Positions 1 to 64,000 of a stretch of DNA of 64,000 nt are shown here, in pieces. The stretch is taken from assembly GCA_963836185.1 (NCBI GenBank), contig CAWIIQ010000002.1, positions 330,144 to 394,143 on the forward strand. Reading direction: 5' to 3'. A model generated the notes under the pieces. The model saw only the letters and a program-made list of their open reading frames with translations. It was not told the DNA's origin and did not search any database. The DNA comes from Candidatus Krumholzibacteriia bacterium. GTDB taxonomy: Bacteria; Krumholzibacteriota; Krumholzibacteriia; Krumholzibacteriales; Krumholzibacteriaceae. Each line of letters begins with the position of its first letter. The first letter of the stretch is position 1. Both the position numbers and the translations under genes were made by a program.

Positions 1-89
1 TCCATGATAAATATGAAGGTGATTATGATGATACTGAAGAGATACGGAGGTATGTGGCTCTTCAGTATGTATCGATCAAGTATGTACAT
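1..89 (-). CDS. lptF: LPS export ABC permease LptF/LptG family, 5' end only (runs off window)
   Basis: Not in the ORF track. Manual translation from ATG at 89 gives MYILDRYILKSHIPPYLFSIIIITFIFIM, the typical 'ILDRYI' plus first TM start of YjgP/YjgQ permeases. Confidence 0.75.
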   Translation of the reverse strand, partial: MYILDRYILKSHIPPYLFSIIIITFIFIM

Positions 90-429
90 GACAACAGCTT
101 AGTTTAAAGTAAATCTTCCGGCGCGTCGCGGATCGTACCTTTCGGTCAGGTGCAACGATCGTTCCGGCGGCGCCGGCCGGAAGTGATGAAATAACGGATA
201 TCCGGCCTGTCCGCTCCCCTGGTCGCTTGATAAAAGAGGCCTCAAGGGGATTTCTATACCTGTACCCGATAGTGGACAGGACAGGTGTATTCTGTCCCCG
301 TAACGGGACATCGCCGAGCCCCATTCGAACCGGCAGTCAGCCGGGCCGACGGCGCTTTCATCGCCCGGTAATTTATCACATATCCGCGTGCGGATGACAG
401 CCTATTCTGAATGCTTGCCCGGAGGGTAA

Positions 430-3400
430 GTGATGACGCCCGGACCGGACAGAAAAGAGAACCGGAGAGATAAGCTGCGGCGGAGTGCGCTTTCGACGGC
501 GCTGCCTCTCCTTGTCCTCGCTCTTCTGTCTCCGCCCGCCGCCTCCCAGGCCAACGATCCTGTATACCTGCTCGAGATCGACCTCCTGAAGATGTCCGAT
601 CAGCTCGATGTCCGCTACAGGTGGGCCGAGACAGGAGTGCTGCCCCCTGAATATATACTCCTGGGCGACCCCGAAGGTGCCGTATTCATGTACCCCTCCT
701 TTCTCAAACCGGAAAAGGAGTTCAGGAAGAATTACACCGAATACGATCCCGTCTCCGGCCAGCTCTACAGTTTTCAGGTGCCGGGGTACCAGATGTTTTC
801 AAAGAAAGCGGAACGGTCCGGCCCCTATTTCATCGAGACCGGAAGGCCGATGGATGTCGAAGGGATGAAGATATCGATCACATCGATCGATCATCAGGCG
901 GACGACCTTTGGAAGGAAGGGCTCCGGGTGGTCTGGGTGGACGATGTCAAGTATGCCCTTTCGACGAGAAAATCGTCACGCGGCGGCAGGGGCGGGCTGA
1001 TCGATATCAATATCCCGATCTCGCTTCCGAAACAGCTCGAGGCGATCTTCGGCCGAGGCGAAGAGACGAGACTGACCGTGTCGGGAAGGGAAAAGATCAC
1101 TATCGGCGGTACTTCGCGCTGGTGCGCCAACTGCCCCCGTACCGAGGGAATGCCCCAGCAGCAGAAGTTCCCCGACCTCGAGATGGAGCAGCAGCTCACA
1201 GTCAACCTCCACGGGACGATCGGCGAGAAGATCAACGTGGCGATCGACCATTCGAGCATGGGTGGGGGAGCGCCGTCGACGAACAGGATCAGGCTGAACT
1301 ACACCGGGTTCGACGACGAGATCATCAAGCTTATCGAGATGGGCGACACCGACCTGACCCTTTCAGGAGCGCAGCTGATCAGTTACTCGGGACAGGCGAA
1401 GGGTCTCTTCGGCGTCAAGGGCGTCGCCCAGATCGGCCCGATCGACCTGACGGTCATAGCGAGCAAGGAGGAGGGCGAGTCTTCCTCGGGCACCTTCTCG
1501 GCAACGGGAGGCCAGAGCAGCGAGATCTCCATAAACGATTACGCGTACATCAAGAGACAGTTCTTCTATCTCGAATCGCCCGGCGATGACTACCAGGCCC
1601 CCGGGTTCGGAACTATATACCCGGTGATCGGCGGCTACGACAGTCTCGAGGTCTTCGCGTCCCTTCGGCCGGATCTGGAATGGAACAACTTCAGCCCGAA
1701 GTATTACATCAAGGCGTGGACGGATCCGGGAAACACGGGGGACCTGTACCTGGGGGAGAGTTTCGCGCAGTGGTTCTACCTGCTTGTAGAGGGGAGGGAT
1801 TACGACCTGATACAGGTCTACGGGGGGGAAAGCACCACGCCTAAATATCTTGGTATAAGGCTGAGGCAGCCCCTTGGAGAAAACAGGGCGCTCGCTGTAA
1901 GGTACAAGATGGACCTGGGCAACGGCGATCATACGGTAGTAGGAGATTATAATTATTTCCCGCCCCTGCCCGACACACTGGTCGTAGTCCCCGACGAATC
2001 GACGTGGATAACAGCCGAGCTCATCTGTCCTCCCGAGGACGATTTCCTGCCTTCGTCCGTTCCGGGCGCGAAGTACACCTCGACATGGAACATGATGTTC
2101 AGAAACGTCTACTCGATCGGCCTGAGCGGACTCGATGACGCAGCCATAAATGTGAAGATCAGGGATCGCAGAACGGTCATCGGCACAGCCGAAATAAACG
2201 ATTTCTCGAACGAGAGCTACCTGAGGATATTCGGCCTCGACCGATACAAGTCGACGGGGGCATGGGGGGAGGACGGATTTGTCGATAACAGGCAGGGTGT
2301 GATCGACTTCAACGATGGATATATCATGTTCCCATCGTATCGTCCGTTCGATATCACCGAGTACGAACTGCAGAGGTATTTCAGTGAATCCGAGAACAAT
2401 ATTTCGAGCGATCCTGAACTGATAGCATCGGTGGAGGCCCTCAGCGACACGCTGAGGAGAAACAGCTCGATATACAATGAGATCCTCGACAAGAACAGCC
2501 CGGCCAACGAGTACGAGATAATCATCGAGGCATCGAGCGGAAACCGCGTGTTCAACCTCGCCGCCTTCGACATACTCGATGGAACGGAAGTCGTCATGGT
2601 CGATGGTGTGAGGCTCTCAAGGGGCTCCGACTACGACATCGACTATATCGGCGGTTCGGTGACCCTCAAGGGTGATTACGCCAACCTGCCTCCCGATGCG
2701 AGCGTGAAGATCGATTATCAGCACAAACCTCTTTTCGGCGGGGGTAAAAGCTCGCTGCTCGGCATCGGAGCCAACCTCTACCTCTCGGAGAACGCGAGGA
2801 TCAACGCTACATACCTGTATAACTCGGTAGGCGCCCCTAAATACAGGCCCAGGCTCGGAGAGGAACCGACACGGAACATGGCCGGTGATATCAACGGATC
2901 GTTCCAGTTTCAGCCGGGATGGATGACGTCTCTGGCTAACATGCTCCCCATGGTCAATACCGACGCGGCAAGCAGCCTGAGCCTGACCGGTGAGATAGCG
3001 ATGAGCATCCCCAATCCCAATACGAAGGGAGAGGCCTATATAGACGACATGGAGGGGGTCGAGGACAGCGATCAGATCAACCTCGTCCGCGCCCAGTGGT
3101 ACGAGGCCAGCCCCCCGATAAGTCCCCTCGATTCAGTGACCGTGCTTCCTCCTCTGCCGCCGGAGAAGGAATTTTTCTGGTACAACCCGGCCAACACCAA
3201 CGAGCAGCAGTTTCTGACGACGAGCAAGAAGGATCTCAATCCGAACCTGGACGACCGGGAGAACTCGAGGCAGACCTCGATGTTTATCAAGGCCTGGGAA
3301 CCGGATCTCAACCAGTGGTCGGGGATCATGACGGGATTTACAGGCGGGATCGATCTTTCTACGTCGCAGTACATCGAGATATGGGTCAACGACTATACGG

Positions 3401-6400
3401 TGGACCAGGATGACAGGCGGGGAGTGCTGCATATCGATTTCGGAAAGATCGATGAGGATTTCCATCAGCCCGAGTTGAACCGGCACGACAACGAGAACGC
3501 TATCAACTGGACGAACGAGGCCGACACCGGGTTCGTCGGCGAAAAGTATGAAGATAGGCCGTTCAACAGGGATTTCAACGAGGACAAGTTCGACGAGGTC
3601 ATGGGCGTATACATGTGGATCAACTCGAGGTTCGGGAACTCCAGGGCTGACAACGAGGACATGAACGGGAACGGCCGCCTCGATGAGAGCAACGAGTACT
3701 ATACCATCGCGCTCGACCTCGCTGACACGGCGATAATCGATGTACAGAGGGATTTCTCCGGGGTCACCGAATACTGGAATGATCCCGAGAAGGGATCGAT
3801 CAACAGGCAAAAGAGCTGGAGGATGTACAGGCTCGATATCACCAAGGCGGCGCGGATGGGCGACCTGGCTCCCAGGCTCGACAAGATCTCCCATATGAGG
3901 ATCTGGGTGGAGAACATCGATCAGGTCCAGGCGATCACGCAGACTGACAGGTCCCCCGATAACATGGTTGAGATCACAGGGGTCAAGTTCGTCGGCAGCA
4001 GGTGGGAGTACAACAATGTAAGGGACCTTGCCAATCATGAGGTCCCGATCAATCCCGATACCCTGGACCCCGCCCATGAAGGTCAATCTGGGGACGATAA
4101 ACAACAAGGACAACCCTTCGATCTACACGACGCCATATCCGCCCGATGTCGAGGAAGGGATACAGAACCGCGAACAATCCCTGCTGTTCGCGGTCGAGAA
4201 CTTCCATCCGGGCTATTCGTTCAAGTCGATGAAGCGATTCTTCGGGGCAGGGCCTGAGTTTCATGCAGTACGAGGAGATCCAGTTCTTCATCCGCCCTGA
4301 CAACGACCTTGTCGGCGGAGTGGCAGAGCAGGACAGTATGGAGTTCTTCCTGCAGATCGCATACGACAGCCTCAACTATTATGAGATGGCCATACCCCTC
4401 AAGGACGCGCTGGCGAACAAATGGCAGTGGGTCAACATACGGATGAGCGACCTGACGAACATGAAGATCGACGCGGTGCCCGGCAAGATAACCGAAAAGG
4501 AGATCACCGATACGGCCGATCCGTCAATGACATATATGGGGAGGCTCCGGGGCGATCCCAGCCTGTTCAGGGTGAGATTTCTGTTCGCCGGGATCAGGTA
4601 TCCTCGCGGAGAAGAAAGGGCGAAGGGTACTCTGTGGTTCAACGACATCGCCCTTGGATGGGTGCGCAAGGATATCGATCATGCGGAAAGGGTCGGCTTG
4701 TCGGCGAGTTTCGCCAATGTATTGTCATTGAATGCCAGCTACCAGAGGACCGGCCCCGAGTTCAGGTCGCTGAAGCAGAAGGCAGGAAGCGGCACGACGA
4801 GCGACAATTTTCTCATGTCGGGCAAGACCGAGATCAATCACATCATCCCGACACTCGGGTTCACTATCCCTATCACCGGGAAATACAGCAAGTCGCAGTC
4901 GAAGCCGAAGTATCTCTCGCAGAGCGACGTGGAGATTGCCGACGAGGCGGTCCAGGAATCGCAGAAGACGATAAGAAACAGTTACTCATACAGTCTCTCA
5001 ATGAGCAGGCGCGGTTCGAAGAACCTGATAATGAAGCACCTGTTCGACAATCTCAAAGCGGGCGCCAGTTACTCGAAGTCCAACCTCGCATCGCCGACGG
5101 TGCTGGATACGTCGTGGTCATACAGCTGGAACACGAACTACCAGATCCAGTTCAGCAAGGACCGGAAGCTGAATCTCTTCAAGGGAATCGGTTTCAGGTA
5201 CTGGCTCACGAGCTTTTCCTACAACGCGGCCGGCTCGAAGGCTCTGAAGAACACATATTCGTACAACGGTGAAAGGTATATCAAGAGCCCGACAGGATTC
5301 TCGCACAACTGGAACAACGAGATGTCGATGAGCTACGATCCGTTCGAGTCGATCAAGATCAACTTCCGGAGGAACGAAAAACGGAACATGATGAATTACC
5401 GGGAGTTCTACGGAATTCCCATCGGAAAGCTCTACGACTACAGGGAGAGCTTCGAGTTTCAGTACCAGCCTCGCGGACAGGTGTGGCTGCTCTCGCAGTT
5501 CAACCCGAGATTCGAGTATACATCGCGATACGGAGAGAACCTCAATCCGAGTTTGAGAGGGCCCGGCGATCCCGAAGACACGAGAAACGTCAGCAGCGAG
5601 AGACAGATCAATGTCGTCTTTGATGTCGACATCGGTGGATACGCCATCGATTTCGGTAAGTTGATCAGGGTGTTCGGTGAAGACGAGACGGCAGTGAGTA
5701 TGCCAGGATCTTCCGGCGCCACGCTTGACAAGCAGAAGGAGGATTTCAGGAGCAAATTCGACGGCAGGGTGAAGTCGGACCAGGGGGAAGGCCTGGGCGA
5801 GAGAAAGTCGCTTGTCGATGATGCTCCGCAGCAGGAGCCGCCGCCAGAGGGGCAGGAAGAAGGTGAACAGGAAGAGAAGAAGGGCGCCTACTCGGATCTG
5901 ATGGTCCAGAAGCCGCGAGGGGAGATAGCCGGGCTGGGACAACCGAAGACAGACGAGGAGAAGGCCGCCGAGGCGGATACGATCAAGAAACCGAGGGGGG
6001 ACTCCTGGAGACTGGTCAAAATGGCCCTGAGGTTTGTCGGCAGGATAGATCCGATAAAGAGCGCTATCCGTATCGATGACAGGAGCAGCTATCAGCGTCT
6101 GTACGAGAGGGCGAGCCTCGCTTACCGTTTCGGTTTCGACCGTGGATCGGGCGTGATCGGTTCCTCGTGCACTGAGGAAGAATGTTCGCCTGAGAACGAT
6201 CCGAACAGAGCTTCGAAGAGGATCAATCTCGATCTCAGGTCGGGCCTCGACCTGACCAGCAACATCTCGGCCGATATACGCTTCAATATGTCGAGGAACA
6301 CCGATGAGGCCGATGCCAGGTTGACTGAGTCCGAGAACATGACCTGGCCCGACATAGCCGTGAACTGGAAGGGCCTGGAGAACTGGGGGCTGCTCAGAGG

Positions 6401-6903
6401 ACTGGTGAAATCGCAGCAACTTCACTATCAACTATATAAGGAAGACGACGAAGAGTATCGCGGTCGACAGGCAGGAATTACGCGTTGAGTCCCAACTGGA
6501 GCCTTACCTGGAAGAACACGCTCTCGACGAACCTGTCGTTCTCATTCAGCAAGCAGACGAAGATCGAAAAGAACCAGGAGATCTGGGACCAGACATGGTC
6601 GGGTAATCTCGAGCTGCGCTACGACATCAAGGGATCGAAAGGGCATATCGATACCCGGACTCGGCAGCAGGCTGTCGTTCGAAAGTAACTTTGACCACGG
6701 TACTTAACCTCGGTTACAGTTCGACGGAGAGCCATAATCTGCCTGCGTCGACTGTCTTGACGGTCTCTCCCCGTTTCACATATACTTTCAGCCGGAATAT
6801 TTCGGGAAGCCTGACGCTCAACTACAGGAGGGTGGCAGGCGGCAGGTACGGGTACATCAACCACGAGGTCGGGCTTCATGCATCCGCGGAATTCAAATTC
6901 TAG
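430..6903 (+). CDS. sprA: Type IX secretion outer-membrane translocon SprA/Sov homologue (~2150 aa), broken by about 6 single-base frameshifts
   Basis: Signal peptide. SprA motifs QQLTVNLHGTIGEKINV, DEIIKLIEMG, GLFGVKG..QIG, LGEEP, GEAYIDDMEG, NEDMNGNGRLD. Beta-barrel C-terminus ending in F. ORFs 430-4257, 4028-4300, 4263-6488, 6485-6688 and 6691-6903 join by removing single bases near 4070, 4250, 6413, 6476, 6643, 6690. Confidence 0.85.
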
Positions 6904-6907
6904 TACA

Positions 6908-7813
6908 TTGCGGAGGCTCGTCTCATCGGCGCCCTTCCTGACCGCAGTAGTCCTCACCGCTTTTACAAGCTGCGGTTCCGGCAGCGTGCCGGAGTTCGAC
7001 AGCGAGTCAGCGTTCACTTTTCTCGAGGAGCAGGTCGATATCGGATTTCGCTACCCGGGCTCTCCCGAGCATACGCGGCTGCAGAGGTACCTGACAGACA
7101 AGCTGCGGGATTTCGGCGCTGATGTCTCCCTTCAGCCGTTCGACGCTGTGCTGACGACCGGAGATACGCTGCACCTGATCAACATCATCGGTAATTACAA
7201 CAAGGGGGCATCGAAGCGGATCATGCTCGCCGCCCATTACGATACCAGGCCGTTCGCCGACCGGGATCCCGATCCCGCGAATCGCGACAAGCCGATCCAC
7301 GGAGCTAACGATGGAGCGAGCGGAGTCGCCGTCCTGCTCGAGATAGCGAGGCTTCTCGGAAACCACGAACCGCCCGTCGGAGTAGACATCGTCCTTTTCG
7401 ATGGAGAGGATTACGGCAGGGAAGGTTCGCCGGCCGACTATTGTCTCGGTTCGGGCCACTTTGCCAGGAGGCTGAGGGGGTACAAACCGTCGGCTGCGAT
7501 CGTGATCGACATGATCGGAGACAGTGATCTGGAGATTCCAATGGAGGGGTACTCGAGGGCCGCTTCGCCCGCCCTCCTCGGTGAGCTGTTCGATATCGCA
7601 GATCAGCTTGGTTACGAGCAGTTCAGCAGGAAAAAGCTCGGCGCCATAATAGACGACCATCTGCCCCTGATACAGGCTGGCGTCAACGCTGTCGACCTGA
7701 TCGATTTCGAATATGAATACTGGCACACCCTCGAGGACACTCCCGACAAGTGTTCGCCCGGATCGCTTGAAGCTGTCGGGAATGTGCTTCTGCACTACAT
7801 CTGGCGGCAGTAA
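6908..7813 (+). CDS. M28-family lipoprotein, glutaminyl cyclase (QC)-like
   Basis: Lipobox FTSC. Motifs LAAHYDTRP, GANDGASGVAVLLE, FDGEDYG, CLGS, DMIG, DDHLP, YWHT..DT match Bacteroidota-type glutaminyl cyclases/M28 peptidases. TTG at 6908 taken as start. Confidence 0.8.
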   Translation: MRRLVSSAPFLTAVVLTAFTSCGSGSVPEFDSESAFTFLEEQVDIGFRYPGSPEHTRLQRYLTDKLRDFGADVSLQPFDAVLTTGDTLHLINIIGNYNKGASKRIMLAAHYDTRPFADRDPDPANRDKPIHGANDGASGVAVLLEIARLLGNHEPPVGVDIVLFDGEDYGREGSPADYCLGSGHFARRLRGYKPSAAIVIDMIGDSDLEIPMEGYSRAASPALLGELFDIADQLGYEQFSRKKLGAIIDDHLPLIQAGVNAVDLIDFEYEYWHTLEDTPDKCSPGSLEAVGNVLLHYIWRQ

Positions 7814-7895
7814 ACAGGGCTTCGGCCGGCGGTTTCCATTAAAAAGTGCTTGATTTATCGGTCCCGGTGGGATACTTATTATAGCGACGTATGAA

Positions 7896-7925
7896 TGGGG
7901 CGGTGGCGCCCCGTTTTCTTTTATA
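7896..7925 (+). promoter_or_regulatory. rimP leader hairpin (terminator-like)
   Basis: GGGGCG-GTGG-CGCCCC stem followed by GTTTTCTTTT just upstream of rimP, resembling the conserved rimP-nusA leader motif. Confidence 0.6.
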
Positions 7926-7965
7926 TCCGGCGTTTCGGCGTTCGGAGGTGTTGGGGTGGCTGTCT

Positions 7966-8475
7966 ATGAATCCGGAGCAGGGACTCTCTTCCGTAGTAGA
8001 GAAAGAAGTCGGCCTTCTCGGCTTCGAGCTGATCAAGCTCGATGTGATCTCGAGGGGCCGCAAGAAGGTCCTGCGGTTGTTCATAGACAATCCCGAGGGG
8101 AGCGTGTCGGTCGCCGACTGTGTGAAGACGTCGAAGGCGGTCGGGTTCGTGCTCGAGGGCGAGGATCTGATCCAGGGGGCATTCAACCTGGAAGTCTCGT
8201 CTCCAGGCATCAACAGGCCGCTCGTCAAGCCAGCGCACTTCGAAAGATTCACCGGGCACGGCGCCAGGGTGGAGTACACCGCGGGCGCGGGTGAGAAGAA
8301 AACGGTCATAGGAGAGATCGCGAGGGTCGGAGACGGCTCTGTAGTGATCCTCTCGGAAGGCGATGAGACGGCCGTCAGGTTCGACCGGATGATCAAGGCG
8401 AACCTCCATGGAGAGAAATGGGATATTGGCTCAAAGAAGGAGCGCGACAGCAAGCGCGCCGGGAAAAGCCGCTAG
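7966..8475 (+). CDS. rimP: Ribosome maturation factor RimP
   Basis: LRLFID, VSVADC..SK, LEVSSPGINRPL motifs. Position upstream of nusA. Confidence 0.93.
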   Translation: MNPEQGLSSVVEKEVGLLGFELIKLDVISRGRKKVLRLFIDNPEGSVSVADCVKTSKAVGFVLEGEDLIQGAFNLEVSSPGINRPLVKPAHFERFTGHGARVEYTAGAGEKKTVIGEIARVGDGSVVILSEGDETAVRFDRMIKANLHGEKWDIGSKKERDSKRAGKSR

Positions 8476-8545
8476 AGGAAAAGATTTTGACACTTCAGCG
8501 TGCGTACACTAGAATGTCTTGCACGGTTTGAAGGGAGCGTCGAGG

Positions 8546-10175
8546 ATGAACGCAGGATTTCTGGAAGCATTTGCCCAGATAATAAGGGTCAAGAGAGTCG
8601 ACAAGACCACTCTCATCGACACTATCAAGACAAGTCTCATATCGGCTGCCAAAAGGAAGTTCGGGCAGGAGGCGGAGATCGAGGTCGAGCTCGACGACGC
8701 CAAGGGCATTCTGGAGGTATACCGGATATTCAAGGTCGTCAAGAAGGTGGAGGAACCCGATACCGAGATCGACCTGAAGGAAGCCCGCGAGATGGATGAC
8801 GAGGCCGTGGTCGGGTCCGAGATCAAGCTTATGCTTCCCCTCGAGGAGTTCGGACGTAACGCCGTCCAGACGGCCAAGCAGGTCCTGATGCAGAAGGTCC
8901 GGGAGGCTGAGAGAGACAGGGTCTTCGAGGACTACAAGGACAAGATCGGGGTCATCGCCTCGGGCACGGTCCGCCAGGTCGATCGCGGAAACATCCTCGT
9001 CAATCTCGGCAGGGCGGAGGCCTATCTGCCCAACCGCGAGCAGATCCGCAAGGAACGCTACAACCAGGGCGACACGATCAGGGCAGTCATCATCGAGGTC
9101 GACAAGGAGGCCAAGGGTCCCCTGATCATCCTTTCGAGGACAAGCAACCAGTTCCTCCAGAAGCTGTTCGAGCAGGAGGTGCCCGAGATATTCGATGGTG
9201 ACGTAGAGATAAAGAGCATCGCCCGTGAGCCGGGAGGACGTTCGAAGATCGCCGTCCATTCGAGAAGCGAGAAGGTCGACGCCGTCGGTTCTTGTGTCGG
9301 AATGAAAGGATCGCGCGTGCAGGCCGTAGTAAACGAGCTTCACGGCGAGAAGATAGATATCGTCAGCTGGAACGAGAGCTCGAACGAGTTCGTCTCCAGG
9401 GCGCTCGCGCCGGCGAAGGTGTCGGCGTTGAGGTTCAACGAGGCCGAGGATGATGTCCTCGCCATAGTCGAGGAGGACCAGCTCTCTCTTGCCATCGGCA
9501 AGGAGGGACAGAACGTCCGTCTCGCCTCGAAGCTCACCGGCTGGAAGATAAACCTGGCGACAGTCAGGAGCGTCGAACGCAGGGACAGGCTCGAACAGAA
9601 GCTTCAGATGGATATCGCCGATATGGTCGGTGTGACGCAGACGATCGCGTCGAAGCTCAGGGGCATCGGCATCCTGACCGTCCAGAAACTCTACAAGACT
9701 ACGCTCGAGGAGCTGCTCGAAGTCGATGGCGTCGGCCCGAAGACGGCGGAGAAGCTCAAGGAGAGCGCGATAGAGACGATGGAAGAGCTGAACAAGGCGC
9801 TCGAGGAACTTCTCGAGAAGGAAAAGGCCGAAGAGGCCGTTACCGAGGAGCTCTTCGACGAGACAGCACTCGCTCCCGAAGTCGTCAAAGAGGTCGAGGA
9901 AGTCAAGCTCACCGAGGAGGAGCTGTTCGGCGAACCTGTCCGGTTCCGATGAAGAAGATGAGAATGAGCAGGACGAAGAGGATGTCGAGGAGGCCGGTGA
10001 AGAGGTAGCAGCAGAAGAGGACGAGGCAGAGGAAGCGGAAGAAGAAGAGGAAGATGAAGAGGAAGATGCCTCCGAAGAGAAAGAAGAGACAGGGGACGGG
10101 GAAGAGTCTCCTTCGGAAGATATAGAGACAGAGGAGCCGGGCGGCGAGGATACCGGTCCCGGCAAAAAGGAATAA
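8546..10175 (+). CDS. nusA: Transcription termination factor NusA with long acidic tail (frameshift near 9937)
   Basis: FGRNAVQTAKQ, AREPGGRSKIAV, ...CVGMKGSR, LSLAIGKEGQNVRLA, HhH repeats. The track ORF stops at 9952, but the +1 frame continues as a D/E-rich tail to TAA at 10173-10175. Confidence 0.93.
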
Positions 10176-10202
10176 CAGGTGCTCGAAGGGAGTTGAGGTC
10201 CT

Positions 10203-12356
10203 TTGGCGAAAGTCCGCGTATATCAGCTTGCTCGCAAGTACGAGATCTCCAGTGATGCTCTGCGCAAGATCCTCGTAAAAGAGGGGATCACAGTCAAGAG
10301 CCACATGAGCTCCGTGGACGAGAAGGTCGAGACCTTCATCGAGCAGCATTTCAAGCGCGTCAAGGCTGCCACGACTCGCGAAGTAAAGAAAAAGAAGGAC
10401 AAGCAGCCTCCCAGGGGCGATACCAGACCCCCGAAGAAGGCCAAGGGTAAAAGGCCGAGGAAGCAGGCGAAGAAGCCCGAGACCGACCACAAGGCAGTCA
10501 AGGAAAGCGTAAAGCGCACCCTCGCCAAGCTCGATGTGACGAGAAAATCCCGCAGGCGCAAGCGTGAGAAGGAAGATGTCGTGGTGGTCGAGGAGGATCA
10601 GGGCGTCATGAAGCTGCCTGAGTTCTCCACCGTCGCGGACGTTGCCCAAAAACTCGACATCGATCCGGCCGAGATCATCCAGAAATGCTTCGCTATGGGC
10701 CTGATGGTCTCTATCAATCAGAGACTCGACTCGGATACGATCGTGATGCTGGCCGAAGAGTACGACTTCACCGTTCAGTTCGCGTCTGTTTACGGACAGG
10801 ACATGCTGGCGGGCAAGAAGGAAGTCGACCCCGAGCGTATGATCGAACGTTCCCCCATAGTGACGATCATGGGTCACGTAGATCACGGAAAGACATCGCT
10901 TCTCGACAACATGCGCGACAGTAATATCATCGCCGGAGAAAAGGGCGGGATCACGCAGCATATCGGTGCGTACGAAGTCGAGATCGGGGGCAAAAAGATA
11001 ACCTTCATCGACACACCCGGCCACGAGGCCTTCACGGCTATGCGGTCGAGGGGCGCGCAGCTCACCGACATCGTGATCCTGATCACGGCCGCCGACGATG
11101 GAGTAATGCCCCAGACGATCGAGGCGATCAACCACGCCAGGGCCGCCGATGTTCCGATAATCGTAGCGATAAACAAGATCGACCTGCCGAATGCCGATCT
11201 CGGCAAGGTCAAGCAGGGCCTGATCCAGCAGAACCTCGTGCTCGAAGAGTACGGCGGTAATGTCATGGGCGCCGAGATCTCGGCGAAGAATGGCGTCAAT
11301 ATAGATAAACTGCTCGAGATGATCCTTCTGCAGGCGGAGATGATGGAACTGAAGGCCGATCCCGAGGCCGAGGTCCGCGGAGTGGTCCTCGAGGCTCGCA
11401 AGGAAGAGGGCAGGGGCAATATCGCCACCGTCCTTATCCAGCAGGGAACCCTCAGGGTCGGCGACAATTTCATCACCGGAAATTTCTTCGGGCGCGTAAA
11501 GGCTATGCTCAACGAGCGGGGTAAAAGGATCGATGAGGCGCCTCCTTCGACACCTGTCGTCATCCTCGGCTGCACGGGGATACCGCAGGCTGGAGACGCG
11601 TTCTACCAGATAGAGGACGAAAAGACGGCCAAGGATATCGCCAGCAAGCGTCAGCAGTTCGCTCGCGAGAAGGACCGCAGGCTTGTCCAGAGGATCACCC
11701 TCGAGGACCTCTACAGGCAGATCCAGGAAGGGACCATAAAGGAGCTCAACATCATCGTCAGGGCCGATACGGACGGCTCGGTGGAAGCGCTCACCGACAG
11801 CTTCACATCTCTTGCCACGGAAGAGGTCAAGGTCAACGTCATACAGAAGCTCGTCGGCATGGTGAACGAAAGCGACGTCCTGCTCGCCTCGGCTTCGAAC
11901 GCCGTCGTTATCGGGTTCCATACAACGATCACTCCGCAGGCGGAGATGCTCGCCAAGACCGAGAATGTCGACGTGAGGTTCTACGAGGTGATCTACAAGG
12001 CTATAGATGATATCAAGGCGGCCATGTCGGGTCTCCTCGAGCCGGAGATCATCGAGACGCCTCTCGGCGACGCCGAGGTAAGGCAGGTATTCAAGGTCTC
12101 CAAGACAGGTACGATCGCGGGATGCTACGTCACTTCGGGAACGATAAAGCGCAACGCCCTGGTACGCGTGAAAAGGGAAGGGGATGTCATCCATGAGGCG
12201 GCGATCAATTCGCTGAAGCGCTTCAAGGACGACGTCAAGGAGGTCCAGTCAGGGTTCGAGTGCGGTATCGGGGTCGAGGGCTTCGATGACTATGTCGAGG
12301 GTGACATCTTCGAGGTATATGAAGAGGTAGAGAGGCACAGATCGATCGATGACTGA
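10203..12356 (+). CDS. infB: Translation initiation factor IF-2
   Basis: GHVDHGKT, GGITQHIGAY, DTPGHEAF, NKID, GFECGI motifs. Confidence 0.98.
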   Translation: MAKVRVYQLARKYEISSDALRKILVKEGITVKSHMSSVDEKVETFIEQHFKRVKAATTREVKKKKDKQPPRGDTRPPKKAKGKRPRKQAKKPETDHKAVKESVKRTLAKLDVTRKSRRRKREKEDVVVVEEDQGVMKLPEFSTVADVAQKLDIDPAEIIQKCFAMGLMVSINQRLDSDTIVMLAEEYDFTVQFASVYGQDMLAGKKEVDPERMIERSPIVTIMGHVDHGKTSLLDNMRDSNIIAGEKGGITQHIGAYEVEIGGKKITFIDTPGHEAFTAMRSRGAQLTDIVILITAADDGVMPQTIEAINHARAADVPIIVAINKIDLPNADLGKVKQGLIQQNLVLEEYGGNVMGAEISAKNGVNIDKLLEMILLQAEMMELKADPEAEVRGVVLEARKEEGRGNIATVLIQQGTLRVGDNFITGNFFGRVKAMLNERGKRIDEAPPSTPVVILGCTGIPQAGDAFYQIEDEKTAKDIASKRQQFAREKDRRLVQRITLEDLYRQIQEGTIKELNIIVRADTDGSVEALTDSFTSLATEEVKVNVIQKLVGMVNESDVLLASASNAVVIGFHTTITPQAEMLAKTENVDVRFYEVIYKAIDDIKAAMSGLLEPEIIETPLGDAEVRQVFKVSKTGTIAGCYVTSGTIKRNALVRVKREGDVIHEAAINSLKRFKDDVKEVQSGFECGIGVEGFDDYVEGDIFEVYEEVERHRSIDD

Positions 12357-12370
12357 GCGGGAGGCCCGTG

Positions 12371-12652
12371 ATGATCGTGGCTTGCCTCAGGATCAGGCTG
12401 CACTTGCCCGGCTGTACTTCACTCAAGGAAAAGCGGTTCGTTCTGAAGAGCCTGAAGGACAGGCTGCACGGCAGGTTCAATGTCGCACTCTGCGAGTACG
12501 GCAGCCATGACAAGTGGCAGCTCGCCGATTTCGGCGTTGCGACTGTGACTACCGACACGAGGGGTGCGGACAGCGTTCTCCAGTCGGTCCTTAATTTCAT
12601 GGAAAAGGACGGCCGCATCGAGCTGGTCGAGATAGATAGAGAGACATACTGA
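12371..12652 (+). CDS. DUF503 (YlxP-like) protein
   Basis: SLKEKR..LKSL..RL..RFNVA motif. Usual position between infB and rbfA. Confidence 0.88.
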   Translation: MIVACLRIRLHLPGCTSLKEKRFVLKSLKDRLHGRFNVALCEYGSHDKWQLADFGVATVTTDTRGADSVLQSVLNFMEKDGRIELVEIDRETY

Positions 12653-12668
12653 CACGGCGGGACAGGAT

Positions 12669-13055
12669 ATGAGCGAGAGGATCAAGGGACGGATAGAACA
12701 GACGATACGCCAGACAGTCGCGTCGCTTCTCATGCTGAAGGTCAAGGACCCGCGAGTGGCCGATGTCTCTATCCTGCGCGTCGATGTCTCGAGGGACTAT
12801 TCCGTAGCGAAGATATACTTCAACCTTATCGGCGGAAGTGAGCCGGAAAGGGTCGCCGAGGCCGAGAAAGGCCTGCTCAGCAGCAGGGGATACATGCGGA
12901 TGCACGTCAAGAAGCACCTCAGGCTCAGGGTCATCCCCGAGCTCATCTTCAAATATGATTCCTCACTCGACAGGGCGATGCATCTCGAGGAGATCATCGA
13001 AAGCATTCACAAAGAGGAAGAAGGCACAGAAGGCGAAGGAGAGGAACAGGGATGA
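12669..13055 (+). CDS. rbfA: Ribosome-binding factor A
   Basis: VKDPR, V.VSRD..AK, LRVIPELIF.YD.S motifs. Synteny. Confidence 0.95.
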   Translation: MSERIKGRIEQTIRQTVASLLMLKVKDPRVADVSILRVDVSRDYSVAKIYFNLIGGSEPERVAEAEKGLLSSRGYMRMHVKKHLRLRVIPELIFKYDSSLDRAMHLEEIIESIHKEEEGTEGEGEEQG

Positions 13056-14035
13056 GCGGGGAACGGTTCGAAAAGCAGTTCTCGGAGATGATGGCGTTGT
13101 TCGAACGGCACGATTCTGTACTCGTCACCGGACACATCGACCCGGACGGAGACTGTATCGGCTCGATGTTCGCCATAGCCCTGATGCTCGAGAAGATGGG
13201 CAAGAAGGTCATCTGTTACGCACCGGGTGAGATATCGGAGCTATTCCTCAAGCTTCCCGGCGCATCGATGCTAGCCGGGCGCGAGGCGGCTTCGGACTTC
13301 GAGCATGACCTCGTCGTTGCGGTCGATTCTCCCAACACGGCGAGGACGGAGCATTTCGCCAGGCCGTGTGAGAACGAGGATGTCATAAACATAGACCATC
13401 ATCCAACGAACGAGATGTACGGCTGCGTGAATGTCGTCGATGGTGACGCCGCCGCTACTACCGTGCTGGTATACAGGTTCTTCATCTCCGCCGCTCCTGA
13501 CAGGATGACAGCTGATATCGCCGACTGCCTCTATCTGGGTGTCCTTATGGACACGGGCGGCTTCCGGTTCCAGAACGTGAATTCCGAGGCTCTCAGGATC
13601 TCTTCCGAACTGATCGGCCTGGGAGCGAGGGGATACGACCTTGCTCATGAATATATCTATGTGAAGAAGTTCTCCACTCTCAAGCTGCTCGGCCTCGTGC
13701 TCGATTCACTGCGTCTGCATGTAGACGGGCGGGCTGCGACGATGGATGTTACCCTGGAGATGCTCGAGAGGACGGAGACGACCCTGAAGGATTCGGAAGG
13801 ATTCGTGGATTACGGTGCCGCGCTTGACGATGTGGAACTCGTGGCGCTCTTCAGGGAGAACGCTCCGGGCGAGATAAGGGTCAGCCTCCGCTCAAGGAAC
13901 CATCACGACGTCTCGGCCCTCGCCGAGAGATTCGGCGGCGGCGGACACATGAGGGCCGCTGGACTCACCCTTGAGACCGACCTCATGTCAGCGAAGGAGA
14001 CTATCGTCAAGGGCTTCGCGGAGATGCTCGACTGA
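13052..14035 (+). CDS. nrnA: DHH/DHHA1 phosphoesterase, NrnA-like oligoribonuclease/PAP phosphatase
   Basis: HIDPDGD, IDHH, DTGGF, SLRS, GGGGH..AAG motifs. Confidence 0.9.
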   Translation: MSGERFEKQFSEMMALFERHDSVLVTGHIDPDGDCIGSMFAIALMLEKMGKKVICYAPGEISELFLKLPGASMLAGREAASDFEHDLVVAVDSPNTARTEHFARPCENEDVINIDHHPTNEMYGCVNVVDGDAAATTVLVYRFFISAAPDRMTADIADCLYLGVLMDTGGFRFQNVNSEALRISSELIGLGARGYDLAHEYIYVKKFSTLKLLGLVLDSLRLHVDGRAATMDVTLEMLERTETTLKDSEGFVDYGAALDDVELVALFRENAPGEIRVSLRSRNHHDVSALAERFGGGGHMRAAGLTLETDLMSAKETIVKGFAEMLD

Positions 14036-14061
14036 ATGGGCGCGGAGACGGCGAACCGGAT

Positions 14062-14964
14062 ATGGACGACAGACTCGATAATCTCGTGATCCCAGTTAAC
14101 AAGTCACTCGGCCTGTCGACATACGATGTCATCAGGCGTTTCAGGAAAGCCGTCAGGGTGAGGAAGGTCGGGCACTCGGGCACGCTGGACCCCCTGGCCA
14201 CCGGTCTCGTCCTGCTTCTCACGGGCGATGCCACGAAGCTGTCGGGCTACCTGATGGAACTTCCCAAGACATATATAGCCGATGTCGAGCTCGGAAGCTC
14301 GACCGATACGAACGACACGGAAGGTAATGTCGTAGAGACAGGCGACTGGAGCGGCGTCACTGAGGATGCCATACGCGCGGTTCTACCCTCCTTTCTCGGA
14401 AGGAGGGAGCAGGTCCCCCCGATGTTTTCCGCGCTGAAGCACAAGGGCGTGCCGCTGTACACGATGGCTCGCAGGGGCGAGCATGTGGAGCGCAAGCCGC
14501 GCGAGGTCGAGACGTACGGGCTCACGCTGCTTGCCTGCGAACTTCCCGTCTTCCGGGTCGAGGTCGTCTGCTCGAAAGGTATGTATGTAAGGGTCCTCGC
14601 TGAGGAGATCGGCGCCAGTCTCGGTGTGCCCGCGCATCTGAAGAGTCTCGTCAGGACGAAGATCGGGCAGTTCGACGTCGAGTCGGCCGTCAGGGACGAT
14701 GCTTTAGACGCTATTACGGATATGGATGACCCGGGATTCGGGCTGGCGGAGGCGCTCGGACATCTCAGGCCGGTAGAGCTCGATGAGCAGCAGGTCGCAG
14801 GGGTGCGCAACGGCGCTGCCCCGAGGATGAACAGCGCGGTAGCCCGCGTAGGAGAGATATTGCGGCTGGTCGACGCCGAGGGAGCACTCTGCGCTCTCGC
14901 CGAGGCGGGGCCGGCGGGGATCATGAAGCTCAAGAGGGTCTTTATCAATGATGACCGGAGATAA
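14062..14964 (+). CDS. truB: tRNA pseudouridine(55) synthase
   Basis: KVGHSGTLDPLATG, QVPPMFSALK, CSKGMYVR motifs. Confidence 0.96.
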   Translation: MDDRLDNLVIPVNKSLGLSTYDVIRRFRKAVRVRKVGHSGTLDPLATGLVLLLTGDATKLSGYLMELPKTYIADVELGSSTDTNDTEGNVVETGDWSGVTEDAIRAVLPSFLGRREQVPPMFSALKHKGVPLYTMARRGEHVERKPREVETYGLTLLACELPVFRVEVVCSKGMYVRVLAEEIGASLGVPAHLKSLVRTKIGQFDVESAVRDDALDAITDMDDPGFGLAEALGHLRPVELDEQQVAGVRNGAAPRMNSAVARVGEILRLVDAEGALCALAEAGPAGIMKLKRVFINDDRR

Positions 14965-14970
14965 GAGGCT

Positions 14971-15915
14971 ATGACACTGCTTGTCAGGAGTGAGGACGCG
15001 GCAGGGATCGAACGGATCGATTCGGCCGTCACTATCGGGGTCTTTGACGGGGTCCACACGGGCCATCAGAAAGTCATCTCCGAGGCGCTCGGGAAGGCGC
15101 GGGAGGCAGGCCTGAAGAGGACCGTCCTTGTGACATTCGACAGACACCCGATGAGTGTGACTCGGCCGGAAGCGGCTCCGGGGCTCCTTACGACCCTCGA
15201 CGAGAAACTCTCGCTCCTGCAGGACCTTGATCTCGACATGATATTCGTGGAGAGGTTCGACGGCGAGACCGCCTCGATCCCCTACACAGGCTATATAAGG
15301 GAAAGGCTCGCGGGCTCCCTCGGGATGAAGCAGCTGGTCGTCGGATACGACTTCCATCTCGGCAGGGGAAGAGAGGGGGGCAGCGAGGCTCTTATCGAGG
15401 AGGGACGCAGGGCGGGATTCGGCGTGACCGTCGTTCCCCCCGTGGTAGTGGGCGGCACAGCCGTTTCGAGCACGCGGATACGCAAGGATGTCATGGAGAG
15501 GAAGATGGGCCGTGCGGCGAGATTCCTCACCCGACCCTATTTCTTTGATGCCGACGTCGAGAGCGGGGGCGGGGTGGGCCGCGAACTGGGGTACCCGACA
15601 GCCAACGCCTGCGTTGCGCACAGCGAGAAGCTCATACCGCCGGGAGGGGCCTATGCGGTAACCGTCGATACGGGCGAGAAGGTCCACTGGGGGATGATGA
15701 ACATCGGTCTCGCTCCGACGATCAGGTGCGACGGGCGCGAGAGTATAGAGGTCCATCTCTTCGACTTCAACGGAGACCTCTACGGCAGCCGGCTGCGGAT
15801 AAATGTCGTCGAATACATCCGGGACGAGAGGCGATTCCGCGGTCGTGACGAGCTGATGGAACAGCTTCTGCAGGATAGCGTAAAGGTCAGGGGGATTCTG
15901 GAAAAGAAACGTTGA
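14971..15915 (+). CDS. ribF: Bifunctional riboflavin kinase/FAD synthetase
   Basis: IGVFDGVHTGHQ, VGYDFH.G, VSSTRIR, GYPTAN, EVHLFDF motifs. Confidence 0.96.
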   Translation: MTLLVRSEDAAGIERIDSAVTIGVFDGVHTGHQKVISEALGKAREAGLKRTVLVTFDRHPMSVTRPEAAPGLLTTLDEKLSLLQDLDLDMIFVERFDGETASIPYTGYIRERLAGSLGMKQLVVGYDFHLGRGREGGSEALIEEGRRAGFGVTVVPPVVVGGTAVSSTRIRKDVMERKMGRAARFLTRPYFFDADVESGGGVGRELGYPTANACVAHSEKLIPPGGAYAVTVDTGEKVHWGMMNIGLAPTIRCDGRESIEVHLFDFNGDLYGSRLRINVVEYIRDERRFRGRDELMEQLLQDSVKVRGILEKKR

Positions 15916-15939
15916 CAATCCTAAAAAGTCGTGTATGTT
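15912..15939 (+). promoter_or_regulatory. Putative sigma70 promoter for rpsO-pnp
   Basis: TTGACA (15912-15917) -N16- TATGTT (15934-15939). Confidence 0.5.
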
Positions 15940-16041
15940 TGGTTATTGCGCTTGACATACAAGGCAGTTTGAGGCGGATTGGGCATGGGGCCCTTTCTGC
16001 TGCCATCGTGTATCAGCACGAGTATGAAGGAGGTCAGGACG

Positions 16042-16311
16042 ATGGCACTGCAAAAGGACACGAAAAAAGAGGTTATCAGCAAGTTCCGGCTGCACGAGTT
16101 GGACTCGGGGTCGCCGGAAGTGCAGATCGCGCTCCTCACAGAGCGAATCAACGCTCTTACCGAGCACTTCAAGGTTCACAAGAAAGACTTCGCGTCGAGA
16201 CGCGGGCTTCTCAAGCTCGTCGGACGCCGCCGCAAGCTTCTTGATTACCTGAAGAAGAGCAGGATCGAGAAGTATCGCGAGCTCATCAAGGAACTAAACC
16301 TCAGGAAGTAA
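16042..16311 (+). CDS. rpsO: 30S ribosomal protein S15
   Basis: [17 protein letters not shown]...HKKD..SRRGLLK.VG.RR.LL.YL. SD AAGGAGG upstream of ATG 16042. Confidence 0.98.
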
Positions 16312-16406
16312 GCTCAGGCTTTATTGTTTCCACCGCCGGTGTCGTGGCCGGGTAGGTGGAGTAGTACCTTCTGTTGATATTGGCAGATGGAGAAGAGAGA
16401 AAAGGA

Positions 16407-18563
16407 ATGATCAGAAAGACAAAGCAGATCGATGGAAGAGAACTCTTCATCGAGACAGGGCGAATCGCCAGACAGGCTGACGGCTCGGTCCTGGTAGGGG
16501 AAGAGGGGACCACCGTCCTCGTCACGGCAGTCTCATCAGAGGCCGTGAGCGACAGGGGGTTCTTCCCGCTCTTCGTCGAGTACAGGGAAAAATTTTACGC
16601 CGCCGGCAAGATCCCCGGCGGATTCTTCAAGCGTGAGGGAAGGCCCTCCGAGAGGGAGACCCTCGGAGCGAGGCAGATAGACCGGCCGATCAGGCCGCTC
16701 TTTCCCGAGGGCTTCATGAGCGAGGTCCAGGTGGCTTGTACGGTCCTGAGCAGCGATCAGCAGCATCAGGCAGACATCCTGGGTATCATCGGCGCGTCGC
16801 TTTCGCTGAACATGTCGAACATCCCGTTCGACACGATTGTCAGCGGAGTGCGGGTCGGCCTGAAGGACGGCGAGTTCATCCTCAACCCGACCTTCGATCA
16901 GCTTGAGGAGAGCGAGCTCGAGCTCGTCATCGCCGGTTCAGACGAGGCGATCATCATGGTCGAGGGGGATGCCAAAGAGCTCCCCGAAGCGAAGATCATG
17001 GAAGCGCTCGAATTCGGACACGTGAAGATAAAGGAACTGAACGCCTTCCAGAGGGAAGTGCTCGCCGAGTGCGACATCCCCGAGAAGAGGACGTTTGAGG
17101 TGACCGAGGTAGATCAGGACCTCCAGCAGAGGCTGAGGCATGACTATCTCCAGGGAGTCGACCAGGCCTGTCGCGTAAAGGGCAAGCATAAGAGAGCGAA
17201 GGCTCTTTCGAATCTGACGGCCGAGGCCCTCGAAAAATACGGCGAGGAATTCCCCGAGTCGGAAAAAGCCATAAAGAACATCATGCACGACCTCGAGCGT
17301 GAGGCTGTCAGGAAGATGATCCTCGACGAGAAGGTCAGGACCGACGGCCGTGCCTACGATGAGGTACGTGACATCAAGTGCGAGATCGCGGTACTCCCGA
17401 GGACCCACGGCAGCGCCCTGTTCACCAGGGGAGAGACTCAGGCTCTCGTCGTGACGACACTCGGCACCTCGCAGGACGAGCAGCGCATCGACGCGCTGTC
17501 GGGCGAGAGCTGGAAGAAGTACATGCTTCATTACAACTTCCCGCCGTTCAGTGTCGGCGAGGTCGGATTCTTCCGCGGCCCCGGCCGCAGGGAGATCGGC
17601 CACGGAGCGCTCGCCGAGAGGGCGATCAGCCCCGTTATCCCCACTGACGAGGATTTCCCCTACACGGTCAGGGTGGTCTCCGACGTCATGGAGTCGAACG
17701 GCTCCAGCTCGATGGCCACTGTCTGCGGCGGAAGCCTCGCGCTGATGGATGCCGGCGTACCTATCAAAAAGCCCGTTGCGGGTGTTGCGATGGGTATGAT
17801 CACGGAGGACGGCAAGCACGCGATCCTCACCGATATCCTCGGACTCGAGGACCATCTCGGCGACATGGACTTCAAGGTCACCGGGACGTGCGACGGCGTG
17901 ACCGGGTTCCAGATGGACACCAAGGTCATGGGTATCTCGAAAGAGGTAATGACCGAAGCGCTCGAGCAGGCGAAGAGGGCAAGACTGCAGATCCTCGATA
18001 TCATGAACGGGACAATCGACAAGGCGCGAGACGACATCTCGCCCTTCGCTCCTAAGATCCACCAGATCAAGGTGCCTGTCGACAAGATCCGTGAGATCAT
18101 CGGCCCGGGAGGCAAGATGATCAGGCATATCCAGGATACTTCAGGCGCGAAGATCGACATCGATGATGACGGCACAGTCACTATCGCCGCCATCGACGGA
18201 GAGTCGCATGACAAGGCGATGGCGATGCTCGAAGAGATCACCGCCGAGCCCGAAGTCGACAAGGTCTACAAGGGCAAGGTCAGGAGCGTCGTCCAGTTCG
18301 GCGCCTTCGTAGAGATCATGCCGGGCCGTGACGGGCTGCTGCACATCTCCGAGATAGACATCAACCGTGTCGAAAGAGTCGAGGATGTTCTCAACGTCGG
18401 TGACGAGATCGAGGTCAAGGTCGTCAACGTCGATCGCGACGGCAAGATCCGCCTCAGCCGCAAGGTGCTTCTCCCGGATTACGACGAGGAAAAGCACGGA
18501 AGCAGCAGGGACGGGGGCCGAAGAGGCGGCGGCGACCGTGGCGGTCGCGGCGGCCGACGCTGA
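16407..18563 (+). CDS. pnp: Polyribonucleotide nucleotidyltransferase (PNPase)
   Basis: GKIPGGFFKREG, HGSALFTRGETQ, RREIGHG, ESNGSSSMA, GDMDFKV, KH and S1 domains. Confidence 0.98.
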   Translation: MIRKTKQIDGRELFIETGRIARQADGSVLVGEEGTTVLVTAVSSEAVSDRGFFPLFVEYREKFYAAGKIPGGFFKREGRPSERETLGARQIDRPIRPLFPEGFMSEVQVACTVLSSDQQHQADILGIIGASLSLNMSNIPFDTIVSGVRVGLKDGEFILNPTFDQLEESELELVIAGSDEAIIMVEGDAKELPEAKIMEALEFGHVKIKELNAFQREVLAECDIPEKRTFEVTEVDQDLQQRLRHDYLQGVDQACRVKGKHKRAKALSNLTAEALEKYGEEFPESEKAIKNIMHDLEREAVRKMILDEKVRTDGRAYDEVRDIKCEIAVLPRTHGSALFTRGETQALVVTTLGTSQDEQRIDALSGESWKKYMLHYNFPPFSVGEVGFFRGPGRREIGHGALAERAISPVIPTDEDFPYTVRVVSDVMESNGSSSMATVCGGSLALMDAGVPIKKPVAGVAMGMITEDGKHAILTDILGLEDHLGDMDFKVTGTCDGVTGFQMDTKVMGISKEVMTEALEQAKRARLQILDIMNGTIDKARDDISPFAPKIHQIKVPVDKIREIIGPGGKMIRHIQDTSGAKIDIDDDGTVTIAAIDGESHDKAMAMLEEITAEPEVDKVYKGKVRSVVQFGAFVEIMPGRDGLLHISEIDINRVERVEDVLNVGDEIEVKVVNVDRDGKIRLSRKVLLPDYDEEKHGSSRDGGRRGGGDRGGRGGRR

Positions 18564-18569
18564 TCCATT

Positions 18570-19835
18570 ATGATAAAACTGCCAGAACCACGCAGGATCG
18601 CCCTTGATTCAGGGGCGGTCCTGCTTTATCAGAAGAACATCGTTCCGCAGACAGCGGCGTTCGGCGTATGGATAAGGAAGGGCTCCCGTGACGAGGGACC
18701 CGGCCAGCGCGGGATGTCGCATGTCCTCGAGCACATGGTGTTCCGCGGAACGCCGTCACGCACCGGCCTCGATATCGCGCTCGACCTCGAGTCGATCGGC
18801 GGCCAGTGGGACGCTTTCACCAGCAAGGAATCTGTCTGCTATTACGGGAGGACGCTCGAGGAGCACTTCCCGCAGCTGGCCGACGTCTTCTCCGACATCG
18901 TCCTCAATCCCCTGGTCGAGTCTCCGTCATTGAGGACGGAGCTGAAGGTGATAAGAGAGGAGATCAGGAGCGTCAATGACTCTCCCGAGGAGGAGGTCTA
19001 CGAGCTCTTCTTCAAGGGGCTGTTCAACGGAAGCCAGCTCGGGTACCCCGTCGCGGGCAACCTCATGGACCTTTCCAGGATAAACCGGGACGGCCTGACG
19101 GCCTTTCACAGGAAGACCTACACGGCGGCGAACACGGTATTCGCCTATATCGGCACTCTCGCTCCCGGAAAGGTGGCGCGGATGCTGGACAGTAGATTTA
19201 CCTTCCAGCTCAAGGGGAGGCGCCCGGGGCTCAGGCGCGACAGTATCATGCCGGCCGTCTCCAGGTCGATCCGCAGGAGCGGATGGAAGCAGTACCATAC
19301 GTGTATCGGCAGCCGGACCGTTTCCGCGGGCCACCCTTTGAGGTTCGCCGTGATGCTCCTGTCCGGGATCATAGGCGGCGGGGTCTCCTCGAGGTTGTTC
19401 CAGAGCATGAGGGAGAAGGCGGGTCTCGCTTATTCGGTCTTTTCAAACGTTAATTTGTGGAGCGACACGGGCGCCTTTTCGGTATACTTCTGTGTCGATC
19501 CGAAAAATCTGCGGCCGGCTCTTGATATCTTCGAAAAGGAGATCGAAAAGCTTCGCAGCGGCGGTGTCACTCGTGAAGAGCTAGAGAGCGCCAGGGCGCA
19601 GCTGAAGGGATCGATAATCTTCGGCCTCGAAAGCTCGGAGACGAGATTGTTCAGACTCTTTCACGAAGAGTGCTACCTCGGCAGTTTCAGGAAGGTCGAG
19701 GATGTGCTCAGGGACATAGACGCGGTAGATACGGGCATGATCGCAGAGGCAGCAGATATGCTTCTCGCGCCGGACCGGCTCATCCGGGCGACATGCGGTC
19801 CGGAAGGCGCGTCCGGAAGGAAAACGGGCAGATGA
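18570..19835 (+). CDS. M16 (pitrilysin-family) zinc peptidase
   Basis: HxxEH (HVLEHMVF) and SSRLFQ..RE..GLAYSV motifs. Typical location after pnp. Confidence 0.92.
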   Translation: MIKLPEPRRIALDSGAVLLYQKNIVPQTAAFGVWIRKGSRDEGPGQRGMSHVLEHMVFRGTPSRTGLDIALDLESIGGQWDAFTSKESVCYYGRTLEEHFPQLADVFSDIVLNPLVESPSLRTELKVIREEIRSVNDSPEEEVYELFFKGLFNGSQLGYPVAGNLMDLSRINRDGLTAFHRKTYTAANTVFAYIGTLAPGKVARMLDSRFTFQLKGRRPGLRRDSIMPAVSRSIRRSGWKQYHTCIGSRTVSAGHPLRFAVMLLSGIIGGGVSSRLFQSMREKAGLAYSVFSNVNLWSDTGAFSVYFCVDPKNLRPALDIFEKEIEKLRSGGVTREELESARAQLKGSIIFGLESSETRLFRLFHEECYLGSFRKVEDVLRDIDAVDTGMIAEAADMLLAPDRLIRATCGPEGASGRKTGR

Positions 19836-20311
19836 GCAGCGGGTCTAAAGAAAATGCGCCAGTCACCATCGAGATCAGGTATCTCCCCCACTACGAAAAA
19901 TTGCCTCCCATCGCCCGCATGACCGAAGGATCGAGCGGATTCGATCTTCACGCGGCCTGCGAAGGAGAGATAATGGTCGAGCCGGGCAGGGTGGCCCTCA
20001 TCCCCGCCGGGTTCGAGATGGCCGTCCCCCGGGGATTCGAGGCGCAGGTAAGGCCCCGCAGCGGACTTGCCCTTAAAAGCATGATCGGACTGCTCAACAG
20101 CCCCGGCACTATCGACAGCGACTACCGCGGAGAAGTCGGCGTGATCCTCTTCAACTTCGGGAGCGAGGATTTCGTTGTCCGCAGGGGGGACCGGATAGCG
20201 CAGATGGTCATCTGCGGCCTTCCCGAAGCTGAGCTCGTCGAGACCGAAGAGCTCGACGACACAGCCCGCGGCCCGGGAGGGTTCGGCCATACGGGCAGGG
20301 GACGGAGATGA
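19832..20311 (+). CDS. dut: dUTP diphosphatase
   Basis: All five dUTPase motifs: GFDL, RPRSGLA, GTIDSDYRGE, RIAQ, RGPGGFGHTG. Confidence 0.97.
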   Translation: MSSGSKENAPVTIEIRYLPHYEKLPPIARMTEGSSGFDLHAACEGEIMVEPGRVALIPAGFEMAVPRGFEAQVRPRSGLALKSMIGLLNSPGTIDSDYRGEVGVILFNFGSEDFVVRRGDRIAQMVICGLPEAELVETEELDDTARGPGGFGHTGRGRR

Positions 20312-21171
20312 CGGATCTGCTTCAGGTGTCGGCACTCATCATCCTCGCCGTCGCCGCTCTCTACGCCTTCTGGCATCACCGGTGGGGGTATCCCGGCCGC
20401 GAGATCCCCGGGGTGCTCACATATCACAAGGTGATCGATTTCGAGCTCGGGGGGACCTGGATCAGCCCCCGCAGGTTCGAGGGGCATATCAGATCGCTTA
20501 TCGATTCCGGATACAGCTTTATCGATGAGACGGCGTTCCTCGAGACTGTCGAAGAAACGAGGCAGGCCGCGGAGAAGGAGATCCTCCTTACATTCGATGA
20601 CGGTTACGACTGCGTAGCGCGCAGCGCTGCCCCGGTACTCGAGAGCCTGGGCGTTCCGGCGCTCGTCTTTCTCGTCTCCGGATTCGCTGGCAGGGAGAAC
20701 AGCTGGGAACTCGACCTGCCCGGGAGAAAAGCGCGGCACATGGACTGGGAGACGGTGAACACTCTTCTCTCGGGGAACTTTTCTTTCGGTTCGCACTGCG
20801 AGAACCATCTGCCGCTGACCCGCCTTCCGCGTGGGGAGGCGCTGCGTGAGATGGCGAGATCGAAGGAAGAGATCGAGAGGCGCACCGGCACCCGGGTCCA
20901 GAGCCTCTCCTATCCGTTCGGAAGGACGGACCGGGATATCGCCCTGCTCGCGGCGGAAGCGGGCTACAGGGCCGCTTTCACCCTCTATCCATCAGGAAGC
21001 GCGGCGGAGACCGACCCTTTCCGCCTCAGGCGCGACGGGGTCTGGGTGATCGACACGCCAGTGACTGTAAAGATCAAGCTTTCACGCGCAGGGCTCTTCT
21101 GGCTCGAGGATATCAAGGGGCGGATGATAAACGCCGTCGCCGACCTGACTCCGCTTCTCAAGAAAAGATAA
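20308..21171 (+). CDS. Polysaccharide deacetylase (CE4/NodB family), N-terminal membrane anchor
   Basis: VLTYHKV, TFDDGY, GSH..NH..L, SYPFG motifs. Confidence 0.88.
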   Translation: MTDLLQVSALIILAVAALYAFWHHRWGYPGREIPGVLTYHKVIDFELGGTWISPRRFEGHIRSLIDSGYSFIDETAFLETVEETRQAAEKEILLTFDDGYDCVARSAAPVLESLGVPALVFLVSGFAGRENSWELDLPGRKARHMDWETVNTLLSGNFSFGSHCENHLPLTRLPRGEALREMARSKEEIERRTGTRVQSLSYPFGRTDRDIALLAAEAGYRAAFTLYPSGSAAETDPFRLRRDGVWVIDTPVTVKIKLSRAGLFWLEDIKGRMINAVADLTPLLKKR

Positions 21172-21183
21172 GATCGATGTGGA

Positions 21184-22326
21184 TCATTCGCGGGCCAGAG
21201 CATAATCGCGTCCGCTGTCGCCCATCCTGTACACGATGCCTGACTGGTGGACCTGCGATATCGTGTCGCGGGTGACGAACTTCCTGACGACGAGTATCTC
21301 GAGCGTAAAGGGATAGGTGCCCTTGACGGCGAAGTATTCCTCGAGGCCTTCGCTTACCGTTGCCTCGAGCCGCCGCAGCTGGAATTCCGGGAGATCGGCC
21401 GACAGCATCCCTTCGCCGGATGAAGCCGCCGCCCTGGAATCGCTCGAGAAGGCCTCGGCGGTCCATCCCGGCGGCAGGATCGCGGGCACGACATATTCAC
21501 CGGCAAAGAAGCATGCGATAAGCATGAAGACTACAGCGAGGGTCGGAGCGAATTTCTTTCCGCTCTTTGCTTTCTCTTCGAGGACCTCTTCCTCGATCTG
21601 CTCGGCTACCGGGCTCGTGTCCTTCGTGATCTCGAGCAGCTCTTTCTCGAGCAGGAGCTTGAGGGCCTCATAGGTGCTGAACCTCGCCATACGGGAGTGC
21701 GCCATCAGCTCGGATATGCTCGTCTCTTCGGACAGCATGTTGTAGAGGACCTCTTCGTTCTTCTCCAGCTTGGCGCTGCTGCCCGTCGGCGCGGGAAGCC
21801 GGCGAACGACTATCTCATCCGAAGGGAATATCCTCTGCATCTCGGGGAGCTCATCGATGCGTCTCATGCTCTCCATCAGGAGCCCCTCGACCTTGATGGC
21901 CGAGAAGGTCCGGACGCCGACGAGGACTCCGCTGCCGCTGACGAACTTGTAGTAACTCTTCGGCCAGGAGAGGACCTCCTGGACCGTCTCGTATATCTGC
22001 TCGTTGAATATCGTGCTCAGCTCGTCGTCCGAGAAGTACTTCTCCTGAAGCAGGATGTCGGTCAGGTCCATGCCGGACCTCGCCTGGATCTGCTGCAGGT
22101 TGTTCATCTCGTCGCGGCCGATAAAGCCGTACCTGAGAAGGTATTCCTTGAGGGGATCGCGCGATCTGGCCCTGCGGTCCCTCGTCGAGACGATAAGGCC
22201 GTCCTGGAAGAATATTGCCATATTCTCGTCACCCGAGACCGAGAGCATCCCGGATTTCTTCTGGATCGAGATGAGCTGGAATATCTCACTCAGCCCGAAA
22301 TCCTTGGCGTTGCCTTCCAGTGCCAT
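21184..22326 (-). CDS. DUF4388-domain membrane protein
   Basis: MALEGN.KDFGL.EIFQLI..QKKSG.L start and LLMESMRRIDE are DUF4388 signatures. One TM helix. C-terminal GspG-like helix LEEYFAVKGTYPFTL. Confidence 0.85.
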   Translation of the reverse strand: MALEGNAKDFGLSEIFQLISIQKKSGMLSVSGDENMAIFFQDGLIVSTRDRRARSRDPLKEYLLRYGFIGRDEMNNLQQIQARSGMDLTDILLQEKYFSDDELSTIFNEQIYETVQEVLSWPKSYYKFVSGSGVLVGVRTFSAIKVEGLLMESMRRIDELPEMQRIFPSDEIVVRRLPAPTGSSAKLEKNEEVLYNMLSEETSISELMAHSRMARFSTYEALKLLLEKELLEITKDTSPVAEQIEEEVLEEKAKSGKKFAPTLAVVFMLIACFFAGEYVVPAILPPGWTAEAFSSDSRAAASSGEGMLSADLPEFQLRRLEATVSEGLEEYFAVKGTYPFTLEILVVRKFVTRDTISQVHQSGIVYRMGDSGRDYALARE

Positions 22327-22338
22327 CGATCTTCCTTC

Positions 22339-24355
22339 CTACAGCGTTTCGAGGTAATCCTTGAACGCTTCCTGGGCCTTGTTGTCCTGCTCGGTGAAAC
22401 GCCTGCGCTCGGGTGACTGCATCGCGCCGTCCTGCGTTCCGGCTGGCCGGCTCATCCCCCAGATCGAGGCTCTGCCTCGCCGCGGGTCTCTTCTCTTCGG
22501 GTTTCTCCACCCGGTAGTCCTGGGGCAGTATACGGTAGTTTATCTGTTCGTGGGGTTTTCTCGACCTGAACGTCGCGAGCCAGCAGAGGGCGATGACCGC
22601 CGCAGTGGCAGCCTGCTGCATCAGCGGAGCGGCAGAGCCGGCGCTGCGCGGGTCATGGAGATAGAATCCGTTCCAGATAAGCATGAAGACGGCGCCTGCC
22701 GCTGCCGACATGATGAACATGCCCTTCCAGGCTGATCCGAGGATTATCTTCGATGATCCGGGAACGACGCCCATTCTCCACCATTTGCCGCGATTGCCTC
22801 TCGACCTGACCTTCTGTCTCCTGTGCCGGAGCAGGGCCTCCATGACCTTCACGCTCGACAACCCTCCGATAGCAGTGGCGCAGTTGTGGCAGAGCATGAT
22901 TCCTGTATCCGTATCGCAGCAGTCGGGACATGTCGTCAGGTTGCAGTTGGCGCAGAACGATACCTTCCATGACCGGGGTACGATCCTCGCCAGGATCATT
23001 CCAGCCGCTACCGCGATGACGAGCAGTATCCAGATGTACCTGAGCGGGAAGAGCAGGTAGGGACGGAAAACACCGTCGAGTATCCTTGATCTTCCAGAGC
23101 CGCCCTCCCTGTATGCGATCCTCCACAGCTCGGCGGCGGGGAATCCGCAGTCATATATGTCGAGCTCGAGCAGGGTAGTGGCGGGATTCGCCTCGTTATA
23201 TGCCTCTATGCCAAATTCGCGAGCCCTCTCGAGGGCATCGCTCGATTCCGCGAAAAGCATCTTGTTGATGTAAGTCTGTCCGATGTTGAACCAGGCGAGT
23301 GCGTTCGTCGAGTCGATCGAGACGACGCTCTGGTAGCCTGCCAGCGCCCGGTTGAAATCGCCCTGCCTGAAGTAGACATTTCCGAGATTAAGGTACGCCG
23401 GCTCGAAATCTCCGCGCTTAGAGACGCTCGCGAGCAGGTGGTCGCGGGCCTCTTCGTACAGCCCCATCCTCGACTGCATCGTGCCGAGAGCGAAATCTTT
23501 CTCTGCCGAGAACCTTTTATCATCGATCGATCTTATCGACCTGATGAGCCTCGAGTCGGCCCCGGTCTCGTTGATCATGGCGAGTCGCCGTGTGACGCTT
23601 CCCTCGTCGACCGCCGCCGTGAGCGATTCGAGCCTGGGGGTAAGGACCGATATGGCGCAGATGAAAATTGTCAAAGTCAGAAGGGCGGCCTTCTCCCTGC
23701 GGCCTATGACCGGCCAGAGGACAGCCATCATCAGTGCGGAGTAAAGGGCGATACCGCCTCGCGCTATGAGCAGGCCGAGTATCGCGAGAGGGCCGATGAA
23801 CCTTGCCGGCGGGAAAGCGAACCTGCCGCCGTACATCTCTCTTATCTTGTGGTCGTACTCGGGCCAGTGCCTGACGAGCAGGAATATCAGCGCGAGAAAG
23901 AGGACGGCGAAGGATACTGATGTCGACAGTATCACAACGTTCGCGGCAAGCAGGGCCTGTCCGTAGAAACCCCTGACCTTGCGCTTGTATCCTTCTAAAA
24001 GGTGGACCACGAAATCGGTGTTTCCCTTGCGGAGGTCTATGCGCGCCAGGGCGAACATCGGATCGGGATAGTCGCCCGACATCCTCGCGGCCAGCATGAG
24101 TTTGCGTCGGGCCGTATCGCTGTCGCCCGCCTTGAGGGTCTCCATCGCGTCGCGGTAGACCGCTCTTGCCGGGACCTGGAGCGACCACGCCCCGTGCTGG
24201 AGCTCAGCGGTCGTGTATGACTTGAGTATCTCGTTGTCTATCTCATCCAACGGGTTGGCCGTCAACGGTTTGCAGAATGCAACCATGAGAATGAGAGCGA
24301 TGATCGCGCTTGTTCGATGTGCCTTCGTAAGTCTTTGCGGCGTATAGATATTCAC
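22339..24355 (-). CDS. Multi-TM tetratricopeptide-repeat protein with Cys-rich Zn-finger-like motif (frameshift near 22430)
   Basis: TPR repeats (AYLNLGNVYFRQGDFNRA), several TM segments, CANC..TCPDC...LCHNC. The corrected C-terminus ...QEAFKDYLETL ends at TAG 22339-22341. Confidence 0.75.
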
Positions 24356-24536
24356 TGGTCCCTGTCATCCCGTTCGTATATATTGAAATCGTTTTTATTT
24401 CCGTCGGTTGCTTATCGGCAATTATCGTGCCGTATCGCGGCGTTTGACTTCTGGCGAGCCGCGGTGTTTATTTGTTTGTTTACAGGGGTCCCCCCCGGTG
24501 ATATAAAAAACAGGGTCGTTTTTAAGGGAGATATAG

Positions 24537-25832
24537 ATGAAGCCGGCAGAGATATCAGGAATCGGCGAGTTCACCGGCCAGGAAGTGACGCTCAAGGGCT
24601 GGGTATACAACATGCGCTCAAGCGGCAAGCTCCTCTTCCTCCAGATGCGCGACGGCACGGGTATTATCCAGTGCGTCATAGAGAAGGCCGTAGTCGGAGA
24701 TGAAGAATTCGAGCATGCTTCGTCCCTGACCCAGGAATCCTCGCTCGAGGTTACCGGGAATGTGAGGGAGGACGCGCGCGCACCCGGCGGGTACGAGATG
24801 AGTGTCGCCCGGTTCAAAATAATCCAGATCGCCGAGCCGTACCCGATAACTCCAAAGGACCACGGCAACACATTCCTTATGGACAACCGCCATCTCTGGC
24901 TGCGCAGCCGCAGGCAGAACGCCATCCTGAAGATAAGGGCCGGGCTTATCCGTTTTATCAGGGAGTTCTACGACAACAGGGGATTCATCCTCTGCGATAC
25001 GCCGATATTTACTCCGAACGCGTGCGAGGGTACGACCACTCTCTTCGAGACCGAGTACTTCGGCGACAAGGCGTACCTGACACAGAGCGGGCAGCTCTAC
25101 AACGAGGCGACAGCGGCGGCCTTCCGCAAGGTCTACACCTTCGGCCCGACTTTCCGGGCGGAGAAGTCGAAGACGAGGCGGCACCTGATCGAGTTCTGGA
25201 TGGTGGAGCCCGAGGTCGCGTTCGCCGACCTCGACGACATCATGCAGCTCGGTGAGGATTTCATCGTGGAGATCGTCGGCCGTTCGGTCGAGACATACAG
25301 GGATCTGCTCGAGGGAGAGCTCGAACGCGACATCTCCCAGCTAGAGAAGGTGCAGGGCCCCTTCCCTCGGATCTCCTACACTGAGGCGGCGCGTATACTC
25401 AGGGATAAAGGTGTCGATTTCAACGAGGGGGGAGACTTCGGCGGCACTGACGAGACCATCCTTGCCGGTGAGTTCGACAGGCCGGTATTCGTCCACCGTT
25501 TTCCCTCGGCGATCAAGGCTTTCTACATGGAGCCCGATCCTGACGATGAGACATACAGCCTCTCGGTCGACCTTCTCGCCCCCGAAGGGTACGGAGAGAT
25601 CATCGGCGGCGGACAGCGGGCCTCAGACCTCGGCCTGCTTCAGAAGAGGATCGAGGAGCACGGCCTTCCGGAAAAGGCGTTCGAATGGTACCTCGACCTT
25701 AGAAGGTACGGCACATTCCCCCATGCGGGCTTCGGCCTCGGGGTGGAGAGGACGCTCGCCTGGATATGCGGGATCCAGCACGTAAGGGAGACCATCCCCT
25801 TCCCGAGACTCCTCAACCGGCTCTCTCCATAA
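24537..25832 (+). CDS. asnS: Asparaginyl-tRNA synthetase
   Basis: OB fold, [37 protein letters not shown] motifs. Confidence 0.96.
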
Positions 25833-25946
25833 AAAAGCAATGCCGGATTACATCTTTTCTGCCTGCCTAACTTGTAACGATTACAGCAGTTACTCCATTA
25901 TTGATGTCTTTTGTCATGTATAGTTGACAGAAGGCCGATATTTATC

Positions 25947-25975
25947 TAGATATTTACCCCTATTTCTGATACAAT
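25947..25975 (+). promoter_or_regulatory. Putative extended -10 promoter of the secreted-protein cluster
   Basis: TAGATA -N17- TACAAT with TG immediately upstream (TGaTACAAT), in an AT-rich intergenic region. An extra TTGACA lies at 25924. Confidence 0.45.
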
Positions 25976-26084
25976 CCTGCCACATCCCCCTCTAAGACGA
26001 CGTGGTGCGGCTGTGACGGGCAGGGAGGATTGTTAGTTTACATCAGAATCGGGAACAGGTTGCTTCAACACCAGGAACGGAGGG

Positions 26085-26822
26085 ATGCAAGTGAAGCTTC
26101 TGCGATTGTTTTCCGTGATGATACTCGCCATCGTGACAGCGGTCTCACTGACCGGTGTCGCGTCTGCGCAGACTCATCCATGTGGTGATGGTGCGCTGCC
26201 GTACGAGGGCAGCTGGACAGCGCCGGGCGGGGGCCTGCTCGAGGGCAGGATCTCCGAGGCGTGGTGCTACTCACCATTCTATTCCGGAGTACCCGGCAAC
26301 ACTCTGAACGCGGAGTCTTGGGACGGGGCCGCTCTGGGCACTCAGTGGAAGATATGGGGAATGTCGATCGACGCCGCCGGCGGTGTCGAAGTCGATCGCG
26401 ATGTCAACGCATCGGGATTCGGCTGGATCGACTATGTGACGAACTACGAGGGAGGCAACTTCTGGCTCGAGGGGAACAATCCCTGGAGCGACGGGACTGA
26501 CCTCGATGGGTACGTCACGGTCTGCAACGTGAACGCGAGAGTGACTGTCGTGGGCAATATGCCCGTAGCAGTCACGTCGAACATCACCATAGTAGGCGTG
26601 TTCGACCTCTGTGAGCTGTGCTCGATCGAGATATCCGCAAACTCGACGAGAATGTGGAAGACCGGGGACGCCGCCGCGATGCCGGCGGGTTATCCGCCCT
26701 TCCTCTGCAGCGCTGACAGCGGCGAGCTGCACTATACGTGCTGCCTGACCGCTACGATAATGTGCTCCGTGACCGGCACCGAAGAGTCGACATGGGGCGC
26801 GATCAAGGATATGTACAGGTAG
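26085..26822 (+). CDS. Secreted Cys-rich protein of unknown function with C-terminal TEESTWGAIK motif (paralogue 1)
   Basis: Sec signal peptide ending VASA|Q. Shares long blocks with 26986-27702. GTG at 26091 may be the true start. Confidence 0.8.
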   Translation: MQVKLLRLFSVMILAIVTAVSLTGVASAQTHPCGDGALPYEGSWTAPGGGLLEGRISEAWCYSPFYSGVPGNTLNAESWDGAALGTQWKIWGMSIDAAGGVEVDRDVNASGFGWIDYVTNYEGGNFWLEGNNPWSDGTDLDGYVTVCNVNARVTVVGNMPVAVTSNITIVGVFDLCELCSIEISANSTRMWKTGDAAAMPAGYPPFLCSADSGELHYTCCLTATIMCSVTGTEESTWGAIKDMYR

Positions 26823-26985
26823 GTCCGCTGCCTGACATAAGCGAATCCTGAACTTGCGGGGGTGATACTACTCGCAGTGCTTTTCATCCGGCCCGCTGAC
26901 GGGAGGTGATCGCAAGGTAGATTCGCAAGACGGGTTTCCGATGGATAGAATGATCCGTCACTTTATCTGGAACCGGAGGGAAATT

Positions 26986-27702
26986 ATGAAGGTTTTGAAA
27001 ATGCTGCTCATCGTTGCGGGAATGATGCTTCTCGCGACGGCTGTCTCCGCGCAGTTCTGCAACTGCGATGTTCAGTACATTCCCAACCAGGGCTACTATT
27101 CCACTTACGCGGGAACACTCCTTCCCGGGCGTGTATCCGAGGGATTCTGCGGGACCCCCGTCAATGGAGGAGTCCCGGGCAACACACAGGATGCCATGTC
27201 GTGGGATGGCGCTACCCTGGGCGGGCAGTGGCACGTATGGGGCATGGCGATCGACGCTGCCGGCGCTGGTGAAACGGGCCGCAGTCTAGACGCGACAGGC
27301 ACGGGCTGGATCGACTACGTCACGAATTATGACGGGGGCAACTTCTGGCTCAACGGTGCGTACTTCGGCTCGTCGGGATTGGATTTCACCGGCACGATCT
27401 CGTACTACAATGTCAGTGCGAGGGTCAGCCTGCTGTACGGCCAGGTAACCGGTGTCACATCGAATGTGACCTTCAACGGTCAGTTCACCGAGTGCGAGTG
27501 CTGCTACATCGAATTCGCCATCGCCAACGCGATGAGGGTATGGCCGAACATCGAGGGCACGTCGATGCCGTCTTTCTACCCGGCGTTCTACTGCGGGCCG
27601 ACAGGCGAGCTCTTCGATGCCTGCTGCATCCTGATGAGTGTCTCCTGCCCGGTGGGCACGGAAGAGACGAGTTGGGGCGCGATCAAGGAGATGCACAAGT
27701 AG
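26986..27702 (+). CDS. Secreted Cys-rich protein of unknown function with C-terminal TEETSWGAIK motif (paralogue 2)
   Basis: SD GGAGG before ATG 26986. Signal peptide ending AVSA|Q. Shared GR.SE..C, GVPGNT, SWDGA.LG.QW, GWIDYVTNY.GGNFWL blocks. Confidence 0.8.
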   Translation: MKVLKMLLIVAGMMLLATAVSAQFCNCDVQYIPNQGYYSTYAGTLLPGRVSEGFCGTPVNGGVPGNTQDAMSWDGATLGGQWHVWGMAIDAAGAGETGRSLDATGTGWIDYVTNYDGGNFWLNGAYFGSSGLDFTGTISYYNVSARVSLLYGQVTGVTSNVTFNGQFTECECCYIEFAIANAMRVWPNIEGTSMPSFYPAFYCGPTGELFDACCILMSVSCPVGTEETSWGAIKEMHK

Positions 27703-27730
27703 GCCTGCATGGAGACTGTGATTTTTCGGA

Positions 27731-27761
27731 TGTGACGGCCGGGCAAGGGTCGGCCGTCACA
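27731..27761 (+). terminator. Strong GC stem-loop downstream of paralogue 2
   Basis: Perfect 11-bp stem TGTGACGGCCG/CGGCCGTCACA. No U-tract, so it may be a stabiliser rather than a terminator. Confidence 0.45.
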
Positions 27762-28017
27762 CCCGGTTCGAGCATCGTCGGAGGGGCAACCAGGGGATTC
27801 AGCGATCACATTACAGGAGTGTGGCTTCTTGTCCGGCTGACGCCGGATCAGGAGGGGGAGAGGCATTCTTGTCTCGATTTTACACAGGGACTATCCCGAA
27901 AACATACATGACAACCGCGAGGGGAGGTATGCGATGACCGGATTGTCACCGTAACCTCGACCGCAGGGGTACGGGTTTAACTGATAGTTGCTTCTCAACT
28001 GTTTAGGAGGGGGTACC

Positions 28018-31000
28018 ATGAAAAGACTCGCGTTAGTGTCCGCACTCTGTCTTCTCGTCTGCTTTTCGCTGACGGCAGGATCGAAGGCGGCTACTCTGAA
28101 CGTCCCCGGTGACTACGCAACGGTCCAGGCGGCGATAGACGCGGCGGTAGCTGGTGACGAGATCGTCATAGCTGCCGGGACCTGGACTGAGAACATCACA
28201 ATAAACAAGACTCTCACACTGAAAGGTGCACAGGCCGGTATCGACGCTAGAGGCAGGACAGGTTCCGAGACGATCCTGACCTGCGCCTCCGGGCACCTCG
28301 TGACAGTCGCCGCGGTCGACGTGGTCCTCGATGGACTCACGATGACCGGTACCGCAGCGGCCGGACGTCTCGGCAACTGCGACAGCCACGGCTCAGGATT
28401 CGAGATGCGCAACTGCGTCATGGACGGAGTCGCGCAGAGAGGTTTCTGGTTCAACGTCACATCACCGGACATCGTGCTGGAGTACAATGTCTTCGATGCG
28501 GCCCTCTGGACCGATTCTTACTCTGTAGCGCACTTCGACGGCTCCGACGTATTCAACGATCTGTACATCGGAAACAACGAGTTCACCGGTGGTTCGATCT
28601 TCGCCGGGAACGTTACATTCAATTCATCTGGATTCCAGTTAGTCGACAACCTGTTCGATGGCTGCTCCATGAATCTCGCATCAGCGTTCGAGAACGCGAC
28701 TGTTTCGGGGAACATCTTCCGAAACAACGGCTACACGAACATGCAGGCGGCATTCAAGAACAGCACGATCTCCTACAACCAGTTCGAGGCAACGGGGCCT
28801 TCGCCCTACGCGGGCTACCCGTCCGCCTGCCTGCAGTTGTACGGGACAGATTACGGATTGGCCTCAACTAATGTGACTATCGAAGGAAACACATTCGAGT
28901 TCAACGGTTCTGCCGCGCCGGCCGATCCGGCCAACGGCATACGCTTCCGTGCGGGACTCGATGCCTCGACGATCACGGTCCGCGACAACGCCTTCATCGA
29001 CGGCGGAGCCCAGGCTACCGCCCTTGCGGTGAGGCACCAGGGGACCGGCGACGCTGACGCCTCCGGCAACTGGTGGGGATCGAATGATCCTGCTGGCGTG
29101 AACGCGCTTGCCAACGGCGGAACGCTCGTCGATTACACCCCGTGGCTCGATACTGGTACGGACAACCGTCCCGGGATCGGCTTCGAGGGCGATTTCTCCG
29201 CTCTGCACGTCGATGACGACAGCCCCCAGACGGGCATCGTCGGGATCGCGCAGGAGGGTATCGACCTCGTCGACGGCAGCACCGTCTATATCCATGACGG
29301 CACCTACGAGGAGCAGCTTGATATCGGCAAGGATCTCGTCCTCCAGGGAGACGGCCTGGGTACGGAGATCCTCTCACCCGATCTTCTGGCGCTCTCATGG
29401 GCCACGAGCAAGGATTATCGTGCGATCATATATATCCATGATGCTGATGCCGAGATCCGCGACATAACACTGAACGGAGCCGGCAAGGGGAACGCGAATA
29501 CAGGGTTCCTCGGTGTCGGGTTCAGGAACGCGGGCGGCGGCATCTATGACTGCGATATCCTCGACATCCGAAACACGCCGTTCAGCGGCGCACAGTATGG
29601 TGTCGGTATCAGTTCCTGGAACGACGATCTGACCTCACGGTCGATCGATGTCCACGGCTGTACGCTCACCGGATTCCAGAAGAACGCTATGGCGCTCAAT
29701 GCCGACGTGACGACAGGCCTTGCGGTCGATGTCCGCGGTAACACGATCACCGGTGCGGGCGCGACTACAGTAACAGCGCAGAACGGTGTGCAGGTCTATG
29801 GTGACATCGCCACCGGTACCATAGCGGACAACGTCATAAGCGGGATCGCTTACGACAATACAGCCGATGTCACGAAGTGGGTAGCGACCAGCATCCTGAA
29901 TTACTATGCTGATGTCGATATCACCGGCAATACGATCACGGCTGCCCACATGGGTATCTACAATATCGACGGTGCAGGCCTGATCAGCGAAAACGACCTG
30001 ACGATCGAGAAGATCGGTGTATACGCTTTCGGTATCATCGGCAGCGATCCGCCGAAGGCTGTTCCCTCTCCGGCAGGGATGGATGACATGCCAGTCGGTT
30101 CTTCGAGGCCTTTCGACGGGGCGCCTCTCGCCCTGCTCGATGTCGACATACTCGACAATGTCGTGACATTCACCGGCCCTGACAATACGGCGACCTTCGG
30201 TATCGAAGTAGATGCCGGCTGGGGACCGAATGATCTCGATGCGACGATCAATGGAAACATCGTCACCGGTTTCGAGGTTGGTATCGAGGTATATACCTGC
30301 GAGAGCGGTTGCGCCGCCGGTATCTTCACCGCGGTCGATGCCAGATTCAACGGCCTGTTCAGCAATACACTGGCTGTCCGTTCGAATGTCGACACGATCA
30401 CAGTCGATGCCTCGGGCAACTGGCTCGGATCAAACGTCCCCGCGGCGCTCATCGCGGGTACACTCGATTACACTCCGTGGCTCGACGTCGGAACAGACAT
30501 GAGTACCGACATCGGGTTCCAGGGTGATTTCTCCGCCCTGCACGTCGATGACGACAGCCCGCAGACGGGCCTTGTCGGAATCGTGCAGGAGGGAATCGAT
30601 ATGGTCGACGGCAGCACCGTCTACATCCACGACGGTACATACGAGGAGCAGCTCGAGATCACAAGCGATCTCGTCCTTCAGGGAGACGGCGCGGGGACTG
30701 TGATCCTTTCGCCAGACGCCCTTCCGCTCTTCTTTACCACGGGTACACTCAACAACTACCCGGTCGTCTATATCCACGACACAGACGATGTGGAGATAAA
30801 CGATCTCACCGTCGACGGCGCGGGAAAGGGTAACGCGAACTACAGGTTCCTCGGGATCGGATACCGCAACGCAGGCGGAGGAGTCTACGACTGCTCGATC
30901 CTCGGGATCATGGACACCCCGTTCAGCGGCGCGCAGCACGGCGTAGCGATGTACTTGTACAACGATGACCTGACTACAAGGTCGATCGACGTACATGGGA

Positions 31001-33873
31001 CTACGATCACCGGGTTCCAGAAGAACGCTATGGCGCTGAACGCGGAGCGAACGACACCTCTCGCCGTCGATGTGCGAGACAACATTATTACCGGTGCCGG
31101 AGAGACCGGCGTTACGGCCCAGAACGGTATCCAGGTCTCGGCGGCCCTTGGTACCGGCGATATCGAAGACAATGTGATATCGGGAATCGCTTACAACGGC
31201 GGCAGCTGGGTCGCTACCTCGATCCTCAGCTACTACGGCGTTCACGCGATAGACGGCAACACGATCACCGGTTCCCATATGGGAATCTATAATATCGATG
31301 GAGCGGGAACGATCTCGGGGAACGATGTCGAGGTCGAAATGATCGGTGGTTACTGCTGGGGTATCGTTGCCAGCGATCCACCGAAACTGAAGCCATCTCC
31401 GTTCGTCGAAGAAGAGGCTCCGCTGACCTCGGGCAGGGATATGCTCAAGGCCCCGCTAGCCGTTCTCGACGTAGATGTCATTGGCAACACGGTGACGAAT
31501 GTCGGAACGACTGTCGCAGGCACATACGGCATCGAGGCCGACGCCGGATACGGTCCCGACGACCTCGACATCACGATCAGTTACAACACTGTCTGTAACT
31601 TCGAGGCCGCGATCGAGTTCTGGGTCTGCCAGAGCACCTGCGACACGGGTGTCTTCACCAGCGCTGTGGCCAACTACAACTATATAGGCTGCGGCAATAC
31701 GTACGGTATCCGCTCTAACGCCGATTATCTCATGGTAGACGGCACGAACAACTGGTGGGGCGACGCATCCGGGCCTTATCACGCCACGCTCAATCCGACC
31801 GGTACGGGAGACGCTGTCTCCGATTACGTCGACTTTGATCCGTGGCTGGGTGCTCCCAACCAGCTCAGCGTAGTGCCGGCCTACGGCACGACGAACTGTC
31901 TCGATCCGATCACCTACACCTTCTGGCTCGACCATGTCGGTGTGGATGAGGTACGCGGAATCGACGTGACCTTCCAGGTCGACGGCGCGGTAGTGTCGGT
32001 CGGCAACGTATCGACTGATATCGTCGAAGGATCGTACCTGCCCGGAATCGGCGGGACGACCTTCTTCGCTCTCGACAATGGCGGCGGAGAGTATCAGATC
32101 AGCACGTCGATCCTCGGCGGGACCACCGGCGCCACAGGTTCCGGCGATCTCTTCACGGTAGTATTCACGCCTGTGGCCGAGGGACTCAGCGCGATCACGA
32201 TCACCGACCTCAAGGTCCGTGACGTGAACAACGTGCCTCTCAGCGTGGCGATGGTCGACGGAGAGGTCCGCATCGACTGCACCGGGCCGACGATGGAGCC
32301 GATCGCCGAGGCGGAGGGCGTCTGCTACAACGTGGCGCCCACATTCGCGAACTTCGGATTCGACGATGACCAGGCGCTCGACTGGGCCGAGTACCAGATC
32401 GACGCGGATGGATGGGTCACGATATTCACCGGCATCGATGTGCCCGAGTGGAACGACGACGGCTGGGCGCTGCCCGGCTTCGCCGGACTCTCGGAAGGGA
32501 GCCACACCGTTTACTTCCGCGTGGCAGACATGGCGGGGAACGAGAACGGAGAGGGCACCCCTGATACGTACAGCTGGTCGTTTATCAAGGATACCGTGCC
32601 GCCGGCGGCGCCTTCCGGATTCTCGGCGATGCCGGGCCACAACAAGGTCCATCTCGCCTGGACGAATCCCACGGGCGACGCTTCGTTCGTCGGCGTGGAG
32701 ATCAGGCTCGTCGCATGGGGCGACTATCCCCAGTATATCACCGCGCCTTCGTACCCCGCCGATCATCTCGGCGGAACGTTCGTCACGCAGGTGCCCGGTG
32801 AGTCGTTCGACGACGATCCGCGCGCACCGCGCGACATCTATTACTACGCGGCATTCTCGTACGACTGCGCCGGCAACTACTCGGTCTTCGACGCAGGAGC
32901 GGCGGACAGGTCGACGAGCTACTGGCTCGGCGACATCTTCGCCGGGTATGACGGCCTCGTCAACTTCAACGATCTCGGAGATTTCTCCAACGCGTTCGGC
33001 TCTACAGAGGGCGGAGGCGGAGGATGGATCGCCGAGGCGGACTTCGGGCCGACCGACGACTGGTCGAGGTTCGGAATACCTCTGCCCGACGACGCGATCG
33101 ACTTCGAGGACCTGATGATCTTCTCGATGAACTACGGCAACGTGGATCCCCTGGGATTCGACTTCGTGCCTGAGGAGAGATCGACGGAGAACCTCGAGAA
33201 CATGGTCGCCTTCGATCTCGTTCCCACGACTACCGATGCGGGAACGATCGTCTCGATCATGATGAGCAGCCGCGCCTCGACACTGAAGGGCGCGAGGCTG
33301 GTCATCGAGACTGGCGACGGATGCGAGATCGTAAATATCTCGAAGGGTGACGCTGTCGCCACGCGCGGCGATGTCTTCTTCGGGACTATCCCCTCGTTCG
33401 GCGGCATGGAGGTCTGCCTCTCGGCGCTCGGCGTCGACAAGCCTCTTGCAGGCTCCGGCGAGGTCGCGAAGATACTCGTAAAGAGTGAAGGTTCGATAAA
33501 CGTCTCGCTCGCCGAGGCCGATATCAGGGATATCGAGAACAGGCAGTTCGTTCTCGAGGGGACCGGCAGTTATGAAGGCCCCGAGGTCCCGATAGCCGAC
33601 GCGCTTAACCAGAACTTCCCGAACCCGTTCAACCCGGCGACAACGGTCGCCTTTGACCTGGCGAAGCCCGCTTCGGTCAGGATAGGGATCTACGACGTCT
33701 CGGGACGCCTGGTAAGGACGCTTATCGACAGAAGCATGGAGGCCGGGAGTCACGAGGTCGGCTGGAACGGTACGAACAATATGGGTACCGGTGTTCCCAG
33801 CGGCATGTACTTCTACAGGATGACGACATCCGACGGCTTCACGGCTACAAGGAAGATGATCCTGCTGAGGTAG
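28018..33873 (+). CDS. Large secreted multidomain protein: parallel beta-helix repeats, cohesin-like, FN3, dockerin-like, FlgD-Ig/T9SS CTD (1951 aa)
   Basis: Signal peptide. LNVPGDYATVQAAIDAA..GD.I.IAAGT pectin-lyase-fold start. NWWG/DYTPWL modules. Cohesin-like ~31858-32280. Dockerin-like 32923-33137. C-terminus LNQNFPNPFNP...WNG...SGMYFYR...KMILLR. Confidence 0.85.
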   Translation: MKRLALVSALCLLVCFSLTAGSKAATLNVPGDYATVQAAIDAAVAGDEIVIAAGTWTENITINKTLTLKGAQAGIDARGRTGSETILTCASGHLVTVAAVDVVLDGLTMTGTAAAGRLGNCDSHGSGFEMRNCVMDGVAQRGFWFNVTSPDIVLEYNVFDAALWTDSYSVAHFDGSDVFNDLYIGNNEFTGGSIFAGNVTFNSSGFQLVDNLFDGCSMNLASAFENATVSGNIFRNNGYTNMQAAFKNSTISYNQFEATGPSPYAGYPSACLQLYGTDYGLASTNVTIEGNTFEFNGSAAPADPANGIRFRAGLDASTITVRDNAFIDGGAQATALAVRHQGTGDADASGNWWGSNDPAGVNALANGGTLVDYTPWLDTGTDNRPGIGFEGDFSALHVDDDSPQTGIVGIAQEGIDLVDGSTVYIHDGTYEEQLDIGKDLVLQGDGLGTEILSPDLLALSWATSKDYRAIIYIHDADAEIRDITLNGAGKGNANTGFLGVGFRNAGGGIYDCDILDIRNTPFSGAQYGVGISSWNDDLTSRSIDVHGCTLTGFQKNAMALNADVTTGLAVDVRGNTITGAGATTVTAQNGVQVYGDIATGTIADNVISGIAYDNTADVTKWVATSILNYYADVDITGNTITAAHMGIYNIDGAGLISENDLTIEKIGVYAFGIIGSDPPKAVPSPAGMDDMPVGSSRPFDGAPLALLDVDILDNVVTFTGPDNTATFGIEVDAGWGPNDLDATINGNIVTGFEVGIEVYTCESGCAAGIFTAVDARFNGLFSNTLAVRSNVDTITVDASGNWLGSNVPAALIAGTLDYTPWLDVGTDMSTDIGFQGDFSALHVDDDSPQTGLVGIVQEGIDMVDGSTVYIHDGTYEEQLEITSDLVLQGDGAGTVILSPDALPLFFTTGTLNNYPVVYIHDTDDVEINDLTVDGAGKGNANYRFLGIGYRNAGGGVYDCSILGIMDTPFSGAQHGVAMYLYNDDLTTRSIDVHGTTITGFQKNAMALNAERTTPLAVDVRDNIITGAGETGVTAQNGIQVSAALGTGDIEDNVISGIAYNGGSWVATSILSYYGVHAIDGNTITGSHMGIYNIDGAGTISGNDVEVEMIGGYCWGIVASDPPKLKPSPFVEEEAPLTSGRDMLKAPLAVLDVDVIGNTVTNVGTTVAGTYGIEADAGYGPDDLDITISYNTVCNFEAAIEFWVCQSTCDTGVFTSAVANYNYIGCGNTYGIRSNADYLMVDGTNNWWGDASGPYHATLNPTGTGDAVSDYVDFDPWLGAPNQLSVVPAYGTTNCLDPITYTFWLDHVGVDEVRGIDVTFQVDGAVVSVGNVSTDIVEGSYLPGIGGTTFFALDNGGGEYQISTSILGGTTGATGSGDLFTVVFTPVAEGLSAITITDLKVRDVNNVPLSVAMVDGEVRIDCTGPTMEPIAEAEGVCYNVAPTFANFGFDDDQALDWAEYQIDADGWVTIFTGIDVPEWNDDGWALPGFAGLSEGSHTVYFRVADMAGNENGEGTPDTYSWSFIKDTVPPAAPSGFSAMPGHNKVHLAWTNPTGDASFVGVEIRLVAWGDYPQYITAPSYPADHLGGTFVTQVPGESFDDDPRAPRDIYYYAAFSYDCAGNYSVFDAGAADRSTSYWLGDIFAGYDGLVNFNDLGDFSNAFGSTEGGGGGWIAEADFGPTDDWSRFGIPLPDDAIDFEDLMIFSMNYGNVDPLGFDFVPEERSTENLENMVAFDLVPTTTDAGTIVSIMMSSRASTLKGARLVIETGDGCEIVNISKGDAVATRGDVFFGTIPSFGGMEVCLSALGVDKPLAGSGEVAKILVKSEGSINVSLAEADIRDIENRQFVLEGTGSYEGPEVPIADALNQNFPNPFNPATTVAFDLAKPASVRIGIYDVSGRLVRTLIDRSMEAGSHEVGWNGTNNMGTGVPSGMYFYRMTTSDGFTATRKMILLR
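29131..31850 (+). repeat. Intragenic tandem duplication of a ~445-aa beta-helix module
   Basis: DYTPWLD.GTD...IGF.GDFSALHVDDDSPQTG.VGI.QEGID.VDGSTVYIHDGTYEEQL at 29131 and 30466 (1335 nt apart). The end motif DFDPWL recurs at 31831. Confidence 0.9.
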
Positions 33874-33884
33874 TACCTCAGGAT

Positions 33885-33920
33885 CGGTGCGGGGAGCGGC
33901 CGTTCCGTTTCCCCGCACCG
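33885..33920 (+). terminator. Stem-loop after the large secreted protein
   Basis: Perfect 11-bp stem CGGTGCGGGGA/TCCCCGCACCG. No U-tract. Confidence 0.45.
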
Positions 33921-33941
33921 GTGATCTTCATGGAGAAAAGA

Positions 33942-34771
33942 TTGAAAAGACTGAAGTCAATGATCAGCAGCAGGGCAGGGGCCGCAACGGCGGCCCTCGC
34001 CCTCTGTCTGCTCTTTCCGGCACCTGCCGCGGCGCAGACCATTTCCGTATGGGTCGAACCGGCGGAGACGAGGGTCGCACCGGGCGAATTCTGTACGCTG
34101 TATGTCCATGTCGACGATCAGGTCGATTCGCTGAGTTGCGCGGAATGCTGTCTCGGATTCGATTCGACGGTCGTATCCTTTGTTTCCGCCCGCCAGGGGC
34201 AGCTCTACGACGAGGCGCCTTTCCCGAAGTTCTTCGACCTCGACGAGCCGTCGGCGGATTCGGTCCTGGCCACCGTCTGCGTACTGGGATACCGCTCTTA
34301 TATCATCGCTCCGGGGAGTATCTTCGAGGTAAGGTTCGAGGCGCTCTCTCCCGGGGTGACCGATGTGGAGATCGGGCGCATCTCGGTGCTCGACATCGAC
34401 AGGGTCCCGCTCAGACGAGGAAGTCGGGCAGGCTGGAAGGATAATCGTCACGACACAGACTGGCGGCACGGTCCCGCCGGCGGAGGAGGGAAGGCTGTCC
34501 AACTTTCCCAACCCGTTCAATCCGGTCACGACGATAGTACTCGAGCTTCCAGGCGGAAGCGGGGATCGACTCTCTACGGATATCAGGATATACGACGCGT
34601 CAGGCAGGACCGGTGCGCAGCCTTTTCAGCGGCGCGGCTCCCGCCGGGCGCAGCGAATTTCAATGGGACGGTATGAGCGACTCCGGCTCGGCCGTAAGTT
34701 CCGGTCTGTACATGGCGGTCTCGAGGACCGGGACGCTGAGGCTGGAGAGAAAACTGGTACTTATACGTTAG
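33942..34771 (+). CDS. Secreted cohesin-like domain protein with FlgD-Ig/T9SS CTD (two frameshifts near 34413 and 34609)
   Basis: Signal peptide PAAA|Q. Cohesin-like V.P...V.PGE....V.V, FD..V..F, G.IF.V.F.A..PG. Corrected frames give NFPNPFNPVTTI...IYDASGR.VRSL...WDG.SDSGSAVSSGLY...KLVLIR-stop at 34769-34771. Confidence 0.75.
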
Positions 34772-34786
34772 GATCGGGAGAAGACT

Positions 34787-35332
34787 ATGACACTTATGAG
34801 ATACAACGTCCTTCTGGCAGCCGTGGCGCTGCTCGCGATGGCTTCAAGCCCCGCCATGGCCGATGAACTGTATTTCTCGCCGGCAGACACGATGATCTGG
34901 GACTACGCTCCCTTTCCCGTTCATGTCATGATCGATGACGTAGACAGTCTCATGGGCTGGGATATATCGGTATCGTTGACCGGGAATCCCTGCGTGAAGA
35001 TACTGGGTGTCATCGAAGGCTCCCTTCCAGGCAGTAACGGCGACGAGACATTCTTCTACTGGCTCGATCAGTTGAACCCCGGCTCCATCCATGTGAACGG
35101 ATCTGTCCTCGGTACAGTCGTCGACGGCCCCGGAATCCTCTTTACGATATACTTTCAGGCTCTTCTGCCGGGTGTAGCATGGCTCGACTTCACAGACTCC
35201 GAGCTGCGCAACGGCGTCAACAGCAGCCTGGCACATGTCAGCGACAAGCGGGCGCGCATCGAGGTCCTCGAAGCGATAGCCACGGAGGAAACGACCTGGG
35301 GAGCGATAAAGTCGGTCTGCCGCGATCGATGA
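34787..35332 (+). CDS. Secreted stand-alone cohesin-like protein with C-terminal TEETTWGAIK motif
   Basis: Signal peptide PAMA|D. LYFSP, F.V.V.IDDVDSL.G.D, EGSL, G.G.LFTI.F.A..PG...L.F..SELRN..N pattern typical of cohesin-like beta-sandwiches. Confidence 0.75.
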   Translation: MTLMRYNVLLAAVALLAMASSPAMADELYFSPADTMIWDYAPFPVHVMIDDVDSLMGWDISVSLTGNPCVKILGVIEGSLPGSNGDETFFYWLDQLNPGSIHVNGSVLGTVVDGPGILFTIYFQALLPGVAWLDFTDSELRNGVNSSLAHVSDKRARIEVLEAIATEETTWGAIKSVCRDR

Positions 35333-35380
35333 CAGCGCCGGGGAACCGATTTATCCGGCATTTCCGGCGCCCCTTCCATG

Positions 35381-35409
35381 TTGACCTGCCACGGGTCATT
35401 TGCTAACTT
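35381..35409 (+). promoter_or_regulatory. Putative sigma70 promoter for the TPR-uvrA-gcv-opp block
   Basis: TTGACC -N17- TAACTT with extended TG. Confidence 0.45.
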
Positions 35410-35477
35410 CCTAATGCTGTTTTTTTTAAAAAAGTTTTTTAAGCTGCGCCTTCCTATATATACCGGGAGGAATTTCT

Positions 35478-38400
35478 TTGAATATCCATTCCAGGACACG
35501 CAGGGGTGTCTCTATCGCGGCCCTGGCCGCGTTCGCTGCCGTTCTCGCCGCCGGAATCTCCATGGCGGGGGAGAACGAGGATCTCCGTTTCGCGAAAAGG
35601 CTGCAGGGTGACAGGATGTTCGTCGCCGCGGCGGAGGAGTTTCTACGGTTCTCCGAGAAATACCCGGCCAGCACACTTCGAGCCTCGGCCCTCTTCTCGG
35701 CCGGCGAATGCTGGATGCAGGCAGGGAGGGCGAACGACGCCCTGGCATCATTCGAAAGACTTCTGTCCGATTACCCCGATGACGTGAACGCCTGCAAGGC
35801 GAGGTACTATCGCGGCACCATACTCAAGGCCCTGAAGAAGTTCAGGGAGGCTGCCGATGAGCTGATGATGATACCGGAAGCTTCGGGAGGTTGTCCCCTC
35901 GAGGGGAAAGCCCTTCTCGAGGCGGGGGAATGTCTTGTCGCAGCCGGCGATCCGCGCGAAGCGGTGACTGTCCTGAGACGTGTCTCCGACCCGGCGAGGT
36001 ATCCCGACCAGGCATCGAGAGCGGGGTACAGCCTCGCGGTCGCGCTCGAGAGATCGGGCAGGGATCTCGAAGCGGAGAAGATACTGAAGGAAACGGTCGA
36101 CAAGTATCCGAAGTCGCCGGTGGCCGCCCTTTCGATGATGAAGCTCGGCGACAGGTCCCTGGCCAGGGGTGAATATGACGAGGCCGCCCGGTATTTCAGG
36201 CAGGCGGCGGAAGACTACGAGGAGGATTCCCTCCGCGAAAAGGCGATGTCGAAGCTGCTCGAAGCGGCTGAAGGGGCGGGGGATAAGGAAACGGTCCTGA
36301 AGACATCCGAAGAATACCTCAAACTCTTCCCCGACGGCGCGGGCAGGCCCCGGGCCTATGAGCTCGGGATATTAGCCGCCAGGGAGACCGGAGACCGTGA
36401 CAGGGCGATATCGATGATCGATTCGTGGCGGTCCGAAGAGGGGTACTCCGACCCGGAGGGAGAGTTCAGCCTGGTGAGGGCATCTCTCCTCGAGGAAAAA
36501 GGAAAGACTGAAGATGCCCTTGCAGAGCTTGCATGGTTCAGGCGCTCATATCCAGCCTCAGGATTTCTCGTCGACGCTCTCCTTCTTGAAGGGCGCCTCC
36601 TTGAAAAATCTAAAAAATATGAAGATGCCCTGCACCGCTATAATGTCGCGCTGGCTGAGGGAGCCTCCGGCGAAGAGAAGCTCGAGACCCTCGATCGCCT
36701 GGCGGAGATATCGGTCGTCCAGGAAGCCGATACCCTTTCCGCATTGAGATACTGGTCGATGATCGCCTCGGCTGACCGGGGCGGAGAAAAGGGTGAGGAG
36801 GCGCTCTGGCGCTCGGCAGGGGTAAGGGAGGCGGCGGGCGATATGCGTGGCGCGGCTGCCGATCTTCGCAGGATAGAGAAGGAATATACAGGCGGCAGAT
36901 ATGCCGTCGAGGCCGCTGAGAAAGCGGGCAGGATCGAGCTGCTTGCCGGCCCGGGTGGAGACGCTGAAGGAGCGCTCGCCCGTCTCGCTGTCGATGCCTC
37001 CATCACCGGCGGGGCGCGATATCTCGAGGCTGGAAGGATCCTCCTCGAGGAGGCGGGAAGGTTCAGGGAGGCTGCCGTATATCTCGAGAGGGCGATCGGG
37101 TCCGATCTGCCTGACGCCGAAAAGGCGAGGGCAAGGTACTATCTCGGCAATGCCCGGGCCCTCGGGTACGAGATATCTGGCGCGACAGGCAGCCCGGACG
37201 ACGGCTTGAAGAAGAGCGCGATCGATGAGTGGTGGAAGGTAGCGCGAGAGGCCCCCGGCACTGAATGGGGAGGAAAATCGCACCGCGCGTGGCTCGGATA
37301 CAGGCTCGATGAATGGGACATCAACGGGAAACTGAAGAGGCTCAACGAGTTTCTCGGCTATTACGGTTCGGACGGCGGGCACTACTGGTGGGCGCAGGAG
37401 AAGAAGCTCGAGAGTCTTTACGACGCCGCTCCAGGAAGGGACAACTGGGCGGCAGACAGCGCGCTGACGATCGCGGGGCTGTTCCTTGACAATACCTCGC
37501 CGAAGGATGGAAAGAAGGAGGCTCTTCTCAGGTCGGGTTACCTCTACCGGATGACCGGTGATACGGAAAGAGCCGAATCGGCGCTCGCTTCGTTCGCGCG
37601 GACTTATCCTGACGATTACAGGACCGCGTCGGTCTATTACGATCTCGGCGAGACAAGGCTCAAGAGAAAAGATTACGCGAAGGCGCTCGAGGCCTACCAG
37701 TCATGCCTGACGAGGGATCCCCCGAGGAATCTCGCGGGCAGGTGCCTGCTCCGCTCGGGAGACTGCCTCTACTATACGCACGAATATGCTGGGGCTGCGG
37801 GGAAATACGCCGCCCTCGCGAGCCACGATCCTCCGACCGGGCTCGAAGACGAGGCGTCTTACAGGCAGGCCCTCGCCCTGAGGCAGGCCGGGAGGGGGGA
37901 CGAGGCCGATGCTATACTCGGTTCCCTTTTCAAACGCGAAGATCTGCCCGCCGGGTTGCGGGCGCGGGTCCTCGAACTCACCGGCCGCCGGATGATCGAT
38001 ACGGGAGACTACGCATCGGCACGCGGAGTCTTCGAGGAACTCTGCAGCGCCCGCAAGAGTCCGGGTCCGCTGACGCTGCTCGGTGAGACGCTTCTCGAAC
38101 TCGATCAGACGAAAGAGGCGGCCAGGCGTTTCGATGAGGCGATCAAGCTCGAGGGTGCCGACACCTGCCGTATACTCTCCGGGAGGTCGAGGTCGTACTT
38201 CGCCGCCGGTGACGACGAAGAAGGGAAACCGCGATCTCGACGAGATGACAAGGCTCTGCCCCGGCTATCCCGGGACCGCGCTCGCCCTTCTGGCGCGCGG
38301 CGAATCGGCTGTCGAGGCGGGAGACTGCGAGGGTGCTGTCGCGACCCTCGAATACCTTCGTGAGCACTATGCCGGGACCGATGCGGCGGCGGGCGCCCTC

Positions 38401-39126
38401 TACCAGCTCGCTCTCTGCGATGTGCGCAGGGGAGGGTATGCCGAGGCGATAGAGAAGCTCGGGTTATTCCTGCGGGAGTCACCCGAATCTCCCCTGACCG
38501 GCCAGGTCTATTTCAAACTGGCCACGGCACACTACGCCTCGGGGAGCAGGAATCTCGCCGCGGTGAATTATGCGCTTGCCGCTGAATCGACGGCCGACCG
38601 CGACACGAAATTCACAGCGTTGTCGAACCAGGCCCGTGTCTACCAGGAACTCGAGGAATGGGGGAAAGCGGGCGATGTCTGGAAAGATGTGACCGGGCAG
38701 TTCCCCGAGAGGGATGACATCGTGGAGATATTCTTCAACCTCGGATTCTGCTACAGCCAGTCGGGTGACTTCGAGCTGGCCTGGGAGGTGTACCGCAGGA
38801 TACCGGCTGTCGCGCTGAACGAGGAACAGCAGGGAAGGGCCCATTACTGGGCCGGAATATCACTAAAATATCTCAACCGCTGCGAAGAAGCGATCCGAGA
38901 GTTTCTCCGTGTCCCCTACCTGAGGACGGGAGGGATGTGGGGGGTCACCTCCAAGCTCGAGGCGGCGGTCTGCTACGAGAAACTTGGACGCGTCGATGAG
39001 GCGAAAAGCATATACGCGCAGGTAGTCTCGGCCCACGGCGAGAAATCCGACTGGGGCTCGATGGCGAAGAAGTCCCTCGACAGGCTGGAGGCGGGAGAGC
39101 AGCAGCCGGAAAACAACGAAGAGTGA
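35478..39126 (+). CDS. Large exported tetratricopeptide-repeat protein (~1215 aa; frameshift near 38220)
   Basis: Signal peptide. Many TPR/BamD-CpoB-like repeats with 'YP.S' turns. ORFs 35478-38363 and 38083-39126 overlap in different frames. Confidence 0.8.
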
Positions 39127-39157
39127 TCAGCAGGTGACGTGCAGGAAGGGCAGCCGA

Positions 39158-42002
39158 ATGGCTCGTGAAGACCTCGTCGTCAGAGGCGCCAGGGAACACA
39201 ATCTCAAGAATATCACAGTGACCGTGCCGCGCGGGAAGCTCGTCGTGATAACGGGGCTGAGCGGTTCGGGCAAGTCGTCTCTCGCCTTCGATACGATCTA
39301 TGCCGAAGGGCAGAGACGTTATGTCGAGTCGCTGTCGAGCTACGCGAGGCAGTTCCTCGAGCAGATGGAGAAACCGGACGTCGACTCGATCGAGGGACTC
39401 TCGCCGGCGATCTCGATCGACCAGAAGACCACCTCGAGGAATCCCCGTTCTACGGTCGGGACGATCACCGAGATCCATGACTACCTCAGGGTCCTCTTCG
39501 CCCGCGCCGGCGAGCCTCACTGTCCCGGGTGCGGGCGCCCGATCAGCCGCCAGACCGTCGCGCAGATCGTCGACAGGCTGACCGCCGCCGGAGAGGGAAA
39601 GAAGCTCGTCATCATGGCCCCCGTAGTGAGGGGGCGCAAGGGTGAGCACAAGGCCCTGCTGGCGAAGCTGGCGAAGGAGGGCTTCGCGCGGGTGAGGGTC
39701 GACGGTGAGATGCACGACCTGGGCGACGAGATCGCCATCGACAAGAAACGCAAGCACGATATAGAAGTGATAGTCGACCGCGTCATAATCAAGGATGGCG
39801 TCGAGAGGCGGCTGGCCGACTCGGTCGAGACAGCGGCGAAGGCGGGAGAAGGGATAATCCTTGTCCAGCAGGGAGGAGAGGAGACCCTGTACAGTCTCGA
39901 GTACGCCTGCCCGTGGTGCGGCGGCGGACTCGGCGAGATATCACCGAGGATGTTCTCGTTCAACTCCCCGTACGGGGCCTGCCCGACATGCCACGGCCTC
40001 GGCACTACGAACGATTTCGCCGAGGAGCTTCTCGTGCCCGATCCGACCCTCAGTGTTGCCGAGGGAGCTCTCGCATCGATAGGATCGCCGAAGGCGAACT
40101 GGTACAGGCTGCGGCTCGAGGCACTCGCCGAGCTGCATGGTTTCTCGCTGACAAGACCTTTCGGCAAGCTCTCGAAGAATGCCCGCCGGATGATACTCGA
40201 GGGGACCGACGACGAGATAGTCGTCCAGTACGATTTTGAACGGGGCAAGGGGGAGTACTACACAAATTGGGAGGGTGTCGTCCCGAACCTCCGCCGCCGG
40301 TATCACCAGACCCGCTCCGATGCGATAAGGCGCTGGATCGAGACGTTCATGACTTCGAGTCCATGCTCTGACTGCCATGGAACACGGCTGAAGCCCGATA
40401 GCCTCTCCGTTACCCTCGCCGGCAGGAATATCGCCGAGATATCGTCTCTGACTATCGAGAGGGCGTCGGAGTTCTTCGGATCGCTCGGCCTCGAGGGGAA
40501 CAGGGCGATCATCGGCGGCCCGCTCCTTCGTGAGATCACTTCGAGGCTGCAGTTCCTCCGCAACGTCGGCCTCGACTACCTCTCGCTCGATCGTTCCGCC
40601 GGAACGCTTGCCGGCGGCGAGGCGCAGAGGATCAGGCTCGCCACGCAGATAGGCTCGAAGCTCGTCGGTGTCCTCTACATACTCGACGAACCGTCGATCG
40701 GCCTTCATCAGCGCGACAACGCGAGGCTGATCGCTACGCTCAAGGAACTGCGGGACGCGGGCAATACAGTTATCGTCATCGAGCACGACAGGGACACGAT
40801 CCTCGCGGCCGACTACGTCATCGATCTCGGGCCCGGCGCGGGAGAGCACGGTGGCGAAGTGGTCGCCGAAGGGACTCCGGCAGGAATATCCACCGTCAAG
40901 GAAAGCCTCACCGGGAAGTACCTCTGCCAGCGAGAGATACTTCGAGCTGAAGAGCGGCGAAGGGAGGGGCACGGGCGAGTCGCTCATCCTCAGGGGCGCG
41001 AGCGAGCACAACCTCAAGGAAATAGACGTCGAGTTCCCTCTCGGCAGGCTGATATGCGTCACCGGCGTCTCCGGCTCGGGCAAGAGCACACTCGTCGGGG
41101 ATATCCTCTACAGGGCCCTTCACAGGATATTCCATCGAAGCACGAGGCTCGCGGGGAGGCACGACAGGATCGACGGCGTCGAACATATCGACAAGGTGAT
41201 CAACATAGACCAGTCTCCGATCGGGCGGACGCCGAGGTCGAATCCCGCTACATACACGGGGCTGTTCGGCCCGATCAGGGATCTTTTCTCCAGGCTCCCC
41301 GAGTCGCAGGTCCGCGGCTACAAGCCGGGGAGATTCAGCTTCAACGTCAAGGGCGGAAGGTGCGAGACGTGCAGGGGAGAGGGGATGATCAAGGTAGAGA
41401 TGCATTTTCTCCCCGACGTCTATGTCCACTGCCAGCAGTGCAAGGGCAGGCGCTACAACAGGGAGACCCTCGAGGTCACATTCAAGAACATCAATATCGC
41501 CGAGGTACTCGAAATGACCGTTGACGAAGCGTTCGATTTCTTTAAGAATATCCCCTCCGTCAGGAGAAAGCTGAAGGTGCTCAGGGAGGTCGGGCTCGGG
41601 TACATCCGGCTGGGGCAGCCGGCGACGACGCTGTCCGGGGGCGAGGCGCAGAGGGTCAAGCTCTCGTCCGAGCTTTCCAAGGTGAGCACCGGAAGGACGC
41701 TGTATATACTGGACGAGCCGAGCACAGGCCTTCACTTCGAGGACGTCAAGATGCTGATGAGTGTTCTCGACAGGCTCGTCGAGAGGGGAAACACGGTGCT
41801 CGTCATAGAGCACAATCCGGATATCATCAGGCTCGCCGATCATATCATCGACCTCGGCCCCGAGGGCGGGGAACGTGGCGGCGAGGTAGTATACACCGGT
41901 TCACCGGCCGGCATCACTGGCTGCCGGGATTCGCACACAGGCGAGATGCTCAAGCAGTATGTGCGGGCCGGGAAAAAGAAAAGTAAAAAGAACAAGTCCT
42001 GA
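39158..42002 (+). CDS. uvrA: Excinuclease ABC subunit A (frameshift near 40940)
   Basis: [22 protein letters not shown], Zn fingers, [12 protein letters not shown], second ABC half GVSGSGKS and [11 protein letters not shown]. Confidence 0.96.
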
Positions 42003-42026
42003 CCAGCAGCGGAAAGAGAGGATCAG

Positions 42027-43129
42027 ATGGCCCTTAAGACACCCCTTTACGATTCGCATGTAGAAAGAGGCGGAAGGATAGTCGAGTTCGCCGGGTTTCT
42101 CATGCCGGTCACATTCGAAGGGATCGTCGCCGAGCACGAGACAGTGCGGACGGGGACCGGCCTCTTCGATGTGAGCCACATGGGAGAGATCTTTATCACG
42201 GGGCCGGGAGCCGTCGAGTTCGCCGACTACGCGGTGACGAACTCAGTCGCTAAACTCGATGAGGGGCAGATCTGCTACACGGTCTGCTGCAACGAAGAGG
42301 GACACGTGCTCGACGATCTGCTCGTATACAGATTTTCCGATGAACGGGTGCTGTTCGTCGTCAATGCCGTCAACGTCGACAAGATATTCGATCACCTCCA
42401 GGCGATAGTGCCTGAGGGCCTGAAGGTAAGGAACCTCACATCCGGTATCGGGCAGATCGCCGTTCAGGGGCCGGCTGCGAGGGATCTTCTCGCCTCGGAC
42501 TCCTTCTTCTCGCGGGTGGCGGCAGGGATCAGGGAACTGGGGTACTACCGGTTCTTCACCTTCGAGCACGAAGGCTCAGAGATCCTGCTGTCGAGGACAG
42601 GTTACACCGGCGAGCTCGGTTACGAGATATATCTTCCCTCGAAGATGGCCGCGGAAGTCTGGAACGGGCTTCTCGATGGGGGCGAGGGCCCCTCCGATAG
42701 GCCTCGGGGCGAGGGATACGCTGAGGTTCGAACCGGGGTACTGCCTCTACGGCCACGAACTCGATGAGGACACCTCGCCGCTCGAAGCCGGCCTCTCCTG
42801 GGTAGTGAAGCTCAAAAAAGGCGATTTCGTCGGGCGGGAAGCGCTCACCGCGGAGAAGGAAAAGAAACCCGCCCGCAAGCTGATCGGGCTCGAGATTACG
42901 GGCAAGGGGATCCCCCGGCAGGGATTCTCCGTCCATCACAATGGCGAGACGGTGGGAAAGGTGACCTCCGGGACATTCTCGCCCGACTCTGAAGAAGGCG
43001 CTCGCGATAGCGCTTGTTAAAAGGTCTGTACCGAAGGAGGCGGAAGGGATTACAATCGACATCCGCGGCAGGGCCGCAACCGCCGTGCGGACGCCGCTGC
43101 CCTTCTACAAGGGGAGCGTCAACGACTGA
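42027..43129 (+). CDS. gcvT: Glycine cleavage aminomethyltransferase T (frameshifts near 42680 and 42985)
   Basis: LKTPLY, GLFDVSHMGE, SRTGYTGELGYE, GLGARDTLR.E.G..LYG.EL, VTSGTFSP. The end ...LPFYKGSVND-stop is at 43127-43129. Confidence 0.93.
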
Positions 43130-43198
43130 TCCTGATAGATTGAATAAAACACGGAGTATACGAACAGATCAGGACTCTATTGAAAAGGAAGGTGCGCG

Positions 43199-43585
43199 AT
43201 GGTTCCTGAAGAATGCACTTACACCAAAGAGCATGAGTGGGTATGCCACGAGGGCGGCGTTGCCACGATCGGTATCAGCGATTACGCCGCGACCGAACTG
43301 GGTGACATCGTCTACATCGAGCTTACCGAGGCAGGATCGAACGTGAAGCAGATGGATCCGATCGGAACGATCGAGGCTGTAAAGACCGTGGCCGAGCTCT
43401 TCTCGCCGGTCAGTGGTGAGATCGTCGAGGTCAACGAGGCTATCCTCGAGCACCCGGAGATCATCAATCGCGACCCGTTCGAGGAAGGCTGGTTCGTCAA
43501 GATCAGGATCAGCGATCCTGGAGAGCTCGACAACCTGTTTACATTCGAAGAGTACTCGGAATTCCTCGGCGAGCAGGAGGACTGA
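43199..43585 (+). CDS. gcvH: Glycine cleavage H protein
   Basis: YTKEHEW, LGDIVY, IEAVK (lipoyl Lys), SPVSGEI.EVN motifs. Confidence 0.97.
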   Translation: MVPEECTYTKEHEWVCHEGGVATIGISDYAATELGDIVYIELTEAGSNVKQMDPIGTIEAVKTVAELFSPVSGEIVEVNEAILEHPEIINRDPFEEGWFVKIRISDPGELDNLFTFEEYSEFLGEQED

Positions 43586-43607
43586 CAGAAAACAGCAAGG
43601 AAGGTCG

Positions 43608-44960
43608 ATGAGCTACGTTCAGAACACCGAAAGTGACAGGCGTGAGATGCTGGAGGCGACAGGAGTCGCCTCCTTCGAAGAGTTGCTCGAGCCGATCGAC
43701 GAAAGACTTCGTGTCGATGGAGCCCTCGATATAGGCCCTTCGATGAGCGAGGCTGAGGTAGCCTCCAGGCTCGGCGCTCTAGCCTCGGCAAACAGCCCGG
43801 CCTCTGAGATGGTCAGCTTTCTCGGAGGCGGCATCTACGACAGGTTCATACCCGCCACCGTGAGGTACGTCCTCTCGAGAAGCGAGTTTTACACCTCTTA
43901 CACTCCCTACCAGGCGGAAGTAAGCCAGGGGACACTGCAGGCGATATTCGAGTACCAGACGATGATCGCCCGGCTCACGGCGATGGATGCCGCGAACGCG
44001 TCGATGTACGACGCCTCGACGGCGCTCGCCGAGGCGATGCTGATGGCAAGCGTCATCAAGCGCACCGGGCGCGTGGTCGTACCTGCATCCCTCTCAAGAA
44101 GGGTCCGCGCCGTGCTCGACAGTTACGCGGCGGGCAAGGATGTCGTGATAGACGAAGTCCCCTTCGGCGACGACGGCACGATCGATACCGGCGCCCTGGC
44201 CGGGATGCTTTCTGAAAAGGCCGCCGCCGTCGTTCTCGCCCAGCCTAACTATTTCGGCCTGATCGAGGACGCGCGGGCAGTCTCCGGTATCGTCCACGAG
44301 GCCGGGGCCCTGCTCATAGTCCTGGCCGATCCGGTGTCGCTCGCCCTTATCGAGCCGCCCGGAGAGTATGACGCCGATATCGTGGTCGGTGAGGGACAGT
44401 CGCTCGGTATCGCCCAGAGCTTCGGGGGGCCGCTGCTCGGGTTCCTCGCGGCGAAGACTCCTTACCTGAGAAAATGCCCCGGCAGACTGATCAGCGCGAC
44501 AGTCGACATCGACGGGAAGAGGGGTTACACGATGACCCTCCAGACGCGTGAGCAGCATATCAGGAGGGAGAAGGCCACCTCGAACATATGCACGAACGAG
44601 GGGCTGGTGGCGCTGGCCGCCTCGGTCTACCTCGCCACGCTCGGCGAGGACGGCTTCAGGGATGTCGCGCTGCAGAGCGCCTCGAAGGCGAGGACCCTCT
44701 ACAGGATGCTGAAGGATGCGGGAGTAGGGCTGCCCTTCGGCGAGAACTTCTTCCAGGAATTCGTGATGACGATACCGGGAGGCGCGGACGCTTTTATCGC
44801 CAGGGCGAGAGAGCGCGGCGTTCTCGCCGGTATTCCGCTCGGAAAGGACTTTCCTTCTCTCGGCGGCGACGCGATCCTCGTGGCCGTCACCGAGAAGCGT
44901 ACCAGGGAGGACCTTGAGCTGCTCTGTGAGCTGGCGTCGGGGAAGGGGGGTGCGGCATGA
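43608..44960 (+). CDS. gcvPA: Glycine dehydrogenase subunit 1
   Basis: FLGGGIY, YTPYQAEVSQG.LQ, NASMYD, TREQHIRREKATSNICTN motifs. Confidence 0.97.
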   Translation: MSYVQNTESDRREMLEATGVASFEELLEPIDERLRVDGALDIGPSMSEAEVASRLGALASANSPASEMVSFLGGGIYDRFIPATVRYVLSRSEFYTSYTPYQAEVSQGTLQAIFEYQTMIARLTAMDAANASMYDASTALAEAMLMASVIKRTGRVVVPASLSRRVRAVLDSYAAGKDVVIDEVPFGDDGTIDTGALAGMLSEKAAAVVLAQPNYFGLIEDARAVSGIVHEAGALLIVLADPVSLALIEPPGEYDADIVVGEGQSLGIAQSFGGPLLGFLAAKTPYLRKCPGRLISATVDIDGKRGYTMTLQTREQHIRREKATSNICTNEGLVALAASVYLATLGEDGFRDVALQSASKARTLYRMLKDAGVGLPFGENFFQEFVMTIPGGADAFIARARERGVLAGIPLGKDFPSLGGDAILVAVTEKRTREDLELLCELASGKGGAA

Positions 44961-46414
44961 GTACGACGATATTCGAAAAAGGGACAGGCGGCAGAAGCGG
45001 AAGCTTCATACCGGCAAACGACTGTCCGGTCGACGATCTCGGGTTTGCGCATCCGCGCGGTGGAGAGGTCGGCCTGCCCCGTATCGGCGAGCAGGACCTG
45101 ATCAGGCACTACGTCGAGCTTGCCTCGAAGAACTATCATATCGACAAGGGCATGTATCCGCTCGGCAGCTGCACGATGAAGTACAATCCCGTCATCAACG
45201 AGGAAGTCGCGAGACTCGGCGGCTTTGCCGGCCTGCATCCCCTGCAGTCGGAAGATGACGTGCAGGGAGCGCTCGAGCTGATGTATGAGCTCGAATCGGA
45301 CCTCTGCGAGATCTGCGGGATGAGCGCGTTCAGCCTCCAGCCGGTAGCGGGCGCCCACGGGGAGCTGACCGGCATGATGATCGCGAGGGACTGGTTCCGT
45401 CGCAGAGGAGAAGAGAGGAAGACCGTCCTCGTCCCCGATTCGGCCCACGGCACCAACCCGGCGAGCGTAGTCATCTGCGGGTTCACCCCGAAGACTATCC
45501 CTTCCAACGAAGCGGGCCTTATCGATCCTGACGTGCTCGAGCGGGAGGCGGGCGACGATACGGCGGTCCTGATGCTGACGCTGCCCAACACGCTCGGCCT
45601 CTTCGAAAAAGACATCGAGAGGATAATAAAGATAGTCCACGACGCCGGCGCCCTCGTCTACATGGACGGGGCTAACATGAACGCCCTGATGGGCATCGTC
45701 AGGCCCGGTTCGATAGGTGTCGATATAATGCATCTGAACCTTCACAAGACTTTCTCAACCCCTCACGGAGGCGGCGGCCCGGGCTCAGGCCCCGTCGGGG
45801 TGCGCGAGCATCTGGCGGGCCTTCTGCCGGTGCCGAGGGTCGTAAGGGAGAACGGACGTTTTACCCTCAGGGAGACGGACGAGGAGTCGATCGGCAGGGT
45901 CCATCCGTGGTTCGGCAACTTCAACGTCTTCGTCAAGGCCTATGCCTATATCAAGGCGCTCGGTGGCGAGGGGCTCAGAGAGGTCTCCGAGAACGCGATC
46001 CTCAACGCCAACTACCTGATGAAGAAGGTCGCCCGGGATTACGACATAAAGTATCCGGGCAGGTGCATGCACGAGTTCGTCGCTTCGGGAAGAAATCTGA
46101 AGAAGTTCGGGGTGAAGACGGTCGACGTGGCCAAGCGCCTTCTCGACTACGGCCTTCACGCCCCGACAGTCTACTTTCCGCTGATCGTCGAGGAAGCTCT
46201 TATGATCGAGCCTGTCGAGACGGAAAAGAAAGAGACCCTCGACCATTTCGCCGACGTGATGGCGAAGATAGCGAGAGAAGCGGAAGAGAACCCGGATATC
46301 CTCCACGAGGCGCCGGTGACGACACCGGTCAGGCGTCTCGACGAGGCCGCCGCCGCTCGCTGCCCGGAGCTCTGCTGGTCCGGCCTGGAGTGTGTACCGA
46401 TGGAGGACGAATGA
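44957..46414 (+). CDS. gcvPB: Glycine dehydrogenase subunit 2
   Basis: YPLGSCTMKYNP, AHGTNPAS, HLNLHKTFSTPHGGGGPG motifs. Confidence 0.97.
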   Translation: MSTTIFEKGTGGRSGSFIPANDCPVDDLGFAHPRGGEVGLPRIGEQDLIRHYVELASKNYHIDKGMYPLGSCTMKYNPVINEEVARLGGFAGLHPLQSEDDVQGALELMYELESDLCEICGMSAFSLQPVAGAHGELTGMMIARDWFRRRGEERKTVLVPDSAHGTNPASVVICGFTPKTIPSNEAGLIDPDVLEREAGDDTAVLMLTLPNTLGLFEKDIERIIKIVHDAGALVYMDGANMNALMGIVRPGSIGVDIMHLNLHKTFSTPHGGGGPGSGPVGVREHLAGLLPVPRVVRENGRFTLRETDEESIGRVHPWFGNFNVFVKAYAYIKALGGEGLREVSENAILNANYLMKKVARDYDIKYPGRCMHEFVASGRNLKKFGVKTVDVAKRLLDYGLHAPTVYFPLIVEEALMIEPVETEKKETLDHFADVMAKIAREAEENPDILHEAPVTTPVRRLDEAAAARCPELCWSGLECVPMEDE

Positions 46415-47209
46415 CGCAGTGGCTGCTTATCGACGACGCGCCGGCAAGCGGCGCGAGGAACATGGCCGTCGATGAGTTTCTTTTGAGAAGAGTTGAAAAC
46501 GATGGCGGAGCCCCGGTGCTCCGCCTTTATTCTTTCAGTCCGCCGGCGATCACGCTCGGTTACCACCAGGATGCGTCGAAGGCGATAGACATTTCTGCGG
46601 TCGGGGCCGACGGGCTCGACATCGTCAGGAGGATAACGGGGGGCAGGGCCCTGTTGCACGACGGTGAGCTGACCTACTCGGTGACCGCGCCGATCGGCCC
46701 GCCCTTCGGGCAGGGGCTCGCCGATACCTTTCTCGTCATAGCTGGGGTGATCGTCTCTGCCCTTCGCCGGTCGGGGATAGAAGCCCGGCTCGGAAGCGCC
46801 AGGCATACCGGGGTGGAGAAGCTCGATGTCATCGCCCTGCCTCGTATCGACGAGCAGGCACGAGATAACGGCCGGGGGAAGGAAGATATCGGGAAGCGCG
46901 CAGAGAAGGACCGGCGGAGCGTTCATCCAGCATGGATCGATACTCATGCGGACCGGCTCCGAGAGGATCGAGCAGTACCTTCGCGGGGGATGGAAGGGGC
47001 TCGCGGGGATGATCACGACTGTCGAGGCGGAGACGGGCGGTGCTGGAAAGGACAGGAGAGCTCCGCGGCCACATCATAGATCTGTTCGGTGAGCGCATGG
47101 GGGGAGAGCCGAAAGAGCTCCAGCTCGATCAGGCCGGGCATCGCGGCGATTGATATCGCCGAGGCGGACAAGAAGGCCGAGTTCTCCATCGGAAAGGCGG
47201 CAGCGGTGA
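46411..47209 (+). CDS. Lipoate-protein ligase/octanoyltransferase (LplA/LipM family), several frameshifts
   Basis: NMAVDE.LL, LRLY, RRITGGRALLH..ELTYS, then in shifted frames GRKISGSAQ.R....IQHGSI. The end coordinate is approximate. Confidence 0.82.
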
Positions 47210-48192
47210 TGCTGCGGTACTTCGCGGGCAGGCTCGGGCAGTCGGTCCTTCTCGTCTGGCTCGTCCTGACCATCACATTCTTCCTCCTGCATCTCGCTCC
47301 CGGCGATCCGATGGCGAGGTACGACGATCCGGAGATGGCTCCGGAGACTGTCGAGATGATGCGCAGGCAGTTCGGCCTCGACCGCAGCATCCCGGAACAG
47401 TACGTGAGGTGGATCTCGAACTTCTGCGTGGGGGATTTCGGGCTCAGCCTCAGGTATAACCGTCCGGTCTCCGAGCTTCTCGCCCGAGCGGTTCCCAACA
47501 CCCTGCGCCTGACCATAGCCGCCCTGACAGTATACATCGTCCTCGGCGTGGCTCTCGGAATAACCTCGGCGGCGAGGAAGGACTCGCTCTTCGACCGCTC
47601 CGGGACGCTCGCCGCTCTCGTCGTATATTCGATCCCGTCGTTCTGGCTCGCCCTGATGCTGATCATGCTCTTCTCGCTGAAGCTGGGATGGTTACCATCG
47701 TCGCACATGCAGTCGATCGATGCGGCAAGCCTCGGCGCGTTCGCCCTGTTCCGCGACAGGGCCGCCCACCTCGTCCTGCCCGCCTTCGTCCTCGGAGTGG
47801 CGTCGGCGGCCGGGATGGCCCGCTACATGAGGGGAAGCATGCTCGACGAGCTGCGGCGAGACTACGTCAGGACGGCGAGGGCCAAGGGGCTTTCCGAAGG
47901 TTCGGTGCTGATGAAGCATGCCTTCCGGAACGCGGCGATACCGATCGTGACGATCGTCGGCCTGAGCTTTCCCTTCCTGCTCGGAGGATCGGTCATAACG
48001 GAGAGGATATTCTCGTGGCCCGGAATGGGATCGCTGATGGTCGAATCGATATTCACGAGGGATTACCCCGTCGTCCTCGCTATCAATTTCATCGTCTCGG
48101 TGATGGTCATCCTCGGCAATCTTCTCGCCGATCTCGGTTACGCGCTTCTCGATCCGAGGATCGCCTGGTCCGGAGAGGAGGGGAAGCGATGA
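47209..48192 (+). CDS. oppB: Oligo/dipeptide ABC permease (OppB/DppB)
   Basis: LAPGDP, GDFG.S, DYVRTARAKGL (EAA loop), ITE.IFSWPG.G, RDYPV motifs. Confidence 0.9.
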   Translation: MLRYFAGRLGQSVLLVWLVLTITFFLLHLAPGDPMARYDDPEMAPETVEMMRRQFGLDRSIPEQYVRWISNFCVGDFGLSLRYNRPVSELLARAVPNTLRLTIAALTVYIVLGVALGITSAARKDSLFDRSGTLAALVVYSIPSFWLALMLIMLFSLKLGWLPSSHMQSIDAASLGAFALFRDRAAHLVLPAFVLGVASAAGMARYMRGSMLDELRRDYVRTARAKGLSEGSVLMKHAFRNAAIPIVTIVGLSFPFLLGGSVITERIFSWPGMGSLMVESIFTRDYPVVLAINFIVSVMVILGNLLADLGYALLDPRIAWSGEEGKR

Positions 48193-49046
48193 GCGGCGGC
48201 AGGTCGTTATGGTCGGCCGGATGGGCGAGGTTCCGCGGGAACCCCCTGGCGATGGCAGGGGCCGTGACGGTGCTGATCCTCTATCTCGTCGCGATATTCG
48301 CCCCCGTGCTGACCCCGTACGACCCGGTCTCTCACGGCGACCTGCCCGGGATGAGGCACCAGCCCCCGTCGAGGGCGCATCCGCTCGGAACCGACAAGTT
48401 CGGCCGCGACGTATTCAGCAGGATAGTCTACGGCTCGAGGATCTCGCTTACCGTGAGCTTTCTCGCCGTCGCGCTGTCGGTACTTCTCGGATCGATAATA
48501 GGGGCGGTCGCCGGGTATTCCGGCGGGTTTGTCGATGCGGTGCTGATGCGGATAGTCGACGCGCTCATGTCGATACCGAGGCTCTTCCTGCTGCTTACAT
48601 GCATAGCGCTCTTCTCGAGGCGCCTTCTGCTGGTCACCATACTGCTCGGAGCGACGGGATGGATGGGTACGGCCCGCCTTGTACGCGGGCAGATACTGAC
48701 TCTCAAGAGCAGGGAATTTATCAGCGCCGCCGAGGCGCTCGGAGCGGGGAGCAGGAGGATCGTCCTCTGTCATCTCATTCCGAACGCCCTGACGGTGATA
48801 ATCGTATCGGCGACCTTGAGGATAGGGCTTATCATCCTCGTCGAGGCATCGCTCAGTTTTCTCGGCCTCGGTGTCCCGCCTCCGACGCCGAGCTGGGGGA
48901 TGATGGTCTACGAGGGACGCGAGGTGCTGCTCGACGCATGGTGGGTTTCGACCTTTCCCGGCCTCGCGATTGTTGTTACAGTAGTCGCGTACAATCTGAT
49001 GGGCGACGGCCTGAGAGATTCGTTCGATCCGGTACAGTTCACATAG
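48189..49046 (+). CDS. oppC: Oligo/dipeptide ABC permease (OppC/DppC)
   Basis: [35 protein letters not shown]...P.PSWG motifs. Confidence 0.9.
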
Positions 49047-49062
49047 ACGATGGAAGAATAAT

Positions 49063-50040
49063 ATGCCTGAAGAGCTGCTCAAGATAGACGCGCTTAAGAC
49101 GGTCTTCCATACCGAGGCCGGGACGGCCAGGGCGGTCGACGGCGTGAGCTTTACCGTCGGGCGCGGAGAGACCGTCGGACTGGTCGGCGAGTCGGGATGC
49201 GGCAAGAGTGTGACGGCGCTGTCGATATTGAGACTCATAGCAGATCCTCCCGGACGGATCGAAAGCGGCAGCATCCTCTTCGAGGGGAGGGACCTCCTCG
49301 GCCTGAGCGAGAAGGAGATGAGGAAGGTCAGGGGGAACGAGATATCGATCGTCTTCCAGGAGCCGCTCAGCAGCCTCAATCCCGTATTCACCTGCGGGGA
49401 ACAGATCAGGGAAGCGATAGCACTCCACCAGAAGCTGGGCCGGAAAGCATCGAAGGAAAAGGCGATCGACATGCTGAGGCTCGTCAGGATCCCCGACCCG
49501 GAGAAACGCTACGGCAGCTACCCGCACCAGATGAGCGGAGGGATGAGGCAGCGGGTGATGATCGCGATGGCGCTGAGCTGCCAGCCGAAGCTTCTCATCG
49601 CCGATGAGCCCTCGACCGCTCTCGACGTCTCGGTGCAGGCCCAGATCATAGAGCTTCTCGACGAGCTTCGCTCCGGCATGGACATGGCTGTCCTGCTGAT
49701 CACTCACGACCTTGCGGTGGTGGCGCAGATGGCCGACCGTGTCGTCGTGATGTACGCCGGAGCGGTAGTAGAGGAATCACCGGTAGGCGAGATCTTCAGT
49801 TCACCTGCCCATCCATATACGAAAGGGCTTCTCGACTCTCTCCCGAAGCTCGGGCAGGACCTCGAAAGGCTGCCGATGATCCCGGGTACAGTCCCCGACC
49901 CGCTCCATCTCCCCGAAGGATGCAGGTTCAGCGACCGTTGTTCCGAGAGGTTCGAGAGATGTGCCGCAGAGCCTCCTCTGTTCGATCTGCCCGGCGGCCG
50001 CCGGGCGAGATGCTGGCTGCTCGAGGAGGGTGACGGATGA
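49063..50040 (+). CDS. oppD: Peptide ABC ATP-binding protein (OppD/DppD)
   Basis: [34 protein letters not shown]-terminal Cys motif. Confidence 0.92.
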
Positions 50041-50999
50041 ACATCCTCTCCGCGAAAGGGTTGAAGAAATATTACAGGAGCGCCGGCGGGTTGTTCATGC
50101 GCGGCAGCAGGCTGCTTCGCGCCGTGGACGGCGTCGATATCGATCTGGAAAAAGGAAAGACGCTGGGTCTCGTCGGAGAATCGGGCTGCGGCAAGAGCAC
50201 GCTCTCTCGCCTGCTCATGCGTCTCGAGGAACCGACCGAGGGGACACTCGAGATCGACGGGACCGATTTCCTCTCCCTCAAGGGAGGGGAACTGCGCAGG
50301 GCGCGAAGGAAGATACAGATGATCTTCCAGGATCCTTATTCCTCGCTCAATCCGAGGCTGACGGTGGGCAGTACGATAGCTGAGGGGATAAGGATACACA
50401 AGCTGGCAAGGGGCGCTGATGTGCAGCGGCGCGTCGGCGAACTGCTCGACAAGGTCGGCCTGCCCAGGGCGGCTTATTCGAGGTATCCGCACGAGTTCTC
50501 GGGAGGGCAGAGGCAAAGGGTGGGAATAGCGCGCGCCCTGGCCGTCGAACCCGACATCATAGTGGCGGATGAACCTGTATCGGCTCTTGATGTCTCGGTA
50601 CAGGCCCAGATCATAAACCTCCTGGCCGATCTGCAGAAGGACCTGGGGCTGACCTATCTTTTTGTCGCGCACGATCTCGGTGTAGTCGAGCATGTGAGCG
50701 ACCGTATCTCGGTGATGTATCTCGGCAGGATAGTCGAATCAGCACCGGCGAAAGAGCTTTTTTCCGCCCCGATTCATCCGTACACGCAGGGCCTGCTCGC
50801 CTCCATCCCTACGGCGAGTCCCGGTCGAAGAGTAAAGGCCGCCATCAGCGGGGACGTTCCCAGTCCCGTAGATATTCCCGACGGCTGCTCTTTCAATACG
50901 AGATGCCCGATGGCGTTCGGCCGCTGCGGAACCGATATACCGGAGCTCCGGGAGGTCTCGCCCGGGCGCCGGACGGCGTGCTGGCTGCATGAGGAATAG
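50037..50999 (+). CDS. oppF: Peptide ABC ATP-binding protein (OppF/DppF)
   Basis: [35 protein letters not shown] motifs. Confidence 0.92.
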
Positions 51000-51012
51000 T
51001 CGGGCGCCTTGT

Positions 51013-51288
51013 TCAGCGCCTTCTGGTCTGTCCGTCGAGGATACGTTTCGATACCGAACCACCGGTCTTGAGCACCTTTGATCCTCTTGTGATCTTGCAG
51101 AGACTCACTCCGAGCTTAGAGGCGATGTCGCGCTGAGAATGACCTCGCTCCAGCATCTCCATCACCTTCCATCGCTTGGATATATCCTCGATCTCAGAGG
51201 GGGTGAAGACCTCTCTGATGAATCTCTTCATCGTCCGAGGATCGTCTATCGAGCAGAATATCTTTACAAGCCTGTCAGTTGCTTTCAT
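51013..51288 (-). CDS. trpR: TrpR/YerC-family repressor
   Basis: FTPSE...I..RW.....L..G.SQR.IA..LGVSLCKITRGS..LK, the Trp-repressor fold signature. No trp genes adjacent. Confidence 0.85.
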   Translation of the reverse strand: MKATDRLVKIFCSIDDPRTMKRFIREVFTPSEIEDISKRWKVMEMLERGHSQRDIASKLGVSLCKITRGSKVLKTGGSVSKRILDGQTRRR

Positions 51289-51458
51289 CTCTCCAGTCCT
51301 GTGTGAAAAAAGAAATCGGAGTCACCCTCCGCTGCAGGTGCTCGCATGTGACGGGACCTGGGAGAGCCGGATTATCCGAGGGGTGCGACCGGCCCTTTGA
51401 GCCTCTGCGGAATCGTGACTCCGATATCCCGGAATTAGATATCAGGTGGCACCGCGTA

Positions 51459-51498
51459 TGTTACTGTCAATAGAATCATGTTTCTATTGACAGTAACA
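51459..51498. promoter_or_regulatory. Perfect 17-bp inverted repeat, candidate operator
   Basis: TGTTACTGTCAATAGAA-tcatgt-TTCTATTGACAGTAACA. It abuts the -10 box of the trpR-like promoter. Confidence 0.7.
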
Positions 51499-51526
51499 GT
51501 ATATCCGGGAAGCGGGGTCTTGTAAA
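51498..51526 (-). promoter_or_regulatory. Sigma70 promoter of the trpR-like gene
   Basis: Minus strand TTTACA -N17- TATACT. Confidence 0.65.
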
Positions 51527-51554
51527 GGGTTATTTTCAGGACCGCCTCTTTTTT

Positions 51555-51583
51555 TTGAATATTCTCTCCGCATGATGTACAAT
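51555..51583 (+). promoter_or_regulatory. Sigma70 promoter of tag
   Basis: TTGAAT -N17- TACAAT. Confidence 0.65.
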
Positions 51584-51608
51584 GTAGCCCCCTGGAAGGA
51601 GAGGATGG

Positions 51609-52175
51609 ATGAAGCGCAGCTGTGAATGGCCCTCTGGCGACCCCCTGATGATCGAATACCACGACACGGAATGGGGAGTGCCTGTCCACGATGACAGGAA
51701 ACTCTTCGAGTTCCTCGTCCTCGATGCCATGCAGGCGGGGCTGAGCTGGCGGACCGTATTGAACAAGCGTGAGAACTTCCGCAAGGCGTTCAGGTCGTTC
51801 GATCCCGTCAAGGTGGCGAAGTTCGGGAAACGCGATCTAGAGAGGCTGATGAAAGATTCCGGCATCATCAGGAACAGGCTCAAGATAGAATCGGCTGTGA
51901 CAAACGCGAAGGCTCTGGTAAAGGTACAGAAGGAGTTCGGGTCGTTTGATTCGTACATCTGGTCGTTCACCGGCGGCAGGACGATAAAGAACAGGTTGAA
52001 GAGTCTCGAAGAGATGCCCGCCGAGTCGGATGAGTCGAGGGCGATGAGCAAAGATATGAAAAAGAGGGGCTTCAGGTTCTGCGGCCCCGTGATATGCTAC
52101 GCTTTCATGCAGGCTGCCGGGATGGTCAACGACCACCTCGTCCACTGCTTCAGGTACAGGGAGGTCGGAAGATGA
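51609..52175 (+). CDS. tag: DNA-3-methyladenine glycosylase I
   Basis: C.W, YHD.EWGVP..DD..LFE.L.L...QAGLSW, GIIRNRLKI, QAAGMVNDH...C motifs. Confidence 0.96.
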   Translation: MKRSCEWPSGDPLMIEYHDTEWGVPVHDDRKLFEFLVLDAMQAGLSWRTVLNKRENFRKAFRSFDPVKVAKFGKRDLERLMKDSGIIRNRLKIESAVTNAKALVKVQKEFGSFDSYIWSFTGGRTIKNRLKSLEEMPAESDESRAMSKDMKKRGFRFCGPVICYAFMQAAGMVNDHLVHCFRYREVGR

Positions 52176-52990
52176 GATCGATGATACTGCTGATCGTTCT
52201 GATGTTGATATTCATGACGGCGGGGTGTGATGAGACTGACCCCCTCGTCGAGGACGAGGATTTCATACTGGCCGTTATGGTCCTCGACGAGGGCGGGCAG
52301 CCGAAGGCGGGGATGAGCGTCGCGAGACTCAACAGTCTCGATGGCATCACTCCGGGATTTTCAAACCAGGTTCCTGCGGTCGCTGCTGACGATCTCGGGA
52401 TATCGTATCCCAATCCCTTCTACGGCGTTACGTCTATCGAATATTCGACTTCCGAAACGAGGAACGTTCTGCTCGAGGTATTCGACTGGCGCGACAATCA
52501 TGTCAGGACGGTCCTTGACGGCAGGATGCAGGCCGGCTCCTACACAGCGAACTGGGACGGGATGGATACGGGTGGGGAAGGTGTCGTTAATGGTGTGTAT
52601 TCCTTTCGCCTGACCATCACCGATACGCTGGATGTCCCGGAGTATTCCTGGAATGGAAGCATCGACTGTACGGTATTCGATCTCAGGGACACCGGGAGGT
52701 ACTGGATAGGTTCGACCGACGCGACCGGATTCTTCTCCACCCGCGACCTCGATCTCTTTCCCTCGCTGCAGGGGCATGGATCCCAGGATGCGTACAATGA
52801 GGTGAAGGACTTTTTGGGGAACTTCTCGTTCAGCGACACAGTTACGATAAAGGTCTCGACGCCGCCTCCCGCTGAGGGAGGATGGATCTATCACATGAGC
52901 CGCCGGGCCGTGCTCGTCGACGGGCCGAACTATCTCGAGTTCTATTTTGTTCCGGACGATTCGACCGGAGTCTTAGCAGAGGGCCGTTGA
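52172..52990 (+). CDS. Lipoprotein with an internal FlgD-Ig/CTD-like domain
   Basis: Lipobox TAGC. SYPNPF...TSI.Y...V.LEVFD....VRT......AG.Y...WDG.D..G..V.NGVY, followed by about 120 further residues. Confidence 0.75.
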   Translation: MRSMILLIVLMLIFMTAGCDETDPLVEDEDFILAVMVLDEGGQPKAGMSVARLNSLDGITPGFSNQVPAVAADDLGISYPNPFYGVTSIEYSTSETRNVLLEVFDWRDNHVRTVLDGRMQAGSYTANWDGMDTGGEGVVNGVYSFRLTITDTLDVPEYSWNGSIDCTVFDLRDTGRYWIGSTDATGFFSTRDLDLFPSLQGHGSQDAYNEVKDFLGNFSFSDTVTIKVSTPPPAEGGWIYHMSRRAVLVDGPNYLEFYFVPDDSTGVLAEGR

Positions 52991-53191
52991 CCGGTCTCAA
53001 AACCCTTTTCGGCTGTTTTCGGGCCGTCCCGGTTTTTTCCCGGGGCGGCCGTATTTTCCTTGGGGCAGCCTGCCGAATGTATTAATATATCAATCCCCGA
53101 TTTACGGTGCATCCGTGCGCTGCCGGGGAACGCATCTCCGGGTCCTGACGGCGGACCCGGAAAAACCAACGAAAGCAAACGGGAGCTGAAC

Positions 53192-53509
53192 ATGGTCGAA
53201 AAGCATCTCGATGCCATTCGCGCTAAGGAATCGGAAGCGCGCGGACGCCTCGCGGAGACCGCGAAAGAAGCTGAGCTTCTCCTGGAAAAAGCGCGCGCCG
53301 AGGGCGAGAAGCTGATCGAGGAAACCAAGATAAGCGGAAACGAACTGATGCGCTCGATGACGGCCGAAGCGAAGAGCGAGGCCGACAGCGAGATCGTGAC
53401 GCTCAGGGCTGGGAGCGCTGAAGCGTGGGCGGAACTCGATGGAGCCGCCGGACGCAACCGGGACAAGGCGCTCGAGCTGATCATCCGCACTTTCAGGCAG
53501 GGCCTCTGA
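53192..53509 (+). CDS. A/V-type ATPase peripheral stalk subunit H/G
   Basis: Short Ala/Glu-rich coiled coil (I..KE.EA....E.AKEA...LEKA). First gene of the operon. Confidence 0.75.
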   Translation: MVEKHLDAIRAKESEARGRLAETAKEAELLLEKARAEGEKLIEETKISGNELMRSMTAEAKSEADSEIVTLRAGSAEAWAELDGAAGRNRDKALELIIRTFRQGL

Positions 53510-53530
53510 CCCTGGCCGGGAGGGACTCAT

Positions 53531-55483
53531 TTGGCTGTCAGCCGCATGCTGAAGATGCAGCTGCTGGGACATTCTTCCATAAAGGATGATCTCAAGAGGT
53601 ACCTGCGCGCCCACGGCGTCGTGGAGATCACGACGAGGGAGGTGGATTCGGCCCCTCTCGAGCCGCGCAGAGATCTCGAGACCGGACTTGAGAGCGCCGA
53701 CAACGCGCTCGATTTCCTCTCCGCGTACGAGCCCCCGAGATCATTCTTCGAGAAAGTCTCAGCCGGCCCGCTCGAGACGAGTGACGGAGCGTCGGCGGAT
53801 CTTGCCGGGCGGATCTCCGTGACAGAGATCTCGGACCGGTGCGCGGGCCTTCAGGCCACCGCGCGTTCGGCGAGGGACGAACTGGCGAGGAGTATGGAAC
53901 TCGTCTCGGCCCTGGAGCCATGGATCGAACTCGATGTATCGCTGGGATCCCTGCGCGCCGGAGATTATTCCGTCGAGTTCTGGGCATTCCCCGAGAAGGT
54001 ATCCCCGGTCATACTCGATGAGGCTGATAAAAGGTTCCCTATGACCGTATTCGAGACCGTTGCGACCGCCGGCGGGAGGAGTTTCGTCGCCGTGACAGTT
54101 TCCGACGACGATACCGACCAGCTCGGCGAGATGCTCAAGGAATGGGGCTGTTCAAGGAACTCGTTCGAAGGTCTCACGGGAACCCCGTCAGAGATCATCG
54201 AAGATGAAAGATCGAGCTGGTCCGGATTCGAGAAGGCCGCCGAAGAGGCCGAGGAAGAGGCGAAGCGGCTCGCCGCATCGAACGACGAGATAAGGATACT
54301 CTCCGATTATTACAGGGAAGCGATCGGCCTCGAAGAGGTCGAAAGGCTCCTGTCGAAGACAGATTCGACTTTTCTGATGGAAGGATGGGTGCGTGCCCTC
54401 GACAGAGCCTGGCTGGTAAAGGAGCTGGGTGAGCAGTTCGCCGAGGCAGAGGTGTCTTTCAGGGAGCCTCTCGAGGACGAGGATCCTCCCATACACCTCG
54501 ACAACAGGGCGTTGACGAGACCGTACGAATTCGTCACGACACTTTACGGCAGGCCGGTCTACAGGGAGGACGACCCGACACCGCTGCTCGCTCCTTTCTT
54601 CGTCCTATTCTTCGCGATGTGCCTGACCGACGCCGGATACGGGCTTACCCTGGCGGCGCTCGCTGCTTTCGTGCTGCTCAAGTTCAAGCCGAAAGGAGGT
54701 GCGAGGAATCTCTTCAATCTTCTCTTCTTCGGCGGACTGGTAACGGCTGTCATCGGGATCATAGCGGGCGGGATATTCGGGTTAGGTATCGATTCGTTCC
54801 CCGGCTGGCTTAAGCCTTTCGTCCTTATCAATCCGCTGGCGGAACCGATGAAGATGCTGAACATCTCGTTCCTCATGGGGATCGTCCACATCCTTTTCGG
54901 TATAGGATTGCGGATGAGAGCCGACTTCAGGGCGGGCTTTATCGCCGACGCACTCTTCGACGACCTTACCTGGATCATATTCATCGCGGCCCTCGCGCCT
55001 CTCGGATTCGCCGGCATACTCGGGGGCGAGGTGCCGTCGCCGATCTTAAGCGCCGCTACCGGGGCATCGCTCGGGTGCGCCGTCGTAATATTCCTGACAG
55101 GCGGCAGAAAGCAGAAATCGTTCATCATGAAGGTCCTCGGCGGGCTGGTGAAATTCTACGATATAGTCGGCTACTTCGGCGATGTCCTCTCGTACGCACG
55201 CCTCCTCGCTCTCGGGCTGGCGACGAGCGCGATCGCGCTGGCGGTAAATGATATCGCGGCGATGGTCAAGGGGATGCCTTACTACATCGGCTATATCGCG
55301 ATGGTCCTCGTACTGATCGGCGGCCATCTGTTCAATCTCGCGGTAAACACTCTCGGCTCCTTCGTCCACTCGGCGAGGCTTCAGTACCTCGAGTTCTTCG
55401 GGAAGTTCTTTACGGGCGGCGGAGCGGAGTTCAAGCCTTTCAGAAGTGAAAGAAAGTATTCTGTACTCAAGGATTCCGACTGA
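53531..55483 (+). CDS. atpI: A/V-type ATPase subunit I (a)
   Basis: MAVSRM.K, DPTP, D.GYG, DVLSYARL.ALGL, VHSARLQYLEFF.KF motifs. Confidence 0.95.
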   Translation: MAVSRMLKMQLLGHSSIKDDLKRYLRAHGVVEITTREVDSAPLEPRRDLETGLESADNALDFLSAYEPPRSFFEKVSAGPLETSDGASADLAGRISVTEISDRCAGLQATARSARDELARSMELVSALEPWIELDVSLGSLRAGDYSVEFWAFPEKVSPVILDEADKRFPMTVFETVATAGGRSFVAVTVSDDDTDQLGEMLKEWGCSRNSFEGLTGTPSEIIEDERSSWSGFEKAAEEAEEEAKRLAASNDEIRILSDYYREAIGLEEVERLLSKTDSTFLMEGWVRALDRAWLVKELGEQFAEAEVSFREPLEDEDPPIHLDNRALTRPYEFVTTLYGRPVYREDDPTPLLAPFFVLFFAMCLTDAGYGLTLAALAAFVLLKFKPKGGARNLFNLLFFGGLVTAVIGIIAGGIFGLGIDSFPGWLKPFVLINPLAEPMKMLNISFLMGIVHILFGIGLRMRADFRAGFIADALFDDLTWIIFIAALAPLGFAGILGGEVPSPILSAATGASLGCAVVIFLTGGRKQKSFIMKVLGGLVKFYDIVGYFGDVLSYARLLALGLATSAIALAVNDIAAMVKGMPYYIGYIAMVLVLIGGHLFNLAVNTLGSFVHSARLQYLEFFGKFFTGGGAEFKPFRSERKYSVLKDSD

Positions 55484-55975
<492 letters not shown>

Positions 55976-56008
55976 GGCAACGGCACCAGAACGAACGGAA
56001 GATATGTC

Positions 56009-56599
56009 ATGTCGATCGAGAAGATAATAAGCAAGATAGACGAGGATTCCCGGACCGCCGTAGCGGCCGCGCTCGAGCGGGCTGGGGAGGAAGCTGCCTT
56101 GTTGTCCGCGAGGTACGTCCGCAGGGCGGAGGAACTCGAGGCAGGGCTGCGCGCGAGGGCGGGGAAAAAGGCCGCCGAAGAGAAACGCCGGCTGCTCGTA
56201 AGCGAGCAGCTCGAGCTGCGAAAGGCCGAGCTGGTCCGTAAGAGGGAGATCCTTGCGAAGCTGTATGATGACGCCAGGAAGAACATCAATTCGCTTTCGG
56301 GCGAGGACTATCTCGCGCTCATCCGCGCCCTCATCATATCGAGGTCCATATCAGGGGCAGAGGAGATAGTGCCCGCGGCCGGACAGACCGCTCAGCTCTC
56401 TCCGGATTTCCTCGCGAAACTGAACAGCGGGTACCCGGGCGGCGGAAAGTTCACGGTCGCCGCCGAAGAAGGATCATTTGACTGGGGAGTGGTGCTGAGA
56501 GAGGGCAGGCGAACGATCGACCTGTCGCTCGGCACTGTATTCGACCAGGTCATGGACAGGATCGAGCCGGAAGTCGCGGCGATCCTGTTCCAGCAGTAA
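56009..56599 (+). CDS. atpE: A/V-type ATPase subunit E
   Basis: MSIEKII.KI, coiled coil, C-terminal GVVL...VAAILF. Operon position. Confidence 0.88.
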   Translation: MSIEKIISKIDEDSRTAVAAALERAGEEAALLSARYVRRAEELEAGLRARAGKKAAEEKRRLLVSEQLELRKAELVRKREILAKLYDDARKNINSLSGEDYLALIRALIISRSISGAEEIVPAAGQTAQLSPDFLAKLNSGYPGGGKFTVAAEEGSFDWGVVLREGRRTIDLSLGTVFDQVMDRIEPEVAAILFQQ

Positions 56600-56614
56600 A
56601 GGAAGAGAGAGCCG

Positions 56615-57577
56615 TTGGCCGTCGATTTTACATACGCTGTAGCGAGACTCAGGTCCATCGAGGCGGGCATGCCGGACAGGGCGTGGTTCATGCGCATGGT
56701 GCGCTCTCCCGCCCGCCAGCTCCTCTCGGGAGTCAGGGAGTATTACGACGGGTTCGAGGGAGTCGACGAGCTTCACGGATTCGAGGCGGGGATAGAGGCC
56801 GACCTGGCCTCGCTCTTCGATCTCTTTTCGTCGGTCCTCGGCGAGGGCCCTGTGACGGAGTTCCTGCGCGCCTCGGCTGATTTCGACAATTATGTGCTGG
56901 CCGTCAAGGGCGGGATGCTCGGCGCGGAGCCGGTTCTTGTGCCGTACGGGCAGGCGGGGACAGATGTCGTGGCGGCAGCCGCTTCGAGCGGCGACGCGAC
57001 CTTCCTTCCCGCTTACCTCAAGGAACTCGGTGAGATCCTCGCCGGCCCCAGAGAGAAGGGCCTTCCCGTATCGCTCGACCGTGAGGGAGAGAGCGCGAAA
57101 TGGAGGTTCCTGCTCGCGGCGGCTCCTTCGGAGGATGCCCGCCGGTGGGTCAGGCACAGGATAGACAGGGGAAATATAAAATCTTTCGCGAGGCTCCGGC
57201 TTACCGACCTGCGAAAGGGAGATACGGCGGACGCATGGGTAGCCGGAGGAACGATAGAGGCGTCGAGATTCGAGTCCCTCTACCCCGAACCGTTCGAGGA
57301 TTTTCTCTCCTTCCTCGGATCGACTGAGTGGCGGGGGCTGCCTGCCAGGGGATTCGGCCGCGATATGGAAGCCTGGAGGATCGACACGGCGCTCGATTCG
57401 GCGATGTTCGACCTTACGAGCGGCAGCCGCTCGTGTTTCTTCGACATCGTGCCGCTGCTCTATCACATCGAGCTTAGAGAAAGAAACGCACGCATACTGA
57501 GGACGATATTCACGGGCAGGATAAACAACCTGCCGGAAGACGACATGATAGAGAGCGTCGAAGCGCTTCTCTCATGA
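56615..57577 (+). CDS. atpC: A/V-type ATPase subunit C (d)
   Basis: YAVARLR..E, ID..NIK...R, E.....LR.I..G..N motifs. Operon position. Confidence 0.85.
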   Translation: MAVDFTYAVARLRSIEAGMPDRAWFMRMVRSPARQLLSGVREYYDGFEGVDELHGFEAGIEADLASLFDLFSSVLGEGPVTEFLRASADFDNYVLAVKGGMLGAEPVLVPYGQAGTDVVAAAASSGDATFLPAYLKELGEILAGPREKGLPVSLDREGESAKWRFLLAAAPSEDARRWVRHRIDRGNIKSFARLRLTDLRKGDTADAWVAGGTIEASRFESLYPEPFEDFLSFLGSTEWRGLPARGFGRDMEAWRIDTALDSAMFDLTSGSRSCFFDIVPLLYHIELRERNARILRTIFTGRINNLPEDDMIESVEALLS

Positions 57578-57599
57578 CGCGGACCCGAAGGGAGCGGCG

Positions 57600-57947
57600 A
57601 TGGCCGTTAACATCGCGGTAATAGGTAACGAGGATTCGATCGAGTACTTCCGGGTTCTCGGGTGCGTTACGTACGAGACCCACGGCGGCGAGCTGACCGA
57701 GAAGCAGTTCCTCGAGATCGTCGAAAGGAAGTTCAAGGTGATCTTCGTCACGGAGGAAGTCTTCCACAAGTACAAGAACCTGATCAGGAATAGATCGCAG
57801 AGGATCTTCCCCGTGGTCAGCATCATTCCCGCGATACACGGAGCGGTCTGGAAGGACGGAGAGCCGCAATCCGAGGGTGTCGCTTTCGAGGAAATAAGAC
57901 ATGCGGTCATAAAGGCCGTGGGACAGGATCTGTCCAGTCCGGATTAA
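57600..57947 (+). CDS. atpF: A/V-type ATPase subunit F
   Basis: IAVIG.ED....F..LG, IFVTE, IP, KAVG motifs. Confidence 0.9.
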   Translation: MAVNIAVIGNEDSIEYFRVLGCVTYETHGGELTEKQFLEIVERKFKVIFVTEEVFHKYKNLIRNRSQRIFPVVSIIPAIHGAVWKDGEPQSEGVAFEEIRHAVIKAVGQDLSSPD

Positions 57948-57966
57948 ACAAGGAGAAAGGCACGAG

Positions 57967-59754
57967 ATGGCCGACGGAAAGATAGTGAAGATCTCGGGTC
58001 CCCTCATCGTCGCCGAGGGGATGGAAGAAGCGAGGATGTTCGAGGTCGCCCGCGTAAGCGACCGCGAGCTGATCGGTGAGATCATCGAGCTGCACGGCGA
58101 CCAGGCGTATATCCAGGTCTACGAGGACACCTCCGGGCTCGGCCCCGGGGAGAAGGTCGTCTCGACCGGCCAGTCGCTGAGCATCGATCTCGGCCCAGGC
58201 CTCCTCGAGTCGATATACGATGGTATCCAGCGCCCGCTCAACGCCATATACGAACAGGCGGGCCATTTCATCACGCGCGGGATCAACGTGCCGGGCCTTG
58301 ACAGGAGCCGGAAGTTCGACCTGATCCCGAATCCCGACCTGAAGGAAGGCGACGAGGTACAGGTCGGCGATATACTCGGTGAGGTCAAGGAGACCGAGCT
58401 GATGGTGCACCGCGTGATGGTGCCCCCGACCCTCAAGGGGGGCATCCTGAAGAAAAAGCCTGAGAAGGGGACTTACACCATCGAGGATGTCATCGCCGAG
58501 ATAGAGGCGGATGGAGAGGTGCAGGAGGTACGGATGGCCCACCGCTGGCCCGTTCGCACACCCCGCCCGATAAAGAGAAAGATCCTTCCAGTCAAGCCGC
58601 TCGTCACGGGACAGAGAGTGATCGATATGTTCTTCCCGATCAGCCAGGGCGGAACGGCCACCGTTCCCGGCCCCTTCGGAGCGGGAAAGACAGTCGTTCA
58701 GCATCAGCTGGCCAAGTGGTCGGACGCGAACATCATCGTATATGTAGGATGCGGGGAGCGTGGCAACGAGATGACCGACGTTCTGCAGGAGTTCCCCGAG
58801 CTGATCGACCCGAAGACGGACCGGCCGCTGATGGAGCGGACCGTGCTTATCGCCAATACATCGAACATGCCGGTAGCGGCCCGTGAGGCCTCGGTATACA
58901 CCGGCATCACGATCGCCGAGTACTTCAGGGACATGGGGTACGATGTCGCGGTGCTCGCCGATTCTACATCGAGATGGGCCGAGGCGATGAGAGAGATGTC
59001 GGGACGGCTCGAAGAGATGCCGGGCGAGGAAGGTTACCCGGCCTATCTTCCCTCGAGGCTCGCGGAGTTCTACGAGCGCTCGGGCAAGGTGATCTGCAGC
59101 GGGAGCGATGAGCGCCAGGGTACGCTCAGCACGATCGGCGCCGTATCGCCTCCGGGCGGGGACCTTTCGGATCCCGTCGTCCAGGCGACGCTGAAGGTCG
59201 TAAAGGTATTCTGGTCGCTCGAGGACACACTGGCCTTCGAGAGGCACTTCCCCGCGATCGGCTGGCTTTCGAGTTATTCGCTCTATCACGACAACCTCAG
59301 AGAGTACTTCCGCAGCGAGGTCGAGGAGGAGTGGGATGATGTGCGGATCACCGCGATGACCCTGCTCCAGAAAGAAGCGGAGCTCAAGGAGCTCGTACGG
59401 CTCGTCGGAGTCGACTCGCTCTCGTCGAGCGACAGGATCGTGCTCGAGACCTCGAAGCATATCAGGGAGGATTTCCTCCACCAGTCGGCGTTCGATCCAG
59501 ACGATGCCTACACAAGACTGAACAAACAGTTCCTCATGCTCAAGATGATCGTCGAGCTCCACAGGGCATGCGAACGGGCGATCGAGAAGAAGGCCCCGCT
59601 TCGCAAGCTGCTCGAGCTTCCGGTAAGGGAGAGGATCACGAGGATGAGATACATAAAGGAAGACGACCTTGCCGAGTTCGATTCGATCCTCGGCGATATC
59701 ACGGCACAGATAGCCGACAGCATGACCGAAAACAGGGTCGGGGAGGCTGAGTGA
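57967..59754 (+). CDS. atpA: A/V-type ATPase catalytic subunit A
   Basis: GPFGAGKT Walker [30 protein letters not shown] motifs. Confidence 0.98.
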
Positions 59755-59755
59755 C

Positions 59756-61195
59756 ATGGTAACCGAGTACAACACCATAACAGAGATAGCAGGACCGCTC
59801 GTAATTCTCGAGCATGTCGATCACGCGACTATCGAGGAGCTTGTCGAGGTCGAACTGCCCAACGGGGAGCAGCGGCGAGGCAAGGTGCTCGAGGTCAACC
59901 GAAACAGGGTCCTCGTGCAGATCTTCGAAGGCACGAGGGGCGTCGACATCGCGAAGACGAAGGTCCGATTCCTCGGCAAGAGCCTCGAGCTCGCCGTATC
60001 CCCCGATATCCTCGGGAGGATCTTCAACGGGCTGGGCACGCCGATCGATGACGGGCCCGCGATAATCCCCGAGAAGAAACTGGACATAAACGGCGATCCG
60101 ATCAACCCGTACGCGCGTGTCTACCCTCAGGATTTTATCCAGACGGGCATCTCGGCGATAGACGGCCTCAATACCCTGGTTCGCGGACAGAAGCTCCCGA
60201 TCTTCTCGGGCTTCGGCCTTCCGCATTCCGAGCTCGCCGCCCAGATCGCCAGGCAGGCGACGGTTCCGGGGAAGGAAGGGGCGTTCGCCATCGTCTTCGC
60301 CGCGATGGGGATCACGTTCGAGGAAGCGAACTACTTCATCCGCGATTTCCAGGAGACGGGCGCGATGGAGAGGGTGGTACTCTTCATCAATCTCGCCAAC
60401 GATCCTACGATCGAGCGTATAGCGACGCCGCGTTCAGCGCTGACAGCGGCCGAGTATCTCGCCTTCGAGAAGGGGATGCACGTGCTCGTCATCCTCACCG
60501 ACATGACGAACTACTGCGAGGCGCTGCGCGAGGTATCGGTCGCGAGAAAAGAGATCCCTGGCAGGCGCGGATATCCCGGATATCTCTACACCGACCTGGC
60601 GACGATCTACGAGCGAGCCGGTATCCTCAAGGGCGAGAAGGAGGGGGAGGTCCTTCCCGGATCGATCACCCAGATCCCCGTCCTCTCGATGCCCGATGAC
60701 GACAAGACCCATCCGATTCCCGACCTTACCGGTTACATCACCGAGGGCCAGGTCATCCTCGACCGGGTCCTGCACCGCAAGGGGATCTATCCGCCGATCA
60801 ACGTCCTGCCCAGCCTTTCGAGGCTCAGGGACAAGGGTATCGGCGAGGGGCGCACACGCGAGGACCATCCGCAGATCGCCAACCAGCTCTTCTCTTCATA
60901 CGCGAGGAGCAAGGAGATCGAGGAACTCGCCGTCGTGCTCGGAGAGGCCGCGCTGACGGAGACCGACAGGGCCTTCATGAAGATGGGGACGCAGTTCGAA
61001 GACAGGTTCGTCCGGCAGGCCCTCGATGAGAACCGCACGATCGAGGAGACCCTTTCGATCGGCTGGGACCTGCTCACGATGATTCCGCGCAGCGAGCTCA
61101 AGAGGATCAAGGACGACATGATCGACAAGTACCTGCCGATGAAGGCCGATGCTGAAGAAGACCTCGCGGCGGTCGAGGAGGAATCGGCAGAGTGA
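59756..61195 (+). CDS. atpB: A/V-type ATPase subunit B
   Basis: [48 protein letters not shown] motifs. Confidence 0.98.
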
Positions 61196-61824
61196 AGAGA
61201 AAGGTCAACCCCAACAGGATGATGCTGCTTCGCCTCCGGCGCAGGCTCGAACTGGCCCGCCGGGGACACAAGCTCCTGAAAAACAAGCAGGAAAAGCTGA
61301 TGCAGAATTTCATCTCGCTCGCCCGTGAGACGACGTCCCTGCGCCGCCGCCTCGAAACGGTCTTCATGGATATATCGATGCATTATCTCAAGGGCCGCTC
61401 TGTCACCGGCAGGCAGCGCCTCGAGGATGCCCTTTCACTCTCCACGATGAAAGGCACCCTCGAGTCTCAGATGCAGAGCGAGATGAACGTCAGGTACCCG
61501 AAGTTCACCTTCACCATCCCCTCCGACGATCCGGCATACGGGCTCGCCGGCACCTCGCCCGAACTCGATGTCTCGTTCGAAAAGCTGCGCGGGAACTTCC
61601 AGGAGCTTCTCGACCTCGCCGCCTCCGAGGACGGTCTCTTCAAGCTGGCCGATGAACTGGAGAAGACGCGCCGCCGGGTGAACGCCCTGGAGTATATCCT
61701 CATCCCGGACCTGGAGACGCAGATCCGGTCGATCGAGAGTAAGCTGAGCGAGGCTGAACGGAGCACGCAGACCCGCCTGATGAAGATCAAGGATATGGTC
61801 GAGGCGAGGGAATCCCGGCAATAG
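61192..61824 (+). CDS. atpD: A/V-type ATPase subunit D
   Basis: [28 protein letters not shown] motifs. Confidence 0.96.
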
Positions 61825-61827
61825 GAT

Positions 61828-61856
61828 TTGACTGACCGGCTTTCTGTAGATATATT
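61828..61856 (+). promoter_or_regulatory. Sigma70 promoter of the downstream secreted protein
   Basis: TTGACT -N17- TATATT. Confidence 0.6.
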
Positions 61857-61960
61857 GAGATATACTCACTCCGTCGGGCTTAACGGAGACCCCACCTGAT
61901 TCTTCCCCGGCCCACCTGAAGGGAATACCCGAAAGACACACTCGAAGAAGGAGCCGTGTC

Positions 61961-64000
61961 ATGGGTAACCGTCCCCTGTTATCCCTTTTGATAGTGTCCC
62001 TCCTCGTGTCTCTCTCTTTCGGCGCGTTCTCGAAGGACAAGAGGTATGACCACTACGACAAACTGAAGGACCCCGACAGGATCTGGGTGCTGGACTGCTC
62101 CGCGATCCATAATGTCGGCAATCTCCACATGAACGTTACGAACTGGGGATGCTTCGGCTCTTACCCGGGCTCGACGCAGCCGACCGCCGAGTGCCCGTCC
62201 GCACAGTGGCCGGCGAACTCGGGGGTGGAGCATCTTTTTATCGCCGGGCTCTGGGTGGGCGCTAGAAAGGGAGGGATCCCGGTCGTGTCAACGGCCGCGT
62301 TCGAGAGGGAGTTCAGGCCGCCGGGAAACGAGGATCCACTGGCCAGGGTCTACGAGTCGTTCGAGGGGATCTCCGGCGGGGCCCGTCTGCCGGCGCCAGC
62401 GGACGACGACAACGATGGCCGGAGTGATGAGGACTGGAGGAACGGAGTCGACGACGACAACGATGGTGTCATCGACGAGGACTTCGCGGCGATCAGCCAG
62501 CAGATGTTCACCTGCTGGTTCACCGACGACCACCCCCAGGCGTCAGTCGTCAATCCCGAGCACGTCCCGCTCCATCTCTTCGTACGCCAGGAGAGCTACC
62601 AGTGGGAGGACGAGCAGTTCTACGATTTCGTGGGAGCCGAGTACCGGATACTCAACTATGGGCACGATATAATCGAAGATCTGTACATAGGGTTCTTTGC
62701 CGATGGCGATGTGGGGCCGAGGACCGACGATGAATACGCGCAGGACGACTGCACCGGGCTGTGGCAGGGATTGAGATGCGCGCAGCGCGGCGACATCCTC
62801 GTTCCCGTCTACATAAGCGTCGCCTACTTCTTCGACTGCGACGGCGATAACGGGGTGACGCCGGGATATTTCGGGATACTCTTCCTCAACCATGACATCG
62901 ACCCGCTCGGAGATAACGCACCCGCGACAGTCGGCATCACATCATACCAGAATTTTTCGGGCGACCAGCCGTTCGAGAACGGCGGTGATCCCAACGACGA
63001 CTACCAGCGGTATGACCTGATGAGCCGGACGAACTTCGACCGCAACGCCGAGGTGCCCCGCGACTACAGGATGCTGATGGCGACAGGGCCCTTCAGGGAA
63101 CTGCTCCCCGACAGCCAGATGGTCCTGCAGGTCGCTTTCGTATCGGGGTACGGCCTCGAGGGGATGCTCGACGCCGCCGCAAGTGCCGTGATGGTCTTCG
63201 AGGGGAACTGGTTCAATGTCGACGGCAACCCTCTCACCGGGATCGACGGGAGGGAGACTCCTGTATACGGGCCGGTCAGTGAGATCGATCCCGATACGTG
63301 CGACACCGATTTTTCACTCCAGTCGGCGACAAGGGGAGAGATCATCTGGGTCAACGCCGATTGCGGCAGGGAGAGAGAACTATTCGACAGCAGGATGCTA
63401 TGCGGTACGAGCGCCGCGACGCAGGAGGATTTCCAGACGGGAACGCTCGGGCGGGAGACGAATGTCAAGTGGCTCGTAGGTACCGCTCCTCCGCCTCCGC
63501 AGATGAGGATCCTGCCGGGTGACCACAGGATAACGATCCTGTGGGACAACTTCAGCGAGTCGACACCCGACCCGAGCACGCTGCAGTACGACTTCGAGGG
63601 ATACCGCGTATGGCGCGCCGACGGATGGCACCGCCCTGTCGGGACATCTGTCCAGACAGGACCGGCAAGGGACCTCTGGCAGCTCCTCGATGAACGTGAC
63701 CTTATAAACGGGATCGGAGCCGACAGGGAGTTCCAGATGCCGATCTCCCAGGGAGGCTGGGAGTACGAGCCGCTTACCGGGCTTGAGGGCCGCGAAGCTT
63801 TCATGGAATACTTCGAGGAAAACCTCATCCATTTTCCGCTCGAGGACGTGCCCTGTCCCCCGGGCCTGACCGGGGAAGAGTGCGACACGTTAGAGGCGCT
63901 GGCGAGGTATGGACTCGGCTACGACGGCGGCACCAGGTACTACAAATTCACGGACGATTCCGTTCACAACGGCCTTCACTATTTTTACAGCATCACCGCC
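61961..64000 (+). CDS. Large secreted protein (5' part, >680 aa, runs off window) with Asp-rich Ca-binding-like repeats and FN3-like region
   Basis: Not in the ORF track because no stop is reached. SD AAGGAG. Translation MGNRPLLSLLIVSLLVSLSFGAFS..HNVGNLHMNVTNWG..QWPANSG.EHLF.AGLWVG..DDDNDGRSDED..DDDNDGVIDED..DFEGYRVWRA..VHNGLHYFYSITA. Confidence 0.8.
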   Translation, partial: MGNRPLLSLLIVSLLVSLSFGAFSKDKRYDHYDKLKDPDRIWVLDCSAIHNVGNLHMNVTNWGCFGSYPGSTQPTAECPSAQWPANSGVEHLFIAGLWVGARKGGIPVVSTAAFEREFRPPGNEDPLARVYESFEGISGGARLPAPADDDNDGRSDEDWRNGVDDDNDGVIDEDFAAISQQMFTCWFTDDHPQASVVNPEHVPLHLFVRQESYQWEDEQFYDFVGAEYRILNYGHDIIEDLYIGFFADGDVGPRTDDEYAQDDCTGLWQGLRCAQRGDILVPVYISVAYFFDCDGDNGVTPGYFGILFLNHDIDPLGDNAPATVGITSYQNFSGDQPFENGGDPNDDYQRYDLMSRTNFDRNAEVPRDYRMLMATGPFRELLPDSQMVLQVAFVSGYGLEGMLDAAASAVMVFEGNWFNVDGNPLTGIDGRETPVYGPVSEIDPDTCDTDFSLQSATRGEIIWVNADCGRERELFDSRMLCGTSAATQEDFQTGTLGRETNVKWLVGTAPPPPQMRILPGDHRITILWDNFSESTPDPSTLQYDFEGYRVWRADGWHRPVGTSVQTGPARDLWQLLDERDLINGIGADREFQMPISQGGWEYEPLTGLEGREAFMEYFEENLIHFPLEDVPCPPGLTGEECDTLEALARYGLGYDGGTRYYKFTDDSVHNGLHYFYSITA

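Follow-up and report, generated by a model that had tools for sequence, protein, structure and literature searches.

A portable 15-residue C-terminal tail in a Krumholzibacteriia genome, likely an address label read by a predicted lipoprotein pair

Three tailed genes in one cluster

In the window, a stretch of 64,000 nucleotides from a Krumholzibacteriia genome, three ORFs end in nearly the same short tail, which raises the question of what this tail does for the proteins that carry it. An earlier note on this DNA had described the tails together with signal-peptide-like starts, both of which we confirmed (its coordinates begin at the tail's T), as well as SprA, which is indeed present, in pieces; the frame splits of that gene are probably assembly errors, as may be those in the barrel gene treated below and in several tailed genes. 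The features concerned are as follows.

430..6903, + strand: SprA/Sov translocon gene, split into several frames (TIGR04189, 329 bits, cut-off 200)
26085..26822, + strand: secreted Cys-rich protein, 245 aa, no known family, tail-bearing (all 48 homologues tail-ended, one without the Trp)
26775..26822, + strand: tail 1 with stop codon (ORF 26085-26822 ends in GTEESTWGAIKDMYR)
26986..27702, + strand: paralogue of the first Cys-rich protein by sequence comparison, 238 aa, tail-bearing
27655..27702, + strand: tail 2 with stop codon (ORF 26986-27702 ends in GTEETSWGAIKEMHK)
28018..33873, + strand: type IX cargo, 1951 aa, with a type A-like C-terminal domain (CTD; TIGR04183, 35 bits, cut-off 23), a cohesin-like segment at ~residues 1300-1420 and no tail
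33960..34771, + strand: cohesin-like protein with a full but frameshifted CTD at its end (three-frame translation; weak Pfam cohesin match)
34787..35332, + strand: cohesin-like secreted protein, 181 aa, tail-bearing (by likeness to its neighbour 33960-34771)
35279..35332, + strand: tail 3 with stop codon (ORF 34787-35332 ends in ATEETTWGAIKSVCRDR)

The Cys-rich protein and its paralogue are 49% identical, and the body of the third tailed protein is unrelated to this pair, as the earlier note had held; its cohesin-like character follows from its neighbour at 33960-34771, to which it is 30% identical over 120 aa (E 2e-6). Since these neighbours are paralogues, the CTD and the tail have been swapped on one body. 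The claim that the tail lacks a transmembrane helix also stood, no hydrophobic helix being found after the signal-peptide-like stretch in the three window proteins.

A portable C-terminal module

Across this genome the tail ends ~31 proteins, most with signal peptides and no membrane helix, and the 32 tailed ORFs fall into 21 clusters of unrelated bodies. The tail, a portable module of 15 residues at the C-terminus, begins like a PorU cut site, X/(G,A,S)-T-E, and continues as a basic helix, W-G-x-I-K. The pattern [ST]W[GS]x[ILV][KR] fell within the last 16 residues of 29 of 3097 picked genes and matched internally 3 times in 943,202 residues; therefore, the tail is not a product of chance. A GTDB-wide scan placed 110 of 112 distinct motif matches at the C-terminus, and the regular expression did so for 123 of 126 cluster representatives, the other three being two terminal variants and one repeat protein.

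Sec signal peptides, called by a crude heuristic, were present on 24 of the 32 tailed ORFs in frame and on six more across a frameshift; on automatic starts they were found in 18/28 tailed genes vs. 316/1310 size-matched genes. No hydrophobic helix follows residue 40 in 31 of the 32 proteins. The passenger domains (choice-of-anchor W, lamin-tail, thioester, FG-GAP, and beta-helix) are typical of surface proteins, and a search for anchor swapping among choice-of-anchor W homologues found none, the tail being on all of the best 120 of 285. Tailed proteins reach 393 aa at most in this genome and 406 aa among the 126 representatives; a universal size limit is ruled out by Poribacteria frames of 736-1030 aa. 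Searches for relatives gave no NCBIfam sorting-signal match in the 32 tailed proteins scanned and no PDB sequence match to the tail, and we found no description of the tail in the literature searched, which lay outside subscription journals and, for one string search, comprised the 20 listed of 402 matches. The idea of a portable signal without a transmembrane helix on Sec-exported proteins thus gains from the 21 body clusters, the excess of signal peptides and the link to type IX genomes described below. Where tested, the motif was neither limited to one family, nor equally common in cytoplasmic proteins or at internal positions, nor a property of SprA-less genomes.

Cut-site likeness and relation to the type IX CTD

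Of 31 tails, 28 have G, A, or S at position -6, with T next in 26 and E after it in 26, and published PorU sites read X/(G,S,A), T/ATEQ among them (PMC4560394). Judged by this likeness, a PorU-type enzyme may cut the tail at a candidate site. The tail's first half matched the genome's own CTD linkers only modestly (15/89 vs. 4/89 control windows, p 0.005), and its distance to the Trp varies between phyla.

The earlier note had proposed a minimal CTD-equivalent export or anchoring signal. Of that proposal, a portable signal in type IX genomes is supported, but its CTD-like reading as worded is not. The tailed proteins of this genome contain neither a TIGR04183 or PF18962 match nor an Ig-like sandwich of ~70+ residues, and no motif B, D, or E was found in the tail by alignment and column counts, whereas even the shortest published CTDs retain the PorV-binding strands with motifs B, D, and E (PMC11969387). 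Since the PorV-binding sandwich is absent, the tail is not a type IX CTD. It corresponds instead to a leader before the CTD: in 30 of 31 genomes of Poribacteria, which are the richest in tails, the motif leads full CTDs. When a Poribacteria leader with its CTD was modelled by AlphaFold, the leader helix had low confidence (pLDDT <60) and no packing against the CTD in cis was seen. The fused form was not found in the host phylum (2/201 by a Trp-only pattern, both out of frame), and tail and CTD also interchange behind the same FN3-like domain.

Distribution in motor-less type IX genomes

Among 151 genomes from the host phylum, 149 carry the tail, and several abundant uncultured phyla have repertoires of 10 to 60 or more tailed proteins per genome. 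In a separate, Bacteroidota-type sample of 151 genomes (83 with SprA and no GldM, 37 with GldM, and 31 without SprA), a single-copy tailed protein was found in 55/83, 0/37, and 0/31, respectively, and all 55 genomes that carry it match both SprA and PorU. The absence from 37/37 motor-bearing genomes further argues against CTD equivalence. In five genomes without the tailed protein, a looser version of the tail pattern matched at control level only, and a PDB sequence search with the single-copy protein returned no relative. The single-copy version is found in genomes labelled Melioribacter, Ignavibacteria, Rhodothermales, and Calditrichaceae, which are groups with cultured members.

The present genome encodes a PorU above cut-off with His and Cys in place, an adjoining PorV, SprA, and a PorZ-like gene; GldM and GldN were not found in this 92.5% complete genome, the GldN control matching nowhere either. 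PorV2 (NF052325) was rejected as a dedicated reader of the tail, since it is often encoded by motor-bearing genomes that have no tail.

The LpA/LpB lipoprotein pair

The best co-occurring partner of the tail is a lipoprotein pair and not PorV. LpA is a lipoprotein with a tail-like C-terminal helix that ends in [ST]-W-S-x-L-K, 8-9 residues from the end in 17/19, which is the tail's own spacing; in one Cloacimonadota and one Eisenbacteria genome it reads TWG-x-LK. Of 42 genomes with the LpA pattern, 41 have the single-copy tailed protein, and LpA is present in only 1 of 28 SprA-bearing, GldM-less genomes without the tailed protein; 14 of the 55 tailed-protein genomes gave no match to the strict LpA pattern. 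Its neighbour LpB has no tail-like helix and is predicted to adopt an NTF2-like fold (pLDDT 85). The cone-shaped fold of this model is shared with NTF2/SnoaL-like proteins (PDB 3d9r, 2r4i), to which LpB is only 8-14% identical; no NTF2-like sorting-signal receptor was found in the literature searched, and no solved relative of LpA by PDB sequence search. The proteins P0241, P0264, P0294, and L050 each join an LpB-type domain directly to the canonical tail.

Since a narrow LpB profile found no match in five distant genomes, the LpA motif and an LpA profile were used instead. In this genome the order barrel-LpA-LpB-LpB was found (C3:84814-89684), with a degenerate LpA helix in which Ser replaces Trp and an LpB that matches Ignavibacteria LpB weakly (probability 11.6%, E 0.0026). 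In the 3-kb loci of Ignavibacteria type that were read, LpA had no barrel gene next to it, and one Poribacteria genome searched gave a weak, non-lipoprotein LpA/LpB-like match (E 1e-3). The co-occurrence of LpA and tail spans a few clades, which do not amount to many independent tests.

Proposed mechanism and alternatives

The tail is likely an undescribed address label read by the predicted LpA/LpB pair. In its specific form, which we favor tentatively and with not quite even confidence, it is a docking signal whose W-G-x-I-K helix plugs into LpB and commits the cargo to motor-less type IX export or attachment. The signal peptide would first bring the passenger into the periplasm, a step that can be read from the sequences. 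The tail helix would then dock on an LpB site otherwise filled by the tail-like helix of LpA. Less firmly, LpA/LpB might replace the missing GldK/N/L/M recruitment module (of which GldM and GldN were searched for) and pass the cargo to SprA or to the adjoining large barrel. Finally, a PorU-type sortase would cut before the (G/A/S)-T-E-E start and fix the passenger on the cell surface. Several observations count against this form: the few clades behind the co-occurrence, the genomes without a strict LpA match, the degenerate LpA helix and weak LpB match of this genome, the weak Poribacteria match, the modest likeness to CTD linkers, the varying distance to the Trp, the lack of fused forms in the host phylum and of a barrel gene at the Ignavibacteria-type loci, and a mean hydrophobic moment that peaks near 120 degrees rather than 100, so that the tail is not a plain amphipathic helix. 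A broader version, which we regard as doubtful, posits a second, undescribed sorting lane in the motor-less type IX systems of the FCB group and Poribacteria, in which LpB captures a 15-residue Trp helix derived from LpA's C-terminal helix and a dedicated outer-membrane barrel, or SprA, delivers it to a PorU-type sortase; this lane would take the place of both CTD and GldKLMN.

Alternatively, the type IX attachment machinery might read the tail directly, with a PorV paralogue as shuttle, PorU or a second PorU-like C25 enzyme cutting and anchoring, and LpA as one more tagged protein. This is unlikely, but it draws on 11 PorV-family and 7 C25 matches in this genome, on a C25 gene behind three tagged genes (C2:78708-84740) whose relatives adjoin tagged genes in 8 of 108 loci (6 genomes), on PorU-like genes in 41/41 Poribacteria, and on the cut-site likeness and the 55/55 co-occurrence given above. 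However, GldM-bearing genomes equally encode SprA, PorU, and PorV-family proteins, as do most of the 28 motor-less ones without the tailed protein, PorV2 does not track the tail, and PorV binding requires the CTD strands that the tail is missing (PMC11969387).

It is improbable that the tail is a periplasmic tether, holding small proteins to LpB at the inner side of the outer membrane with neither secretion nor cut, so that the type IX link reflects shared ancestry. The same LpA/LpB evidence, the small size of the tailed proteins here and the presence of the helix on LpA, itself a lipoprotein, would fit a tether, but the surface-type passenger domains, which are also found on CTD cargo, the PorU-like start, the position of the motif ahead of full CTDs in Poribacteria and the long tailed frames of that group would not.

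Cohesin-like domains in the window cluster, one of them inside the 1951-aa CTD cargo, suggest a mini-dockerin, in which the tail helix binds such domains on scaffolds exported by their CTD, or else a CTD in trans, so that tailed proteins ride along or are assembled at the surface. A CTD gene is found within 5 kb of 10/31 tail genes vs. 615/3006 other genes, but this excess is small, the single-copy protein and LpA end in the tail in lineages without an expanded repertoire, and the model gives no confident packing of the leader helix against the CTD, which makes this explanation very improbable. Least credible is a generic membrane-binding helix or C-terminal proteolysis tag with no dedicated receptor: a basic C-terminal half (mean +1.9) in which hydrophobic residues are spaced out would fit it, but the tail's distribution in the sample is confined to SprA-bearing, GldM-less genomes, and W, G, I, and K are nearly invariant across phyla although the passengers diverge, which indicates a protein pocket.

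Significance and comparison with known systems

Read as an address label, the tail marks surface or export proteins in genomes of several abundant uncultured phyla, and LpA, LpB, and the single-copy tailed FN3 protein become candidate parts of motor-less type IX systems with SprA, PorV, and PorU. Since groups with cultured members carry the single-copy version, the mechanism is open to experiment; if true, a tag of 15 residues that directs export or covalent surface display would also be of use in engineering.

LPXTG, PEP-CTERM, GlyGly-CTERM, and MYXO-CTERM are short portable C-terminal tags on surface-type domains, built from a motif, a transmembrane helix, and a basic cluster. The tail shares their portability, and choice-of-anchor W is among its passengers, but it has no transmembrane helix. 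A dockerin comprises a duplicated calcium-binding loop and helix, whereas the tail is a single 15-residue unit with no Pfam dockerin match.

The tail resembles the type A CTD of the T9SS (reference models TIGR04183 and PF18962, with the FlgD_ig-like PF13860 form here; NF033709 and NF033707 for PorV and PorU) in its C-terminal position on unrelated Sec-exported passengers, its interchange with the CTD on the same body, its candidate PorU-like X/(G,A,S) start and, among the genomes tested, its confinement to those bearing SprA. The CTD differs in its ~70-100 residues and beta-sandwich, the tail having 15 residues, no sandwich, no motifs B/D/E, and no model match; the tail is also absent from the 37 GldM-bearing genomes sampled and tracks the NTF2-like lipoprotein pair. 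The short CTDs of Prevotella intermedia, 40-55 residues with motifs B/D/E as three strands modelled on PorV, show that a type IX signal can become shorter without losing its cleavage at a flexible T/GI-type site (PMC11969387). Unlike these, the tail retains the putative cut-site end and has a Trp helix added to it.

The tail in the window and the genome

An earlier note had claimed that three exported window proteins end in nearly the same short tail and that the third has a different body. Translation confirmed the ORFs and their tails:

26085-26822, first tailed ORF
26986-27702, second tailed ORF
34787-35332, third tailed ORF

The first and second proteins share 49% identity and matched no Pfam or NCBIfam family, and the body of the third is indeed unrelated to them. 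Downstream of the third gene, a long exported TPR-repeat protein is encoded (35478-38363). The genome-wide regex scan proposed in the note, performed on all six frames of the 3.5-Mb genome, found 34 matches at C-termini and 9 at internal positions, 8 of the latter lying in short or doubtful frames. A position matrix yielded the consensus [VTI]-[GAS]-T-E-E-[ST]-[ST]-W-G-x-I-K-x-hydrophobic-x-basic-stop, with the Trp usually 8-9 residues before the protein end. BLAST of the bodies placed the 32 tailed ORFs kept in 21 clusters, and passenger diversity was evident (choice-of-anchor W, lamin-tail, thioester, Ig-like, FG-GAP and beta-helix domains among them). By a crude heuristic, a signal peptide is encoded in frame in 24/32, and just upstream in a neighbouring frame in 6 of the remaining 8; using automatically picked starts, signal peptides were enriched (18/28 tailed vs 316/1310 size-matched soluble genes). 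Judged by sequence, the tail is a real, portable C-terminal signal without a transmembrane helix, as the note had proposed.

Single-base frameshifts split many genes (e.g., sprA, the cohesin-CTD gene, uvrA, a barrel gene adjacent to the lipoprotein LpA, and several tailed genes), a pattern suggestive of assembly errors and not of pseudogenes. Frameshift-split genes lie at:

window 430-6903
window 33960-34771
window 39134-42000
G000:C3:88068-90200 (this genome, contig C3)

Range across phyla

Named homologues suggest that the genome belongs to Candidatus Krumholzibacteriota, and the tail profile matches 149/151 genomes of this phylum. Across GTDB, the exact pattern occurs at 108 loci, mostly Krumholzibacteriota, Eisenbacteria and Latescibacterota where named, and 110 of 112 distinct matches are terminal. 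A Poribacteria variant has the consensus [LFT]-[APS]-V-[ED]-P-x-x-K-L-x-T-T-W-G-x-I-K and gave at least 129 matches, 128 being terminal among the matches listed. In 58 genomes chosen because of the tail or PNPF-type CTDs, pattern counts were 11-62 in nine and 4-9 in a few others, and CTD-chosen genomes were mostly near control level. Behind low counts lay one conserved tailed protein. This single-copy protein (130-140 residues; signal peptide, FN3-like domain, T-W-G-S-I-K-A-x-F) was seen in 12 genomes, labelled Ignavibacteria, Melioribacter, Rhodothermales, Calditrichaceae, Kryptoniota, Hatepunaea and others. In two Cloacimonadota genomes, an ExeM/NucH-like OB-fold protein carries the tail, replacing the FN3-like one (L474:4915-5625, L475:4922-5638). 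No description of the tail was found in Pfam, NCBIfam, PDB or listings of the openly accessible literature.

Type IX genes and motor-less genomes

The genome does encode SprA, as claimed; the gene lies within the window and is split. PorU scored above its cut-off, PorV adjoins it, and a PorZ-like protein is encoded; there are 11 PorV-family, 7 C25 and about 110 CTD-like matches. GldM was not found in the genome by a search that does find it in other genomes, nor was GldN, by a search without a positive control.

G000:C1:2025126-2041052, operon-like run with porU-porV (L142)

This run also holds an M6-like CTD protein, two small barrel-like proteins, an NHL-like protein, an Omp85 gene and a 1136-aa protein with C-terminal Phe and no family match. 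Several PorV paralogues lie immediately behind a CTD-bearing gene (L145, L148, L025), resembling dedicated cargo-shuttle pairs, and the one on contig C4 precedes ExbB and ExbD/TonB-like genes, which might supply energy to a motor-less system. A lipoprotein at G000:C1:1014653-1016506 has a PorW/SprE-like start. The Poribacteria genome G151 and 40 others typically have three very large PorU-like frames of about 1750-2200 aa with long insertions (L288-L291), and G151 has a divergent SprA-like frame (2285 aa) below the family cut-off.

Co-occurrence with sprA was checked in 151 genomes from the phylum of one carrier of the single-copy tailed protein. The protein was present in 55/83 SprA+/GldM-, 0/37 GldM+ and 0/31 SprA- genomes, a pattern rather than a statistical test since these groups probably represent few clades. 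For the sample tested, the tail is tied to motor-less type IX genomes.

Candidate reader and cutter of the tail

One locus encodes LpA, a lipoprotein with a tail-like C-terminal helix, beside LpB, an NTF2-like lipoprotein:

C3:84814-89684, split barrel gene, LpA, and two to three copies of LpB

An LpA pattern, run on the same 151 genomes, matched 43, of which 42 were kept (one out-of-frame match was left out). The single-copy tailed protein is also present in 41 of these 42, and among motor-less genomes without that protein LpA occurs in only 1/28. This genome's LpA is an orthologue of the sample LpAs (probability 98.7%), and by profile its LpB matched the sample LpBs only weakly; an LpB-like gene directly follows LpA at 13 of the 19 loci read. 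The C-terminus of LpA is [ST]-W-S-x-L-K with four to five further residues, matching the tail in spacing, or T-W-G-x-L-K in one Cloacimonadota and one Eisenbacteria genome, the latter likewise behind a related barrel. LpB is without such a helix and has a confident, NTF2-like predicted fold. The canonical tail directly follows LpB-type domains in P0241, P0264, P0294 and L050 proteins, a putative receptor-ligand-type fusion. Counting against LpB as reader, this genome's own LpA has Ser in the Trp position, the strict pattern missed 14/55 genomes having the single-copy protein, and the one Poribacteria genome searched for LpA/LpB gave a weak non-lipoprotein match only.

Behind barrel-LpA, the Eisenbacteria genome G152 (L050, L533) has a tandem array of NTF2-like lipoproteins; the tail terminates some of them, and in one it lies inside the protein, between duplicated domains. 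LpA and a second large PorU-like gene, or LpA and the single-copy tailed gene, are within 15-35 kb of each other in several Ignavibacteria-type genomes (G253:C12, G388:C1, G440:C73, G412:C3, G396:C10, G432:C26).

A PorU-like C25 gene on contig C2 comes after three tagged genes, and its relatives adjoin tagged genes in 6 other genomes; such an enzyme might cleave the tail. The two proposals do not conflict: LpB would be the receptor that binds the tail of the exported protein, and the PorU-type enzyme would cut it. We infer this chain of LpB recognition, export route and cleavage tentatively, and hold it to be somewhat short of probable.

Comparison with type IX CTDs

The FN3-like body of the single-copy protein is the domain found ahead of CTDs in type IX cargo (Atlas), and in this genome it takes that position in about 11 CTD proteins. 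Of the adjacent paralogues 33960-34771 and 34787-35332, the first ends in a CTD and the second in the tail. The tail starts with G/A/S in 28/31, then T and E, resembling published PorU sites, reported as X/(G,S,A) with T/ATEQ among them (PMC4560394); it matches this genome's own CTD linkers significantly yet modestly (15/89 vs 4/89). In 30/31 Poribacteria genomes, [WLF]-G-x-[IVLM]-K (G and K being set by the pattern) stands at constant distance ahead of a complete CTD; in several instances this position is taken by the entire tail, Trp included. No fusion of leader and CTD turned up when 201 genomes of this phylum were searched with a Trp-only pattern.

Taken together, the paralogue swap, PorU-like start and Poribacteria leader position argue from sequence that the tail sits where a CTD begins and would correspond to the CTD leader, not the PorV-binding sandwich. 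As the note words it, the proposal of a minimal CTD equivalent lacks support. Direct reading of the tail by PorV/PorU, which the PorU-like start favours and the missing sandwich disfavours, is rather unlikely. The tail is a member of neither the CTD family nor the tripartite families. Even in short Prevotella CTDs the sandwich is reported to be kept (PMC11969387), whereas the tail here matches the CTD leader only.
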